Shown here in pieces: positions 1 to 64,000 of a DNA stretch of 64,000 nucleotides. The stretch's first letter is position 1. Each line of letters starts with the position of its first letter. A model generated the notes under the pieces. It saw only the letters and a program-made list of their open reading frames with translations. It did no database searches and was not told the DNA's origin. The stretch lies in the NCBI GenBank assembly GCA_963750165.1, contig CAVVPN010000003.1, forward strand, positions 896,001-960,000, given 5' to 3'. A program made the position numbers and the translations under genes. The stretch is from an uncultured Gemmataceae bacterium. Its GTDB lineage: Bacteria; Planctomycetota; Planctomycetia; Gemmatales; Gemmataceae.

Positions 1-3000
1 GGTCGGCCAGCTGCCGCCACTCGATCCACTCCGCCAGCTCCGCCACGCGGTCGTGCAGCAACTTCAGGTGCTGCCGCAGTTCCTCCGGCGCCAGCTCCGC
101 CAGGCGTTTGCCGCCGTGCCGCGGCCCCGGCGGCTCGAAGCGCAGTTCCAGGCTGTGCAGCGCGTGCTCCACCTGCTCACGTGCCTGCTTCAGTTCCTGA
201 CTGGATGGCGGTTTGGTCCCCGGCGCCGTCGCCAGCTGCACGAACTGTTCCGCCGGCTTGCCGGCCGCCCCGAACAACTCGCGGACCCGGCCCGCCCAGG
301 TGATCTGCTTGCGCAGCGCCGCCCAGTCGGTGTTGACGCCGTGGAACGCCGGGCCGAAGCGCTCCGTCCAGCGGGCGGCGTCCGCTGGTTGCGCCTCCTC
401 GGCGCCGCGCAGCAGTTCCGCCTGGCGCAGGTCGGCGACGAGCGCGACGGCGTCCGGCGGCGGCGCCGGCGCATGGGCCAGCGCCGGATCGGTCAGCGCC
501 GCGAAGTGGTTCAACGTCGTCTGCAAATCCTTCGCGTAGTGGTTGACCGCCGACAGCGCGCTGTCCAGCAGCGGCGCGCCCGTGCCCGGCAATCGCTCCG
601 ACGGCAGCAGCGCCTCCAGTTCCTCCGTGGCGTGCAGCCAGGGGCCGAGCGCATCGTGCAGCCGTTTCGCGGCGGCGCGAATCTTTTCCGCCGCCGGCGT
701 CGTCGCGCTGAGCGCATCGACGAGGCGATCGGGCAGCGTTTCGCAGCCGAGTTCGCGGGCCAGCTCCAGCGCCTCGGCGGCGACGCGCGTGGCCTTCTCC
801 GCAGCGTCGAAGTCGGTGTCCATGCCCTTCTCGTAACGGCCCAGGACCGCCAGCCGCGCCGGCCGTTCCGCGTCCAGCTGCCGGCGCTGGCCGACCACCG
901 CCGCCGCCGTGAACACGTCCTCGCGCACGCTGCGCGGCAGCACGTCGCCGTGGCTGCGGCGCTGCAGAGCACGGCGGTCACGGCGGTACTGCATGCTGAA
1001 GACGCGCAGCCAGCTGGCGTACGGGCCGCGGTAGCGCTCCGCCAGGTAGACCACGTCCAGCTCGAACAGCTGCTCCTTGTAGCGCGTCAGCAGTTCGTGG
1101 CGGCGGCGGTGGTTGTCGGCGAACACCGGCCCGACCGACGCGATCAGCGCCTGCGCCTTCGCCAGCGCCTGCGGATCGGTGACCCAGGCGCGCTCCGGCG
1201 GCGTCTCGCTCATGCACAGGTTGGCCAGGCGCTGCAGCCGCCGCAGCGTATGCGGCGACGGGTCGTGCTTGCCCTCGGGGCCGGCCGCGGCGTCCGACGC
1301 GCCCGGCGGCAGTTCCACCGCGAGCCATTTTTCCAGCGCTCGCGCGTCGGTCAGCCAGTGCGGCAGCCGCTTCAGCGTCTCCGCCGCCCAGCCGCGTAGC
1401 TTTTGCTGCTGCCGCAGCAGACCGGCGCCCTGCGTGTCATCGGCAGCCAGGAGCGGCGCGGCGGCGTGCCAGGCGTGCTCCACCTGCTCGGCCGTGCCCT
1501 CGGGCAACTTCCACAGCGCCGGGCCGTAGCGCTCCGTCAACGGCTGCCGGGACTGGCCGCGCTGCTGGTACGACGCGGCACAGCGCTCCAGGTCCGTCGC
1601 CAGCGCCGCGGTGTCCGCGCCCTGCAGCCATGCGGCCGGCGGGTGCGGATTGGTTTCGAGCAACTCGCTGGCGCGTAGCAGCCACGGAATGGGGCCGCTG
1701 GCGCCGATGGCGGCGGCGTAGTGGTCCGCGACGGTCTGCAAGCGGTCGAGGCGGCCGCGCACCTTGTCGATCAGGTGCAGCACGTCATCGCGCAACTTCA
1801 GCGTGTAGCGTTCGCCGCTTTTGAAGCCGTGCCAGAGGTAGCTGTCGCCCTGCTCGTGCAGGTGCCAGAAGTGCTGCGCCCGCTCGATGGCGTGCCGGGC
1901 CTCGTCCAGCCAGGTGGGCGTGATGTCCAGGGCGTTGAACTCGCCGAGTTCCAGCCGCGCCGCCGCATGACAGCGAGCCACCTCGCCCAGCGCCCACCAG
2001 GCGCTGCGCTGCAACGGTTCACGTACTCGGTGCAGCGCGTCCGCGTAGGCATTGAGCTGGTCGCGGTACTGCCGCAGTTGTTCCAGTTCCTGCGGGGACG
2101 GCCCGCCCGCCGGCGTGGGCGGCTGCTCGAGACAGCGGCGCAACTCGTTCACGACGGCCCGACTGTCGGCGCCGGCCGCGGCCAGGTCGAGCACAAAATC
2201 GCCCAGCCCCGCGTCGCGCAACAGCCGCGCGACCTCCGCCAGCTGGGCCGGCCTCGGGCTGACGATCAGCACGCTCTGGCCGCCGCCGATGCGCTCCGCC
2301 GCGAGGTTGGCCATCGCCTGCGCCTGCGCCGTCCCGGGCGGCGCCTGCAGCACGAAACTGTGGCCGCGCATCGCCGCTGCCAGCGCCAGCCGCTGACTGC
2401 TGTCCGCGTCCAGGATGTGCAGCGCCGGCTGCGGCGCCGCGTCCAGTTCGCGCGCGTCGGGCAGCGCCAGCGTGGCGGCGGGCTCGGCGCCGGCGAGGAC
2501 GCGCACCAGCGGATGGTCCGCCAGCAGCGCCTCGTTCTCGGCCAGGTCGCGCTCCAGCGGTTCGGTGAACACCGGCAGCAGCGTCAGCAGGGCCGCCGGC
2601 TCCACGCTCCAGCCGAGCCCGGCGACCACGGTCTGCACCTCCGCGAAGAACGTTGGCAGCGTCTTCTCGTCCACGCGCGACGGCAACGGCGGCAGGCGCA
2701 GGTCCAGGGCCGCCTGCAGTCGCGTTTGCAACAACGGGTTGACGAACGGCGTCCCCGCGGCGGTCACGGTGGCGGCCGCCAGCTCGACCGGCAGAATCAC
2801 CAGCGGCGACCGTAGCGGCGCCGCCGTGTCCGGGTCCGCCCACTCCAGCACGCCGCCGGCCAGGTGCAGCAGCCGGACGCCGTGCTCCTCCAGGCCCGTC
2901 TGCGCCCGCCGCCGCAGCGCCGCCAGCTGCTCCGGCTGCGCGCCTGTCACCGCGGTGGATTTGCCGGGCTGCGTCAGGCGGCCGAACAGCGCCGCGGCGT

Positions 3001-3121
3001 CCGCCGGCGGCACATCCAGGCCGGGGCGCAGGTGCAGCAACGGGTTGCGGGGGCTGGGGTCTGACAGGGCGGCACGCCAGCGTGCCAGCGCGGCGTAGAC
3101 TGGAGAAGCAGGGTCGGCCAT
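1..3121 (-). CDS. DUF4011-domain SF1 helicase-like protein, 3' end outside window; Walker A degenerate
   Basis: Not in the ORF track because no stop is reached. Read manually: ATG at 3121 after GAGGA, N-term LARWRAALSDPSPRNPLLHL (DUF4011-like), later HILDADSSQRLALAAAMRGHSFVLQAPPGTAQAQAMAN. The same frame still reads as protein at the window start. Confidence 0.8.
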   Translation of the reverse strand, partial: MADPASPVYAALARWRAALSDPSPRNPLLHLRPGLDVPPADAAALFGRLTQPGKSTAVTGAQPEQLAALRRRAQTGLEEHGVRLLHLAGGVLEWADPDTAAPLRSPLVILPVELAAATVTAAGTPFVNPLLQTRLQAALDLRLPPLPSRVDEKTLPTFFAEVQTVVAGLGWSVEPAALLTLLPVFTEPLERDLAENEALLADHPLVRVLAGAEPAATLALPDARELDAAPQPALHILDADSSQRLALAAAMRGHSFVLQAPPGTAQAQAMANLAAERIGGGQSVLIVSPRPAQLAEVARLLRDAGLGDFVLDLAAAGADSRAVVNELRRCLEQPPTPAGGPSPQELEQLRQYRDQLNAYADALHRVREPLQRSAWWALGEVARCHAAARLELGEFNALDITPTWLDEARHAIERAQHFWHLHEQGDSYLWHGFKSGERYTLKLRDDVLHLIDKVRGRLDRLQTVADHYAAAIGASGPIPWLLRASELLETNPHPPAAWLQGADTAALATDLERCAASYQQRGQSRQPLTERYGPALWKLPEGTAEQVEHAWHAAAPLLAADDTQGAGLLRQQQKLRGWAAETLKRLPHWLTDARALEKWLAVELPPGASDAAAGPEGKHDPSPHTLRRLQRLANLCMSETPPERAWVTDPQALAKAQALIASVGPVFADNHRRRHELLTRYKEQLFELDVVYLAERYRGPYASWLRVFSMQYRRDRRALQRRSHGDVLPRSVREDVFTAAAVVGQRRQLDAERPARLAVLGRYEKGMDTDFDAAEKATRVAAEALELARELGCETLPDRLVDALSATTPAAEKIRAAAKRLHDALGPWLHATEELEALLPSERLPGTGAPLLDSALSAVNHYAKDLQTTLNHFAALTDPALAHAPAPPPDAVALVADLRQAELLRGAEEAQPADAARWTERFGPAFHGVNTDWAALRKQITWAGRVRELFGAAGKPAEQFVQLATAPGTKPPSSQELKQAREQVEHALHSLELRFEPPGPRHGGKRLAELAPEELRQHLKLLHDRVAELAEWIEWRQLAD

Positions 3122-3353
3122 GGGTTTGTTCCTCAACCGATGCTCGGCAGTGCGAGATAAGCAATATCGGCGAAGATAACAGCCCCGCCCCGCCGCGCCA
3201 ATGGGCCGCCGCCAAGGGGCAGTGGCACACCCGACCCACCCTGTTCCCTTGGAGTGGCACGCCGCCGTCCGTCTGGCGAACCCGCGGCGAAAAACGTAAA
3301 CCAACCACGGGGCCGAGGCGCGTCGCCGGGGCCCGCCGGAACGAGGAGGGCTG

Positions 3354-4850
3354 ATGTCCAGCGCTGCACACGATCCCTACGCCGCCCTGCGCCTGCGCGA
3401 CTACCGCTGCCTGCTGTCCGGCGGCGTCTTCGCCAGCATCGGCGTCGAAATCCAGGCGACCGTTGTGTTCTGGGAACTGACCCAGCGCACCGGCAACGAG
3501 GAATCGGCGGCCGTGGCAGTGGGCCTGGCCGGCCTGGCGCTGTTCCTGCCCGTGCTGCTGCTGGCGCTGCCGGCCGGCCAGGCAGCGGACCGCTACCACC
3601 GCCGCCGACTCCTGCAGGCCGCCCAGGGCGTCGTCATCCTGGCGGCGCTGGGCCTGGCGGCGATCTCCTGGTGGCAGGGGCCGTTGTGGCAGATGTACCT
3701 GTTCCTGGTGCTTGCGGGCGTCGGCCGGGCCTTCACGGCGCCGGCACGCTCGTCGCTGCTGGCGCTGGTCGTGCCGCCGCACCTGTTGCCCAACGCCGTC
3801 ACCTGGAACAGCACGGCGTATCAGTTCGCCAACGTCGCCGGCCCCGCGTTCGGCGGCCTGATGCTGTGGCTGGCGGGCGGCGCGGCGCCGGTGTACCTGC
3901 TGACCGCCGGCTGCGCCCTCGACTGCATTCTTCTGGTGGCGCCGGTCAAACTCAAGGTGGCGCCGCCGACCGAACCGCGCTCGCTGCACTCATTGCTGGC
4001 CGGGGCACGCTTCATCTGGCGGACGGAGTTGCTGCTGGCGGCCATCACGCTCGACCTGTTCGCCGTGCTGCTCGGCGGCGCCACCGCGCTGCTGCCCATC
4101 TTCGCCAGCAAAATCCTGCACGTGGACGCACTGGGCTACGGCCTCTTGCGGGCGGCGCCGGCGCTGGGGGCGGTGCTGATGGCGGTGACGCTGGCCCACC
4201 GGCCGCCGCTGCGCCGCGCCGGCCGGGCGTTGCTGCTATCCGTCGCGGGCTTCGGCGTCGCTACCATCGTCTTCGGCCTGTCGCGAAACTTCGCGCTGTC
4301 GTTCGCCATGCTGGCCCTGACCGGGGCGCTGGACAATGTTAGCGTGGTGGTGCGCGGCACCCTGATGCAGGTGCTGACGCCCAACGAGATGCGCGGCCGG
4401 GTCGGGGCGGTCAACTTCATTTTCATCAGCTCGTCCAACGAACTGGGCGCCTTCGAGTCGGGCATGGTGGCGCGGTGGTTGGGGCCGGTCGGCTCGGTCG
4501 TCTTCGGAGGTGTCGGTACGCTGGTGGTGGTTGCGGCGGCGGCACTGCGCTGGCCGCGACTGGCCCGTCTCGGCACCCTGCACCCGGACCACCTGGCCCC
4601 CCGCGTGGGCGGCCCAGCGCCCGCGACCGGGGAACTGGAGTCGCCGGACATTGCCGCCGCCATCAGCGAACAACCGTCGGAGGAACTGGCTACTTCGGAC
4701 CCGTCCAACTCTTTTTTTCGAGGGCAAGACCATGAACCAGCGTCACTGGCTTCCGGCCCTGCTGCTCTGCCTGGTGCCCCTGGCCCCGCTCCGGGCGCAG
4801 GGCGGTGCGGCGCAGAACCCAATCACGAACGAGACGCAGCAGGCGATTGA
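3354..4850 (+). CDS. MFS transporter
   Basis: Multiple TM helices, motif A-like GQAADRYHRRRLL, GAGGAGG RBS. The 3' end overlaps the next gene and may be over-extended. Confidence 0.85.
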   Translation: MSSAAHDPYAALRLRDYRCLLSGGVFASIGVEIQATVVFWELTQRTGNEESAAVAVGLAGLALFLPVLLLALPAGQAADRYHRRRLLQAAQGVVILAALGLAAISWWQGPLWQMYLFLVLAGVGRAFTAPARSSLLALVVPPHLLPNAVTWNSTAYQFANVAGPAFGGLMLWLAGGAAPVYLLTAGCALDCILLVAPVKLKVAPPTEPRSLHSLLAGARFIWRTELLLAAITLDLFAVLLGGATALLPIFASKILHVDALGYGLLRAAPALGAVLMAVTLAHRPPLRRAGRALLLSVAGFGVATIVFGLSRNFALSFAMLALTGALDNVSVVVRGTLMQVLTPNEMRGRVGAVNFIFISSSNELGAFESGMVARWLGPVGSVVFGGVGTLVVVAAAALRWPRLARLGTLHPDHLAPRVGGPAPATGELESPDIAAAISEQPSEELATSDPSNSFFRGQDHEPASLASGPAALPGAPGPAPGAGRCGAEPNHERDAAGD

Positions 4851-5802
4851 CGCCGGCCTGGCGTACCTGGCGGCGCAGCAGGCGGCCGACGGCTCCTGGG
4901 GCGACCGTGCCTTCCAGGGCAACCTCGGCATCACCGGCCTGGCGGGGCGGGCGTTCCTGGCTGGCGGCCACGAACCGGGCCGGGGCAAGTACGGCCCGCA
5001 CCTCACGAAGGCCATCGAATTCATCCTGAGCCACGAGAACAAGCAAACGCCCGGGTTCCTGCACAACGCGCAGGCGACGGCACACGGGCCCATGTACGGC
5101 CACGGCTTCGCCCTGCTGTTCCTGGCCGAGGCCCACAGCGGCATCCGCGACAAGAAGCTGAAGGAGCGCGTCACGGAACTGCTGGGCCGCGCGGTCAAGC
5201 TGACGGTCGAGGCCCAGAACAAGGAGGGCGGCTGGCGCTACCTACCGAAGCCCGTGGACGCGGACCTGACCGTGACCGTCTGCCAGGTCCAGGGGCTGAC
5301 CGCGGCGCGGAATGCCGGGGCCAACGTGCGGCGGAAGGTGCTGGAGCAGGCGCTGACCTACGTGCGGCAGTGCCAGAATCTGCAGCGCGACGGCGGCTTC
5401 CGCTACATGCGCCAGGGCGGCGGGAGCGGGTTCGCCCGGACGGCGGCGGCGCTGGACGTGCTGCTGCAAGCGGGCCAGGCCAAAAGCAAGGAAGTGGAGA
5501 AGGGCCTGGATTATCTGCGGCCGTATCGGCCCGGACTCAAGAAGGCGAACGCGGTCGGGCTGTTCTATTACCACGGGCATTACTACGCCGCCCAGGCCAT
5601 GTGGCGCACCGGCGGCACCGACTGGCAGAAGTGGTATCCGGCTGTCCGCGACGAACTGCTCAAGCATCCCGACCGGCAGAAGCAGAAGAACGACACCGAA
5701 ACGTTCTGGAACGACCGCACCGTCGGCCCCCAGTTTGGGACGGCGATGGCGCTGATCGTGTTGCAACTGCCGCACGAGAAATTGCGGAGCCTGAAGCGCT
5801 GA
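4732..5802 (+). CDS. Exported prenyltransferase/squalene-oxidase repeat protein
   Basis: Signal peptide; repeats AQQAADGSW, AQNKEGGWRY, CQNLQRDGGFRY; YYHGHYYAAQA. Confidence 0.8.
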   Translation: MNQRHWLPALLLCLVPLAPLRAQGGAAQNPITNETQQAIDAGLAYLAAQQAADGSWGDRAFQGNLGITGLAGRAFLAGGHEPGRGKYGPHLTKAIEFILSHENKQTPGFLHNAQATAHGPMYGHGFALLFLAEAHSGIRDKKLKERVTELLGRAVKLTVEAQNKEGGWRYLPKPVDADLTVTVCQVQGLTAARNAGANVRRKVLEQALTYVRQCQNLQRDGGFRYMRQGGGSGFARTAAALDVLLQAGQAKSKEVEKGLDYLRPYRPGLKKANAVGLFYYHGHYYAAQAMWRTGGTDWQKWYPAVRDELLKHPDRQKQKNDTETFWNDRTVGPQFGTAMALIVLQLPHEKLRSLKR

Positions 5803-5814
5803 GGCTCCATTCCG

Positions 5815-5863
5815 GTTGTGGCCCGGTCCGGAGATCGGGCCACAACGCGGGGCCGCAAGCGGC
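5815..5863. repeat. Palindrome plus GCCGCAAGCGGC element between convergent genes
   Basis: GTTGTGGCCCG...CGGGCCACAAC hairpin followed by GCCGCAAGCGGC. Confidence 0.6.
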
Positions 5864-5883
5864 AGACAAGACGGGTTGCCGCT

Positions 5884-6783
5884 TCACACCCCCATCACGT
5901 TGTAGCCGCAGTCCACAAACAGCACTTCGCCGGTGATGCCGGACGCCAGCGGACTGCACAGGAACACGGCCGCGTTCGCCACCTCCTCGGCGGTGATCGG
6001 CCGCGGTAACGGCGACTTTTCTGCGGCGTGGCTTTTCATCCGCTCAATGTCGCCAATGCCCTTGGCGGCCAGCGAGGCGTACGGGCCGGCGGAGATCAAG
6101 TTGACGCGGATGTTGCCGTCGCGGCCGACGTTGAACGCCAGTTGCCTGGCGTCGATCTCCAGGGCCGCCTTGGACGTGGACATGCCGCCGCCGTAGTGCG
6201 GCACCACGCGCTCGCCGCCCAGGTATGTCAGCCCCAGCACCGCCGCCCCATCGGGCCGGTTCGCCATCTTGGCGTGCAGCGCCCGCACCAGGGCGGTCAG
6301 GGAGTACGAACTGATACTCAGAGCGTTGAGGTAGCCCTTGCGGGTTGTGTCGATGGCCCGGCTCTTGACCTCGGAGCTGAAGGCGATGCTGTGAATGAGG
6401 ATGTCAAGGTGCGGATAGGGTTCCAGGTTCTTGACCAGGCCGGCGATGGAATAGTCGCCGTGCTGCTCCTCGATCCTGGCCCAGCGGCGGTCGCTACGCA
6501 GGTCCGCCGGCACGTCGTCCATCGTGTCGTACTGCACGTCGCAGGCAAACTCCGCCTCGGGCCGGAAGTCGCCCTCGACGAACGGCAGTTTGCGGGCGCT
6601 GACGTCGTCTGGTCGGTCGCCGGTGAGGACGGTGCCGACCATGTTCATCATGCGCGGGTGGCAGGCGAGGACGATGCGCGCACCGGCCGCCTGCAGCGCC
6701 TTGGCGATGTACCAGGCAAAACTCAAATCGTTGCCGACGCCCGTCACCAGTGCCGTCTTGCCGTTCAGGTCCAGGGGGATCAT
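5884..6783 (-). CDS. fabI: Enoyl-ACP reductase
   Basis: GKTALVTGVGNDLSFAWYIA, HSIAF, SISSYSL, YGGGMSTSKAALE, RVNLISAGP. Confidence 0.9.
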   Translation of the reverse strand: MIPLDLNGKTALVTGVGNDLSFAWYIAKALQAAGARIVLACHPRMMNMVGTVLTGDRPDDVSARKLPFVEGDFRPEAEFACDVQYDTMDDVPADLRSDRRWARIEEQHGDYSIAGLVKNLEPYPHLDILIHSIAFSSEVKSRAIDTTRKGYLNALSISSYSLTALVRALHAKMANRPDGAAVLGLTYLGGERVVPHYGGGMSTSKAALEIDARQLAFNVGRDGNIRVNLISAGPYASLAAKGIGDIERMKSHAAEKSPLPRPITAEEVANAAVFLCSPLASGITGEVLFVDCGYNVMGV

Positions 6784-6989
6784 GGTTTATCCCTTTGTGC
6801 TCGGTGGAATGGGTGATTTGGGGTTCGATTTAGCACAATCGCGGAAGGCGGGCAAGGTGAATCAGGTGCGCCGCCGGAAGAGGCATTCGCCAAATCCGAC
6901 CAGTTTTGTTGCCTTGTGAGCGGGCGCCGTCCGGTTTAGCATAAGGACATTTCCCAGATACCCGCCCGGCCCCTCAAACGAGAACCCAC

Positions 6990-8468
6990 GTGGACGCCTT
7001 CTGGACCGACCTCGCCAGCTGGTGGCCCTACCTCGTCGGCCTGTTCGACTTTTGCCTGATGGCCTGGTTCGTGCCGCGCGTGCTGCTGTACAAGTCCGAA
7101 TCGACCTCGGCCATCGCCTGGCTGCTGCTCATCGTCTTCCTGCCGCTGATCGGCGCCGCCCTGTTCGTCCTGTTCGGCTACCAGCACGTCTCACGGCCGC
7201 TGCGGCGGAAGCGCCTGCACAACCAACTTTACCGCCAGTTCGGTTCCGGCCGCCGTCACACCCAGAGCGCGGACGGCGCCGCCGTCGAACCGCTGTCGCC
7301 GGTCTGCCAGCAGCTGGCCCAGCTGGCCAACCGCTTCGACGCCCAGGGCCTGGCGTCCGGCAACCACATCGACTATTACCACGACGGGCCGCCGGCCTTC
7401 GCCGCCATGCTCGCGGCCATCCGCCGCGCCGAGCATCACGTCCATTTGCAGACGTTCATTTTCCAGCCCGACGAGACCGGTGCCGAGTTCCTGGCGGCGC
7501 TGACGGAGCGGGCCAAGCAGGGCGTCGAGGTGCGGCTGCTTTATGACGCGGTCGGCTCGTACCGGCTGCGGGACCGCGACCTGGCCGGCCTGCGCGCCGC
7601 CGGTGGTCGATGCAGCGTCTTCCTGCCCATCAGCCTGCTGCGCCGCAGTGTGCAGATCAACCTGCGCAACCACCGCAAACTCCTCATCGTGGACGGCCAC
7701 ACCGGCTTCACCGGCGGCCTGAACGTCGGCCGCGAGTACCTGGGCGAGAGCCCGCGCTTTGGCTACTGGCGCGACACGCACCTGCGCGTGCAGGGGCCGG
7801 CGGTTGCTGACCTGCAGCGCGTCTTCGCCGAGGACTGGGACTTCGCCGCCGGCGAGACGCTTATCTTCGATGACGACCCGCGCACGTGCGCTTATCTGCG
7901 GACGGGCGCGGCGGACGGGCCGTACCCAGTGCAGGTGATCGACTCGGGGCCGGATCGCGATTTGAAGAGCATCCGCGAGATGTACCACGCGGCCATCCTG
8001 AAGGCGCGGCGGCGGGTGTGGATCGCCTCGCCGTACTTCGTGCCGGACGCCGGCCTGCGCGACGCCCTGCGGTTGGCCGGCTACCAGGGCATCGACGTGC
8101 GCTTCCTGGGTCAGCACAGGCCGGACAAGGCGATCCCGCAGTACGCGGCGCGCTACTACTGGACGGAGGTATTGGCGGCCGGCGTCAAGGTGTACCAATA
8201 CACGCGCGGCATGATGCACGCCAAGGTGGTGCTGGTGGACGACGACTGGGCCAGCGTCGGCACCGCCAACCTGGACAACCGCAGTATGTATCTCAACTTC
8301 GAGGTCAACTGCCTGATCTATTCGCAGCAGGCGGTGGCGGAGCTGGCGGCGCAGTTCGAGCGCGACCTGGCGACGGCCATCCGGCTGGAGGGGGCGGTGT
8401 ACGCGCAGCGGCCGTTCGCCGGCCGGCTGCTGGAGAACGCTTGCCGGCTGCTGTCGCCGGTGTTGTAA
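6990..8468 (+). CDS. cls: Cardiolipin synthase
   Basis: Two N-terminal TMs and two HKD motifs (NHRKLLIVDG, MHAKVVLVDD). Confidence 0.92.
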   Translation: MDAFWTDLASWWPYLVGLFDFCLMAWFVPRVLLYKSESTSAIAWLLLIVFLPLIGAALFVLFGYQHVSRPLRRKRLHNQLYRQFGSGRRHTQSADGAAVEPLSPVCQQLAQLANRFDAQGLASGNHIDYYHDGPPAFAAMLAAIRRAEHHVHLQTFIFQPDETGAEFLAALTERAKQGVEVRLLYDAVGSYRLRDRDLAGLRAAGGRCSVFLPISLLRRSVQINLRNHRKLLIVDGHTGFTGGLNVGREYLGESPRFGYWRDTHLRVQGPAVADLQRVFAEDWDFAAGETLIFDDDPRTCAYLRTGAADGPYPVQVIDSGPDRDLKSIREMYHAAILKARRRVWIASPYFVPDAGLRDALRLAGYQGIDVRFLGQHRPDKAIPQYAARYYWTEVLAAGVKVYQYTRGMMHAKVVLVDDDWASVGTANLDNRSMYLNFEVNCLIYSQQAVAELAAQFERDLATAIRLEGAVYAQRPFAGRLLENACRLLSPVL

Positions 8469-8476
8469 TGGGCGTG

Positions 8477-8526
8477 TTCTGCCGCTGGCGGCATAGCGCT
8501 CTTCCGCCAAGCCACAAGCGGCAGAA
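8477..8526. repeat. Degenerate REP-like doublet, GCCGCAAGCGGC family
   Basis: TTCTGCCGCTGGCGGC...GCCACAAGCGGCAGAA; related copies at 5852 and 11065. Confidence 0.55.
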
Positions 8527-8759
8527 AAGACGGCTGGTAACTCACGGGAACCGACATGACCGCCAACGACCCGCGCCTGTCGCCGGATTTGCCGCCGCTG
8601 CCAAACGGGGCTTGTGGATCGATTTGCCCGCACTCCTGAGCAGCCAGCGTGCTCAGCAGATGTCAACGCTACAACGGGGCCTGGCGTCGCGGCCGCACGC
8701 CGCCTTCGTCAAGCGCCTGGCCGCCGCCCGCAAGGAGCGCTCCGAGTAGAGGAACCGAT

Positions 8760-10325
8760 ATGGCCTGGCCGTCCCCGACCGAGTTCAACGAAGCGGTGCA
8801 GTCGCCGCCGACCGCCTTCGCCGACACCGAGCTGCGCCGCACCCAGGCCGCCACGGATCCGCTCGGCCTGGTCCGCCCCTTCGCCGGCAGCTTCGCCGAC
8901 GTTTATCAGCTCGAAGGCCCCGACGGCCATTGCTGGGCCGTCAAGTGCTTCACTCGCGCCGTGCCGCACCTCCAGGAACGCTACCAGGCCATCAGCGACC
9001 ATTTGCAGCAGGGCGTGCCGTCGTTCATGGTCCCCTTCCGCTACCTCGCCGAGGGCGTCCGCATCCAGGGTCAGTGGTATCCCGTGGTGAAAATGCCCTG
9101 GATTCAGGGTTTGATGCTCAACCAGTTCGTCCGCGACAACCTCGACCGGCCGGTGCTGCTCGACCGCCTGGCGCGGATGTGGCTGAAGCTGGCCCAGCAG
9201 CTGCGCGGCGTCGGCGCCGCCCACGCGGACCTGCAACACGGCAACGTCCTGCTGGTGCCCAACGCGAAGACCGGCGGTCTGAGTTTGCGGCTGATCGACT
9301 ACGACGGCATGTTCGTGCCGGCCCTGGCCCACAGTCCGTCCGGCGAGGTCGGCCATCCGAATTACCAGCATCCGCAGCGGCTCCGCGAGTCCACGTACAA
9401 CGCGGAGATCGACCGCTTCGCACATCTGGTGATCTACACCGCCCTGCGCTGTCTGGCACTGCCCGGGGGGCGGCCGCTATGGGAGCGCTTCGACAACGGC
9501 GATAATCTGCTGTTCCGCGAACAGGACTTCCAGGCGCCGCAGCAGTCGGTGCTGTTTCGCGAGTTGTGGCGGACGCAGCCGGCGCCGACGCGCACGCTGG
9601 CCGGCCATCTGCTGCTGGCCGCGCAGGGGCCGCTGACGCAGGTGCCGCTGCTGGACGAACTGGTCAGCGACGGCCTGACCGAAGCGCTGACGGCCGAGCA
9701 GGCGCAGCGGGTGCGCCGTCTGCTCGGCGACGCCACCCCCGACACGGCCGCAGCGATCCTGGTGACGCCGGCGATGTTCATCGATCCCGTGGTGGGCGTG
9801 CTGGTTTCCGCTGACTCCACGCGGCCGCTGCGGCCCGGGCCGGCGGCGCCGCCGCCCCTGGCCATCCCGGTGACGCCGGCGAGGCTCCTGGAGCCGGCGC
9901 CGGGCGTGCTCGTCTCGGCGGAGTCCACCCAGGCACTGCGACCCGTGCCCGCGGCGAACGCGAAAAGCAAGACGGCGATCCCCGTGGCGCACCGCGCCGG
10001 ACCACCGCCGCTGCCGCGCGCGGTGCCGGTGGGCCAGCCGGCCATTGACTGGCAAGCGTCGCTCGGCGGCGGCGCTGTCGTGGTCGGCATCATCCTGCTT
10101 GGGCTGCTGCTCATGGTCCTCGTCAGCGCGGTCGTGCTCAGCACGCTGCCGCCCACCAGCAATCACCCTACTCCTGATGGCCCGCCGAAATTCCAGCCCC
10201 CGGCGCCGAACCACGGGCCGCAGAAACGGACTGTGGAGTGGGGGAACCTGACAGGGCGCCCACGCAACGAGGAAGCAGCGCTCCCCCGGCACGACGGCCA
10301 ATTGAAGTGGGCAGGTGGTGTGTAA
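8760..10325 (+). CDS. Protein kinase-like (TerY-P-associated type) with Pro-rich linker and C-terminal TM
   Basis: AGSFADVY, WAVKCF, HADLQHGNVLL, LIDYDG, GHPNYQHPQR; hydrophobic helix near the C-terminus. Confidence 0.8.
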   Translation: MAWPSPTEFNEAVQSPPTAFADTELRRTQAATDPLGLVRPFAGSFADVYQLEGPDGHCWAVKCFTRAVPHLQERYQAISDHLQQGVPSFMVPFRYLAEGVRIQGQWYPVVKMPWIQGLMLNQFVRDNLDRPVLLDRLARMWLKLAQQLRGVGAAHADLQHGNVLLVPNAKTGGLSLRLIDYDGMFVPALAHSPSGEVGHPNYQHPQRLRESTYNAEIDRFAHLVIYTALRCLALPGGRPLWERFDNGDNLLFREQDFQAPQQSVLFRELWRTQPAPTRTLAGHLLLAAQGPLTQVPLLDELVSDGLTEALTAEQAQRVRRLLGDATPDTAAAILVTPAMFIDPVVGVLVSADSTRPLRPGPAAPPPLAIPVTPARLLEPAPGVLVSAESTQALRPVPAANAKSKTAIPVAHRAGPPPLPRAVPVGQPAIDWQASLGGGAVVVGIILLGLLLMVLVSAVVLSTLPPTSNHPTPDGPPKFQPPAPNHGPQKRTVEWGNLTGRPRNEEAALPRHDGQLKWAGGV

Positions 10326-11056
10326 TGGCCCCGGAGATTCCACGACTGGCGTGTCAGGTCTTTTCGCTGCCGAAGCGCGGCCACGGCGTTTCGGAGAACG
10401 AGGACGCCTGCGCACACAGTGCTGCCCACGGCCGCTTTGCCATCGCCGACGGCGCCACCGAGAGTTCGTTCGCGGCACTGTGGGCGCGGCTGCTGGTGGA
10501 CGAGTTCGTCAAGCCCGAGACGCCGGCGGGCTGGGCTGCCTGGCTGCCGGCGCTGCAGGAGCGCTGGGCGGCGGAGGTCGGCACGGCGCCGCTGCCGTGG
10601 TACGCCGAGACCAAGGTGGAGCAGGGGGCGTTCGCGACCTTCCTGGGCGTGGTGATCGAGCCAGGCTGGTGGCGGGCGGTGGCGGTCGGCGACAGTTGCC
10701 TGTTCCACATTCGCGAGGGCACGCTGCGGCACGCCTTCCCGGTGCAGCACCCCGACGAGTTCGGCACGGCGCCGTGGCTGATCGGCTCGCGCGGCTTCAG
10801 CAGCGCCGGCATGGTCGAGAAGGAAATCCGTCTGGAGGACGACTGGCGGTCGGGCGACCGGCTGTGGCTGATGACCGACGCGCTGGCGCAGTGGTTCTTG
10901 CAGCAACTGCTAACAGATCGCGGCTGGTGGCGCTACCTGGCGCAGATGCTGGAGACGCCGAACCCGGCGGCGGAGTTCGACGCGCTGGTGGCGTGGCAGC
11001 GCGACTGTCACGCGATGCGCAACGATGACGTGACGTGGTTGACGATTGCGGAGTGA
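10325..11056 (+). CDS. PP2C-like phosphatase, translationally coupled to the kinase
   Basis: NEDA, AIADGATES, VGDS, LMTDAL, NDDVT motifs; TAATG overlap. Confidence 0.85.
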   Translation: MAPEIPRLACQVFSLPKRGHGVSENEDACAHSAAHGRFAIADGATESSFAALWARLLVDEFVKPETPAGWAAWLPALQERWAAEVGTAPLPWYAETKVEQGAFATFLGVVIEPGWWRAVAVGDSCLFHIREGTLRHAFPVQHPDEFGTAPWLIGSRGFSSAGMVEKEIRLEDDWRSGDRLWLMTDALAQWFLQQLLTDRGWWRYLAQMLETPNPAAEFDALVAWQRDCHAMRNDDVTWLTIAE

Positions 11057-11064
11057 CTGGATTT

Positions 11065-11085
11065 TTCTGCCGCTTGCGGCTTAAC
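11065..11085. repeat. Single GCCGCTTGCGGC REP-like copy
   Basis: TTCTGCCGCTTGCGGCTTAAC just after the phosphatase stop. Confidence 0.5.
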
Positions 11086-11221
11086 CAGCCGGGACACCAT
11101 GAATAACTGGGCCGAACGGTTGGCGGGAAAGAGCAAGAATGACCCTTCCGCTGCTGCTGACCTGGCCGCGAGTTCGGCTCGTAAACACATTACGATCCCG
11201 CTGGCGGCGTAGCGGGGAGCA

Positions 11222-12596
11222 CTACGCCGCCAGCGGCAGCACAGCCGGCTTCACGGCTGCGGCGCCGCCAGCACCGCCCCGCGCAGCATCGCGCTCCACC
11301 TCCGTGCGCACCTCCTTCGCGTGCTGCGGTAGCACCCGCGCCGCCACTGTGGCGCCGCCGGCCGCCTGGCGGAGCACGTAGTAGTCCATGACCGCCACCT
11401 GCTTCTGCACCTCGATCTGCACGCCGAAGTGCTCCAGCGTCCGCGGCGGCCCCTGCACCGCGCACGGCGCCGACGCGGCCTGCACCGTCGCCTTCTCCTT
11501 CTTCAGCCACGCCGTCACCTCCTGGTGGAACTGCGCGATGCTCGGCATCGTCTTGAGCGGCTCGACCGTCAACAAGAGGCCGCTGCCGCGGCTCTCGTCC
11601 AGGGCGAGCTGCCGGCCGCGCACCCCCGCCACGCGCCAGCGCCGCGGGTGCAGCAGCTTCACGCCCAGCTCCGGGTTGTCGTACAGCAGCAGCGTGTTGG
11701 CCTCGCTGGGCTCCAGGGCCACGCCCTTGAGCGCCGCGTCCGCCAACTCCACGCAGAACGGCCGCGGTTGCCGCGTCAGCACGAACGTGCCTTCCACCTT
11801 GCCCTGCGCCTTGCCGTCCTTGCCCAGCATCTCCTGCACACCCTTGAGCGACAGGTAACTCAGGTGGTTCGACTCCAGGTCGAAGTAGAAATAGCCGTCC
11901 AGCCGCTGTCGGTTGGGGCCGTCCTCGCCGAGGCCGCGCACGACGCCAGCGAAGCTGACGCCGCGCGTGCCGCCGCTGCCCCACCACCTCCAGCCGCTCC
12001 AGCTTGCAGGTCACGCCGCCTTGCTCGATCTTCTCCAGGTCCGTCATCTCCTGGATGGCGGTCGCCGCCGCGACCCACTGCTCGCCGACTTTCACCGGCC
12101 CTGCCGGCAGCAACCCAGCCAGCGCGGGCGTGAACACGTCGGTACGGATCAGGTCCATCTCACCCCACGTCAGCGGCCCGTCCGGCGAGAACGGCACCTC
12201 CACCTGATTGTGCCGCAGCACCACCAGCCGCCGCACCTGGGGCCGCAGGGTGCTCTGCTGGTCCTGCGTGCCGACCTTGCGCTGGAAATCAATTTTGCGA
12301 TACAGGCGAACCGTTTTGCCCACTTGCCCGTCTTTCTCCAGACTGAGGACGCGCTCGTCGTAATCAATGGCACTGCCGCCACTAACCGGCAGCGTGCGGG
12401 CCGGCTGATCCTTCTCCGGAGGCAGCGACAGACCGCCGCTGACCTCAACCCGCACACTGACGTGGTAGTGGTAGTGTGCGGGAAAGGCCTCGCGCAAGCG
12501 CAGCAACTCGTCCGCCTGCCGGGGCGCTCCCAGGGCGAAGGACGCGAGTGTCACCAGCAGCACCACGGTGGCGCGGCCGTAAACCAGGTTGGACAT
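11222..12596 (-). CDS. Exported hypothetical protein, frameshift near 11962
   Basis: Signal peptide; two ORFs join as ...RHARVSFAGVVRGLGEDG... if one base is removed. Confidence 0.7.
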
Positions 12597-13377
12597 GAGC
12601 TGCCTCCAAGGGGGAAATCAGGTGGAAGGGGCGTCGCGCGTCGGTGAGCATCGCTCGAACTCTGCCCGATTGTAGGCCCGTTCGATGGCCAAAAAACGGC
12701 CGGGCGGCGACTTTTTTGCCAGTATCGGGCCAGCGGCAGCGAAGAAATGCGTCGTGGCGAATACAGGGGTGATAAGATTAGTTCACAGATGAGGGAATTT
12801 CAAACAACCGCTATTGCAAATCTGAACAGAATCTGTGTAAATAACGGATGTACACTTTCAACGGAGCCTCTCCCTCCCCCGGTCGCTCACCGGTGTTGGA
12901 TGAAATGATTTCGGTGCAAGTCGTTACAAGAAATTAGGTTGAGGTGACAAATCGGCGGTGGGCCGGCGGAGGCGTCGCCGCGCCGCGGGACTGCGGCCCG
13001 ACATTTGCATTGTTGAGGTTCGATGAAGGCGGTGAGGAAAGGCGAAAACAAGAGCAAAAGGATGGCACTAAAAAAACGAATAAGGTTAGGTGACTAACTC
13101 TCAATCGTTGAAACGTCAAGGATTTTAGGGGGGGAGTGGTTTCCTGAACCCTTTTCAACCACAGGATGTCTAACCTTGTGCGACAATGAAGGAAACGTCG
13201 GCACCGGAGGGGCGCCGACTTGAATGAAACCGAACGAACCACTCAGCGGAGGCCTGAACCAGCGGCAGGCGGCGGAAGTAGAAGTGGCAAGGAACCAGAA
13301 CGGCGAACGCGGGGGGCGGAGGCCCAAGCCCGCACGCCCATGAGGCCGGGACTGACCCCCCAGGCCTCCCCAAAGGA

Positions 13378-15060
13378 GTGACGGCCGTGAAAACCTTCAA
13401 ACACCCGGCTCTACGTGAGTTGACGGATCAACAGGTTCGCTTCGTGCCGCCGCCGCGGCGCCTGGAACAACTGGCCCGGGCCGAGCGCCTGCTGGCCGAA
13501 CTCGATGCGAGCCGGCAATACCCGTATCAGTTCCTGTGCTTCCGCATCACCGACTACCGCCCCGACGCCTATCCAGACCTGCTCATCACGGGCCGCGACG
13601 CCCGGCACGACCTCGGCCTGCTCATCGCCGAGTTGGCCCGTTCGCTGCCGGCCATCCCGGTGGAGACGGTCGCCGAGCCGGTGCTGACCTTGGAGGAGAT
13701 GAGCCGCAAGCTCAACGTCACGCCCAAGACGATCAACCGCTGGCGCAAGCGCGGCCTAATTGGTGTGCCGATCCTGTGTAACGGCCGGCGGCAGGTGGGT
13801 TTTCTGGAGTCGCTGGTCAGCCCGTTCCTGGATCACAACCACGAACGGGTGGAGCGTGGCAGCCGGTTCTCGCAGTTGAGCCAGACCGAGAAAGACGACA
13901 TCCTGCGCCGGGCCCGTCGGCTGGCCCGGGTGGGCTCAAGCACACTGACGGAAGTCAGCCGCCGCATCGCCCGCCGCCTGGGGCGCTCCGCGGAAACGGT
14001 GCGTTACACCATCAAGAATTTTGACCGGGCGCACCCCGAACAGGCGTTGTTCCCGGCTGTGACGGGGCCGCTGGACGAGGCCACCAAGCAGGTGATTTAT
14101 AACTCCTTCCGAAGGGGGATTACCGTGGACACCCTGGCAAGACAATTTCAGCGCACCCGCTCCTCAATCTACCGTGTGGTGAACGAGGTGCGCGCCCAGC
14201 GCATTCTGGATACGCCCCTGGACTACATCTACCACGAATCCTTCGACGCCCCCGATGTCGAGGCGGTGTTTCTGGCGCCGATGCCGGGCCTGGAGGAGTA
14301 CGAGGCGAGCCGGCGGTCGCTGCGCGTGCCCAAGGACGCGCCGCCGGAACTGGCCGCGCTGTACGAGGTGCCGCTGCTGAACAAGGACCAGGAACAGCAC
14401 CTGTTCCGGCAGATGAACTACCTCAAGCACAAGGCCCAGCAGTTGCGCAGCCGGCTGGACCCGACGCGAGCGCGGACGCAGGAACTGGACCAGATCGAGG
14501 CCCTGCAGGAGCAGGCCCAGAAGATCAAGGACCAGCTCATCAACTGCAACATGCGGTTGGTGGTGTCGATCGCCAAGCGACACGCCGGCCAGACCGACAA
14601 CTTCTTCGAACTGCTCTCGGACGGCAACGTGTCGCTGTTACGGGCGGTCGAGAAGTTCGACTACAGCCGCGGCAACAAGTTCAGCACCTACGCCAGCTGG
14701 GCGATCATGAAGAACTTTGCCCGCAGCATTCCGGAGGAGAAGCACCGCCGCGAGCGCTACGTGACGGGCCATGAGGAACTGTTCGAGGCCGCCCCGGACA
14801 CGCGGACGGACGAGCACGAGATCGTGGCGTCGGCGGAGCAGGCCAGCTACAAGGTCAACCGGCTGCTGGAGTCGCTGGACCCGCGCGAGCGCGAGATCAT
14901 TCGCATGCGGGCTGGTCTCGACAGCGGTTCGGAGGGCATGACGCTGGAGAAGATCGGCGAGAAGCTCGGTATCACCAAGGAGCGCGTCCGCCAGCTGAAC
15001 GTGCGGGCCATGAAAAAGATGCGGTCGCTCGCCGAGGAGCACCGCGAAGACCTGATGTAA
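13378..15060 (+). CDS. Sigma-70 family factor with long N-terminal HTH-containing extension
   Basis: Region 2 NMRLVVSIAK...LLRAVEKFDYSRGNKFSTYASWAI; region 4 TLEKIGEKLGITKERVRQL; AAGGAG RBS. Confidence 0.9.
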   Translation: MTAVKTFKHPALRELTDQQVRFVPPPRRLEQLARAERLLAELDASRQYPYQFLCFRITDYRPDAYPDLLITGRDARHDLGLLIAELARSLPAIPVETVAEPVLTLEEMSRKLNVTPKTINRWRKRGLIGVPILCNGRRQVGFLESLVSPFLDHNHERVERGSRFSQLSQTEKDDILRRARRLARVGSSTLTEVSRRIARRLGRSAETVRYTIKNFDRAHPEQALFPAVTGPLDEATKQVIYNSFRRGITVDTLARQFQRTRSSIYRVVNEVRAQRILDTPLDYIYHESFDAPDVEAVFLAPMPGLEEYEASRRSLRVPKDAPPELAALYEVPLLNKDQEQHLFRQMNYLKHKAQQLRSRLDPTRARTQELDQIEALQEQAQKIKDQLINCNMRLVVSIAKRHAGQTDNFFELLSDGNVSLLRAVEKFDYSRGNKFSTYASWAIMKNFARSIPEEKHRRERYVTGHEELFEAAPDTRTDEHEIVASAEQASYKVNRLLESLDPREREIIRMRAGLDSGSEGMTLEKIGEKLGITKERVRQLNVRAMKKMRSLAEEHREDLM

Positions 15061-15070
15061 CGACAAAAGC

Positions 15071-15159
15071 AAAGACCAATCACGAAAACACGAAAAAGAC
15101 AAATTCATTTATTGTCTTTTTCGTGTTTTCGTTCTTTCGTGTTTTCGTGATTGGTCTTT
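15071..15159. repeat. AT-rich palindrome built from 8-nt CACGAAAA units; probable terminator function
   Basis: AAAGACCAATCACGAAAACACGAAA pairs with TTTCGTGTTTTCGTGATTGGTCTTT. Confidence 0.8.
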
Positions 15160-15296
15160 CCATTGACGGACGGCCTGAGAACAATTCCGACATTTTTTGC
15201 AAGACCTGATTGACCATACCCGGGCGCAGCGGCTACATTGGAGAAAGGTTTTCCCGCCTCCACATTCCGACCCTCCCAAAGACGAAAGGGACGCTG

Positions 15297-16754
15297 ATGT
15301 TCTCTCTCAGTCGTCGCGAGTTCCTGAAGGGTAGTGCGCTGCTGGCCACCGGCGCCGCCACGTTGCCGCTGACCGAGCCCACCATCGAGGCAGCCCCCGC
15401 CGCGCAGAACCCCGCCGGTCCCAACAACCGGCTCAACGTCGCCGTCATCGGCATCCGCGGCCGCGGCCGCGACCACATCCACGGCTTCACCCATGTGCCG
15501 AACTGCCGCGTCACCCACCTGTGCGACGCCGACAACGCCACCGCCCAGGCCGCCATCGCCTACACGCAGAAGCAGCAGCCCAACGCGCCGGCGCCAACCT
15601 TCGTGCAGGACCTGCGCCGCATCATGGAGAACCGCGACATCCATATCGTCTCCATCGCAACGCCGAACCACTGGCACGCCCTGGCCGCTATCTGGGCTAT
15701 GCAGGCCGGCAAGGACGTGTACGTCGAGAAGCCGGTCAGCCACAACGTCAGCGAGGGCCGGCGCATCGTGCAGGTGGCCCGTCGCCACAACAAGATTTGC
15801 CAGGCCGGCACGCAGATCCGCAGCAGCACGGGCGTCCGCCAGGCGATCGAATTCATCCGCTCGGGCAAGCTTGGCCAGTTGCGCGTGGCTCGCGGCCTGT
15901 GCTACAAGCGCCGCGACAGCATCGGCCGGGTGGGCGGCGACGGCACGGTGCCGGCGTCGATTGATTACAACCTGTGGTGCGGCCCGGCGCCGCAGCGGGC
16001 GCCGCGGCGCATGCGCGTCCACTACGACTGGCACTGGCAGTGGGACTACGGCAACGGCGACCTGGGCAACCAGGGTATCCATCAGATGGACGTGGCCCGC
16101 TGGGGCATCGGCGCGCATCAGCTGGCGCGGTCGGTGATGAGCGTCGGCGGCCGCTTCGGCTACACCGACGATGGCGAGACCGCCAACACGCAGATGGCCG
16201 TCTTCGACTACGGCAACGCCGAGTTGATCTTTGAGGTGCGTGGCCTGCCGACGAGGCCGCGCACCGGCGCCTCGGTCGGCAACATCTTCCACTGCGCCGA
16301 CGGCTACGTGGTGATGCCGAGCTACAGCAGCGCCATCGTGTACGACCTGCAGGGCAAGGAACTGCGGCGCTGGAACGCCGGCGGCGACCACTACCGCAAC
16401 TTCGTTGAGGCGGTGCGCAGCCGGCGGGTGGAGGATCTCCGGGGCGAGATCGAAGAGGGCCACCTGTCGAGCGCGTTGTGCCACCTGGCCAACATCAGCT
16501 ATCGGCTGGGCCAGCGGCAGGCGTTCGCCAACAGCGAGAAGGTGTACGGTAACGACCAGGCCGCGACCGAGACGCTGGCGGCGATGCGCGAGCACCTGGC
16601 CGGCAACAACGTGGCGCTGGCCAACAACCAGTTGACGGTCGGGCCACGGCTGACGGTCGATCAGAAGTCGGAGCGCTTCTCCAACAACAACGCGGCCAAC
16701 GACCTGCTGACGCGGCAGTACCGCAAGGGCTTCGAGGTGCCGGCGCAGGCGTGA
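15297..16754 (+). CDS. Tat-exported Gfo/Idh/MocA oxidoreductase
   Basis: SRREFLK Tat motif, VAVIGIRGRG, ATPNHWH, YVEKP, GIHQMD. Confidence 0.9.
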   Translation: MFSLSRREFLKGSALLATGAATLPLTEPTIEAAPAAQNPAGPNNRLNVAVIGIRGRGRDHIHGFTHVPNCRVTHLCDADNATAQAAIAYTQKQQPNAPAPTFVQDLRRIMENRDIHIVSIATPNHWHALAAIWAMQAGKDVYVEKPVSHNVSEGRRIVQVARRHNKICQAGTQIRSSTGVRQAIEFIRSGKLGQLRVARGLCYKRRDSIGRVGGDGTVPASIDYNLWCGPAPQRAPRRMRVHYDWHWQWDYGNGDLGNQGIHQMDVARWGIGAHQLARSVMSVGGRFGYTDDGETANTQMAVFDYGNAELIFEVRGLPTRPRTGASVGNIFHCADGYVVMPSYSSAIVYDLQGKELRRWNAGGDHYRNFVEAVRSRRVEDLRGEIEEGHLSSALCHLANISYRLGQRQAFANSEKVYGNDQAATETLAAMREHLAGNNVALANNQLTVGPRLTVDQKSERFSNNNAANDLLTRQYRKGFEVPAQA

Positions 16755-16761
16755 GTGAGAC

Positions 16762-16834
16762 GTCTTGGTTCGTAGTTCCGCCTTCAAGCGGTCTTTGGGT
16801 GAAGACCGCTGAAGGCGGAACTACGAACCAAGAC
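16762..16834. repeat. GTAG-type REP-like inverted repeat
   Basis: GTCTTGGTTCGTAGTTCCGCCTTCA...TGAAGGCGGAACTACGAACCAAGAC. Confidence 0.8.
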
Positions 16835-16849
16835 AAGCCGCAACCAATT

Positions 16850-17125
16850 TCAGTTATCGTTGCTCCGTAGCCGGGCGAGTTCGGCGCGGAGCCGTGCTAC
16901 TTCCTGTTCCGCCGCGGTGAGGGCCTGGCGCTCCGCCTCCAATTGTCTGCGGGCCTCGTCGCGCTGTCGCACAGCCTCATCCAGGGCATTTTGCAAATCC
17001 GCGGGCAGCGGTAACAACTCTCTGCGAAACCAATAGCGCACCCAGCCGTCGAGCAGTGCCACGCCCATTTCCAGTTCGGGAATCGATCGCTGTCCCTGGT
17101 CGTCCAGTTTCACCGAGACATAGTA
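16850..17125 (-). pseudogene. C-terminal remnant of a Uma2-like protein
   Basis: YVSVKLDDQGQRSIPELEMGVALLDGWVRYWF plus coiled-coil tail; no room for an N-terminal nuclease domain. Confidence 0.55.
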
Positions 17126-17193
17126 ATCCGCGGGGCGTGGCCGTGGGAGGCGAGTATAATGCGCACCGTAACCGGTTTTCGGGAGAACGAACC

Positions 17194-17964
17194 ATGCCCG
17201 TACACGACTGGTCCCGTGTCACGGCCGGCATTTTCCACCACTTTCACGTGCAGTGGATGGCGGCCCTGAGCAACGCGCTCAATGACGGCCGCTTGCCGCC
17301 CAATTACTACACGCTGGCGGAGCAGATCGCCGGCAACCTCGGACCCGACGTGTTGGCCCTGGAATACAGCCCCACCACCGCTGCTTCCGATCCGGAACGA
17401 CGTGCGACCAACGGTGAGACGGCGGGCGGCGCTCCGGCGGCGCTGGCCGAGCCCCGGGTGCGCTTCACCGCGCAAACCGAAATGGATGAGTACGTGCTGA
17501 AGCAAAACACCCTCGTCATCCGCCACACCAGTGGCGATCAGGTCGTGGCCCTGGTCGAGATCGTTTCGCCCGGCAACAAGGCCAGCCGCCACGGGCTGCG
17601 CACTTTCGTGGACAAGGCCGCGTCAGCGCTGTATCGCGGCTACCACCTGCTCATCCTGGATCTGCACCCGCCGGGGCCACGCGACCCCAACGGCATTCAC
17701 GGTGCCATCTGGGGGGAAATTGCCGACGACTCGTTTCGGCTGCCGGCGGACAAGCCGTTGACCCTGGTGGCGTATGCGGCCGGATTGACCAAGCGGGCGT
17801 ACATCGAGCCGGTCGCCGTCGGGGACGTGATGCCCGACATGCCGCTGTATTTGCAGGAAGGGTTCTACGTCTCCGTGCCACTTGAAGAGACGTACCGTAT
17901 CGCGTTCGCGCACGTGCCGCAGCGCTGGCGTGAGGTCCTGGAAGCGTCACGAGGGGAACGCTGA
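17194..17964 (+). CDS. DUF4058 family protein
   Basis: MPVHDWSRVTAGIFHHFH start, VEIVSPGNK, HLLILDL. Confidence 0.8.
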   Translation: MPVHDWSRVTAGIFHHFHVQWMAALSNALNDGRLPPNYYTLAEQIAGNLGPDVLALEYSPTTAASDPERRATNGETAGGAPAALAEPRVRFTAQTEMDEYVLKQNTLVIRHTSGDQVVALVEIVSPGNKASRHGLRTFVDKAASALYRGYHLLILDLHPPGPRDPNGIHGAIWGEIADDSFRLPADKPLTLVAYAAGLTKRAYIEPVAVGDVMPDMPLYLQEGFYVSVPLEETYRIAFAHVPQRWREVLEASRGER

Positions 17965-17994
17965 TCGGTCTTTTTTCAAACCCGGGAGAATCCC

Positions 17995-18825
17995 ATGAGC
18001 CGTCGGCTGCGATTCGCTGGCGTGATGGTTGCCGCGCTAGTCCTGATGACTGCGCCCGGCTGCGCATCGACCTCACCAGAAGCCGCCGCGCAGAAGAATG
18101 ACACGGTTTACAAGTCGCCACAGGAAGTGTTTGACGCCATGAAACAGGCGGCGAAGAAGAATGACATGCTGGCGTTCACGCGCTGCCTGGACGACGACAT
18201 CGTGGATCTTCAGGCGCTCACCTTCACTGTTGGGGCGCTGATGCATTCGGGTGAGATGATCATCGCGGCCAACACGGAACAGAACAGGGCCGCCCAAAAA
18301 AAGTTGCTGGAACTCATGGCTCAACACGGACTGACCCAGGAGGTATGGAAGAAGTTGAATGCCGACAGGGCGTTTGGCGAGAAAATTGGTAATCCCCGAG
18401 CTAACCCCCGGGATCCAGTGTTTCAGAAATTCTTCGAAGCGGTGAAGGATCGGCCGGCTTACCTGATCGCCTTGAAGAACTTCGCAAACGAGAACAAGTG
18501 GGGCCCGGGTCCCGATCCTGACCTCGGGAAAGATTTCGAGAACTTGCACCTCGCCGACGTGAAGGTGAACGGGGAAAAAGCAACAGGAATAGTCGTCGGT
18601 AAGGAGGAAGGCCAGGAAGAAAAGAGACCGATTGAGTTTCGCAGAATCAACGGCAGTTGGAAGATTCGGTTCCCTGGGATCCAGCGCCTGCCGCAGAAAG
18701 AGCCGCCGCAGGAAAAAGACCGGACATCCGCAACGGCAGCGCCAGTCCCTGCAACCCTGGCATTTACACCAGATCCAACCGTCGCCTGGTCGTGCGCGCC
18801 CGGTTGGAAAGCCTGTGCCACGTGA
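17995..18825 (+). CDS. Exported hypothetical protein, possible lipoprotein
   Basis: Hydrophobic N-terminus ending APGC; Lys-rich body. Confidence 0.6.
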   Translation: MSRRLRFAGVMVAALVLMTAPGCASTSPEAAAQKNDTVYKSPQEVFDAMKQAAKKNDMLAFTRCLDDDIVDLQALTFTVGALMHSGEMIIAANTEQNRAAQKKLLELMAQHGLTQEVWKKLNADRAFGEKIGNPRANPRDPVFQKFFEAVKDRPAYLIALKNFANENKWGPGPDPDLGKDFENLHLADVKVNGEKATGIVVGKEEGQEEKRPIEFRRINGSWKIRFPGIQRLPQKEPPQEKDRTSATAAPVPATLAFTPDPTVAWSCAPGWKACAT

Positions 18826-20069
18826 TCACACCACGTTCGCCGGCGCTGGGAACTGCCGCCCCAGCTCGCGCGCCTGGCCGCGGACGCGCTGGGCCAGCGC
18901 CGCGTCGTCCGGCGCCGCCAGCACCTGACCGATCCAGCCTGCGATGGTGCGCATCTCCGGCTCACGCAGGCCGCGTGTCGTCAACGCCGGCGTGCCGATC
19001 CGCACCCCCGATGGGTCCAGCGGCGGCCGCGGATCGAACGGAATCTTGTTCTTGTTGATCGTGATGCCGGCGCGGTCCAGCGCCTCCTCCGCGATCTTGC
19101 CGGTCACGCCGCGCGACGCCACATCGACCAGCACCATGTGATTGTCGGTGCCGCCGGACACCAGACGGAAGCCGAGCCGTTGCAGCTCGTCGGCCAGGGC
19201 CCGGGCGTTGGCGACAATCTGCGCCGCGTAACTGCGGAACTCCGGTCGCAGGGCCTCGCCGAAGCCGACCGCCTTGGCCGCGATGACGTGCATGAGCGGC
19301 CCGCCCTGCAAGCCCGGGAACACCGCCGAGTTGATCTTCTGGCCCCAGTCCTGCTTGCACAGCACGAAACCGCCGCGCGGCCCACGCAGCGTCTTGTGCG
19401 TCGTGGACGTGACGAAGTCCGCGAACTCGACCGGGTTGGCGTGCTGGCCGCCCGCGACCAGCCCCGCGATGTGGGCCATGTCCACGAAGAACAACGCCTT
19501 GACCTCGGCGCAGATCTCTGCGAAGCGCGCGAAGTCGATGGCCCGCGGATAAGCGCTGGCGCCAGCGACCACCAGCTTCGGCCGGTGCTCGCGCGCAGCG
19601 CCGCCACCTGATCGTAGTCGATGGTCTCGGTGTCCTTGCGGACACCGTAGCCGGTCACCTTGTACAGCTTGCCGGAGAAGTTGAGGTGCATGCCGTGCGT
19701 CAGATGCCCGCCGTGCGCCAGGTCCATCGCCAGGATGGGGTCGCCCGGCTGCAGGCAGGCGAAGTAGACGGCCATGTTGGCCTGGGCACCGGAGTGGGGC
19801 TGCACGTTGGCGCGCTGGGCGCCGAACAGTTTCAGCACCCGCTCGATGGCCAGGCGCTCAACGACATCGACGTATTCACAGCCACCATAGTAGCGCTTGC
19901 CGGGCAGGCCCTCGGCGTACTTGTTGGTGAGCACGCTGCCCTGGGCGGCCATGACGGCGGCACTGGTGTAGTTCTCCGAGGCGATCATCTCCAGGCCGTC
20001 CTGCTGGCGCTGCCGTTCGTGCTCGATGGCCTGCCAGATGTCGGGGTCGGCGGTCTTCAGAGGGTCCAT
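18826..20069 (-). CDS. glyA: Serine hydroxymethyltransferase, frameshift near 19596
   Basis: [21 protein letters not shown] in one frame; [22 protein letters not shown] in the next. Confidence 0.95.
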
Positions 20070-20147
20070 GCTCGTCCTCGCGGCGGGTGGTGGGCGGCAG
20101 TGGTCATTCTGCGCAAAACGGCGGGGCTTGAGAAGGCGGGTTTGCGG

Positions 20148-21308
20148 CTACTTCGCGTCCTTGCCGCCACGGATCGCCGCCAGCGCCTCCGCGGCGGCCC
20201 GACGCAGCTCCGGATGCGGATCATCGCGCGCCACCGCCTCCAGCGCGGGGATGGCCGGGCGGGCGGCGGCGCCGAACTTCGCCAACGTATGCACCGCCGT
20301 GCCCCGGAGCGCCTCGTGCTGGTCGCTCAGGCAAGCCGTGATCGCCCCGACCGCGGGCGCCGCCTGCGGCCCCAGTTCGCCGAGGACCACCATTGCCTCG
20401 GCTTTGGCCTCTGTGTTGCCGGTTCGGACCACGGTGACCAGGAACGGCAGCGTCTCGTCCACGCGGCCTTCCAGCGCCCCCAGGGCGGCCGCGGCATCGA
20501 CCTGGACGATCTGGGACTCGTCCTGTAGCAGCATCCGCAGCGCGGCGATGGCGGGGCGGGCCGGTTCGCCCATGTCACGCAGCGCTCGGGCTACCGCGGC
20601 CCTGGCGCTCGGGGTGCCCTGCCGACAGACCTCGATCAGTGTCGGGACAGCGGCCGCGCCGATGTGCCGCAGAGCGTCGCGCGCGGCCTCGCTCACGTCA
20701 CCATTCCTGCTCGGCTTTTCCAGCATGATCTGCACCAGGACGGGCACCGCGGCCGCGCCTGCGGGCCCGAGCCGGCCCAGCGAGGTGATCGCGGCGATGC
20801 GCGTGGCCATGTCCGCTTCACCACGGGCAGCCGTCAGCAGAGCCGGCAGCACCTCGGCGGGCTCCGGGTCCACCCGGCCCAGCGCCCGGGCCGCCCTGCG
20901 GCGGACGTAGGCGTCCGGGTCCTTGAGCGTCTTGACGAGCGCCGGCGCGGCCGAGCGCGCCGCGGGGCCGAGGCGGCCGAGGGCCTCCGCGGCGCTGCGG
21001 CGCACGAGTGCATGGTCGTCGTCGAGGGCCGCACGCAGGGCGGCCAGCACCTCGGGCTCGGCGTCGCCGAGCCGGCCGAGTGTCTTGGCCGCCTGCTCGC
21101 GCTGCTGCGGGTCGCCATCGCTCAGCAACCGGACCCAGTGGCGCAGCGGCCAGCCGTCCTCCGTCGGTTCGTGGTTGACGTAGCCCAGCACGAGGTCGCG
21201 GTAGCCGGGCACCGCCAGCAGCACCCCGACCGCACCGGCGAGGAGCAGGACGGCGAGCAGGACCAGGCGTTTTTTCCTGCCCGGCAGCCGCGTCGGAATG
21301 GATTGCAT
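20148..21308 (-). CDS. Membrane-anchored HEAT-repeat protein
   Basis: N-terminal TM; repeats of type VRRSAAEALGRLGPAA. Confidence 0.85.
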   Translation of the reverse strand: MQSIPTRLPGRKKRLVLLAVLLLAGAVGVLLAVPGYRDLVLGYVNHEPTEDGWPLRHWVRLLSDGDPQQREQAAKTLGRLGDAEPEVLAALRAALDDDHALVRRSAAEALGRLGPAARSAAPALVKTLKDPDAYVRRRAARALGRVDPEPAEVLPALLTAARGEADMATRIAAITSLGRLGPAGAAAVPVLVQIMLEKPSRNGDVSEAARDALRHIGAAAVPTLIEVCRQGTPSARAAVARALRDMGEPARPAIAALRMLLQDESQIVQVDAAAALGALEGRVDETLPFLVTVVRTGNTEAKAEAMVVLGELGPQAAPAVGAITACLSDQHEALRGTAVHTLAKFGAAARPAIPALEAVARDDPHPELRRAAAEALAAIRGGKDAK

Positions 21309-21344
21309 GGCGCCCTCTACACACACAACCGGAATGGCAGATCG

Positions 21345-22001
21345 TCAGCGCTGCAGTTCCAGCACGGCCCACAGGCTGGGGTCTTCCCAGTACGGGAAGT
21401 CGGCGTTGACACCGAGCGTCTGTTCGCCCAGCTCGGCGTCGCGGATGGCGTAGAAGACGCCGAGGCGTGGGTTCTGCTCCGGGTCGAAGCCGTGCAGCAC
21501 CGCGGCCGGCAGGAACGCCTCGACGCGGTAGCCGCCGCGAATCGGCGCCGCCCGGAACGGCACGGCACCGGCGGCGCACAGCGGCGCGTCCTGCAGCGCT
21601 CGGTGGATTTTCGTTTGCAGGACGACCGGTTCATCGAGATCGGGGCCGCCGCCGCTGGGCAGGAAGTGGAACTGATGGCAATAGCGGGTGGCACGATGGC
21701 CGGTGCGGGCGTCGCGGGTGTCGAGCCAGAGGGTGACGCCATCGGAGCCGCGCGGCCGGTCGGCGGTGCCCTGCGGCGGCTGGTTCTTGCCCTTCACCTC
21801 GACCTGCAGGCCGATGCCGAGGAGGTTCCACGCCAGGCGCACGTCGGCGAAGTTGCGCGGCTGATCGGGGCCGGCGAAGTTGTCCAGCCGGCAGGCCTCC
21901 GGCAGTTCGATGAGGTGATCGCCCTGTTCGCTGGGCAGGTCGTTGACCAGTAGGCAGGGGTGCGCGACGCGGAACAGGAAACGCGGTGGGACCAGCGGCA
22001 T
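21345..22001 (-). CDS. Hypothetical protein (possibly CBM9/DOMON-like)
   Basis: Good codon bias; FADVRLAWN, DGVTLWLDT, GYRVEAFLP. Confidence 0.6.
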   Translation of the reverse strand: MPLVPPRFLFRVAHPCLLVNDLPSEQGDHLIELPEACRLDNFAGPDQPRNFADVRLAWNLLGIGLQVEVKGKNQPPQGTADRPRGSDGVTLWLDTRDARTGHRATRYCHQFHFLPSGGGPDLDEPVVLQTKIHRALQDAPLCAAGAVPFRAAPIRGGYRVEAFLPAAVLHGFDPEQNPRLGVFYAIRDAELGEQTLGVNADFPYWEDPSLWAVLELQR

Positions 22002-22015
22002 GACAGCAATCCTTT

Positions 22016-22146
22016 TTAGCCACAGAGGACACAGAGGACACAGAGAGGAAAATAGCGAAAAGTGAAAAAGAAGCAGGGGTTGCCCGTCGTCCCTTCTTTT
22101 CCCTCTCTGTTTTTCTCTCTGTGTCCTCTGTGTCCTCTGTGGCTAA
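22016..22146. repeat. Perfect 32-bp inverted repeat made of 9-nt CACAGAGGA units
   Basis: TTAGCCACAGAGGACACAGAGGACACAGAGAG (22016-22047) and its exact reverse complement (22115-22146). Confidence 0.9.
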
Positions 22147-22150
22147 TTCT

Positions 22151-23077
22151 TCATTTCAACAGGCTGCGCTGCAAGACTTCCCGGGCGCGCTCGAACTCGG
22201 GCTGCCACTCAATCTCTGGCCCACCGGTGGCGAGGCAGTCGCGGAGTTTTTCGAGCGTGTTACGGGCCATGTGCGGACACTTGTTGCAGGCGCAGGTGAT
22301 GCCCGGCACCGGGTGGTAGCGGTGCCGTGGCGTCTTGCTCTGCAACTGCCAGAGCATGTTCGCTTCCGTGGCGACCAGGAAGTCCGTCGGCTCACGATGG
22401 CCCTCGACGAACTTCAGCATCGCCTCGGTGCCGCCGACGTAATCGCTGTGCTCGCGGATGTTGGCCGGGCACTCCGGATGCGCCAGCGTGACCGCGTGCG
22501 GCAGCCGCCGCTTGAGCGCCAGCAGGTCGCCGACGCTGAAAATCTCGTGGACAATGCAGGCGCCGTCCCAGAGGATCATCGGCCGGCCGGTCACTTCTTG
22601 CAGATATTGCCCCAGGTGGCGATCCGGCACGAACAGGATTTCGCGGTCGGCGGGCACCCGGCGGATGACCTCCTCGGCGTTGCCGGAGGTGACCACCCAG
22701 TCCGACAGTGCCTTGACCGCGGCGCTGCTGTTGATGTACGTGACGGTCTGAAAACGACGGCCGTTCTCGCGCAGCATCTCCTGGTAGCGGTGCAGCTTCA
22801 CGGCCGGGCAGCTGTCCGCGAGACTGCAACCGGCCTTCAGGTCGGGCAACAGCACACGCTTGTCGGGGTTGAGCATCTTGGCCGTCTCGGCCATGAAGTG
22901 GACGCCGCAGAAGACGATGGTGTTCGTCTCAACCTGCGTGGCGACGCGGGCCAGTTTCAGGCTGTCGCCGGTGAAATCGGCCAGTTCCTGAATGTCGCCG
23001 TCCTGGTAGTAGTGGGCGAGAATGGTGGCGTTCTCGCGCCGTTTGAGGGAGGTGATCTCGTCAATGAGGTCGGTCAT
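22151..23077 (-). CDS. nadA: Quinolinate synthase
   Basis: [39 protein letters not shown]. Confidence 0.95.
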
Positions 23078-23249
23078 AGCGGGTCCTTGTTTTTTGTGTG
23101 GCGTAGGAGCAACCCACAGCTCGTCCAACCGCGATGGTTGGTTTCTTGTCACCATTGTAGGCGCCCGGCCAGAGGGAACATGGGCAATTCGCCACATTTC
23201 TTCCGATTTCCTTCACGGAGCCTTCTTCCTTCAAAAGCGAATACACTGC

Positions 23250-23277
23250 TTGAAATGTCGATACCTTCCGATATAAT
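23250..23277 (+). promoter_or_regulatory. Sigma-70 promoter overlapped by putative ArsR operator
   Basis: TTGAAA-N16-TATAAT overlapping ATGTCG-N8-CGATAT (23255-23274). Confidence 0.65.
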
Positions 23278-23294
23278 TGACTCAGGAGGAAGCC

Positions 23295-23618
23295 ATGACC
23301 CCCGCGCGATCAACACCAGAGACGGCGCCGGCCCTGCTGGACCTGGCGGCTCTGGAGCAGGCGGCCGAGTGCCTGCGCACGCTCGCCCATCCGCATCGGC
23401 TGCGGATCGTGCAACTGCTGCTGCACGGCCGCTACACCGTGGGCGAACTGGCCGACGCCTGTGGCATTCCCAGCCACATGGCCTCGGAGCATCTGCGACT
23501 CATGCAGCGCTGCGGCTTTCTGGACAGCGAGAAGGAGGGGCGCAAGACGTTTTATCGCGTCACCGAGCCGCACCTGGCCAACCTGCTGGCCTGCATCCAG
23601 GCCCGCTTCAGCGGCTGA
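23295..23618 (+). CDS. ArsR/SmtB family repressor
   Basis: LAHPHRLRI, TVGELA, SEHLRLM, EGRKTFY; AGGAGG RBS. Confidence 0.9.
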   Translation: MTPARSTPETAPALLDLAALEQAAECLRTLAHPHRLRIVQLLLHGRYTVGELADACGIPSHMASEHLRLMQRCGFLDSEKEGRKTFYRVTEPHLANLLACIQARFSG

Positions 23619-23632
23619 TTTTTTTCTGGTTT

Positions 23633-23660
23633 ATGTCGGCAAGTAGCGACATTACGATAT
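23633..23660. promoter_or_regulatory. Second putative ArsR operator
   Basis: ATGTCG-N8-CGACAT plus an extra CGATAT half-site. Confidence 0.6.
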
Positions 23661-23695
23661 TTTGACTTCAACATCTCTTGCGAAAGGAGATCGCC

Positions 23696-24250
23696 GTGAA
23701 CGTCACCACCATCACCCCAAAACAACTGCACGAACTGCGCAGCGCCGGCAAGGCCGTCGATCTGATCGACGTGCGCACACCGGTAGAGTTCCGTGAGCTG
23801 CACGCCGAGGGCGCCCGTAACGTGCCGCTTGACCGCCTCGAACCAACAGCCCTGCTGCAAAGCCGCAACGGCTCCGCGGAGCAAGCGCTGTACGTCATCT
23901 GTCGCTCCGGCGGCCGCGGCCAGAAGGCGTGCGAAAAACTGCTGGCGGCGGGCTGCCGGGAGGTCGTCAACGTCGAGGGCGGCACCCTGGCGTGGGCGGC
24001 GAACGGCCTGCCGGTCGTCCGCGGTCGCAAGGCGATGTCGCTGGAGCGCCAGGTGCGCATCGCAGCGGGCTCACTGGTGCTGCTCGGTACGGTTCTGGGC
24101 TGGCTGATCGATCCAGTTTTCCTTGGCCTGTCGGCGTTCGTTGGGGCGGGCCTGGTGTTCGCGGGCATCACCGACACCTGCGGCATGGGCATGTTGCTGG
24201 CGCGGATGCCGTGGAACCAGGTGGGCGGCTCCAACTGTGCCGTCCGTTGA
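23696..24250 (+). CDS. Rhodanese-DUF2892 (YgaP-like) membrane sulfurtransferase
   Basis: IDVRTPVEF, active-site CRSGGR, SLERQVRI, GITDTCGMGMLLARMPWN. Confidence 0.88.
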   Translation: MNVTTITPKQLHELRSAGKAVDLIDVRTPVEFRELHAEGARNVPLDRLEPTALLQSRNGSAEQALYVICRSGGRGQKACEKLLAAGCREVVNVEGGTLAWAANGLPVVRGRKAMSLERQVRIAAGSLVLLGTVLGWLIDPVFLGLSAFVGAGLVFAGITDTCGMGMLLARMPWNQVGGSNCAVR

Positions 24251-24366
24251 TGCCGGTGCAAACCGCAGGGAGCCGTCGATCAGCTACAATGGCGGCGTGA
24301 TGGTGCACGCCGTCTTTCGCACCCGTTACACCCCCAGTACCGGCATCAAGGACGCCGTGAACTGAC

Positions 24367-24585
24367 ATGCCGACGTTAGCGCTGCGTGGAGAGTCGATCA
24401 CGCTGGCCCAGGCCGTCAAGGCGGCGGGGCTGGCGGACAGCGGCGGCCAGGCCAAACACCTGGTGCGTGCGGGCGGCGTGCGCGTCAACGGCGTTGTCGA
24501 AACGCGGCCGGGCCGTAAACTGGTCCGCGGCGACCGCTTCCAGGCCGGCGACGCCGAGCCCTGGTCGATCAACGACACCTCGTAA
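24367..24585 (+). CDS. S4-domain RNA-binding protein (YaaA/YbcJ-like)
   Basis: ITLAQAVKAAGLADSGGQAK, VRVNGVVETRPGRKL. Confidence 0.85.
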   Translation: MPTLALRGESITLAQAVKAAGLADSGGQAKHLVRAGGVRVNGVVETRPGRKLVRGDRFQAGDAEPWSINDTS

Positions 24586-24797
24586 CCGTTCATCTCAAAA
24601 AAGTCGCGCAGCTGCCCGGTAGACTTTTTCCTACACCCTGAGCATGGGAAAGCCGGACTGTCCTGACTGCCAGGCCCTGTTGCAGGGGATCGCCCCCCTG
24701 GAGGCGCGGGTGCGTGAATTGGAAGCACGCCTGAACAGCAATTCCTCTAACTCCTCCATCCCGCCCTCCGCCAATCCGTTGGGGGCACCCAAGCCTT
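24582..24797 (+). mobile_element. IS66-family remnant: left end plus transposase N-terminus (DUF6444-like)
   Basis: GTAACCGTTCA end; ORF from 24644 with LEARVRELEARLNSNSSNSSIPPSANP, then similarity is lost. Confidence 0.7.
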
Positions 24798-24936
24798 GCG
24801 TCAGGTCAATGAGCCGGCCAGCGGCGGTCTTGCATCGGCTGTCAAGCTGGAAGGGGTCGGACTCCCGCCACAACTCGATCTCGGACGCGGCGCCCGGGCT
24901 CGGACGGTCCACGCACGATCAGGCCGATCCGGAAGG

Positions 24937-27900
24937 TTACGGCAAAAGCTCCCCGCTGGCTGCCAGGTTCACCTCAATCGTCATCAGGTCGAGGCCGGAG
25001 CCGGCCCAGGAGTCGATCTCCTGCTGGGAGGCGGCGGTGCGGTGCAGCAGGTTCGGCAGGAATGGCAGCGGCGACACGCCGTAGTAGGCACGCACTGCCC
25101 GCTCCCGGAACTCCAGCGAGGCCTCCAGGCCCAGCGCCACCGCCGCCGGCCCCTGCGTGTTCAGGGTCGAGCGCCAGGCCGCGACCTCGGCGGCGCTGAC
25201 CGCCGCCGGGGCGCGGCCCAGCAGCACTGCGTACAGACCGACGATGGTGTTGGCGCCCGCGTCGGGGCCGCCGATCAGCTGGTTGGCGCGGTTGGCGAAC
25301 TCCGGCGTATTGCCGGCGATGCCAGCGATCACCGACTCGAGCGTCGCCCCGGCCAGCAGCTGCCCCGACCAGCCCGCCAGGCCGGCGGCGTCGGGGGCGC
25401 GGCCGAGCAACAACTGGTACAGCTCCCCGACGCGCCGCTGCACCGACTCGGGCGAGCGCTGGATGGCCGCCGCCACCGTCTCCGCACCCCCTACCAGTTG
25501 CCGCGCCCAGTGCAACTGCTCCGCCAGGCTGGCCGGCCGCCCCAGGAAATCCTGATACAGTTGATTGACGTACTGTCGGTCGGTGATGGTCGTCCCGGGG
25601 TTCAACTGGTCGATATGCACCGAGATGTTGTAATCCCCCGGCACGGCGTAGGTGTGCTGGCCCAGAACCGTGACTGTGTTGCCGTTCACTTGCAGACTCC
25701 CGAGTTCCGGCGGTGAGCCATCGCCCCAGTCAATGGTGGCGCGGTAGAAGTTGTAAATGGTTTCCCCCAGGGAGGCCGAGCCGGCCTCCAGGCCGCCGGG
25801 GTCGGTGAACGTCGCCACCTTCACCAGACCGAGTGACGCATTCACGTTGCCCGCGATGGGGTCGGCTTGCACCAGGTTCACTTGCGGGTCGCTCACGTTG
25901 GCCGTGCTGGTCGTCGTCGATTGCGGGGCCGGGACGGGGTTGGAGGCCGCGGCGACGATCTTGACCTCAATCGTCATCAGGTCGAGGCTGGAGTTCGCCC
26001 AGGAGTCGATCTCCTGCTGGGAGGCGGCGGTGCGGTGCAGCAGGTTCGGCAAGAACGACAGCGGCGACACGCCGTAGTAGGCACGCACTGCCCGCTCCCG
26101 GAACTCCGGCGAGGCCTCCAGGCCCAGCGCCACCGCCGCCGGCCCCAGCGTGTCCAGGGTCGAGCGCCAGGCCGCGACCTCGGCGGCGCTGACCGCCGCC
26201 GGGCGCGGCCCAGCAGCACCGTGTACAGGCCGACGATGGTGTTGGCGTTCCCGTCAGGGCCGCCGATCAGCTGGTTGGCGCGGTTGGCGAACTCCGGCGT
26301 ATTGCCGGCGATGCCAGCGATCACCGACTCGAGCGTCGCCCCGGCCAGCAGCTGCCCCGACCAGCCCGCCAGGCCGGCGGCGTCGGGGGCGCGGCCGAGC
26401 AACAACTGGTACAGCTCCCCGACGCGCCGCTGCACCGCCTCGGGCGAGCGCTGGATGGCCGCCGCCACCGTCGCGGCGTCGGCCACCTGCCGCGGCCACT
26501 GCGCCTGTTCCGCCGCGCCGGCCGGCCGCCCCAGGTACGCCTGGTACAACCCTCCGATCAGCGCTTGCCGTTCGAGGTCTGACAGCGGGGTCAATTGCTC
26601 GACGGTCACCGTGATGGCGAAGGTGCCCGGGTCGTGGTAGGTGTGACTGCCCCAGACCGTGAACGTGCTGCCGGTGAGGCTGAGCGTGCCCGACGTTGGC
26701 GTCGTGCCGTCGCCCCAGTCGATGGCGGCGCGGTAGTAATCGTTGATCGTGCCGCCCGGGCTGAAGGCGTCCGGTTCGGGGCCGCCCGGGTCGGTGAACG
26801 TCGCCACCGGTTGCAGCGTCGCGGCGGCGGCCTGCACGGCGGTGAAGGTGAGGCCCCCGGTGAGGATCACCGGCGGGTCGCTGACGAGGACCTGGAACGT
26901 ACCCAGTCCGCCGTTGCCGGCCTGGTCGGCGACGCTGACCTGGACCGTGTAACCGCCCGGAGGGCCTGGGTAGCCGTAGGTGTGCGGTTGAGCGGGGATG
27001 GCGCCCGCGAGATTGACGTTGGCCAGGACCGTGGGCTGCGTGCCGTCGCCCCAGTTAATGGTGACCGAGTAGGTGCCCGGACTGGCGAGCGCGCCGACGC
27101 CGAGGCTGGCGGCCATCTCCTCGACGGCGGACTGGGAGCCGGGCGGGCTGTAGACAAACTGATTCTCGAACGCCCCGATGTCCTGGCGGCCGTTGACGAC
27201 GCGGGTCAGCCCGCGCTGGTCGAAGGGGCCGTCGGTGCTCGGGTCGCCCTCGCCGGCGTCAAGGGCGGGGCTGGAGGTGCCGGTGACGGTGCGCAACAGG
27301 GCCATGGTCTGCGTCGGCCCGCCGTAATTGCCCAGCGGTTGCAGGAGCGGGTTCACGTTCTGCAGGTCGCTCGCGGCGAAACCGCTCCCGCCGGTGGTGT
27401 TGCCGATCAGGTTGTGCCCCTGGGAGCCGAGGGCGCCGGCGACATCGAAGCCGGTGTTGTTCGCGAGGATGGTGTCGCGCACGCTGGCGGTGCCGCCCTG
27501 GTTAAAGAAACCGCCGCCAACGTCGGTGCCGCTGGCCCGGCCGAAAGCGCTGTTGCTGGCGATGGTGCTGGTGGTGATGACGACGTTGCCGCCGCCCTGG
27601 TTGAAGACGCCGCCGCCGAGGCCCTGGCCGCTCCCGCCGGTGCTGTTCAGCCCCATGCCGCCGCTGCCGAAGTCCGCGGTGTTGCCGGCGATGGTGCTGT
27701 TGCGGATCGTGACCGATCCCCCGTTGACGTTGAAGACGCCGCCGCCCAAACCGGCCCCGCCGCCGCCGCCCCCGTTGCTGCCGTCGCCGCCGCCGAAGCC
27801 GCCCAAACCAGGCCCGCCGCCGCCGCTGCCCGAACTGCCGTCGCCGCCGCCGCCGCCGCCGCCGAAGCCGCCCGCGCCGCCACTGTAGATGCCGTAGGCG

Positions 27901-28742
27901 GGTTCACGGGCCGCACCACCGCCACCGCCGCCGAGGCCGCCCGCGCCGCCGTTACCGGAATTGTCGTCAGTGAACCCGCCTAAACCGCCGTTGATACCGC
28001 CGCCGTTGCCGCCCTGGATTTCCACATTACCGCTGTTGCTGCCACCATTGCCGCCCACGGCGCTGTTGCTCGACACGGTGCTCGACAACAACGTCAGCAC
28101 CCCCCGATTGAAGATGCCGCCGCCCAGCCCGGCCCCGCCACCGCCGCCGCCGCCGAGACCGTTCGGGCTGCCCGCGCCGCCCTGGGCCACGCTGTTGGTG
28201 ATGGCGACACGACTGAGCGTCAACATACCGTCGTTGTAGATGCCGCCGCCGCCCTCATCGAAGGTTTCACCGATGTTGATTTCGGAGGAGTTGATCGCGT
28301 TCATCACCAGTCCTGCGGTGATCGTCAGGTCGGATATTTGCACCACGGCCGGGGGGGACTCATTCCTGGGGCCGAAGACCTCGAAGACGCGCGAGTGGTT
28401 ATTCCCGCTGACGGTGAGCCGGTCCGCCCCCAGGCCGGTGATGGTGAGATTGTGCGTGATCGCCAGTTCGCCGCTCGTGAGCGTGATGGTCTGCCCGGCC
28501 AGGCTGGGGTCGAAGGTGATGACATCGCCCGCGGCGCTGGCGAGGATCGCGGCGCGCAGCGAGCCGGGGTCGGCGTCGGTGGTGTTCGTCACCACCAGAT
28601 TCGCTGGCGCCAGCCGGTCTTCCAGGATCTCCAGGCGGAGCGCCGCGAACCGCAGTCGGTGGCGCGGGCCGGGGTGACGATGGCACGAGACCGACCGCGG
28701 AGACAGGCCCAACAGCTTCCGGATCCAGGAGTGGACTATCAT
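24937..28742 (-). CDS. Large surface protein: planctomycete extracellular signal, Gly-rich/choice-of-anchor-Q-like region, PKD-like and DUF4214-like repeats; frameshift near 26201
   Basis: LRLEILEDRLAPA, PLGNYGGPTQT...DQRG...DIGAFE, three (I)DWGDG/NWGDG units, LYQLLLGRAPDAAGLAGW twice. Confidence 0.8.
24971..26471. repeat. ~500-bp near-identical intragenic duplication (24971-25480 and 25964-26471)
   Basis: Direct comparison of the two stretches. Confidence 0.9.
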
Positions 28743-29270
28743 GATGGTGTCTCTAAAAAAGGGGGACGGCAAGCCGAGCAGTCTCGTTCTGTAGACACCC
28801 GAACGCCGCAACAGCGCTACGCTTGATCCGCGATCGCCATGCCCGGGTGTTCCGTCAGGGGCCGAAGTGGCTGGCGGGACGCCGCGGCGGGGTGAGGGCC
28901 GCGGGGCGGAAGAGGGTAGGGGCGACCATGGTGACTCGGCGAACAGGGCGGCAAACCTACAATCTATCTACACCCTGGGAAGATAAGGAACCTGGGGAAG
29001 ACATTGCAAGCCTTTTCTTCAGCAAATACAGAATAATAGGTAGCACAGCCTGTGCAAAGCGAACACGCTCCCGGCACGCCCTGCTTACCCAGGACAGCCG
29101 ATAGGATCCGGCCTTTTCGACTATTGTTCATTTCCCATCATGTCGATTCATTCAACAGGACCGGTTTGATCCCCCGTGCCCGGTGGGCCGACTGCTGGGC
29201 CGCCGGCGCCACGATTGTTAGCATCGACCGCCCTGGGGCGGATCGATGGTACAGCCCTACGAGGAGTGCT

Positions 29271-30482
29271 ATGCGTCCCCTTCCCGTCCTGCTGGCGGCC
29301 GCGGCCCTGCTGGTGGTGGCCGTCCCCGCGGCTCGGTCCCAGAGCCTGGATTCATTCCCGTTCAACCCCCGGTTGCCGGCGCCGCCCGGCTGCTGCCAGC
29401 CTCTTTACCAGTACCCTGGCAGCCTGTATTCCATGCCGTCCCAGTCCCCCCAGACGCCCGACGGCAAGGAGACCAGCCCGCTGAGCACGCCTTCCTCGAT
29501 CGGCGACACGGCCGCGCAGGCCGGCGCCGCGCCGACCCCGTCCGCGGACGCCGGCACGGGGGCGGGCCAGAGCGCGGGTATCGGCTTTAACCCGGCCATG
29601 TTCGGCGATCTGATCGGCGGCCCGACGGTGATTACCAAGGTGCGCATCAACGGGAACAACCCGCTCACCACCACGCCGGGCGCGGTGCTCACCGCCACGT
29701 CGCGCCAACCGCTGCTGAACCGCGGCACGTTCAAGATCGCGGACAACGACAGCCCGCGGCCAGTGGACCGAGTCTTTGTCACCTACAACTATTTCGACAC
29801 CGTCAACACCTTCACCTCCGGTATCCCGGGCTTCAACGTCAACCGCGAGATGTTCGGCTTCGAGAAGACCTTCGCCTACGGCAACGGCTCGTTTCAGATG
29901 CGCTTGCCATACCTCCAGCTGGAGAACGCCGTCGGCGCCCCCAGCAGCAACATCTCGGGCGACATGACCCTGGTCCTGAAGTACGCCGTCATCAACGACC
30001 GGCAGACCGGCAACGTCCTGTCCGGCGGCGTGGCCTTGACGCTGCCCACGGGTGACTCGTTCCTCGCCGCGACGGGCGAGACCATTCACGACACCCTGAT
30101 CCAGCCGTGGGTCGGCTACATCTACAACCTGGACCGCCTGTATGTGCAGGGATACCTGGCCGTGGTGGTCCCCACCGACTCACGGGACGCGACCCTGCTG
30201 TTCAACGACATTGGCCTGGGCTACTGGGCCTACCGCAACCCCGACCCGACCGAGTTCTTCCGGGGCATTGTGCCGACCATCGAGGCCCACCTGCTCGACC
30301 CGCTGTCGCACCGCGGCTCGCAGAGCCTGCCGGTCGGCTTGCCGGACTACCTGACCTTCACGGGCGGCGTGAACTTCGTCTTCGGCACAAACTCGACCCT
30401 GGGATTCGCCCTCGGCACCCCGGTCACCGGCCCGCGGCCGTACAATTACGAGGGCACGGTCGCACTCAATATCCGTTTTTAG
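29271..30482 (+). CDS. Predicted outer-membrane beta-barrel protein
   Basis: Signal peptide, DSPRPVDRVFVTYNYF, amphipathic strands, C-terminal VALNIRF. Confidence 0.65.
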   Translation: MRPLPVLLAAAALLVVAVPAARSQSLDSFPFNPRLPAPPGCCQPLYQYPGSLYSMPSQSPQTPDGKETSPLSTPSSIGDTAAQAGAAPTPSADAGTGAGQSAGIGFNPAMFGDLIGGPTVITKVRINGNNPLTTTPGAVLTATSRQPLLNRGTFKIADNDSPRPVDRVFVTYNYFDTVNTFTSGIPGFNVNREMFGFEKTFAYGNGSFQMRLPYLQLENAVGAPSSNISGDMTLVLKYAVINDRQTGNVLSGGVALTLPTGDSFLAATGETIHDTLIQPWVGYIYNLDRLYVQGYLAVVVPTDSRDATLLFNDIGLGYWAYRNPDPTEFFRGIVPTIEAHLLDPLSHRGSQSLPVGLPDYLTFTGGVNFVFGTNSTLGFALGTPVTGPRPYNYEGTVALNIRF

Positions 30483-30670
30483 TGAGCGGCGGCAAAAGTA
30501 CTTGTGGACCCGCGCGCCCTCACTATGGTAAACGCTAGAAGGCGCCGGCGGGGCCACGGGTTGGGCCTGAACGGCTAACGCGGCCATCAGGCTGGCGGAC
30601 AAAACCTTGAGCCCGCGGCCAACGTCGTGGGGCCCTGGTTCGGGGAGCAGTGCCGAGGAGTTCTCCTTCC

Positions 30671-32104
30671 ATGTCCGCTCAACCGGTACACTGGCACGAG
30701 GGCATGTTCCTGCTGCCACAACACCTGCAGGCGGCGCAACGGCACGGCGCCCACCAAACCCGGCTCGGTGACAGGTGGACGCAGCACTACGGCTGGGGCC
30801 TGCGGGCCTGCGAGCTGGACCTCGACGCCCTTGCCAATCACCGCCTGGTAGTCCGTAAACTTCACGCCCGTCTGGGCGATGGCACCCTGGTCACCGTCCC
30901 CGAGGATGGCCTGCTGCCAGACCTGGACCTGCAGGGTGCGCTGGACCGCGTCGGCACGGTTCGCGTCTACCTCGCTGTGCCGACCTTTGACCTGAGCCGG
31001 GCCAACGTCTCGGTCAACGGCGCCGACGACCGGGCGCGCTACCGGGTGGACGCGCTGGAGCTGGAGGACGACAGCAGCGGCCAGCACCCCCAGCCGGTGG
31101 AGGTGCGCCGGCTGAACCTCAAACTGCTGCTCTCGACGGCGGACCGTGCCGGCTACGAGACGGTGCCGGTCGCCCAGCTCAAGAAGGCGGATCGCGCCGA
31201 GGCGGCGCCAGAGTTGGACACAGCCTACATCCCGCCGCTGCTGGCCTGCGACGCCTGGAAGCCGCTGGCCCGCGACATCCTCGAGCACCTCTACGACCGG
31301 GTCGGCGCTCTGCTCACCCGGCTTGCGGCGCTCGTGGTCTCGCGGCGGATCAGCCTGGAGAGTCAGTCCCCCGGCGACCGGCTGCTGCTGGAACAGTTAC
31401 GCGCCCTCAATGAGGCGTTCGCCTTGCTGCGGGTCATGACCTTCGCCCAGGGGGTGCATCCGTTCCCCGCTTACCTGGAGTTGTGCTGCCTGGTCGGCCG
31501 CCTGGTCATCTTCAGCCGAAAACTCGGCCCACGGACGCCGGCCGACCTGCCGCTGTATGACCACGACGACCTGGGGCGCTGCTTCTACGCGATGCGGGAT
31601 TACCTGCACGAGATCCTGGACTTTCGCCCCCCGGACTACCAGGAGCGGCCATTCACTCGCGAGCAGGACCGCATGGAGGTCAACCTCGAGCCGGAATGGC
31701 TCGACCCGACCTGGGAAATGTTCGTAGGCGTGGACACCCCGCTGACCACGGACCAGTGCGTCCAGTTACTCAGCCCCAGGGGGCTGGACATGAAGATCGC
31801 CAGCACCGCCCAGGTCGATGCGATCTTCAACCAGGGGCGGATGGGGCTGCTGTTCACCCACGCCCCGCAGCCGCCCTCGGTGCTGCCGGCCCGGCCCAGC
31901 CTGGTGTACTTTCAGGTGGACCGCAAGGCCGAGCCGGGCGTCTGGAAGGATGTCGAGGAGCAGCGGGCCCTGGCCCTGCGCGTCAACGGCGTCGCCAAGA
32001 AGGGCCCGAAGGACGCGGCCAACGAGGTCATCATCCGCGCCGGCGGCGGCCAGACCGCGGCGCTGAAATTCACCCTGTACGTCGTCCGCCGGCTGCACGC
32101 CTGA
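30671..32104 (+). CDS. tssK: T6SS baseplate subunit TssK
   Basis: VHWHEGMFLLPQHLQ, YIPPLL, HPFPAYLEL, YDHDDLGRCF. Confidence 0.92.
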   Translation: MSAQPVHWHEGMFLLPQHLQAAQRHGAHQTRLGDRWTQHYGWGLRACELDLDALANHRLVVRKLHARLGDGTLVTVPEDGLLPDLDLQGALDRVGTVRVYLAVPTFDLSRANVSVNGADDRARYRVDALELEDDSSGQHPQPVEVRRLNLKLLLSTADRAGYETVPVAQLKKADRAEAAPELDTAYIPPLLACDAWKPLARDILEHLYDRVGALLTRLAALVVSRRISLESQSPGDRLLLEQLRALNEAFALLRVMTFAQGVHPFPAYLELCCLVGRLVIFSRKLGPRTPADLPLYDHDDLGRCFYAMRDYLHEILDFRPPDYQERPFTREQDRMEVNLEPEWLDPTWEMFVGVDTPLTTDQCVQLLSPRGLDMKIASTAQVDAIFNQGRMGLLFTHAPQPPSVLPARPSLVYFQVDRKAEPGVWKDVEEQRALALRVNGVAKKGPKDAANEVIIRAGGGQTAALKFTLYVVRRLHA

Positions 32105-32139
32105 GCGGCCGCCGCCAACTCGCTGGGATTGCGCACGCC

Positions 32140-32868
32140 ATGCGTGAGGACATCGCCGAACTGGTGCATGCCGTGTTCCGGGGCGGGTTCCGCCTGAAAG
32201 AGCGGCTGGCCGCCGGGGAGCCCGTGGACCTCAAGGAGGGCCGCCGCGACCTGCTGCGGCTGCTCGACAACCCCCTGCTGCACGCCGGCGACAGGTACGA
32301 CCTGGGCGTCCACTACGCGCTGGTGTGCTGGCTGGACGAGCTTCTCATCGACGACACGCCGGCGGGCCAGCAGTGGAGCGAGGAGTTTTGCCTGGAGCAG
32401 GAACTCTATCAGACGCGCCTGCGGGCCCACAAGTTCTGGAACCCCGGCGTCAAGGCGGCCGAGGCGCGGCCCGGCGGCGACGTGCTGGAGGTGTATTACC
32501 TCTGCTACCTGCTCGGCTTCCGGGGCGATGAGGACAGCCGCCCCGCCGACCTGGCCGCCTGGGCCGAGCGCGTGCGGCCGCAGGTGATGCGCGGCTACGG
32601 CGAGGAACCGGCGCAGCTCGATAAGAGCACGCCGGACTCGGACGTGCCGTACCTGTTTGGGCGGTCGCAGTTCCGCAAGATGCTCCAGACGTGGGCCGTG
32701 GCGTTGTTGATCCTGGCCTTCGTGGTGGGCTTCCTGGTGGTCTACCGGTTCGGCTCCCGGGTCAGCGCCCACGCCGCAGCGTGGGCCGAGCATGCCGCCC
32801 GGCTGCATTGTGCTCCGGAGAGATCATGGGCTTCTTGCGTTGGATCTGGGACGGCCTCCGGCAACTGA
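32140..32868 (+). CDS. tssL: T6SS TssL/DotU, no OmpA domain
   Basis: YALVCWLDE, LEVYYLCYLLGFRG, C-terminal TM. Confidence 0.88.
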   Translation: MREDIAELVHAVFRGGFRLKERLAAGEPVDLKEGRRDLLRLLDNPLLHAGDRYDLGVHYALVCWLDELLIDDTPAGQQWSEEFCLEQELYQTRLRAHKFWNPGVKAAEARPGGDVLEVYYLCYLLGFRGDEDSRPADLAAWAERVRPQVMRGYGEEPAQLDKSTPDSDVPYLFGRSQFRKMLQTWAVALLILAFVVGFLVVYRFGSRVSAHAAAWAEHAARLHCAPERSWASCVGSGTASGN

Positions 32869-34427
32869 TCGGCCTGATTCTACCGATCTTTTCGAAGGCG
32901 GCCGACTTCCGGTCGTACAGCTCGGGCGCGAAAATCGCCCTGCACGTCCTCGTTTTGGTCGTGGTCCTGGCCGGGTTGACCTTCCTGCAGAACTGGGTGC
33001 TACTGAGTTTCACCCTGGCTTTCCCCAATCACCCGTACCTCAAATGGATGTGGCTGCCGGTCCTGTTCCTGCTGGTGTACGTCCTCGTCTGGCTGCTCTG
33101 GTGGCTGTGGCACATCCTCCTCAGCGAGGAGGCCGGCTCGGACTTCCCGGACCTGGACGCGGCCTGGGGCGAGATCAGCAAGGCCCTGCAGGCGGCGAAC
33201 ATTGCCTTGCAGGACGTGCCGTTGTACCTGGTGCTGGGCCGGCCGGCGGCGGGGGAGGCGGCGTTGTTCCACGCCGCCCGCCTGCCGTTTCTGGTCAAGC
33301 AGGCGCCGGGCCCGGACGCGCCGGTGCAGGCCTGGGCCAACCGGCAGGACGGCATTTACGTCGCCTGCGTGGACTCGTCGCGGCTCGGCTCCCGGGCGAG
33401 CCTGCTGGCGCTCACCGGGGCCGAGGACTCGGGCGGCGCCGCCGCGCCGCTGGAGTTCGACGCCGCGACCGCCACCATCGGCGGCGCCACCATCGGGGCC
33501 GGCATGCAGGTAAATGTCGGCGGGTTGCTGGACGAGCAACTGCCGGAGGGGGAGCGGCGGCGCCGGGCCAAGGCGCTGGACGTGGCGGACCAGCCGGAGC
33601 TGGCCCGGCGGTTGACGGCGCGGCTGGAGCACCTGTGCCGGCTCGTGGCCCGGGAGCGCTGGCCGGAGCCGCCCGTCAACGGCATCCTGGTGCTGATCCC
33701 GCACGTCGCCACGCAGTCGCGGGCGGCCGCGGAGGGCACGACGCGCGACTGTCAGCAGGATCTGGAATCGGTCTGGAACGTCTTCCGGCTGTCTTGCCCG
33801 CTGTTCGCGCTGGTGTGCGACCTGGAAAAGGCCCCGGGGTTCGCGGACTTCCTGGAGGGCCACCTGGCGCGCTGCCGGACCGAGGAGGAGCGGCGCAAGG
33901 AGCGGCGGCGGCGCCTGGGCCGCCGCCTGGGCTGGGGCGTGGGCATGGACCCGGCGACCCGCCGCAGCGCCATCGAGGAACAGGTTGGGTGGATCGGCCG
34001 CGGCATGTTCCCGCACCAGATCTACAAAAGCGTTTTCTACACGGAACGGCCGGGGCGTGAGGACCCCGCCGAGATCATCCGTCACAACTACCAGGTCAGC
34101 CGCTTCTTCAACGCCATGTTCCAGGGCCAGCGCTGGCTGACCGCCATCGTTCGGGACGGCCTGATTATCCGGCAGGACGGGCCGGAGTTACTGGGCGGCT
34201 GTTACCTGGCCGCCACCGGCCAGGACGCGGACCGCGAACAGGCGTTCGTCGCCGGGGTGTTTGAGCGCCTGCAGGAATCCCTCCGCCTGATTCGCTGGAG
34301 CGACGAGGCCTTTCAGGAGGACGCCCAGTACCAGCAGTGGACGCGCCTCGGCTATCTCGGCTTGCCGGTGTTCGTTCTCGTCGTGGCGGTGCTGCTGATC
34401 CTGTGGTGGCAACCGTTTGGGGGCTGA
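32826..34427 (+). CDS. tssM: Short TssM/IcmF-like protein (N-terminal domain only)
   Basis: N-terminal TMs, VPLYLVLGRPAAG, RLEHLCRLVARERWPEPPVNGILVLIP, C-terminal TM then stop; follows tssL. Confidence 0.75.
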   Translation: MGFLRWIWDGLRQLIGLILPIFSKAADFRSYSSGAKIALHVLVLVVVLAGLTFLQNWVLLSFTLAFPNHPYLKWMWLPVLFLLVYVLVWLLWWLWHILLSEEAGSDFPDLDAAWGEISKALQAANIALQDVPLYLVLGRPAAGEAALFHAARLPFLVKQAPGPDAPVQAWANRQDGIYVACVDSSRLGSRASLLALTGAEDSGGAAAPLEFDAATATIGGATIGAGMQVNVGGLLDEQLPEGERRRRAKALDVADQPELARRLTARLEHLCRLVARERWPEPPVNGILVLIPHVATQSRAAAEGTTRDCQQDLESVWNVFRLSCPLFALVCDLEKAPGFADFLEGHLARCRTEEERRKERRRRLGRRLGWGVGMDPATRRSAIEEQVGWIGRGMFPHQIYKSVFYTERPGREDPAEIIRHNYQVSRFFNAMFQGQRWLTAIVRDGLIIRQDGPELLGGCYLAATGQDADREQAFVAGVFERLQESLRLIRWSDEAFQEDAQYQQWTRLGYLGLPVFVLVVAVLLILWWQPFGG

Positions 34428-34589
34428 GCAGGCGGACCGTGCTACAATTATCTTTCTTCCTCCAGGATCCGTTTACGTTTCGCGCTCTGCTCGTGCGTGA
34501 AACGAAAACGGGTTCGCGCGGGCGAAAGCATCAGAAAACATCAGGAGTTTACAGTTCGGACAGGTCCAGCGCAACACTGCGAGGTCATC

Positions 34590-37500
34590 ATGGAACGGAC
34601 GGACGCCAACCGGGACGCACTCACCCCGGCGGATCAGCAGGTCCTGGAATCGTGGCTGCAGGAATTTGAACAATCCTGGCACGAGGACAAGCTCGGCCAG
34701 ACCCTCCATGAACTGCCAGCGGAGGGGACGCTGCGCCAGGTGGCGATGAGCGAGCTGACCAAGCTGGACCTGCGCCACCGCTGGCGTCGGGGCGAGCCGA
34801 AGAAAATCGAGTCCTACCTGAACGACATTCCCGATCTCGGCACGTCGGCCACGCTGTCGGTGGACCTGATCCGCGCAGAGGTGGAAGTGCGGCGGGAACT
34901 GGGCGAAGACGTCTCGGAGCAGGAACTGCTGACCCGCTTCCCGCTGCACGCGGACCAGCTGCGGGGCGAATTCTCGCAGTCCTGGCGCGCCGTCCCCGGT
35001 TCGCGGCCGAGCGCCTCGCTCTCGACCATCAACCCCATCGACACCCCGGCCCCGCGCACGGCTCCCGCCCCCGCTCCCCCGGCTCCCCGGCCCGCCGGCA
35101 AGGCCCCGGCGGCCGCCACGGCCCTGCCCCGGGCCGGCCAGCGCTACCGGATTATAACGAAGCACGACCAGGGCAACGTGGGCGAGGTGTTTCTGGCCCT
35201 GGACGAGGAGGTGCCGCGCGAGGTGGCGCTCAAGCGGTTGCAGGCCAAGTGCGCCGACGACCCGGAAACCCGCGCCCGCTTCCTCCGCGAGGCTGAAATC
35301 TGCGGACGGCTGGAGCACCCGGGCGTCGTCCCCGTCTACGGCCTGGGCGTCGATTCCGACGGCCGCCCCTTCTACGCCATGCGCTTCGTCAAGGGGGAGA
35401 GCCTCCGCGAGGTCCTGCGCCGCTTCCACGGCCAGGGGCCGCGCGACGCCGGTGCCCGCCGCGTCGAACTGCACAAGCTGCTCGGCCGTTTCATTACCGT
35501 GTGCCAGGCGGTGGAGTTCGCCCACCGCAGCGGCGTGCTGCACCGCGACCTCAAGCCGGCGAACATCATGCTCGGCGAATTCGGCGAGACCCTGCTCGTG
35601 GACTGGGGCATGGCCAAAATCCTCGGCCAGGACGAGGAACCGGGCGGCGACGTGGTCAGTGCGGTCGAGGCCCTGCTGCCGGACGCGCCGGGGGACGGAC
35701 AGGCATCCGCCGCGTCCGCCCAGTCCACCGCCCGCGGCCCGCAAGCGGACCTCACCCAGACCGGGCAGATTCGCGGCACCACCGCCTTCATGAGCCCCGA
35801 ACAGGCGGCCGGGAAGATCCACGAACTCACCCCGGCCAGCGACATCTACGGCCTGGGGGCGACGCTGTACCAGATCCTGACGGGCAAGCCGCCGTTCGAG
35901 GGGTCGGACCTCCGGCACATCCTGGGCCGGGTGCGGGCCGGCGACTTCCCGCGGCCGCGCAAGCTGGCCCCGGCGGTCCCGCCTGCCCTGGAGGCGATCT
36001 GCCTGAAGGCGATGGCACTGCGGCCGGGACAGCGCTACCCCTCGGCCCGGGCGCTGGCCGACGACCTGGAGCGCTGGCTGGCCGACGAGCCGGTGAGCGC
36101 ACTGCCCGAGCCGTGGACCGCGCGGGCCGGGCGCTGGCTGCGGCGGCACAAGGCGCTGGTGACCGGCGCCGTCGTCCTGCTGACGGCGGCGGTGGTCGCG
36201 CTGAGCGCCAGCACCGTGCTGATCGCCGAGGCCCAGCAGCGGACCGAGCAGCAGCGTGCGGCGGCGGCGGCGGCGGAGCAACAGGCCCGCGCCGCCTTCC
36301 AGGACGCGGACCACCAGCGCCAGCTCGCGGTCGCGGCGGAGCAGAAAATCAAGGGCGCCCTGGACAAGGTCGAGGTCGCCCGACAGGACGCCGAACGCCA
36401 GCGCATCAAGGCTGTGGACTCTCAGGAGAAGGAGGCCGAAGCCCGTGCGGCGGCGGAGCAGGCCCTTGCGAACGAGAAGGCGGCGCGGGAACAGGAGCAG
36501 GCGGAACGGAAGAAGCGGGCCCTGGCCGAGGCCGAGGGCCTCACCGAGGCCAACCCGGTCGCGGTGCGCAAGGTCATCGACATCCTGAAGTCCACCCCCC
36601 AGGACGTGCTGCCGCACGTGCTGCCGCGGCTGCGCGAACTCTGGGAGCGGAAAAAGCCGCCCCTGAGCCTCGGCCAGCGCCTCCGCGTCGGCGTGGCTCT
36701 GCTGATGCTGGACGACAAGGCGACCAGGGACATGCTCGCCGCGCTGCCCGGGTTGATGCTGCAGACGGACGACCCCGGGGAATTGCTCCTGGTGCGCGGC
36801 GCCCTGGAGCCGCACCGCGCGGCGGTGGCCCCGGCCCTGTGGCAGAAGGCGGACGACCCGAAGACGCCGAACGCCGAACGCTTCCGCGCGCTGGCGGCGC
36901 TGGCGGGGCTGGACGACGCGAAGGCCCGGTGGCACAACCCGACCTGGGCGCCGGCGAAAACCACTGCCGCCGGCACGCCCACGGCCTTTGTCGTCGAGCA
37001 CCTGCTGTCCGCCAACGCCCTGCGCCTGGGCCAGTGGGCCGAGGCGTTCCGGCCGGTCAGCGCGGAGTTGCTCGAGCCGCTGCAGGCGGCGTTCAAGGAC
37101 GCCCACCGACCGCACCGCGGGGTGGTGGCGGCGCGGCTGCTGGCCGACTTCGCCGCCGGGCTGCCCGAACTGCTCGCGGGACTGGCGCTGGACGCAAAGG
37201 ACGAGCAGTACCTGTTGCTGCGGCCGGTTTTGCTGGCCCACCCAGACCGGGCGGCGCCCGTGTTCCGCAAGGAGCTGGCGCGGCCGAAGCCGGACGCGCT
37301 GGACGCCCAGGTCGCCCTGGCGCGGCGGCAGGCGCACGCAGCGGTGGCCCTGCTCCACCTGGGCCAGGTGCAGGAGTCGGGGCGACTGCTCAAGCACGGC
37401 CCGGACCCGACGCTGCGGACGTTTCTGATCCACGCCCTGGGCCGGCGCGGCACCGACCCGGACCTGCTGGTGAAGCGGCTGAAGGCGACGGACGAGGTGT

Positions 37501-38619
37501 CGGAGCGGCGGGCGTTGATCCTGAGCTTCGGCGAGATCGCGGCGGGGCAGTGGCCGCTGGCGCGACGCCAGGAGGTGACCCAGGAATTGTTGAAGTGGTA
37601 TCGCGAGGACCCGGACCCGGGCGTGCATAGCGCCATCGACTGGCTGCTGCGGCACGGCATGCAGGGGCCGGTGCCGCGCAAACTGGACTGGCAGCAGGCC
37701 GCGGCGCTGGACAAACTCGACCGGAACCTTGCCGCCCTCGGCGACAAACTCCCGGTTGGTCGCGACTGGTTCGTCACAGCCCGGGGTGGGCACACGCTGG
37801 CAGTGGTCCGCAGACCTGTCGAGTTCTGGATGGGATCGCCTGCGGGCGAGCCACGGGGCTGGAGCTTTGACAACGAGGCGCTGCACCGCAAACGCATTCC
37901 CCGCTCCTTCGCGGTCGCCACGCGCGAGGTGACCGCCGCGCAGTTCAAGGCGTTTTTGCAAGCGCATTCGGAGCTGCAGAAGAAACACAAGCTGGAAAGC
38001 CAGGAGCGGTTCGGCCCCGACCCGGACGGGCCGGCGCTGGGGGTCACCTGGTCCGAGGCGGCTGCCTACTGCAACTGGCTGAGCAAGATCAACGGCATCG
38101 ACGCGGACCAGTGGTGTTACCAGATCAACGCCAGTTCCGGGGCCGTGAAAATGGCCCCCAATTTCCTCAACCTGCGCGGCTACCGCCTGCCCACCGAGTC
38201 GGAATGGGAATACAGCTGCCGGGCCGGCGCGGACCCGCTGGGGATTCGGCAACGGGGTCGCGATGCTGCCCGAGTACGCGTGGTTCTTCCTCACGAGCGA
38301 GGACCGCGCCTGGCCGGTGGGCCAGTTGAAGCCCAACGACCTCGGCCTGTTTGACATGCACGGCAATGCCTGGGAGTGGTGTCAGGATCGGGTGATGACA
38401 TTCGATTACCCGAAGAACGTGGCCGGCCAGGCCGTCGTGGAAACGCTGGAGCGGGAACTCACGCCTCTCGCGGCCAACCGGCGGTGTGTCATGCGTGGCG
38501 GTTCGTTCTTCAATCGAGCGCCCATCACCCGCTGTGCGCAGCGTTACCTTGGGAAAGTGCTGGGCGATCCGCCGGCCAACGACGCCGGCTTTCGGGTCGC
38601 ACGCACCATGCAACTCTGA
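34590..38619 (+). CDS. Membrane Ser/Thr kinase with helical repeats and C-terminal FGE-sulfatase (SUMF1) domain; frameshift near 38232
   Basis: VALKRL, HRDLKPAN, DWG, MSPEQ; TM; RLPTESEWEYSCRAG, KPNDLGLFDMHGNAWEW, GFRVART. Confidence 0.88.
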
Positions 38620-38747
38620 TGGGAGCGCGCGAAACTATGCGGGCGGACAGGGTTGTTTGGCGCTTTCCCCGAGGAGGGAGAACGTGCCAGACAACCCCGT
38701 CCGCCCGCGCTGAGCCAATCGTGTCCCCTGTCCGGGAGCGCGGAGTG

Positions 38748-40524
38748 CTATTCCGGGACATCCACCAACACCACTCCGGTGGAGATACGCTCGCTCTCAG
38801 GACGAATGACCGTCCTGGGCGCTGGCGCTGGAGGGACCGCACCCGGGGCGGTTGGCGCCGGACCAGGAGGCTGCATCTCGATCGGTCTCGGGGCGTACCG
38901 CACCGGGAAGGCCGGCGCCGCGCCGGGTTGCACCGTGACAGCAGACGCTGGCGTGACCGGCGTCCATGCGGCCTGCCGGGGTGCGAACTGCACCGGGGTC
39001 GTCGGGGCGGGGTTGGTCCGCACCGGGATGATCGGCGCCGAGATGACCGGCGGCAGGGCGGCGGGCGGCTGGTCGAATCGCACCGGGGCTACTGGAGCCG
39101 GAGCGGCCGGCAGCGGGCCGGTTGACAGCGGAGCCACCGGAGCCGGAGCGGCCGGCAGCGGGTCGAATCGCACCGGACTGATCAGCGGGGGAACGGGGGG
39201 AAGCAGGGTCGCCGACGCCGTGAAGGACGCCGGGGCGGACGGCATCGGGGCGAATCCGGCCGTGGTGGCCGCCGCCGGGGCGACGCCCACCGGCGTGATT
39301 GGCGCCGGCGCGGGGTGCGGCGGCGCAACCGGCACTGGGTTGGTGCGCATCGAGGTGGCCGGCGCCGGGGCGGCCTGCTTCGGAACGGCCTGTTTCGGAA
39401 CGACCTGCTTCGGAGCGACGCGCGCCGGGGATTCCGGGGTAGCGTTGAGGGAGTTTTCAATCACGCCGAAAAAGCTGGCCTCGGGGCGGGGCGACGCGGA
39501 CGGCGACGCGGGCATGGCGTTCCCCATCTTCTCGAGGGCTTTCCGCGAATTGGCCACCACCTGAGCCAGCGTCATTTTCTCGATGCGCTGATAATAAGAA
39601 AGCGCGCCGGCGCCCTTGGCGGGCGTGCTGCCGGGGTTTGCGGGCGTGGCCGCGGCGGTTTTGGCGGGCGCCTCGCTGGCGGCCTTGGCGGGCGTGGTAC
39701 CGGCGGTCTTGGTGGGCGCCGCTCCCGCCCTGGCGGGCACTTCCGGCGGGAGGGCCTCCACCGGTTTCTTGTCGAGTTCCCGAAGGGGCGGCCCTTCCAC
39801 CAGCGGGGGTTCGATGGGCACCAAGTCCGGGGGCACCGCCGCCGCGAAGCGGGCCAGGCAGGAGTTCAGCGCCATCCAGGCGGTGGCCCGCACGCGCTCC
39901 GAGGCCTCCGGCGGTCGGCCGTCCTCGTCGTTACAGGTCACCGTCAACGTCAGGGCCTGAATGGTGGACCTGGTGCAGCAGCAGCCGCGGCCCAGCGCCA
40001 GCGCCGCCTCCCAGCGCACGCACTCGTTACGGTCGGCGCAGGGCGTTAATCAGCGCCTCCTGTGCCTCGGGCCAGTAGCGGCAATCGACCGTGCCCAGGT
40101 AGCGGACGTCGGCCCGGCGCGCCTTGGCGGCGGCCTCGTCGGCCTTGACCAGGGCGGCGGCCCCTGTCGGGCTGTCCGCCGGCGCCGCCAGCTGCGCGGC
40201 GGTCGGCAGGTCCGGGCAGCAGTTCCCGAGGATGCCGCCGCTGAAGACGCGGATGGGGGCCAGGCTGTTGTTGAAGAACTGCCCCACCGGCGAGGCACAG
40301 AACTTCGCCTTGCAGTAGGCACAGGTGGCGATCAGGTTCGCGATCTTGGTCCCGGCCGGTGGGCCGGCCGCGGGGACGACGGCGGCAGCCGGTGCTGCCG
40401 CGAGGGGCCCGGCCGCGGCCGGCGCCACCGGCACGGCCGCGGCCGGCACGGCCGGAACCTGACCGCGAGCGGCTGGCAGCAGCAGGGCCACCAGCACCAC
40501 TGGGGCGCCGAATTTCTTCCACAT
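38748..40524 (-). CDS. Exported Cys-rich HEAT-repeat protein with Pro/Ala-rich tail; frameshift near 40036
   Basis: Signal peptide; VRYLGTVDCRYWPEAQEALINALR joins DRNECVRWEAALALGRGCCC. Confidence 0.7.
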
Positions 40525-40965
40525 GGCCAAGGGCTCCTTCAGTCTGTTATTCCCCACCCAGTTCCAGGTGGCCCGGGAGACGCCGCCGAAGTAGCCGTCC
40601 CCTTCTGAAAATTGATGCAAAGTCACTTCACCACCAACTTCGGCCGCGGCCCCTCAGGCTGAAATGATTGCGACGGTTGAAGCGGCTGGCGGCATATTCG
40701 CGCGAACCCTCATATCCTGGAGAACCCCTTCTGTCGGAAAAGGCGTTGGAATTTACGATGCAGGCGCGGGAGCGGGTCCGATACTGAAAACAATCTCGAC
40801 GGGGTGAACCTCCTACGACCGCGGAACGGGCGAACCACCCTTTCCAGGCCGCGCAACCTGCCCCGAATCCGTTACGGTCACACCTCCATCCCGTTGGTCG
40901 TCGCGCCCGGTCCTCGCGGGCCCACGCCGCGGACGAGCTTGAACAGGAAAGAAGGAGTGCAGCCT

Positions 40966-42224
40966 ATGAGGTGGGAGTCAAGTCAGCCCCGTGGGGGCAA
41001 GGCGAAGGTTTGGGCGTTCGGGTTGACGTGCGTGGCCCTGTTGACCGGGGTTGCGCCGGCGCTGGCGCAGAAGCCTACTGACGCCCCGCCGACGAAGCTG
41101 TCGGACCTCGCCGCCCCGACGTTGGCGGCGGCGCCGGCGGCGCCGGACGCCAACGTGACCCAGGCGAGCTGCAGCACCTGCTCCGGCGGACTGCTCGGCG
41201 GCTCGCTCGGCGGCCCGCCGCCGCTCCCCGGCGACGGCGGCGGCTGCGGCGGTGGCGGCTGTGGCGGCGGTCAGTGCGTCCCGGGGCGATTGAACTGTTG
41301 CAGCTGCTGCGAGGGCCAGACCTGCCTGGGCCGCATGCTCTGCGGGTTCTACGAGTGCATCTGCTGCCCCGACCCCTGCTACGATCCACACTGGATCGCC
41401 CTCGCCGACTCCGCCCTCTTCGTGAACGCGCCCCGGCCCGTCACCCAGATGCACTGCGCTACGACGGCATTTACGGCATCCCGTTCGCGGATCGGGCTGA
41501 ATACTACTTCGCCCGGGACACGGGCACCCCGGCGGGCGGCGGCCGCGGGCCGAACTTCAACATGGCGCGCCTCGTCAACATCAATCAGCTGAGCCTGTAT
41601 AACGAAGCGGCCCTGGGGCGGTTCAGCGCCTTCATCGCGGTCCCGTACAACGAGGTCCACCGCGACACCGACTTCGGCTACAGCGTCGCCAGCTCCGGCT
41701 TCGGGAACCTGAGCGTCGGCACCAAGTCCATGTTACTCGACTGTGAGTTGCTGCAGATCACGTTGCAATTCACCACGTACATCCCCACCGCCAGCCCCGG
41801 CGGCGGCCTGGCAAACGGCCACGTGAGCCTGGAACCGGCCCTGCTGTTCGCGTTAAAGTTGACCCCCGAATCGTACTTCCAGGGGGAACTGGCCCAGTGG
41901 ATTCCGGTCGGCGGGGACACAATCTACCAGGGGAACGTGTTCCACTCCCACTTCAGCTTCAACCACATCCTGTGGCGTTTCCTCCCCGACGTGCAGTTGA
42001 TCGGGACGATGGAGCTGAGCGAGTGGTCGGTGTTGAACGGCAACTTCACCGACCCGTTGACCGGCGCGATCCAGCGGGCGGCCGGGTCCGCCTGGAGCCT
42101 CGGGCCGGGCCTGCGGTTAAACATCTGCAACCGGATCGACTTCGGCGCGGGGGTGCAGTTCGGCGTCGGCTCAGATCGGTGGTATGACGAGAACTTCCGG
42201 GCAGAATTCCGGTGGCGCTTCTGA
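40966..42224 (+). CDS. Predicted outer-membrane beta-barrel protein with Cys-rich N-terminus; frameshift near 41453
   Basis: Signal peptide, NAPRPVTQ, SGFGNLSVGTK, C-terminal AEFRWRF. Confidence 0.65.
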
Positions 42225-42235
42225 TGCGGTTCGCA

Positions 42236-42267
42236 AGTCAGAGTAGCGGGGAGCCGCTACTCTGACT
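42236..42267. terminator. 14-bp stem hairpin
   Basis: AGTCAGAGTAGCGG-GGAG-CCGCTACTCTGACT after the stop; no U-tract. Confidence 0.5.
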
Positions 42268-42442
42268 GTCATGTGCTCCAGTGCAGACAAACGCGCGTGC
42301 GGGCGCACGGTTTTCTTTTTCCGAGGCGGGTGTGTATACTTTCAGAATCACGGAGCACCCGCCACGCCGTTGCGTGCGCCGGAGTGCGCGGGCCGGGACG
42401 GTCGTCCTGACCCGATCTGCGGCCATCCGCGGTAGAAACGCC

Positions 42443-43579
42443 ATGCTCGCCACGGACACTCTGAACCTCGACAGGCTAACGGCCCCCATCTCCGCGGAAC
42501 ACCCCACCGGCGTGGACCTGCGCAGCGACCGCTCCCCCAACTCCCTCTACCGGCAGATTCGCGACGTCCGCGACACCGCCAAGACGGCGGAGCGGCAACT
42601 CCTCGTGGACGACGAGGAAGGCGGCGGGACAACACCCCCGGACTGGGTACCGGTGTTCGACCTGACCCGGCAGGCCCTCGCGGAAAAAACCAAGGACCTG
42701 GAACTCACGGTCTACCTGCTGGAGGCTCTGGTGCGCCGCGACGGCCTGGCCGGGCTGTCCGCGGGCTTCCACCTGATCCGTGAGTTGTGCGAGCGCTACT
42801 GGGACCAGCTGTATCCCGGCGCCGGTGCCGGTGCGGGGCTCGCGGACCGGGTCGCCCCGCTGGCGGGCCTGAACGACGTGGATGGCCTGATCCTGGAGCC
42901 CATGAACACCCTGCCGATCACGGAGGCCAGTGCCGCGGGGGGGCCGTACGATGGCGTGCGCTATCAGAAGGCAGTGGACCTGACCACGCGCGACGAGGCG
43001 ACGCGGCAAAAGCGCATTGCGGCGGGGACGATGCCGCTGGAGGCGCTCCAGGAGGCGGCCCAGGGGACCTCGCCGGAATTCTACGCGCGGGCGGTGGCCG
43101 CCCTGGCGGAATGCACCGATGCGCTGGAGCAACTGGGGGCCGTGCTGCAGGCGAAATGCGGCCGCGACGCGCCCTCCACGGCGCGGATCCGCGCCGCCCT
43201 GCAAAAATACGGCGAGGCGCTGCGCGGCGTGGCGAAGGACAAGGTGGCCGCCGCCATGCGGCCGCCCGGCGCGCCGCCGGCGCCGGCCGGCGCCGACGGG
43301 CCGGCGCCACCCGCGGCGGCGGCCCCGCTCCGGCCCGACGGGCCGCCGCCGACCCCCGGGCCCATCGGCAGCCGGGAGGAGGCGTTGCAAACCCTGCTGA
43401 AGGTGGCGGAATTTTTTCGCCGCACCGAGCCGCACACTCCGGTATCATATGCCCTGGAGGAGGCCGTCCGCTGGGGCAGGATGAAGCTGCCGGATTTGCT
43501 GGAAGAACTGATCGCCGACGAGGGGACACGGCAGCAGGTGTTCAAGCGGGTGGGCATCCGGCCGCCGTCCGCCGGGTGA
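42443..43579 (+). CDS. tssA: T6SS TssA
   Basis: [40 protein letters not shown]. Confidence 0.92.
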
Positions 43580-43620
43580 GGCCCGCCAACCGATTTCACG
43601 AGAAAGCGAGCGTTCAGACC

Positions 43621-44151
43621 ATGTCGCGCAGCATTCACGACGAGCTGAGTATGGTCCGCAAGCCCCGGGTACACATCACCTACGCGGTGGAAACCGAAGG
43701 GGCAGAGGTCGTCAAGGAACTGCCCTTCGTGGTGGGCGTCCTGGGCGACTTCTCAGGCAACCCCACCGAGCCGCTCAAGCCGCTGAGCGAGCGCAAGTTC
43801 ATCCAGATCGACCGGGATAATTTCAACGACGTGCTGCGGCGGATGACGCCGGGGCTGAACCTGCGGGTGGCGAACACCCTGAAGGACGACGGCAGCGAAC
43901 TGCCGGTGCAGCTGAAATTCAACTCGCTGGACGACTTCACGCCGGGCCAGGTGGTCAAGCAGGTGGAGCCGCTCCGCAAGTTACTCGAGGCCCGCAACAA
44001 GCTCCGCGACCTGTTGACGCGCGTGGACCGATCCGAAAAACTGGAGGGCCTGCTCGAGGAGGCCCTGCAGAACACCGAAAAACTCAAGCAATTCACGCCG
44101 GGTTCGGGCGGCGATGCCGCGGGCGACGCGAAGAAGGGGGGTGACTCGTGA
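43621..44151 (+). CDS. tssB: T6SS sheath small subunit
   Basis: [31 protein letters not shown]. Confidence 0.95.
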
Positions 44152-45635
44152 GCCCGAAGGAACAGGCACAGGGCCGGCCGGCCGCCGAGACCCAGGAGGT
44201 CAGCCTCCTGGAGGAGGCCATCAAGCTCACCAAAACCGAGCGGTCCCAGGCCGAGGACATGCTCAGTAACCTCGCCGAGTGGGCGCTGAACAACACCATC
44301 ACCTGGGACAAGAACGTCACCCGGTCGATCAAGAAGGGCATGGAGGTCATCGACCAGATGATCTCGCGGCAGCTGGCCGCCATCATGCACGCGCCGGAGT
44401 TCCAGAAACTCGAGGGGACGTGGCGCGGCCTGCACTACCTGGTGCAGAACTCGCGGACCAGCGCCCAGCTCAAGCTCAAGGTGTTCAACGTCTCCAAGAA
44501 GGAACTGCTCAAGGACGTCGAGTCGGCGGTCGAGTTCGATCAGAGCCAGATCTTCAAGAAGGTATACACCAGCGAGTTCGACATGCCCGGCGGCGAGCCG
44601 TACGGGGCGCTCATCGGCGACTACGAATTCACCAACCACCCCGACGATCTGACGCTGGTCAGCAAGATGTCGAACGTGGCGGCGGCGGGGTTCTGCCCGT
44701 TCCTGACGGCGGCCTCGCCGGAGCTGTTCGGCTTCGACAAGTGGACCGAACTGTCCAAGCCGCGCGACCTGGAGCGGATCTTTGACACGGTCGAGTACAC
44801 GAAGTGGAAGTCGCTCCGCAACTCGGAGGACGCGCGCTTCGTCACGCTCACGCTGCCGCGCGTCCTGGCGCGGCTGCCGTACGGGGCGCAGACGAAGCCA
44901 ATCGAGGAGTTCGCCTACGAGGAGTTCGAGCAGAACCGCACGAGCAAGCCGCAGCCGGCGCCGCACGACCACTTCACGTGGATGAACGCCGCCTACGTGC
45001 TCGGCGTGCGGCTGACGGATGCGTTCTCGCAGTATGGCTTCTGCGTGGCCATCCGCGGGGCCGAGGGCGGCGGCATGGTGCAGGGGCTGCCGCCGTACAT
45101 CTTCACCAGCGACGACGGCGACCCGGACCTCAAGTGTCCGACGGAGATCGGCATCACCGACCGCCGCGAGAAGGAGCTGAGCGACCTGGGCTTTCTGCCG
45201 CTGTGCCACTACAAGAACACCGATTACGCGGTCTTTTTCGGCGCCCAGACGGCGCAGAAGCCCAAGAAGTACGACCGGCCCGAGGCGACCGCCAACGCCG
45301 CCATCTCGGCGCGGCTGCCGTACATCATGGCGACGTCGCGCTTCGCCCACTACCTCAAGGTAATGGCCCGCGACTGGATCGGCTCGCTGATGGAGGCTTC
45401 CGACACCGAAGCGCGGCTGACGCGCTGGATCATGAATTACGTCAACAACAACGAGAAGGCCTCGCAGGAGGAAAAGGCCCGCTACCCGTTGCGCGACGCG
45501 AAGGTGCAGGTCAAGGAGATTCCCGGCAAGCCCGGCTCGTACAACGCCATCGCCTGGCTGCGGCCGTGGCTGCAGCTGGAGGAGCTGAACGCCTCGCTGC
45601 GCATGGTGGCCCGCATCCCGCAGCTGGGCAGCTAG
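44148..45635 (+). CDS. tssC: T6SS sheath large subunit
   Basis: [38 protein letters not shown]. Confidence 0.95.
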
Positions 45636-45652
45636 AGCGGTTGGCGTTTGGG

Positions 45653-45711
45653 CGTAGCGGAAGTCGCCAGACTTCCGAAGCCGCTACGGAAGTCTGGCGA
45701 CTTCCGCTACG
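45653..45711. repeat. Perfect 25-bp GTAG-type REP-like inverted repeat
   Basis: CGTAGCGGAAGTCGCCAGACTTCCG-N9-CGGAAGTCTGGCGACTTCCGCTACG. Confidence 0.85.
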
Positions 45712-45886
45712 AACAGATCGCTACACCCGACCGCGATGCGCGCTAGGCCGGCGGCCACGGTTACTTCGAGCCTTTTTCCCGAGCGGACCCGTTTATGTTT
45801 CGCGCGCTGCCGGTGCGCGGAACGTAAACGCATTCCGCGGAGCGGCAGCGCCGAGTGCGCAGTGAACTCCTTACCCCTGGATTGAG

Positions 45887-47510
45887 ATGGACCCCTCCGC
45901 CGGCGCCGCCGCCCTTCCCCCAAGCGTCCCCCAGACCGCACTGGTAGACGCCCCGGCCCCGGCGTTCGCGAGCCCGCCCGCGGCGGTCGGCCTGCTCGAC
46001 CACCTCCTGCAGGCGGCCCAGTCCGCCAGCAACCACGCCACCCACTGGCTGGACCGCTTTCTCGCGGAAACCTCCCTGGAGCAGGCGCTGGCGTTCTGGT
46101 GCGCGCGCAGCGCGACCGGGCCGCGGACCCGCCAGGAACTGGCCCAGTCCCTGAGCCGCGACATCGCCCGCCTCGACGCACTCCTGAGCCGGCAAGTCAA
46201 CGCCATCCTGCACCACCCGCAGTTCCAGCAACTGGAGGCCTCCTGGCGGGGGTTGCACTACCTTGTGGAGCAGGCCGGCGCGGCCGAGACGGCGAAAATT
46301 CGGGTCCTCAACCTCTCCTGGGCCGAACTGACGCGCGATCTCGACCAGGCCCTGGAGTTCGATCAGAGTCAGCTGTTCCGCAAGGTGTACGAGGGCGAGT
46401 TCGGCATGCCCGGCGGCGAGCCGTTCGCGGTCCTGCTCGGGGACTACGAGGTCCGGCCGCGGCCCACGGCGGAGCACCCCCACGACGACATCGCCACGCT
46501 GGCGGCCGTCGCCCGGGTGGCGGCGGCGGCCTTCGCGCCGTTCATCGCCGCGGCCCATCCGTCTCTGCTGGGGCTGGACAGTTTTACGGAGTTGGAGCGG
46601 CCCCCGAACCTGGCGCGGGCGTTCGACCAGCTGGAGTACCTCACCTGGCGGCGGCTGCGGGACGGCGAGGACGCCCGCTTCGTCGGGTTGACGATGCCGC
46701 GCGTCCTGTGGCGGCTGCCCTACCGCGACGACGGCACCCGCGTCGATGGGTTCGCGTTCAGGGAGGAAATCGAGGATCCGGCGCGGCGGCAGTACCTGTG
46801 GGGCAACGCCACCTACGCCTACGGCGCCGTGCTGCTGCGGGCGTTCGACGAAAACGGCTGGCTGGCGAACATCCGCGGCGTGCATCGCGACCCGGACGCC
46901 GGGGTCGGCGGCGGCGGCCTGGTGACCGGGCTGCCGGTCCACGCCTTCCGCACCGACCACCTGGGCGTCGCCGTCAAGTCGTCCACCGACATCCAGCTCA
47001 CCGACTTCCTGGAGAAGGAGCTGAGCGAGCTGGGCTTCTTGCCACTGTGCCACTGCCCGGACACCGAGGTGTCGGCGTTCTACAGCAGCGCGTCGGTGCA
47101 GAAGCCGCGCCGCTTCCAGGAGGCGGCGGCCACGGCCAGCGCCCGGCTGTCGGCGATGCTGCACTGCCTGCTGTGCGCCTGCCGGTTCGCCCACTACCTC
47201 AAGGTGATGATGCGCGACAAGCTGGGCGGCTTCACCGGCCCGGCCGAGTGCGAGGCGCACCTTGACGCCTGGCTGCGCGGCTACACGACCGCCACGAACG
47301 ACGACGACATCAGCTCGTCGGTGCGCCGCCGCTACCCGCTGCGCGAGGGCGCGTCCGCGTCCGCGAACACCCGCGCAAACCGGGGAGTTACACCTGTGTC
47401 ATGTACCTTCGCCCGCACTTCCAGCTGGACCAGGTGGTCACCGCGGTCAAGCTGACCACCGAACTGGTGCCGATGACCAGCTCGACGGCCCGGAAAGGAC
47501 CCCGCCATGA
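45887..47510 (+). CDS. tssC: Second TssC paralogue; frameshift near 47348, exact end uncertain
   Basis: [37 protein letters not shown] lies in the shifted frame. Confidence 0.88.
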
Positions 47511-48307
47511 GCGCAGCAGACGATTTTCAGGCCGGGCGGCTGCGGGAGGCCGTCGCCGCGCAGACCGAGGCGGTGCGCCAGCACCCGGACGACCCGGCCC
47601 GGCGCGTCTTCCTGGCGGAACTGCTGTGTTTCGCCGGCGACCTGCCGCGCGCCGACAAGCAGCTCGACGCCACCGCCCACCTGAACCCCAAACTGACGCC
47701 GGGCATTAGCCTGCTCCGCAACCTGATCCGGGCGGAGCAGGCGCGGCAGCAGTTTTACAGCGACGGCCGGCTCCCCGAATTTCTGGAGGAGCCGTCGCCG
47801 GTGTTCCGGCTGCACCTGGAGGCGTCGATCTGTCTGCGCGAGGGCAAGCCGGCCGACGCGTCGGCCCTGCTGGCGCAGGCCGAGGCGCAGCGCGTCCGTG
47901 TGAGCGGCACCTGCGACGGCACGCCGTTCCAGGGGCTTCGCGACCTGGACGACCTGACCGCCCCCGTCCTCGAAGTCCTGGCGACCAACGGCAATTACTA
48001 CTGGATCCCGATCGAGCGCGTCGAGCGGGTGCAGTGCGAGGCGCCGCGGCAGCCGCGCGACCTGCTGTGGCGGCGCGCCCAGCTGGCGGTGAGCGGCGGG
48101 CCGGACGGCGAGGTCTACCTGCCCACCCTGTATGCCGGCGCTGCCGCGGAGACGGACGATGGCCTGCGCCTGGGGCGCCGCACCGACTGGCGCGGCGGCG
48201 ACGGCGCGCCGGTGCGCGGCGTGGGCCAGCGCATGCTGCTGGTGGGCGGCGAGGCGCGGTCGATCCTGGAACTGCGCGACCTGACCGTGGAACAACCGCC
48301 CGCCTGA
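47507..48307 (+). CDS. tagJ: T6SS accessory TagJ/ImpE
   Basis: LCFAGDLPRADKQL, YYWIP, PRDLLW, YLPTLY, LGRRTDW, GVGQR. Confidence 0.9.
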   Translation: MSAADDFQAGRLREAVAAQTEAVRQHPDDPARRVFLAELLCFAGDLPRADKQLDATAHLNPKLTPGISLLRNLIRAEQARQQFYSDGRLPEFLEEPSPVFRLHLEASICLREGKPADASALLAQAEAQRVRVSGTCDGTPFQGLRDLDDLTAPVLEVLATNGNYYWIPIERVERVQCEAPRQPRDLLWRRAQLAVSGGPDGEVYLPTLYAGAAAETDDGLRLGRRTDWRGGDGAPVRGVGQRMLLVGGEARSILELRDLTVEQPPA

Positions 48308-48318
48308 GGAGGCACCCC

Positions 48319-48812
48319 GTGGCCCGTGTCAAACCCGACCAGCCGCTCGTGCCCTCGGTGCTGGACCGCCTGCTCGACGACGAGCCGGGCGTGTCCACCG
48401 AGGCGCCGCGCTCGCGCGGCCAGGTGCTGCGCGAGCTGAAGCTGTCCGTGCAGCGCGACCTGAATCACCTGCTGAACACCCGCTGGCGGTGCCGGCACTG
48501 GCCGGCGGACCTCAAGGAACTGGGGCAGTCGCTGGTCAACTACGGCATCCCGGATTTCGCCGGCAGCAACCTGGCCTCCGCGGACAGCCGCCGGGCGCTG
48601 TGCCGCATCCTGGAGGACGTCATCCGGGCGTACCAGCCGGCCTTTTTGAAGGTCACCGTCCGTGTGCGCGACGACGACGAGCCGCTCGACGGCACGCTGC
48701 GCTTCCGCATCGACGCCCTGCTGCGCGTACATCCGCGCCGGAACCGGTTACCTTCGACCCGGACCTGGAACTGGACACCGGGACATTCAAGTTCGAGGCG
48801 CCGTCCCCATGA
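48319..48812 (+). CDS. tssE: T6SS TssE; frameshift near 48732
   Basis: PSVLDRL, RDLNHLLNTR, SLVNYGIPD. Confidence 0.9.
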
Positions 48813-50639
48813 GCGACGACCTGCTGGCGTATTACAACAAGGAACTGAGCTACCTCCGCCACCTGGGCGACGCCTTCGGCCGGGCGCACCCCAAGATCGC
48901 CCGCCGGCTGCGCCTGGACGCGGGCGCCAGCGACGACCCGCACGTCGAGCGCCTGCTGGAGGGCTTCGCCTACCTGAGCGCCCGCATCCGGCACAAGCTC
49001 GACGACGACCTGCCGGAAATCAGCGACGCCCTGCTCGGCGTGCTCTACCCGCACTACCAGGCGCCGGTGCCGTCGCTGGCGCTGGTGCAGTTCGCCCTGG
49101 ACCCGGGGCAGGCCGAGCTGGCGCAGGGCTACGCGCTCCCGGCCGGCACCGCCCTTGAGGCCGAGGCGCCCGACGGGGGGACCTGCTCCTTCCGCACCTG
49201 CTACCCGGTGACGCTCTGGCCGCTGGCGGTGCATGAGGCGGGCCTGCGCAAGCCGCCGTTCACCGCCCCGGTGACGCCGTTCTCCGGCAAGGCGGCGGCG
49301 GTGCTGCGGCTGTCGCTGCGCGGCCTCGCGCCCGCCCTGCCGCCGGCGCAACTGGAACTGGATGTGCTGCGGCTGTACCTGAAGGGCCAGCCGCAGCACA
49401 TCTACCCGCTGTACGAACTGCTGCACAAGGACACGCTCGGGGTCGCGGTGGCGGCGTCGGCCAACGACCCCGAGCCGGCCGTCCTGCCGCGGTCCTGTGT
49501 GCGGCCCGTCGGCTTCGACCGCGCCGAGGGCGCCCTGCCCTACACGGCCCGCTCGTTCCTGGGCTACCGGCTGTTGACCGAGTACTTCACGTTCCCGGAG
49601 AAATTTTTGTTCGTGGACCTGGCAGGGCTGCGCGGGCGACGGCCGCGCCGCCCCGGCGCGGCGCTGGAGGTCTACTTCTACCTGAGTCACTGGTCGAAGG
49701 ACCTGGAGCAGAACGTCACGGCGGACACGTTCCGGCTCGGCTGCACGCCGGTGGTCAACCTGTTCGCGCACCGCGCCGACCCGATCGAGCTGACCCAGAC
49801 TGAGTGGGAGTACCGCGTCGTGCCCGACCGCCGCCGGCCCGCGGGGCTCGAGGTGTACTCGGTGGACCGCGTCGTCGCCAGTTCGCCCGACGGCGCGGCC
49901 GTCGAGTACCGGCCCTTCTTCTCCACCCGGCACAGTCAGGAGGGCGAAGCGCCGGCGCCGTTCTGGTTCGCCACACGGCGGCCGTCCGAGGTGCCCGACG
50001 ACGCCGGGACCGAGGTGTACCTGTCGCTGGTCGATCTGAACCTGCGGCCGGCGGCGCCGGCGGCGTGGACCGTCACCGTGGAGACGACCTGCCTGAACCG
50101 CGACCTGCCGCGGCAGCTGCCCTACGGCGGCGACCAGCCGCGGCTGACGCTGAGCGCGGGCCGTGGCCCGGTGGGGGACATCCGCTGCCTGACGCCACCC
50201 ACGCCGACGCGCCGGCCTGCCCTCAAGCACGGGGCCATGTGGCGACTGATCTCGCACCTGACGCTGAACCACCTGTCCGTTGTGCATGACGGCGACGGTG
50301 CCGCGGCGCTCCGCGAGATCCTCAAGCTGTACGACTTCGCCGGCTCCGCCGAGACGCTGGCCCTGATCGACGGCCTGCGCGGCGCGCGGGCGGCCCGCCG
50401 TGGCGCGCGTCGGCCCGCCGGGCCGGTCGGCCGTCTGCCGCGGCGTCGAGGTCGCGCTGACGTTCAACGCCGAGAAGTTCGCCGGGCAGGGGGCGTACCT
50501 GTTCGCGTGCGTGCTGGAGCGGTTCCTGGCGCTGTACTGTTCGGTCAATTCGTTTACCCGGGTCGTCGCCACCGTTGAGGGGCGCGAGGGGGTGTGGTGT
50601 CAATGGCCGCCGCGGGCTGGGGAGATGATCTTGCTCTGA
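48809..50639 (+). CDS. tssF: T6SS TssF; frameshift near 50389
   Basis: YYNKELSYLR, DPHVERLLEGFA, GYRLLTEYF, CTPVVNLF; SVNSFT...WPPRAG in the shifted frame. Confidence 0.92.
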
Positions 50640-51694
50640 CCCGGTGCCTGCAGCGCGAGGGGCACCGCTTCGACTTCTTCCAGGCGGTGCGCTTGCTGGA
50701 GCGCCTGGCCCGCGAGCGCGCCGCCGGCGCCGCGGCGCGGCCGTGGCGGCCCCTCGGGCAGGACTGGCCCGACCAGGAGGCCGTCCGCCTGCGCGTGCTG
50801 GCGGCGCTGAGCTTCCCCGCCAGTGCCGTCCACGAAATCCGGCCGCCGGTCGATTCGGGCCCGGCGGCGCCGCCGGAGTTGCTCGTCAGCTTCTTCGGGC
50901 TGACCGGCCCCAGCGGCGTGCTGCCGCAGCATTACACGTCGCTGCTCATCGAGCGCGTGCGGCAAAAAGACTTCGCCCTGCGCGACTTCCTGGACCTGTT
51001 CCACCACCGGCTGCTGTCCCTGTTCTACCGGGCCTGGCAGAAGTACCGGCTGCCGTTCGCCTATGAGCAGTCGCGGCTCGACCCGGGCGCCGACGCGGCG
51101 GACGCCGCGACCGGGGCCCTCTACTGCCTGGTCGGCCTCGGCACCGGCGGGCTGCGCCGGCGGCTGGCGGTCGATGACGAGGCGTTCCTGTTTTACGGCG
51201 GCCACTTCGCCCACCACCCGCGGAACGCCGATTCGCTGGAACGCTTGCTCGCGGACTACTTCGGCGTGGCAGTGGTGCTGGAGCAGTTTCGCGGCCAGTG
51301 GCTATACCTGGCGGAGGCGGACTGTTCGCAGTTGCCCACGGCGGCCGCGGCGGGGCGGAACCACGAACTGGGCGCCAACCTCGTGGTCGGCCGCCGCGTC
51401 TGGGATGTGCAGAGCAAGTTCCGATTGCGCCTGGGGCCGCTCACCTACGAGCAGTTCCGCGGCTTCCTGCCCGACGGGCGGGCCTTCCGGGCCCTGTGTC
51501 AGTTGACCCGCTCCTATGTGGGGTTAGAATTCGACTACGACGTGCAGCCGGTATTGCGCCGCGCGGAGGTGCCGCGCTGCCGGCTCACCCGGCAGGGGCC
51601 GGAGCGGCGCCGGCTCGGCTGGGACACCTGGGTGCGCTACGGCGACTTCCCGCGGGACGCGGAGGATGTCGTCCTACCCGCTCCGGCCGACTGA
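50603..51694 (+). CDS. tssG: T6SS TssG
   Basis: FDFFQAVRLLE, GLTGPSGVLP, DFLDLFHHR, LGWDTW. Confidence 0.92.
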   Translation: MAAAGWGDDLALTRCLQREGHRFDFFQAVRLLERLARERAAGAAARPWRPLGQDWPDQEAVRLRVLAALSFPASAVHEIRPPVDSGPAAPPELLVSFFGLTGPSGVLPQHYTSLLIERVRQKDFALRDFLDLFHHRLLSLFYRAWQKYRLPFAYEQSRLDPGADAADAATGALYCLVGLGTGGLRRRLAVDDEAFLFYGGHFAHHPRNADSLERLLADYFGVAVVLEQFRGQWLYLAEADCSQLPTAAAAGRNHELGANLVVGRRVWDVQSKFRLRLGPLTYEQFRGFLPDGRAFRALCQLTRSYVGLEFDYDVQPVLRRAEVPRCRLTRQGPERRRLGWDTWVRYGDFPRDAEDVVLPAPAD

Positions 51695-51727
51695 GGGCGG
51701 CGCCGGCAGAACACCTTGGAGGCGACC

Positions 51728-52288
51728 ATGTCGGGGAAACGGCTTCCTGGCCCCGTGTGCAGCCATTCCCAGGGTTCCGGGCTCGACCCCGTGGACGACG
51801 GGACGTTGTGCCGCCAACCGTCGCCGCCCCCCGGGCCGCTGCAACCTTCACCCAGGGTCGAGAAGTCGCAGGCAGCCTGGGTCCGGGAGGCAGACGAGGA
51901 CGCGGCGCGGACGCAGGGCCTTCGCTTGCCGCCAGCGGAGAACGTGCCACTGCAACAGATCGTCACGGCGGCCTGGCACGCATTCCAGTACCTGAACCGC
52001 GCCCGGAAAGGCCACCCGCACGACACGGCCCTGGCGTGCGCCGAGCATTACGCCTACGCCCGTGCCGTGGTTTGCGCCGGCGGCCCCGTGGTGTACCCGC
52101 TCATGGTCGGTGTTGCGCTCTACTACGATGTCGCCAAGTGGGCCCTCGACAAGGTGAACCTCCGTCAGTTGCTCGACGCCAACCTGGACGGCTCGGGCTT
52201 CGTGACCGCCTCCTCTCCGGAACAGGTCAAGGCCGCCCGCGACGGGGCCGACGCAGGACTCGCGCTCCACTTCGCGGCGTTCCGGTAG
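51728..52288 (+). CDS. Hypothetical protein within the T6SS locus
   Basis: GGAGG RBS; good codon bias; no recognised domain. Confidence 0.6.
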   Translation: MSGKRLPGPVCSHSQGSGLDPVDDGTLCRQPSPPPGPLQPSPRVEKSQAAWVREADEDAARTQGLRLPPAENVPLQQIVTAAWHAFQYLNRARKGHPHDTALACAEHYAYARAVVCAGGPVVYPLMVGVALYYDVAKWALDKVNLRQLLDANLDGSGFVTASSPEQVKAARDGADAGLALHFAAFR

Positions 52289-52470
52289 ACGCGCTGTCCC
52301 GTTGATTCTGCCGGCCGGATGGCGAAAGAGGTGATTCGTCTGGCTCACCGCTCCCAGCCGATCCGCCATTCTGATTTCCGATGGCTTTTTCGCTGGCGAC
52401 AACTTGACCGGGGGCGTAAAATGCCTCCGCGTTGCCGGCGTGTTGGTGCAACACTCTGGATGGTGGCAGC

Positions 52471-55125
52471 ATGACCTCGGTCAACCTCAATTCCCTGGTC
52501 GGCAAGCTGAACGACACCTGCCGCAAGGCGCTGGAAGGTGCGGTCGCCCTGTGCCTGACCCAGACCCACTACAACGTCGAAATCGAGCACTGGTTCCTCA
52601 AACTCCTCGAGGCGTCGGACGGCGACCTGCCCCGAATCCTGCGACAGTACAACATCGATGCGGCCCGCCTTGCCCGCGACCTGACCGCAAGCACCGAGCG
52701 GTTCAAGACCGGCAACTCCCGTACCCCGGCCATCTCCCTGCACGTCGTTGACCTGGCCCGCGAGGGTTGGCTCGCGGCCTCCGTGCAGTTCAACGAACAG
52801 CGTGTCCGTTCCGGACATTTGCTGTACGCCCTCGTGGCCAACGAATCCCTCGCCCCCATGAGCCGCGAGGCGTCGCGCGAGTTCGCCCGGCTGGAGCCGG
52901 AGGCGCTGCGCCGCGACCTGCCCGCTCTCGTGGCCGGCTCGGCCGAGACGAAGGAGCAGCCGTCCGCCACCCCCGCCGCGGGCGGCGCGGCGGGGCCGGT
53001 CTCGACCCCGGGCAAGACCACCGCCCTGGACCAGTACACCATCGACCTGACGCAGAAGGCGTGCGCCGGCCAGATCGACCCGGTCCTGGGCCGCGACCGT
53101 GAGATCGAGCAGGTGATGGACATCCTGACGCGGCGGCGGCAGAACAACCCGATCCTGACCGGCGAGGCCGGCGTCGGCAAGACGGCGGTGGTTGAGGGCT
53201 TCGCCCTGCGCATCGCCGCCGGCGACGTGCCACCCGCGCTGCAGAACGTGGCGTTGCGGCAGCTGGACCTGGGCCTGCTGCAGGCCGGCGCCGGCGTCCG
53301 CGGCGAGTTCGAGAACCGCCTCAAGAACGTCATCGCCGAGGTCAAGGCGTCGCCGCGGCCCGTCGTGCTGTTCATCGACGAGGCGCACACCATGATCGGC
53401 GCCGGCGGCCAGGAGGGGCAGGGCGACGCCGCCAACCTGCTCAAGCCGGCGCTGGCCCGCGGCGAGCTGCGCACCATCGCGGCGACCACCTGGGCCGAGT
53501 ACAAGAAGTACTTCGAGAAGGACGCCGCCCTGGCGCGGCGCTTCCAGGTCGTCAAGGTTGACGAGCCGAGCGAGCCGGTTGCCGAGGAAATGCTCCGCGG
53601 GCTGGTGCAGCTGCTGGAAGGGCACCACAAGGTCCGCATCCTGGCGGAGGCGGTCCGCGAGGCGGTGCGGCTGTCGCACCGCTTCCTGCAGGGGCGGCAG
53701 TTGCCCGACAAGGCGGTCAGCGTGCTCGACACCGCCTGCGCCCGCGTCGCCATCAGCCACACGGCGGTGCCGCCCGCGCTGCAGGACTGCCGGCGGCGCA
53801 TCGCCCGGCTGGACACGACGGCCGGCCTGCTGCGCCGCGAGGACGCCGCCGGCGCCGACCACCGGCAGCGGCTCGACGAACTGGCCCGCGAGCGCGCCGC
53901 CGCCGAGGCAGAGCAGAAGACGCTGGAGGCCCGCTGGCAGGAGGAGCTGCGGGGGGTGCGGCGCTACCAGGAAGTCCGCGGCCAGCTGGAAGCCCTGGCG
54001 GCGCCGGCGGGCGGCCAGCGCTCCGTGGCGGACACGGAGCGGCTCAGGGCCGAGCTGGCCGCGCTGGAGAGTCAGCTGCGCGGCCTGCAGGGCGAGACGC
54101 CGCTGGTGCATGTCGGCGTGGACGCGCAGACCATCGCCGGCGTGGTGTCGGCGTGGACCGGCATCCCCGTGCGGCGCATGGTCGCCGACGAGATCAACAC
54201 CCTGCTGACGCTGCGGCAGCGCCTGGAGGAGCGCATCATTGGGCAGGCGCACGCCCTTGAGGCCGTCACGCAGTGCGTGCGGACGGCGCGGGCCAACCTG
54301 ACCGACCCGCGCAAGCCGATCGGCGTGTTCCTGCTGGTCGGGCCGAGCGGCGTGGGCAAGACCGAGACGGCGCTGGCGCTGGCCGATCTGCTGTACGGCG
54401 GCGACCAGAACATGACGGTCATCAACATGTCGGAGTTCAAGGAGGAGCACAAGGTTTCGCTGTTGATGGGCTCGCCCCCGGGCTACGTGGGCTACGGCGA
54501 GGGCGGCGTGCTGACCGAGGCGGTGCGGCGGCGGCCCTACGGCGTGGTGCTGCTCGACGAGATGGAGAAGGCGCACCCCGGGGTGCAGCACGTCTTCTAC
54601 CAGGTGTTCGACAAGGGCACGCTGCGCGACGGCGAGGGCCGCGACATCGACTTCAAGAACACCCTCATCCTCATGACCTCCAACGCCGCGAGCGACACGG
54701 TGCTGAAGCTCTGTGCCGACCCGGAGACGCGGCCGGACCCGGAGCGGCTGGCCGAACTGATGCGCGGCGAACTGCTGAAGGTGTTCCAGGCGCCGTTCCT
54801 GGGGCGGGTCCAGGTGGTGCCGTACTTCCCGCTCACCGACGAGGCGCTGAACACCATCATTGCCCTGCACCTGGGCCGCATCGGGCGGCGGGTGGCGGAG
54901 CATTACCGCGCCCGCTTCACCTACGCCCCGGAACTGGTCGCGCACCTCAAGGCGCGCTGCCAGGAGGTGGACACCGGCGCGCGGAACATTGACCACATCC
55001 TCACCCGCGGCCTGCTGCCGGAACTGGCCACCGCGTTCCTGGCGCGGTTGGCGCACGCCCAGCCGGTGACCGCGATTCACGTGTCCATCGACGGGAACGG
55101 GGCTTTTACATACGACATCTCGTGA
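52471..55125 (+). CDS. tssH: T6SS ATPase ClpV
   Basis: GEAGVGKT, GPSGVGKT, RRRQNNPIL, INMSEF. Confidence 0.95.
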   Translation: MTSVNLNSLVGKLNDTCRKALEGAVALCLTQTHYNVEIEHWFLKLLEASDGDLPRILRQYNIDAARLARDLTASTERFKTGNSRTPAISLHVVDLAREGWLAASVQFNEQRVRSGHLLYALVANESLAPMSREASREFARLEPEALRRDLPALVAGSAETKEQPSATPAAGGAAGPVSTPGKTTALDQYTIDLTQKACAGQIDPVLGRDREIEQVMDILTRRRQNNPILTGEAGVGKTAVVEGFALRIAAGDVPPALQNVALRQLDLGLLQAGAGVRGEFENRLKNVIAEVKASPRPVVLFIDEAHTMIGAGGQEGQGDAANLLKPALARGELRTIAATTWAEYKKYFEKDAALARRFQVVKVDEPSEPVAEEMLRGLVQLLEGHHKVRILAEAVREAVRLSHRFLQGRQLPDKAVSVLDTACARVAISHTAVPPALQDCRRRIARLDTTAGLLRREDAAGADHRQRLDELARERAAAEAEQKTLEARWQEELRGVRRYQEVRGQLEALAAPAGGQRSVADTERLRAELAALESQLRGLQGETPLVHVGVDAQTIAGVVSAWTGIPVRRMVADEINTLLTLRQRLEERIIGQAHALEAVTQCVRTARANLTDPRKPIGVFLLVGPSGVGKTETALALADLLYGGDQNMTVINMSEFKEEHKVSLLMGSPPGYVGYGEGGVLTEAVRRRPYGVVLLDEMEKAHPGVQHVFYQVFDKGTLRDGEGRDIDFKNTLILMTSNAASDTVLKLCADPETRPDPERLAELMRGELLKVFQAPFLGRVQVVPYFPLTDEALNTIIALHLGRIGRRVAEHYRARFTYAPELVAHLKARCQEVDTGARNIDHILTRGLLPELATAFLARLAHAQPVTAIHVSIDGNGAFTYDIS

Positions 55126-55295
55126 CCAGGGGGACGAGGCAAGAAGGGAGGTCAAGGAACCGGGAAACCGAGCAGCCCGGCATCGTTGGACCTGTCGGAA
55201 CGCCTGACGGCATCAGCACGCAGTCCCGCTCAGGCACCGCACCGTCATCGCACGAGCACGCAACGGGCAACCTTTACCTGAAGGAGCTGTGGACC

Positions 55296-55787
55296 ATGCC
55301 GATTTACATGAAATACGAGGCGATCAAGAAGGGTGAGTCGCAGGCCAAGGGCCACGAGGGCGACAAGGGCTGGATCGAAGTGCAGAGCGTGCAGTTCGGG
55401 GCCAGCCGCAACATCCAGACGCCGGTTGGGCAGAGCAGCAAGCGCGAGGCGTCGGCGCCGAGCATCAGCGAAATCACCATCACCAAGGTCCAGGACAGCA
55501 CCTCACCGTTGCTGTTCCAAGAAGCCGTGGCCGGCAAGGGCAGCAAGGTGAACATCGATTTCTGCCAAACCCAAGAGGGCAAGCTGGAGACCTACCTGGA
55601 ACTGACGCTGACGAATACGATGGTGTCCGGCTACAGCGTCAGCAGCGCCGGCGAAAACCACCGCCCCGTGGAAAGCATCTCGCTGAACTTCACCAAGATC
55701 GAGTACAAGACCACGCCCTTCGACGACAAGCACGTGGCCGGCACGCCGACCTCGACATCGTACGACCTGGCCCAGGGGGCCAAGTGA
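55296..55787 (+). CDS. hcp: T6SS tube protein Hcp
   Basis: GESQAKGHE, ITITKVQDSTSPLL, ESISLNFTKI. Confidence 0.92.
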   Translation: MPIYMKYEAIKKGESQAKGHEGDKGWIEVQSVQFGASRNIQTPVGQSSKREASAPSISEITITKVQDSTSPLLFQEAVAGKGSKVNIDFCQTQEGKLETYLELTLTNTMVSGYSVSSAGENHRPVESISLNFTKIEYKTTPFDDKHVAGTPTSTSYDLAQGAK

Positions 55788-55900
55788 GCGGGCCGTGCTG
55801 ACCGCGTTTTCGGCTGGCGGCGCCCCGCGGCGCAGGGCGCCGCCGCTGAGGAGTTCGGCCCCGTTCCCCCAGCACGCGCCCGCAAGGGAGGGCCGCCGTC

Positions 55901-58177
55901 ATGGCCTTGACCTATTCGCAGGATAACCGGCAGCTGACCCTGTCCACGCCGCTGGGCAAGGACGTGCTGCTCCTGACCGCCTTCGCCGGGCAGGAGGAGC
56001 TGTCGCGGCTGTTCCAGTACCGCCTGGAGATGATCTCGGAGCAGGACGGCCTGGCGGCGAAGGACCTCGTCGGCAAGAGCGTGACCTGGGCGGTGCAGCG
56101 CCTGGAGACGGCGCCGCGTTACTTCAACGGGCTGGTGAGCCGCTTTTCCGCGGGGGCGCTGCGAACCGGCGGGCTGCGCCAGTACGCGGTGGAGGTCGTG
56201 CCCTGGCTGTGGTTCCTGACGCGCACCGCCGACTGCCGCATCTTCCAGCAGAAGTCGGTGCCGGAGATCATCGAGCAGATCTTCAAGGACCTCGGCTTCA
56301 CCGCGTTCGAGCTGGCCGTCAAGGGGCCGCACCCGAAGTGGGACTACTGCGTGCAGTACCGCGAGACGGACTTCAACTTCGTGTCGCGCCTGGCGGAGCA
56401 GGAGGGCATCTTTTACTACTTCCGGCACGAGAACGGTAAGCACACGCTGGTGCTGGCCGACCAGAAGGGCGCGTACCGCGACCTGCCCCAGAAGGACGTG
56501 GCGTACACGACCGGGTCGCTGACGCCCAACCACATCCACAGCTGGGAGCACAGCTACGAGTTCCGCCCCGGCAAGTGGACGCAGACCGACTACAACTTCG
56601 AGACGCCGAGCACCAGCCTGAAGACCTCGGCGCCGACGGTCGTCAAGCTGCCCGGCATCGACAAGTACGAGATCTACGACTACCCCGGCGAGTATGAGGT
56701 CAAGGGGGACGGCGAGCCGGACACCAGGGTGCGCATGGAGGAGGCGGAGGCGGGGTACGACGTGGTGCAGGGGGCGAGCACCTGCAGCCAGTTCATGCCC
56801 GGCGGCAAGTTCACGCTGAAAGAACATGATTGCGCCTCCGAACAGGGCAAGACGTTCGTGCTGACGGCGGTGCGGCACTGGGCCACGGTCGAGGAGAGTT
56901 ACTCGGGCAACGGCACGGGCGGGAACTATCGCAACAGCTTCACGTGCATCCCGGAGGCGGTAACGTTCCGGCCGCCGCGGCTGACGCCCAAGCCGATGGT
57001 GCAGGGGCCGCAGACGGCGGTGGTGGTGGGCCCGGCGGGCGAGGAGATTTACACGGACAAGTACAGCCGGGTCAAGGTACAGTTCCACTGGGACCGCGAG
57101 GGCAAGAAGAACGAGCACAGTTCGTGCTGGGTGCGGGTGAGCACCAGCTGGGCGGGCAAGGGCTGGGGCTTCATCCAGATCCCGCGCATCGGTCAGGAGG
57201 TGGTCGTCGGCTTCCTGGAGGGCGACCCGGATCGGCCGATCATCATCGGCAGCGTCTACAACGCCGAGCAGATGCCGCCGTACGCCCTGCCCGGCAACAA
57301 GACGCAGAGCGGCATCCAGAGTCGGAGCAGCCTGGGCGGCGGCGCCGCGAACTACAACGAACTGCGCTTCGAGGACAGGAAGGGCAGCGAGCTGGTCACG
57401 CTGCACGCGGAGAAGGACCAGAGCATCGGCGTGGAAAACAACGAGGCGCATTGGGTCGGCCACGACCGCACGAAGGCGATCGACCACGACGAGACGACGC
57501 ACGTCAAGCACGACCGCACCGAGACGGTGGACAACAACGAGACGATTACGGTACACGCCAACCGGACCCGGACGGTGGACCAGAACGAAGCGATCACGAT
57601 TCACCAGAACCTGACCCACACGGTGGACCAGAACGAGACGCGGACAGTCTCAGGCAATCGGACGCGGACGGTTTCGCAGAACGAGACGGTGATGGTGGCG
57701 TTGATGCGGACGCACCTGGTCGGCGTCAACGAGGCGATCACGGTGGGGGCGGCGCAGGAGGTGACGGTCGGGGCGTTCCGGGCCTTGACGGTGGGGGCGA
57801 ATCAGACGACGACCATCGGCGGCAGTCACTCGGTGTCGGTCGGGGTTGATCAGACGGTCCGGGTGGCCGGGAACCAGTCGATCAGCGTCGGGGCGGGGCT
57901 GAAGGAGCAGGTCAGCGACAACTACGAAGAGAACGTCGGCAAGTCCAAAAAGTCCGTGATAGGCGAGGATTCGGGGACCGAGGTGGGCAAACACTATTCG
58001 CTCGGGGCTGGCGAACAAATCGTGCTGAAGACCGGAGATGCCGAAATCATCATGAAGAAGGACGGCACCATCCAGATCAAGGGCAAGGACATCACCATCA
58101 ACGGCTCGGGCAACATCACCGGCAAGGCGGCGAGTGACATGGTCCTCAAGGGCGGCTCGAAGATTACGTTGAATTAA
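55901..58177 (+). CDS. vgrG: VgrG with long gp5-type beta-helix
   Basis: CVQYRETDFNFVSRL, GPQTAVVVG, PRIGQEV, GDPDRP, 8-residue repeats. Confidence 0.95.
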   Translation: MALTYSQDNRQLTLSTPLGKDVLLLTAFAGQEELSRLFQYRLEMISEQDGLAAKDLVGKSVTWAVQRLETAPRYFNGLVSRFSAGALRTGGLRQYAVEVVPWLWFLTRTADCRIFQQKSVPEIIEQIFKDLGFTAFELAVKGPHPKWDYCVQYRETDFNFVSRLAEQEGIFYYFRHENGKHTLVLADQKGAYRDLPQKDVAYTTGSLTPNHIHSWEHSYEFRPGKWTQTDYNFETPSTSLKTSAPTVVKLPGIDKYEIYDYPGEYEVKGDGEPDTRVRMEEAEAGYDVVQGASTCSQFMPGGKFTLKEHDCASEQGKTFVLTAVRHWATVEESYSGNGTGGNYRNSFTCIPEAVTFRPPRLTPKPMVQGPQTAVVVGPAGEEIYTDKYSRVKVQFHWDREGKKNEHSSCWVRVSTSWAGKGWGFIQIPRIGQEVVVGFLEGDPDRPIIIGSVYNAEQMPPYALPGNKTQSGIQSRSSLGGGAANYNELRFEDRKGSELVTLHAEKDQSIGVENNEAHWVGHDRTKAIDHDETTHVKHDRTETVDNNETITVHANRTRTVDQNEAITIHQNLTHTVDQNETRTVSGNRTRTVSQNETVMVALMRTHLVGVNEAITVGAAQEVTVGAFRALTVGANQTTTIGGSHSVSVGVDQTVRVAGNQSISVGAGLKEQVSDNYEENVGKSKKSVIGEDSGTEVGKHYSLGAGEQIVLKTGDAEIIMKKDGTIQIKGKDITINGSGNITGKAASDMVLKGGSKITLN

Positions 58178-58213
58178 CGGCCCTGGACCCGCACGGGTTA
58201 GAAGGGATGGGCG

Positions 58214-58945
58214 ATGAGAAAACTCAAGGCGGAGATGCTGCCGCGGCTGCTCTCCCAGTCGCAGCCCAGCGGCGTTCGGCTGGGGCGCGTCGTCGCGGTC
58301 GAGGCGGACGGGCGGGTGCTGGTGGACTACGCAGGCAATCCGTTCGGGCCGGTGGCGGCGCGGCTGACGCTGTCGGTCAAACCGGCGGCGGTGCGGAGCG
58401 TGTTCGAGCGGGGTGGTGAGGTCCTGCTGGCGCTGGGTGGCCCTGGCGCGGACGGGCCGGTCCTGTTCGACGTGGTGGGCGTGCGCCCGCCGCGCCGCGC
58501 ACGGGCCGCGATGCGAACGCCCGAGCAGTCCCCGGCACCGACGGAGCCGGAAGTCGGCACCGCGCGCCTCGGTCGCATCGTCGCGGTTCAGGACGGCGCC
58601 GTCGTCGTCGATTACGACGGCAACGGGGCAGGCCCCCGGCCGGCGCAGCACGGCGCCCTGCGCAACCTGAAGGACGCCGTGCTGCTCCAGTTCCTCCCCG
58701 GCGGCGAGCCCGTCATCGTCGGCCAGCTGTTCGCCGAGGTGCCCGTCGAGGAAGCCGGCGGCGTGGACGTGGTGTTGAAGGGCCGGCGCGTTCGTATCGA
58801 GGCCGAGGCGGAGCTGGAACTGGTTGCCGGCGACTCCCGCATCCACCTGGACGCGCGCGGCAAGGCGGTGACGACGGCCGACCAGGTGGTGTCACGGGCC
58901 CGCGGGGCGAACAAGGTGCAGGGCGGCTGCGTGCAGCTGAATTGA
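58214..58945 (+). CDS. DUF6484-like protein with duplicated N-terminal module
   Basis: LGRVVAV..GRVLVDYAGN..GPVAA and LGRIVAV..GAVVVDYDGN..GPRPA; C-terminal GANKVQGGCVQLN. Confidence 0.7.
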   Translation: MRKLKAEMLPRLLSQSQPSGVRLGRVVAVEADGRVLVDYAGNPFGPVAARLTLSVKPAAVRSVFERGGEVLLALGGPGADGPVLFDVVGVRPPRRARAAMRTPEQSPAPTEPEVGTARLGRIVAVQDGAVVVDYDGNGAGPRPAQHGALRNLKDAVLLQFLPGGEPVIVGQLFAEVPVEEAGGVDVVLKGRRVRIEAEAELELVAGDSRIHLDARGKAVTTADQVVSRARGANKVQGGCVQLN

Positions 58946-58953
58946 GGTGCGGC

Positions 58954-59349
58954 ATGGGTGCAACCGTTTCGGTGAACTCGCCGAACACCATCGTCCACAA
59001 GGACAGCGGCGGCATTTCCCAGATCTTCCCCGACGTGTGCAAGACCCCCGCACCGCCTGCGCCCCCCGTGCCGATCCCTTACCCGAACATCGCCAAGTCG
59101 GCCGACGCTGCGGAAACGGCGACCACGGTCCAGGCGGACGGCCAGCCGATCATGCTCAAGTCGTCGGTGTTCAGCACGAGCACCGGCGACGAGGCCGGTT
59201 CGGTGGGCGGCGTCGTCTCGAACGTGACCAAGGGCAAGGCGCAGTTCATCCTGTACTCCTTTGACGTCAAGGCGGAGGGCCAGAACGTCCCGCGCCTGAG
59301 CGACATGATGAAGCAGAACGGCAGCAGTTCCTACAACGCGGTTGGGTAG
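58954..59349 (+). CDS. Stand-alone DUF4150 (PAAR-like, PIPY) spike tip
   Basis: FPDVCKTP, PVPIPYPN, STGDEAG, SFDVKAEG. Confidence 0.9.
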   Translation: MGATVSVNSPNTIVHKDSGGISQIFPDVCKTPAPPAPPVPIPYPNIAKSADAAETATTVQADGQPIMLKSSVFSTSTGDEAGSVGGVVSNVTKGKAQFILYSFDVKAEGQNVPRLSDMMKQNGSSSYNAVG

Positions 59350-59360
59350 GAGAGTCGGCC

Positions 59361-59909
59361 ATGGCGGCGACAGTCAAGCACAAGGTCCAGGACGTGGTGC
59401 GACGGTTGGAGGACGCGGTGCGTGCCCTTTCCGACCTCGAAGAGTACGGCTGCCCGAAATTAAAATCGCACCCGCCCGCCAGCGCGGCGGAACTCGCCAA
59501 ATACGAGGAATACCTGGAATTCAAACTGCCGCCGACCTACCGGGCCTTTCTGGAGATGCACAACGGCTACGACAACCTGGTCCACCCCGGCGACATGCTG
59601 TCCGTCCAGTCGGTCATGCCGCGCGGCAAGAAGTACAAGGCCATCCAGGAAATGAAGAAGATGTTCGCGGATTACGGCGCCGGCGAGATCCTGGACGGCG
59701 CCATCATCGCCTACCTGGACCAGCCGAACAACTGGGCCTACCTGGACCCCAACAAGCCCACCGGCAAGGGCGAGTTGACCGTGGTCCAGTGGCTGTCGGC
59801 GAGTACCATGGAGTTCCCCACCCTGGTGGAGTTCTTCGAATACCGCATCACGGTTTGCGAATACGCCAAGGCGACGGCCTCGCCGAATCCCGATCAGCCG
59901 AAGAAGTGA
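59361..59909 (+). CDS. SMI1/KNR4 (SUKH) immunity protein
   Basis: PPASAAEL..YEEYL...LPPTYRAFLEMHNG. Confidence 0.85.
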   Translation: MAATVKHKVQDVVRRLEDAVRALSDLEEYGCPKLKSHPPASAAELAKYEEYLEFKLPPTYRAFLEMHNGYDNLVHPGDMLSVQSVMPRGKKYKAIQEMKKMFADYGAGEILDGAIIAYLDQPNNWAYLDPNKPTGKGELTVVQWLSASTMEFPTLVEFFEYRITVCEYAKATASPNPDQPKK

Positions 59910-59922
59910 CCGCAGGTGGCGC

Positions 59923-60540
59923 GTGGCCAATGAATTTCAAGCGCGGTTCGACGGGGGCGCGGTCGTGATGGAATGCGACGACCGTTGGAGCTGTTGCCAG
60001 CGGGCCCAGGCCGCCGCCAAGGTCGATGTCATGAATCAGAAACTGAAAGCCACCCCGACGCCGCAAATCCAGCCCGACATCACCCACCTGGAAGCGGCCA
60101 AAACCAACTGCCAGAACGCCGCCAAGACAGTGTGGAACCGGTGTGAAACCAAGGCAGACAAGGAGGCCCACATGAAAAAAGTGGAGGGGGCGGATTGCGT
60201 CGCCGACGGCCGCAAACAAAACCCGGACGACCTTCAGCAAGACCACCCGCTCGACGCGAAATGGGGCGGGGAGGCGGACAGCCCCACCTTGCGGCAGAAC
60301 ATGATCCCGACCGACAAGGCCGTCAACGGCGCCTTCGGCACCATCGCCAAGAACCTCGGCAACAAGATGCTCGCCAAGGGCATCAAGCACGTCGAGAGTT
60401 TTTCGCTGATCTGCCCCCCCAGTTCCCCGGGGTGCCCGAAGGAGGACCATTCCACCGGCCGGCGGTCGAAAATGCCGGAAGACAAGACGAAAAATCAGGA
60501 GTCCACGGCCAAGGCCAACTATTCGGCCTTCCTGGATTGA
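59923..60540 (+). CDS. Putative HNH-like nuclease effector
   Basis: DHPLDAKWGG...NMIPTDKAVNGAFG resembles DH..D..LGG...N...D..VN...G; adjacent to SUKH and PIPY genes. Confidence 0.6.
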   Translation: MANEFQARFDGGAVVMECDDRWSCCQRAQAAAKVDVMNQKLKATPTPQIQPDITHLEAAKTNCQNAAKTVWNRCETKADKEAHMKKVEGADCVADGRKQNPDDLQQDHPLDAKWGGEADSPTLRQNMIPTDKAVNGAFGTIAKNLGNKMLAKGIKHVESFSLICPPSSPGCPKEDHSTGRRSKMPEDKTKNQESTAKANYSAFLD

Positions 60541-60584
60541 CGGCCGGGCCGGGGGCGACCGGTCACGGTGGCGCGGAGGATTCG

Positions 60585-61375
60585 ATGGCCCGGCTCTTCA
60601 ATGAAACCCCTTACGCCGTTGAAGTCGTTCCCTTGATTGACCGGGACGGGCGCACCGTCGGCGTTGTCGTCGCCAAGGGGACTTATCAGATCGAGCCGTC
60701 CGGGGAGTTGAGGTTGGCGCCGGAGCAGGTGCCAGTGCAACTCGCCGACGAGTACCTGGGAGACCCGGCCCGGAGTGACCTGCGGGTGCCCACCGACCTG
60801 GTGGACTTCAAACCGGCGGCCGAGGTGATCGTCGTCGGGCCGAGCGAACCACTCGACCGGAGCTTCGTGTACGGCCGGAAAATTGCGGTGGAGGTCGGGC
60901 CGGTGGCGTTCGCCGGGACCATGGTCCGGCGTTGGGAATTCGGGCCGGTGCGCCGCGACCAGAAACCACGTAAGAGTTTTGCCGGGACCTACGATCAGGA
61001 CTGGGCGGACAATCGCATGCCCCTGGTGCCGAAAGATTTTGACCCGCGCTACCACCTGGCCGCCCCCGCCCGCCAAATCAACGCCGGGTTTTTCACCGGC
61101 GACGAGCGGCTGCGGTTGAGCGGGCTCCACGCCGAGGGCCAGCCGGTTGACACGCGACTGCCCGGCCGGGTGGTCGTCGTCGGAGGCAACGTGTTGTACC
61201 GTTATTATTCCACCCCGGCGGTCCTCGACACGGTGATTCTCTGGGCGGAGCGGCCGCTGGTCACGCTGGTGTGGCGGCTCGCCATTCCCACGCGCAAAAA
61301 TATGAGGAGGTCCGCAACGTCTACGTATACCAGGTCCGCCTCAAGACGGCGCGGGAACTGTTTGGTGCCTCGTGA
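60585..61375 (+). CDS. DUF2169 T6SS chaperone; frameshift near 61298
   Basis: VVVAKGTY, DLVDFKP, AGTYDQDW, PKDFDPRY, LDTV; with one added A it ends in a GTGA overlap. Confidence 0.85.
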
Positions 61376-63788
61376 AAACGGCGTTCGCGATTACCGGTGT
61401 GGGCATGCTGTCTCCGGTCGGCGTCGGGGCCAGTCAGTGTCTCCATTCCGTCCGCTCCGGCATCAGCCGCCTGGTCGTTCAGCCCTATCCGGACCGTGCC
61501 CGCGAATGGGTCGTGGGCGGCCACGTCCCCCTGGGAGTCCCTTTTGTCCGGGAGCGGCGACTCGCCTTCCTCGCCGGCATCGCCGTCAAACGGGCCTGGC
61601 TGCAGGCGTTCGGCACAGCCGACCCCGGCGGCCTGGGTCCCATGGCTTTTTTCCTCGGGGCGCCGAACCGTTCCGGCCGGGTTACCGATTTCCCGGGGCG
61701 GAATTCGACCCCCGACCGTGGCTCGCCGGCCTGGGCGTATCCGCCTCAACCCCCTGCGAAACCGTCCCTGCCGGCTCCAGTAGCGCCCAGGCAGCCCTCG
61801 TCAAGGCGGAACAACTGCTCGGCACCGGGCAGGTGCGGGCCTGTGTGATCGGGGCCGTCGATACGTTGTTGCAAATCCAGGTCATTCGCTGGCTGGAAAA
61901 TTACAGTCGCCTCAAATGCAGTTACGTCAATGACGGCCTGATGCCCGGCGAGGCGAGTTGTTTCCTCGTCCTCGAGAGGGAAACATCGGCCCAGGGGCGC
62001 GGGGCGGTCATCCTGGCACGCGTGCTGTCTTCGGTGACGGAAGTGGAAGCCGCCAACATCCTTTCCGACCTGCCCAACACGGCCAGGGGGTTGACGACCG
62101 CCGTTCGCGCGGCGCTGCGCGACGCCGAGACCGCGGCCAGGAACCTCGGGGCTGTCTGGTGCGACCTCAACGGCGAGAGTTATCGCGCCCGCGAATGGGC
62201 GTTCACCGAAATTCGTAACGGTTTACAAACGCACACGGAGTTGATCCACCCGGCGGATTGTCACGGCGACCTGGGAACGGTCAACGCGGCAAATCTTCTG
62301 GGCCTGGCGGCGCTCGCCCAGGCAACCGGCTGGGCCGGCGGCAAGCCGCTGCTCGTGTTTACGGCGAGCGAGGGGGGGCTCCGGGCCGCGACAGTAATCG
62401 GCCCCCCTCCAGGGCAACCTCCCCTGGTTCAAATGACCCGCGAACTGCCCCGGGTCGTGTCCGCCCGAGAAGAAGTGTCTCGGCTGGGGCCGGACGAACC
62501 GGATTTCCTTGAGGCCGAGAACCCCCCGCGTGTTTACTTCGACTGGCAACTGCGGCAAGAGCACCTCGACACTCTGGCAGCGCTGCATTACCAACGCAAG
62601 GCGATCCTCCGCAACCCGGCGCTCCCTTGGCCCCGCCTGCGCGAACCCGAGCAGCGCATCCTCAACCACCTCGACGCGGCGGTGGCAGGCGGGGCGGAGT
62701 CCATCTGGGCCGTCGCCTCCGGCCTGCTCGACGGCGAGGAGGGCAAGGCTTTCGCCGGGGCGCTGCTCCTCGGCGTCCTGCCGACGCCCGCCAACCTCGC
62801 CCGCATGGACGCTGCCCTGAAACCCAAGCCCCCCGTCCTCGCTGGAATCGAGGCGGGACTCCGGCACGCCCCGGTCAGCAAACCCCTGTTGCTCCACCTC
62901 GAAACCTGGCTCGACCACGACGAACCCGCCGTCCAGGCGTTGGCCGTCTCTGTCCTGTCCTACCGTCGCGAACTGGAAGCCCGCCGCATCGTCCCCTTCA
63001 TCAAGAGCACGGACCCGCGGCTGCGCCTGGCCGGCATCCGGGCGGCCCGGCGGCACCGCCACCCGGGTGCCGCCCCCGCGCTGGAGGCGCTGCGTACCAC
63101 CGACGACCCTGTGGTGCTGCGCGAAGCACTCCTGGCCCTGCTCTGCCTCGGCCACCGGAACGTCCCGGCGCAGTGCCGTAACCTGATCGCCGCCGCCCCG
63201 CCCGCCGCGCAGGTTCCCTGGCTGCTGGCGCTCGCGGGGCAGGGGAATGACCTCGCCGTGCTGCTGCGCGCCAACAACGCACTCGCCGACCCCATGACGC
63301 TCGCGGCCCTGGGCATCCTCGGCAACGTGGGGGCGGTGCGCTACCTCCTCCAGGCGCTCGAAGCGTCGGACGACAAGGTCAAGGTCGCCGCGGCGGAGGC
63401 GCTGGAACTGATGACCGCCTCCGGTCAGCGCGAACGGGCCGTCCTGGTGGAAAAAACGGAGCTGCTGCCGGGGGAGTTCATCGAGGAGCGCCGCGAGGTC
63501 GAGCGCGTGGCCACCGCCGCCGACGCCTGGCGCGACTGGTGGGCGCAGCACGGCCGGAAGCTGGACCCGGTGCGGCGCTGGCGACGCGGGCAACCCTTCG
63601 ACTACGGTGTGGTCCTTGCGGAATTGAAGGCCCCGGCGACGCGCTTTCACGACCGGCAGCGCGCGTACTGGGAGTTGCTGATTCAGTCGGGGCAGTCATT
63701 CCCGTTCGAGCCAGACTGGTTCGTGCCGCGGCAACAGCAGGCGCTGGCCGAGTGGGACTCCTGGTGGGACACCGCCAAACCGCGTTGA
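61372..63788 (+). CDS. Ketosynthase/thiolase-like T6SS accessory protein in frame with a TIGR02270-like HEAT domain; frameshift near 61663
   Basis: ITGVGMLSPVG, PGEA, DLNGESYRAREW, GDLG; then EHLDTLAAL...RILNHLDA, RWRRGQP. Confidence 0.75.
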
Positions 63789-63795
63789 AACGCGC

Positions 63796-64000
63796 TTACG
63801 CGGACGGCAACGCCTCGCCGTGAGCCCGCGCCACTTCCAGCAGCCGCTCGCGGAGGGGGTCGCGCAGCGCCACGATGTCGTCCACGTTCAGCACCTCCTC
63901 GAACACGTCCATGCCGGAAATCTCCGTGTTCTCGACGATCACGTCGTCGGGCGGACGCACGGTCGTCACCGGGGCGCTGAGGAAAGTGACCGGCAGCTCG
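63796..64000 (-). CDS. C-terminal end of an unidentified gene
   Basis: Open frame ELPVTFLSAP...HGEALPSA* entering from the window edge. Confidence 0.6.
   Translation of the reverse strand, partial: ELPVTFLSAPVTTVRPPDDVIVENTEISGMDVFEEVLNVDDIVALRDPLRERLLEVARAHGEALPSA

Follow-up and report, generated by a model that had tools for sequence, protein, structure and literature searches.

Barrel B, predicted to be a plugged outer-membrane barrel of 12 strands and restricted, among the Planctomycetia sampled, to those with a T6SS, may, likely together with a HEAT-repeat protein, anchor or position a T6SS devoid of TssJ and of half of TssM, an interpretation to which we give slightly less than even confidence. 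Its gene lies in a 64,000-nt stretch of DNA from an uncultured Gemmataceae bacterium (the window), with these features:

29271..30482, + strand: barrel A (403 aa), a predicted 12-stranded FapF/COG4313-like outer-membrane barrel of a widespread planctomycete family that is only sometimes T6SS-adjacent
30671..32104, + strand: tssK (PF05936, E 1.4e-73)
32140..32868, + strand: tssL without peptidoglycan-binding domain (PF09850, E 2.3e-17; TIGR03349)
32826..34427, + strand: short tssM, 533 aa, stopping a few residues past the last transmembrane helix, with no periplasmic domain (PF14331 only; hydropathy)
38748..40521, − strand: HEAT-repeat gene oriented divergently from barrel B, with a break of the reading frame near 40036; product secreted, Cys-rich and Pro-rich in its tail
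40966..42224, + strand: barrel B, of a T6SS-restricted family (PF13557, E 5e-6), with a frame break near 41452; a signal-peptide-like start is followed by a Cys-rich N-terminal region, a putative plug and a predicted barrel of 12 strands
42443..43579, + strand: tssA (PF06812, E 8.7e-30), opening a tssA-B-C-C-impE-tssE-F-G-clpV-hcp-vgrG block

The arrangement described in the earlier note was confirmed, since gene A lies just before tssK in the same orientation, ending 188 nt ahead of its start (30671), and gene B, likewise co-oriented, ends at 42224, 218 nt ahead of the tssA start (42443). The T6SS genes run in the order K-L-M, with a Pfam scan recognizing TssK, TssL and, of TssM, the cytoplasmic IcmF_N portion, and genes for giant single-pass membrane proteins lie just beyond the window edge. 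Promoter, terminator and sigma-54 scans scored at or below chance.

Judging from their sequences, A and B are both real genes and distant homologues. A profile-profile alignment linked them at 97.1% (E 7e-11, 235 columns) and put their two motifs in register, while direct BLASTP comparison revealed no similarity (best E 0.11), which rules out close paralogues; each is single-copy in the genome. B had been presented as one gene, and it is indeed real, but not one open reading frame: from its start at 40966 it stays in one frame up to about 41452, where a one-base frameshift, likely an assembly error, interrupts it. Inspection by eye supported signal-peptide-like starts in both proteins, and both end in the Phe previously pointed out, a C-terminal aromatic residue being generic for outer-membrane barrels. 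The proposed shared (D/N)xPRPV motif occurs in both just ahead of the first strand (about 29748-29765 in A and 41425-41442 in B), but its exact form is not a family signature, with only 2/88 A rows and 9/110 B rows containing it; a relaxed [PA][RK]P core is present in 82/88 and 91/110, respectively. The N-terminal Cys residues, also proposed as shared, are not equivalent, as A has 2 versus 16 in the N-terminal piece of B (alignment medians 3 versus 16).

AlphaFold2 modeling agreed with the predicted beta-barrels, rendering 12 long strands and a closed barrel for A and for a B orthologue, with strand counts taken from these models and not from solved structures. The B model (pLDDT 91.5) best matched FapF (Z 23.5, rmsd 3.4, 233 aligned), plug region included, aligning from residue 71 onto FapF residue 88 onward; FapF was also the best structural match of A (Z 17.9), and Pput2725 (4RL8) scored Z 21.8 for B and 17.4 for A. 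As far as the available part of its description goes (5O65; PMC5557850), FapF is a Pseudomonas amyloid exporter that forms a trimer with a periplasmic coiled coil and exports unfolded substrate. Both models share with it the 12 strands, a putative plug before strand 1 and an N-terminal extension, but identity is 13-14% and the N-terminus, a coiled coil in FapF, is Cys-rich or Pro-rich in A/B. No fap genes were recognized in the Pfam scan of the window. The likeness to COG4313/PF13557 channels such as Pput2725 (PMC4493636, available in part) extends to weak Pfam matches: in the window, PF13557 scored 27.1 bits for B against a cut-off of 22 and did not match A, and at E ≤ 0.01 it was found in 13/35 B-like and 6/49 A rows. 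Unlike these channels, A and B have long N-terminal extensions and a T6SS instead of a catabolic context. PDB sequence searches with four profiles found no relative, and no NCBIfam model matched A, B or HEAT.

Phylogenetic profiling over 251 Planctomycetia genomes, 111 tssK+ and 140 tssK−, confined B to T6SS-bearing members (54/111 versus 0/140; 36 genera, 8 families), as counted with a cut-off placed at a score gap after the list was seen and among related, hence non-independent, genomes. Within two families, the tssK+ and tssK− counts were 19/24 versus 0/31 and 22/40 versus 0/20, and the phylum sample yielded no strong B-like match outside G000. At 54/111, B is too patchy for a core component, which practically every system of the lineage would possess. 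Any B-like barrel, B included, was detected in 73/111 tssK+ genomes, and B is not generally essential, since 38/111 have neither B nor a B-like barrel and 17 of these keep HEAT; we regard B as belonging to a subtype of these systems, not to all of them. A core T6SS gene accompanied 11/25 full 20-kb B-centered loci and 6/27 metagenome B loci of at least 8 kb, and a giant gene 16/25 of the former, so that the B-HEAT pair is often away from the core T6SS locus. In the sister clade of B, as placed by a quick tree omitting four near-duplicate rows, core T6SS genes are nearby in 7/8 rows.

The HEAT gene itself was found in 85/111 tssK+ versus 4/140 tssK− genomes and adjoins B in 45/49 genome loci (34 divergent, 11 tandem), a pairing that is new. 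In L225 and L269, HEAT and a sister barrel form a single open reading frame, which counts as one event because only one genus is involved; its order of passenger, long linker and C-terminal barrel is also compatible with autotransporter-like surface display. In about half of the loci inspected in B-less tssK+ genomes, the HEAT gene has giant genes on one or both sides. We discarded the idea that HEAT is uniformly a lipoprotein, since a crude pattern matched 20/107, with visible false calls and misses, and most starts resemble ordinary signal peptides.

TssJ (PF12790) was found in 0/251 genomes with a profile that matched in E. coli and in L292 as control, although a very diverged TssJ could escape it. 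The 43 complete TssM proteins span 467-632 aa, and 42 of them have ≤ 52 residues past the last predicted helix; on this evidence, TssM in the Planctomycetia sample is predicted to be without its periplasmic part. Five loci from other planctomycete classes encode full-length TssM (1147-1547 aa), one of them with a Pfam TssJ. Giant single-pass proteins (N-domain E ≤ 1e-30) were present in 100/111 tssK+ versus 6/140 tssK− genomes, and are better candidates than the barrels to take the place of the periplasmic half that TssM lacks. The earlier proposal of a planctomycete-specific outer-membrane T6SS module is supported by the missing TssJ, the absent periplasmic TssM and the restriction of B, but it does not extend to A, often present where no T6SS exists (32/140 tssK− genomes).

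Compared with T6SS-i, which uses TssJ-TssL-TssM, this system retains TssK, TssL and the cytoplasmic IcmF_N of TssM in the same K-L-M order, but it lacks TssJ, its TssM ends at the membrane, and barrel, HEAT and giant single-pass genes are extra. The Bacteroidota T6SS-iii TssNQOPR, invoked before as a precedent for replacement, is likewise a lineage-specific envelope module, with TssN as the baseplate dock; in the portion of PMC10781749 available, however, it consists of four inner-membrane proteins plus a lipoprotein and no barrel, and replaces TssL and TssM entirely, whereas both are kept here. This precedent fits the giants better than the barrels, the giants resembling TssQ/O/P (single N-terminal helix plus periplasmic domains) in topology. 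Accessory periplasmic and outer-membrane proteins also stabilize and position the TssJ-less T6SS of Acinetobacter, with TsmK, TslA and OmpA (PMC13584744, as partly available), but these are other proteins, and the C-terminal region of TssM, missing here, is retained there.

Barrel A, in 53/111 tssK+ versus 32/140 tssK− genomes, is not T6SS-specific but a general-purpose relative, repeatedly placed beside T6SS loci. In this genome it is somewhat probably a T6SS-island passenger, the likeliest reading for A and not for B: none of its four nearest relatives shows a core T6SS gene in the flanks retrieved, and only 3/53 A loci of at least 8 kb contain one. On the other hand, 15/75 A matches in tssK+ genomes are at most 40 kb away from tssK, the tree requires 5 changes to account for T6SS adjacency, and A may be similar in role to B in some lineages. 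That the barrels as such are passengers with unrelated functions is hardly probable, given that B is absent from all 140 tssK− genomes despite its frequently unlinked position. A link of A to large planctomycete extracellular proteins was rejected (7/68 A loci, about 7.5 per Mb versus 7.9 per Mb in G000).

The barrels had been put forward as replacement channel components. The missing TssJ and periplasmic TssM, the flanking of the locus by both genes in the window, and the presence of A ≤ 40 kb from tssK in 10 of the 38 genomes without B-like barrels would suit A and B together forming or lining an outer-membrane channel for the Hcp/VgrG needle, and several barrels may ring a larger opening. 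We nonetheless regard this as very improbable, because the models predict a separate closed 12-strand barrel for every chain, A is present in tssK− genomes, and 28 tssK+ genomes, some on short contigs, lack B-like barrels and also show no A gene at ≤ 40 kb from tssK. The Hcp ring is roughly 80-90 Å, and both proteins are predicted to be FapF/COG4313-type plugged barrels, far narrower than the Hcp tube. In the available part of PMC4493636, the unplugged lumen of the fold is about 10-12 Å; with a lumen of about 1 nm, and 38/111 T6SS genomes devoid of B-like barrels, neither A nor B is a plausible needle channel. It is unlikely, too, that B, in the manner of FapF or an autotransporter, exports HEAT or another unfolded partner to the cell surface, where this cargo would sense contact or act as an adhesin and direct the T6SS assembly site. 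The best fold match to a polypeptide exporter, the autotransporter-like order of the fusion, the placement of T6SS assembly at contact sites by Acinetobacter TslA with OmpA (PMC13584744, in part) and the C39-peptidase genes in 5 T6SS loci retrieved, this peptidase also being a Fap system component in what is available of PMC5557850, all speak for it; 17 tssK+ genomes nevertheless keep HEAT while lacking B-like barrels altogether, and the model starts to align with the FapF plug at residue 71 and with autotransporter linkers not before about 81, which would weakly favor a periplasm-side plug. The PF13557 matches and the Pput2725 score are consistent with a COG4313-type small-molecule channel or sensor co-inherited with the T6SS, taking up prey lysate or a firing-trigger signal, but this is improbable, as it leaves unexplained the invariant Cys motif and the fixed HEAT pairing and fusion.

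In the anchoring role that we prefer for B, TssL and the short TssM would dock the baseplate, the giant single-pass proteins would build a periplasmic cage, and HEAT, possibly via disulfides, would connect this cage with B at its Cys-rich N-terminal region, so that the needle would exit through the outer membrane beside the barrels and not through one. With a little less confidence still, we envisage an undescribed T6SS subtype of Planctomycetia whose envelope-spanning complex would combine half a TssM with giant single-pass proteins of the caspase-fold/vWA kind, a HEAT linker rich in disulfides, and barrels of FapF type that ring or anchor the needle exit. To our knowledge, the membrane complexes described have a lipoprotein anchor and no integral barrel; a literature search, mainly outside subscription journals, found no paper that deals with membrane complexes of the planctomycete T6SS. 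The occurrence of T6SS without TssJ or periplasmic TssM in 111/251 sampled Planctomycetia suggests that TssJ-requiring pipelines would under-call planctomycete T6SS. Two giant single-pass proteins, the Cys-HEAT protein and barrel B make a short parts list for deletion and imaging. If correct, this subtype would have solved envelope crossing independently of TssJLM and TssNQOPR, and it would be the first in which an integral outer-membrane barrel is dedicated to the system.

Barrel B, the predicted outer-membrane barrel gene before tssA, is very probably a specific but non-universal part of the T6SS. We surveyed 251 Planctomycetia genomes, each at least 90% complete, of which 111 had a tssK match (tssK+) and 140 did not (tssK−). 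A profile search found B in 54/111 tssK+ versus 0/140 tssK− genomes, across 36 genera and 8 families, with 19/24 versus 0/31 and 22/40 versus 0/20 in the two best-represented families; these counts take in related genomes, and kinship inflates any p value. The E ≤ 3.4e−81 threshold was set at a score gap and is consistent with a 99%-supported clade. The search scored 7 candidates in each genome; repeating it with the barrel alone and 10 candidates gained two weak partial matches and no new full-length one. This distribution supports, for B, the earlier note's proposal of a T6SS-specific outer-membrane module, and B is very probably involved in the T6SS, whatever the mechanism. The absence of any B-like barrel (B, its sister clade or a mixed clade) from 38/111 tssK+ genomes counts against universality.

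Physical linkage of B to the T6SS is partial: 18/59 matches lie within 40 kb of tssK and 27/59 share its contig. We fetched loci for 49 of the 59; among full 20-kb B-centred loci, 11/25 include a core T6SS gene and 16/25 a core or giant gene (see below), the figures for metagenome loci of at least 8 kb being 6/27 and 9/27. B carries an invariant Cys/Pro motif ahead of the barrel. This motif is absent from the sister clade (8 rows, 7 adjoining core T6SS genes) and from the mixed clade (15 rows, 4 adjoining), and the B-like barrels of eight tssK− genomes belong solely to these two clades. Several mixed-clade barrels adjoin secreted WD40 proteins of ~1400-1850 aa.

The source genome, G000 (9.6 Mb, 93% complete), contains the window as G000:C3:896001-960000, where the locus holds one T6SS, arranged as tssK-L-M, a kinase/FGE gene, tssA-B-C-C-impE-tssE-F-G-clpV-hcp-vgrG and PAAR-like genes. 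A (the barrel gene before tssK), B and every core T6SS gene tested bar tssC are single-copy in G000, and most homologues of the two barrels are labelled Gemmataceae or Gemmatales.

Features of the window, of the adjoining part of contig C3 and of two other loci
29271-30482: gene A, reading frame intact
40966-42224: gene B, frame change near 41452
38748-40521: secreted Cys-rich HEAT-repeat gene (HEAT), divergent from B, frame change near 40036
18826-20069: glyA (housekeeping), frame change (tblastn or translation)
45887-47466: second tssC, frame change (tblastn or translation)
48809-50636: tssF, frame change (tblastn or translation)
58214-63788, + strand: DUF6484, PAAR-like, SMI1/KNR4 and DUF2169-HEAT genes, 3' of vgrG
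C3:960707-965833, 965861-966847 and 967098-969056 (locus L296): giant genes of G000, the first starting 707 nt beyond the window end
L225:4784-8839 and L269:9730-14106: HEAT joined to a sister-clade barrel by an extended Pro-rich linker, natural fusions at a T6SS locus

Because the second tssC, tssF and housekeeping glyA are also frame-broken, the breaks in B and HEAT look likelier to reflect assembly error than decay. The ORF ends at 25977-28811 and 34497-38354 appear frameshifted too, and the G000 gene calls need care. The former (− strand, divergent from A) encodes a large protein of extracellular type, in which PKD and DUF4214 domains were recognised; very large genes akin to it flank A at several other T6SS loci, with no family-wide enrichment. 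The latter (+ strand, immediately 3' of tssM) encodes a Ser/Thr kinase with an FGE-sulfatase-like domain. The genes at 58214-63788 likely form an effector, immunity and adaptor block.

The distribution of A does not follow that of the T6SS. Among the matches listed, strong ones (E ≤ 1.2e−59; 116 listed, 75 weaker beyond them) occur in 53/111 tssK+ and 32/140 tssK− genomes, which does not support including A in the proposed module. Core T6SS genes were found at 3/53 A loci of at least 8 kb and at none of the fetched flanks of its four nearest relatives. Also among the matches listed, tssK is no more than 40 kb away for 15 of the 75 found in tssK+ genomes, an excess, and this proximity includes 10/38 tssK+ genomes without B-like barrels, where A neighbours giant, WD40 and large extracellular-type genes. 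T6SS adjacency calls for five changes on the A tree, in which several rows were picked for tssK proximity. A looks mostly incidental to the T6SS, and the chance that A, taken on its own, is a passenger is slightly better than even. B-like or A barrels inside and outside T6SS loci have neighbouring secreted proteins of 1200-1850 aa with WD40 or WD40-caspase make-up (L154, L157, L223, L224, L228, L229; L271, L276, L277), possibly as a separate barrel-plus-cargo module.

BLASTP revealed no similarity between A and B, and their full-length profiles matched weakly (20.6%, profile-profile alignment); barrel-only profiles aligned at 97.1% (E 7e−11) with PRP motifs in register. The shared (D/N)xPRPV motif noted earlier holds as an aligned position, but its exact form occurs in only 2/88 A and 9/110 B rows. 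The N-terminal Cys residues of the two are not equivalent, Cys richness being confined to B (median 16 versus 3 in A).

HEAT accompanies B closely. It adjoins B at 45/49 genome loci (34 divergent, 11 tandem) and occurs in 53/54 B-bearing genomes, and in 85/111 tssK+ versus 4/140 tssK− genomes; among these four, G220 does carry other genes of a T6SS. A single ORF (1351 or 1458 aa) encodes both HEAT and a sister-clade barrel in two genomes, which belong to the same genus. In the absence of B, HEAT frequently adjoins a giant gene or separates two of them.

The envelope gap is real and class-wide. TssJ was found in 0/251 Planctomycetia genomes, with a positive E. coli control; 43 complete TssM copies (of 45 in fetched loci) span 467-632 aa, and 42 of them end at most 52 residues past the last predicted helix. 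A phylum-wide sample of 101 genomes had tssK in 24 and a strong B-like match in G000 alone, four weak matches all falling in tssK− genomes. Five loci from other planctomycete classes encode TssM of 1147-1547 aa, with a Pfam TssJ at one. At L294 and L295, from other classes, TssM has ~1500 aa; L294 carries a small lipoprotein gene 5' of tssK that has no Pfam TssJ match.

Clustering of unannotated ORFs from 100 fetched loci yielded one dominant family, at 41 loci, of giant single-pass membrane proteins (~1300-1750 aa). Each has a single helix at its N terminus, a caspase-like domain, in most cases without the catalytic Cys, and either a vWA or a C-terminal CarboxypepD_reg domain. Two paralogues per locus are usual, the second at times split, as in G000, whose first giant (1708 aa) is single-pass with caspase-like and vWA domains. 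The N-domain of the giants occurs in 100/111 tssK+ versus 6/140 tssK− genomes at E ≤ 1e−30 and in 94 versus 3 at E ≤ 1e−40; at 1e−10, which admits generic caspase folds, in 111 versus 76. The giants are better candidates than the barrels for the absent periplasmic half of TssM. Their topology resembles that of TssQ/O/P in the Bacteroidota T6SS complex, which, according to PMC10781749, has four inner-membrane proteins and one lipoprotein, without a barrel.

Structure prediction agreed with the earlier barrel calls. An intact B orthologue from genome G188 (L153, residues 61-406 of its ORF), modelled in place of the split gene, gave 12 long strands (pLDDT 91.5, pTM 0.85), and A gave 12 barrel strands plus one N-terminal hairpin (pLDDT 77.5). 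The top structural match was FapF, with Z 23.5 for B (233 aligned at rmsd 3.4) and Z 17.9 for A; PMC5557850 describes it as a plugged trimer exporting unfolded FapC. Pput2725, a COG4313 channel, also matched (B: Z 21.8; A: Z 17.4); the account in PMC4493636 gives a 12-stranded barrel with a lumen of ~10-12 Å if the N-terminal plug is removed. Autotransporter barrels ranked below both, and Pfam and ESM Atlas pointed weakly to PF13557. The Hcp ring is roughly 80-90 Å wide; because the unplugged lumen of this fold is so much narrower, a single barrel as modelled cannot pass the needle, and the replacement "channel" proposed earlier is, on these models, the wrong role for A and for B.

We tentatively propose, at somewhat below an even chance for the whole scheme, that TssK would dock onto TssL and short TssM, the giants would span the periplasm, HEAT would link them to the Cys-rich N-terminal region of B, and B would anchor or position the complex at the outer membrane. 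The likeness to FapF suits B as a surface exporter of a contact sensor, an unlikely reading, with C39-peptidase-like genes near vgrG at five T6SS loci (L156, L170, L202, L209, L210) in its favour, the Fap export system also having a C39 peptidase. That B is a small-molecule channel, as the match to Pput2725 could suggest, is less probable still. A needle channel built from barrels, given the lumen, and barrels as mere passengers, given the distribution of B, are each quite improbable. Paper listings from mostly open-access literature showed none on planctomycete T6SS envelope components, and the main text of a 2026 accessory-factor review (PMC13584744) contains neither "Planctomyc" nor "barrel". 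The T6SS here is a new version of a known machine.

Follow-up and report, generated by a model that had tools for sequence, protein, structure and literature searches.

A type VI secretion locus with a short TssM lacking the periplasmic half in an uncultured Gemmataceae bacterium

We analysed a stretch of 64,000 nucleotides (the window; GCA_963750165.1 CAVVPN010000003.1:896001-960000) from an uncultured Gemmataceae bacterium, whose genome (9.6 Mb, 12 contigs) is 93.3% complete. The window carries a type VI secretion system (T6SS) locus that extends past the window edge (63789..64000). Except for the HEAT gene, all window genes described here lie on the plus strand. Three consecutive genes encode the 477-aa TssK, the baseplate-to-membrane adaptor (30671..32104; PF05936, E 1e-73; TIGR03353 above cut-off), a short TssL of 242 aa (32140..32868; PF09850) and a short TssM of 533 aa (32826..34427). 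A barrel-like protein, B1, identified in the genome survey and of doubtful T6SS membership, is encoded directly 5' of tssK (29271..30482). Downstream of tssM follow a Ser/Thr kinase gene with an FGE-sulfatase domain (34590..38619; Pfam, related loci), interrupted by a frame change near 38300, and, on the minus strand, a gene for a Cys-rich HEAT-repeat protein whose N-terminus resembles a signal peptide (38748..40524; genome survey, relatives). The latter occupies two frames here (change near 40036) and is a single gene in relatives. Divergent from it lies the gene for B2 (40966..42224; Pfam, survey), a beta-barrel-like, predicted outer-membrane protein that is PF13557-like, ends in a C-terminal Phe and has a frame change near 41452. 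The tail module (42443..58177) consists of tssA, tssB, tssC, a second tssC, tagJ, tssE, tssF, tssG, an ORF of unknown function, clpV, hcp and vgrG. It is followed by a spike accessory module (58214..63788; Pfam) with DUF6484, PAAR-like and SMI1/KNR4 genes, an unknown ORF, a DUF2169 region and a HEAT protein; the SMI1/KNR4 gene we take to be immunity-like. This accessory gene set resembles the class II Tvp module as described in PMC13373197. Two giant proteins, BIG1 and BIG2, are encoded 0.7-9 kb beyond the window end: BIG1 (1708 aa) at G000:C3:960707-965833, equivalent to L031:1707-6833, and BIG2 in two pieces at L031:6861-7847 (328 aa) and 8098-10056 (652 aa).

A reading of the sequence alone (the sequence-only reading) had stated that baseplate, sheath, tube and spike genes are all there. 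Pfam bears this out for tssA, both tssC genes, tagJ, tssE, tssF, tssG, clpV, hcp, vgrG and the PAAR-like gene; tssB was assigned without a Pfam scan, by its position and by clustering with the tssC-adjacent genes of relatives. The canonical T6SS-i tail, baseplate and spike set (TssA, B, C, E, F, G, K, ClpV, Hcp, VgrG, PAAR) is thus complete. Frame changes affect the kinase, HEAT, B2, second tssC and tssF genes, and the tssE frame continues into tssF. As such changes affect 10 of the 73 genes tested outside the locus and 2 of the 7 tested inside it, they are consistent with indel noise across the whole assembly.

The same reading had described a TssM-like protein of about 530 aa ending WWQPFGG* right after a membrane helix, about 160 bp from the next gene and with a degenerate P-loop, and all of this holds. 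The 533-aa protein has hydrophobic helices near residues 37, 76 and 508 and stops just past the third, leaving a tail of about 7 aa. Its start is overlapped over 43 bp by the 3' end of tssL, and its stop lies 162 bp from the ATG of the kinase gene at 34590. The single Pfam match is IcmF-related_N (PF14331, E 1.8e-8), and profile A1 matches the N-halves of four canonical TssM proteins at E 1e-12 to 1e-19. The predicted model (pLDDT 87) contains a small-GTPase-like fold (Z ~10, model range ~125-490). With a TM hairpin, a P-loop-like cytoplasmic domain and a third TM all present, the short TssM belongs to the IcmF/TssM family. The P-loop position reads GRPAAGEA, without the Walker A lysine; among 233 short homologues, one has the motif GxxxxGK[ST] in the stretch of residues 80-260, as against 4/4 canonical controls, in their N-part. 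Neither a PDB sequence search nor an NCBIfam scan returned a match for the short TssM, a Foldseek search with its model gave none at E<=0.001 and a single-protein search for related loci found none. The NCBIfam result would explain why standard annotation may call such systems incomplete.

The early stop is shared by hundreds of homologues with 30-63% identity. A search without length limit yielded 962 homologue clusters at E<1e-30, and each of the top 150 measures 381-629 aa; longer relatives were limited to 3 weak matches, all >1180 aa, at 11-15% query cover. A C-terminal TM is present in 216 of 221 homologues of at least 480 aa, followed by a tail of at most 15 aa in 209 of these 216 (median 5 aa). 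It is therefore highly improbable that this tssM is a truncated pseudogene, an assembly error or a gene rescued by frameshift or read-through, even though several locus genes have frame changes, BIG2 is shortened and the stop of tssM is followed at once by the open frame of the kinase. The homologues end with TGA, TAG or TAA stops, the frame after tssM closes within 5-115 codons in 11 of 11 other loci, and no TssM-like sequence follows the stop here. We rejected a rescue, as the sequence-only reading had, and regard the in-frame kinase as chance; a fusion would place the kinase in the periplasm. Citrobacter rodentium tssM1, as described in PMC4256274, also has an early stop and is rescued by slippage on an 11-A run to the full-length protein, but neither such a run nor a downstream TssM sequence is present here. 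Judged by these comparisons, the truncated-gene explanation can be considered refuted for the short-TssM family.

TssL, too, is reduced. Residues 1-230 match DotU only, and the 40-aa tail behind the TM, which begins at residue 184, is too short for an OmpA domain, which confirms the earlier observation that this domain is lacking. Across short-TssM loci the TssL tail past the TM has a median of 6 aa and reaches at least 100 aa in 0 of 44. Neither a full-length tssM (TIGR03348) nor separate IcmF-C or tssJ genes, any of which would have spoken against the sequence-only reading, were found elsewhere in this genome: IcmF-C (PF06744) and TssJ (PF12790) remained below the cut-off with best E values of 0.17 and 0.2, and a search with the protein itself (P0004) returned only itself, making the short gene the only tssM found. 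A simple lipobox scan of C3:920000-972000 gave no candidate. The relatives carry the same short gene. Among 80 genomes of the class, PF12790 matched in none and the TssM periplasmic domain (PF06761) in one, G455, which has a canonical 1357-aa TssM beside a 431-aa TssL and no TssC match. This match indicates that the PF06761 search is able to detect canonical TssM. PF12790 was positive in E. coli and in 3/10 sister-class genomes, and a diverged TssJ may escape it. A missing TssJ match is not special, since 7/10 sister-class genomes with full-length TssM were negative too and Acinetobacter does without TssJ. TssL without OmpA is likewise a described form (PMC10433429). Each of these two traits is a weak sign when taken alone; the unusual trait is the class-wide loss of the whole periplasmic half of TssM.

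The survey comprised 191 genomes of the same class (by inference Planctomycetia), which are related and not independent. Short TssM was found in 79 of them and TssC in 79, both together in 77; short TssM thus occurs in 77/79 TssC-positive and 2/112 TssC-negative genomes. In the sister classes, IcmF-N matches occurred in 36/160 genomes, all of them full-length TssM in open frames of 1124-1736 aa, though PF14331 scores short TssM weakly and could miss short forms there. We regard the system described here as a variant of the proteobacterial-type T6SS that extends across the class. In the tree, the short TssM proteins fall together on one side of one branch, and TssC of the same systems needs 6 changes; one TssM lineage would therefore sit under several TssC lineages.

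BIG1 consists of one N-terminal TM, an inactive caspase-like domain, a helical core, an Ig-like domain and a vWA domain with MIDAS. The BIG1 core was found in 69/79 TssC-positive and 0/112 TssC-negative genomes, the C-part of BIG2 in 53/79 and 0/112; at least one of them is present in 73 of the 79, and neither was matched in the remaining 6. BIG2 of our genome lacks ~570 aa of the middle that relatives have. The BIG1 gene lies at most 12 kb from short tssM in 23/69 genomes and at most 40 kb from tssM or tssC in 45/69; it is on a different contig in 20/69 and more than 400 kb from both genes in 4. In G120, G183, G255, G303 and G417, tssM adjoins the BIG genes. An N-in topology is predicted by the positive-inside rule for 32/34 BIG1 and 9/11 BIG2 proteins. 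Residues 5-271 of the BIG1 model show a caspase fold when compared with 6w8r (Z 18.5, rmsd 3.1, 219 aligned). With positions assigned from known motifs, the catalytic column holds Cys in 0/34 sequences (4 rows have one a column earlier) and His is kept in 24/34; the vWA MIDAS residues are conserved in 28-30/34. The model continues with a helical core of ~600 residues and then the beta (Ig) domain. A PDB sequence search with BIG1 gave vWA matches only, and an Atlas search no usable match. Complex prediction for short TssM with BIG1 residues 30-345 scored 0.00 twice, without folded controls, and is given no weight in either direction. In 15 sister-class genomes with an IcmF-N match the BIG1 core was found in 0/15, using the in-class profile without a positive control. 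Most probably, BIG1 and BIG2 belong to the short-TssM T6SS. That their role is a structural one, as co-occurrence suggests, seems somewhat probable.

The HEAT protein, which is predicted to be secreted, gave strong matches (E<1e-15) in 63/79 TssC-positive and 2/112 TssC-negative genomes; the 16 TssC-positive genomes without it all belong to one family. B2 is present in 52 TssC-positive genomes, absent from 27 and present in 5 TssC-negative ones. HEAT and B2 genes are at most 4 kb apart in 36/50 genomes, and in G405 and G417, which belong to one genus, the two are fused. The HEAT protein is a candidate periplasmic partner of B2. A PDB sequence search with B2 gave nothing significant. B1 was rejected as a T6SS-specific part, its family being found in 105/191 genomes, more than 40 of them TssC-negative by hand count. 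Kinase genes are found again in 8 of the mapped genomes, and one subtype has an FHA protein.

The nearest annotated locus, on the Pseudoalteromonas sp. THAF3 plasmid NZ_CP045419.1 (TssC 69% identical), also has tssA-B-C-C-tagJ-E-F-G-clpV-hcp-vgrG in order, but it has tssJ, a long TssL and a 1173-aa TssM, none of which is found in the planctomycete locus. Tail, baseplate and the TssK-TssL-TssM order are alike in the canonical T6SS-i of EAEC. There, a ~740-aa periplasmic domain of TssM is described to bind TssJ and to form the channel (PMC3213119, PMC6517824); here this domain, TssJ and the Walker A lysine are missing, and BIG, HEAT and barrel genes are found instead. The Acinetobacter system (TssL, TssM, TsmK) likewise has no TssJ and, according to PMC10564176 and PMC13584744, co-opted lineage-specific proteins, but it retains and extends the periplasmic part of TssM, which is entirely gone here. 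In Bacteroidota, T6SS-iii combines a conserved baseplate and tail with a lineage-specific envelope complex, TssNOPQR, confined to T6SS genomes, as reported in PMC10781749. T6SS-iii is without TssJLM homologues, whereas TssL and the inner half of TssM are kept here, and Pfam/NCBIfam scans of the candidate proteins gave no match to the TssN-R families. TagP of the Pseudomonas putida K1-T6SS is described as another protein derived from TssM in which the usual periplasmic domain is absent (PMC10433429); it carries a peptidoglycan-binding domain instead and is classed as an accessory factor (PMC13584744), while the short TssM has nothing past TM3 and is the only TssM found in its genome. Amoebophilus T6SS-iv is likewise contractile without a canonical trans-envelope channel, in the description of PMC10433429, but lacks TssJ, L, M and ClpV, of which TssL, a short TssM and ClpV are present here.

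We lean towards a hybrid membrane complex, in which a short TssM-TssL unit would dock the baseplate and BIG, HEAT and barrel proteins would replace the periplasmic half of TssM and TssJ. By their established function, short TssM and short TssL, which keep their cytoplasmic domains and helices, would very probably be the inner-membrane dock of the TssK-EFG baseplate, with the GTPase-like domain as a scaffold rather than an active NTPase. BIG1 and BIG2, as single-pass proteins with the N-terminus inside and the bulk in the periplasm, may replace the periplasmic pillars of TssM. Their inactive caspase-like domain would form oligomers close to the membrane, with the helical core bridging the periplasm and the distal Ig/vWA domains extending to the cell wall or the outer membrane. 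Tentatively, and for the major subtype only, HEAT protein and B2 might form the outer-membrane anchor that TssJ provides elsewhere. An Hcp tube would probably not fit through a single barrel of this size, so B2 would serve as an anchor or as one element of a ring and not as the pore. This step cannot be general, given the 16 and 27 TssC-positive genomes without HEAT protein and B2, respectively, and the 5 TssC-negative genomes with B2. Finally, the tube with its VgrG-PAAR spike would be shot outward at neighbouring cells. For the steps from the BIG proteins onward, the support is guilt by association throughout. Replacement of envelope parts has precedent in the reported Bacteroidota TssNOPQR (PMC10781749) and Acinetobacter TsmK (PMC10564176).

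The machine could instead work without a channel, the short TssM-TssL unit only anchoring a tail that pierces wall and outer membrane without guidance, perhaps at sites where the two membranes are kept near each other, with BIG, HEAT and barrel proteins acting together with the kinase as contact sensors or positioning factors. A vWA domain whose MIDAS is intact and a protease fold that is inactive are both in keeping with ligand sensing, the recurring kinases and the FHA protein fit as well, and crateriform structures are described to tie both membranes in Planctopirus (PMC5394234). We nevertheless judge this unlikely: the distribution of the BIG proteins is that of a core part rather than an optional sensor, a helical core of 600 residues is long for a sensor and the canonical complex is reported also to shield the attacker's envelope during firing (PMC6517824). 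Even less probable is that BIG helical core and Ig domain are a diverged TssM periplasmic half with its own anchor, forming a channel homologous to the canonical one. The part order in the BIG1 model does match that described for the TssM periplasmic domain, ~500 helical residues and then a beta domain (PMC3213119), and the genes often adjoin. Yet BIG1 and BIG2 profiles gave nothing significant against four canonical TssM (best domain E 0.012), PF06761 was negative in every BIG-carrying genome and TssM has neither an N-terminal caspase-like domain nor a vWA domain. A fold search with the BIG1 model returned no TssM structure, though caspase and Ig domains filled the results and the helical core was barely tested, and we consider this reading very unlikely.

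The sequence-only reading had offered two routes, another way across the envelope or firing across the inner membrane only. The first gains indirect support from the co-occurring set of genes with predicted periplasmic and outer-membrane products; the second is less supported. On that view the system would shoot into the enlarged periplasm of its own cell, for instance at material or prey that has been taken up there, or serve a non-weapon use. Hardly any residues of TssM or TssL lie in the periplasm, planctomycetes are described to have an enlarged, macromolecule-absorbing periplasm (PMC5394234) and one family lacks the HEAT protein, all of which would suit such firing. It is distinctly unlikely all the same, as the locus keeps the VgrG-DUF6484-PAAR-DUF2169 module with SMI1/KNR4, like the interbacterial systems described in PMC13373197, and most TssC-positive genomes encode the predicted outer-membrane barrel B2.

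TssM's C-terminal periplasmic domain has been described as required for T6SS function (PMC4256274). Nevertheless, ~40% of the sampled class genomes (77/191) encode a T6SS whose sole recognisable TssM is without it. If these machines fire, the channel is either dispensable or rebuilt from unrelated parts, and either outcome matters for understanding how the tube gets through the envelope. We found no paper on a planctomycete short TssM in the literature searched (main texts, few subscription journals), and 'planctomycet' is absent from the main text of a 2026 review of accessory factors. A hybrid complex might even represent a third independent T6SS envelope complex after TssJLM and TssNOPQR, which we put forward as a doubtful proposition. 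The class ancestor would have cut TssM back once to an inner-membrane dock and recruited the inactive-caspase/vWA giants and the HEAT-barrel pair to bridge a wide and variable planctomycete periplasm; this chassis would have been kept, and tails of several TssC lineages swapped on. The candidate genes would allow this question to be addressed in planctomycetes in culture, as genetic tools for them have been described (PMC5394234).

In the window, tssK (30671-32104) is followed by tssL (32140-32868, 242 aa) and tssM (32826-34427, 533 aa), at the positions proposed in the sequence-only reading, and the remaining T6SS genes lie at 42443-63788. TssM has hydrophobic helices at about residues 37, 76 and 508, and IcmF-related_N is the sole domain matched in it. 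An AlphaFold model built from 48 relatives (pLDDT 87) predicts a GTPase-like core closed by the last helix; its top structural matches are small GTPases with Z about 10, a middling score common to many rows. The tssM stop and the start of the following kinase gene are 162 bp apart, in agreement with the gap of about 160 bp noted earlier. The kinase frame is open right after the tssM TGA stop and in the same frame (34428-34589), which looks like chance, since 11 other loci compared lack an open in-frame kinase at this place. Nor did a full-length tssM, an IcmF-C or a tssJ gene, each named beforehand as contrary evidence, turn up elsewhere: full-length IcmF, TssJ, IcmF_C and a second tssM were all searched for in the G000 genome (9.6 Mb, 93.3% complete) and not found.

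Relatives with a full TssM had also been named as contrary evidence; the homologues are short instead. Labels of Gemmataceae and Planctomycetota on related proteins indicate a planctomycete source, whose class is presumably Planctomycetia. A word-based protein search with TssM, for which only lengths of 293-933 aa were eligible, returned 97 proteins including the query, at 30-63% identity. Without length limit, 962 clusters were obtained at E<1e-30, the best 150 of them 381-629 aa long, and a search with short TssM among longer proteins gave three weak matches. Among 233 pooled homologues, 221 have at least 480 aa (502-629, median 545); a C-terminal TM is present in 216 of these 221, followed in 209 of the 216 by a tail of at most 15 aa. 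The Walker A pattern occurs within residues 80-260 in one of the 233 short homologues versus four of four canonical controls. TssL, described as devoid of an OmpA domain, is likewise stripped down: its tail has a median length of 6 aa in 44 copies from short-TssM loci, compared with 30 aa for the 11 copies taken from canonical loci.

A survey of TssM length across planctomycetes, proposed as a check, set short frames in the class of the source genome against long ones outside it. In 191 class genomes (completeness at least 90%), the profile of short TssM, A1, was matched in 79 and TssC in 79, both in 77. In 78 of the genomes the best A1 match lies in an open frame of 308-822 aa (median 554); in G455 that frame measures 1382 aa. 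The comparison set comprised 160 of roughly 270 sampled phylum genomes, all outside the class; 36 had IcmF-N matches, all in frames of 1124-1736 aa, which shows full-length TssM there but is no proof that the short form is absent, as this profile scores short TssM weakly. Among the 80 class genomes other than G000 positive for A1 or TssC, the TssJ profile matched none and the TssM periplasmic domain PF06761 one, G455; the lack of TssJ carries less weight because TssJ was matched in only 3 of 10 tested sister-class genomes having full-length TssM. G455, which has no TssC match, encodes a TssM of canonical type with 1357 aa and a TssL of 431 aa (L109:997-6395; G455:C97); the 9.9-kb contig that carries them is possibly foreign or a contaminant. 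Many sister-class TssM frames (L130, L131, L139, L142, L143 and others) reach 1430-1740 aa, above the usual length; together with the 7 of 10 tested genomes without TssJ match, they perhaps represent another non-canonical complex.

A FastTree tree of TssM N-halves places 31 short and 20 full-length sequences on opposite sides of one branch (support 100); as it is unrooted and its short rows were chosen with A1, it allows, at most, that short TssM arose once. The IQ-TREE tree of 33 TssC, restricted to the best TssC per region, requires six changes for the 21 rows from short-TssM genomes, at least five of them forced by starred branches, and groups the window TssC with Pseudoalteromonas, Rhizobium and one sister-class genome. 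This suggests that tails of several origins may sit on one kind of dock. Additional TssC-like genes, highly diverged in sequence (E about 1e-12 to 1e-62) and frequently near BIG or HEAT genes, are present in nine genomes (G261, G330, G333, G366, G439, G312, G367, G405, G417).

Gene maps of 18 genomes and further loci revealed recurring unannotated genes. BIG1 (G000:C3:960707-965833, 1708 aa), a giant membrane-anchored protein, starts about 700 bp beyond the window end. It has a single TM at the N-terminus, a caspase fold (structural match of Z 18.5), an extended helical core and an Ig-like domain, for which a model of residues 70-1140 reached pLDDT 86, and a vWA domain. The catalytic Cys is missing from the caspase domain in 34 of 34 aligned rows, the MIDAS residues of the vWA domain are retained, and for 32 of 34 charge bias predicts that the bulk of the protein is not cytoplasmic. 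The helical core was matched in 69 of 79 TssC-positive and 0 of 112 TssC-negative genomes; an in-class profile, with no positive control there, found it in 0 of 15 sister-class genomes having full-length TssM. In 23 of the 69 genomes BIG1 is no more than 12 kb from tssM, and in 45 no more than 40 kb from tssM or tssC; it is more than 400 kb distant in 4 and sits on a separate contig in 20. Its paralogue BIG2 occurs either as one protein of about 1530-1900 aa or in two pieces, and its C-part was matched in 53/79 TssC-positive and 0/112 TssC-negative genomes. About 570 residues are missing from BIG2 of G000 and were not found in the rest of that genome.

A secreted HEAT-repeat protein (38748-40524) and the barrel-like protein B2 (40966-42224) are encoded within the window. 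Strong HEAT-protein matches, excluding 21 genomes with a best match weaker than E 1e-15 taken as generic HEAT repeats, occur in 63 of 79 TssC-positive and 2 of 112 TssC-negative genomes, B2 matches in 52 and 5, respectively. Of the 50 genomes that carry both genes, 36 have them at most 4 kb apart, and they form one protein in two genomes of the same genus, G417 (L104:9783-13838, 1351 aa) and G405 (L108:2729-7105, 1458 aa). In this fusion a signal peptide and the HEAT domain are joined through a long Pro-rich linker to the barrel at the C-terminus. The HEAT protein was not found in 16 TssC-positive genomes, all of one family. Those mapped (family f86) constitute a second subtype with a TssM of about 440-525 aa and one BIG of 1280-1350 aa; its loci (L087-L096, L119-L122) also hold an FHA protein and some a long TssA (610-650 aa).

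In canonical TssM, an N-part of 387 aa contains three TMs, and the periplasmic part of 744 aa binds TssJ through its C-terminus (PMC3213119); the canonical complex holds the baseplate in place and provides the channel (PMC6517824; PMC10433429). Short TssM retains the docking half. In the simplest reading, drawn from gene association and in our judgement somewhat probable, the periplasm-facing, co-occurring BIG giants would replace the lost half and, in the major subtype, the HEAT-barrel pair would provide the anchor in the outer membrane. That firing is unguided, with BIG, HEAT and barrel proteins acting as sensors, appears unlikely. Firing into the periplasm only would suit the enlarged planctomycete periplasm (PMC5394234) but seems to us distinctly improbable. 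We give still less credit to BIG being the TssM half in disguise.

Decay or artefact is the least credible explanation. Frame changes do affect tssC2, tssF and the HEAT and B2 genes of the window, and the kinase FGE domain is divided between two frames. Outside the locus, one method of testing found frame changes in 10 of 73 genes (about 14%), and inside it in 2 of 7. These rates fit assembly noise, although no long homopolymers were found at the approximate breakpoints, and they call for caution in reading broken genes of this assembly. The G000 copy of the system may be decaying, the family not.

Compared with canonical T6SS-i, the window system would work alike but misses two defining features of the membrane complex. 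It differs from other described systems: Acinetobacter lacks TssJ and keeps a long TssM (PMC10564176), Bacteroidota have replaced the entire membrane complex (PMC10781749), TagP has a peptidoglycan-binding domain in place of the periplasmic part (PMC10433429; PMC13584744), and Citrobacter restores full-length TssM through slippage (PMC4256274). No published description of this short-TssM variant was found in searches of a mainly open-access literature.

B1, the other barrel-like protein, encoded upstream of tssK, was rejected as a T6SS-specific part, its family not being specific to T6SS genomes. Divergent from it, two ORFs (24937-28811, minus strand) encode a large protein of surface type that has PKD and DUF4214 domains; B1 may serve this protein rather than the T6SS. 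Proteins of about 2850-3040 aa are encoded in T6SS loci of G319, G408 and G416, and a B1-like gene adjoins such a gene in G319 and G408. An ORF of no known family (51728-52288, 186 aa) lies between tssG and clpV. At 58214-63788, the order vgrG-DUF6484-PAAR-like-SMI1/KNR4-unknown-DUF2169-HEAT resembles that of a class II Tvp spike module, in which two genes at 59361-60540 look like an effector/immunity pair; genes of the DUF2169 region apparently run together in the assembly.
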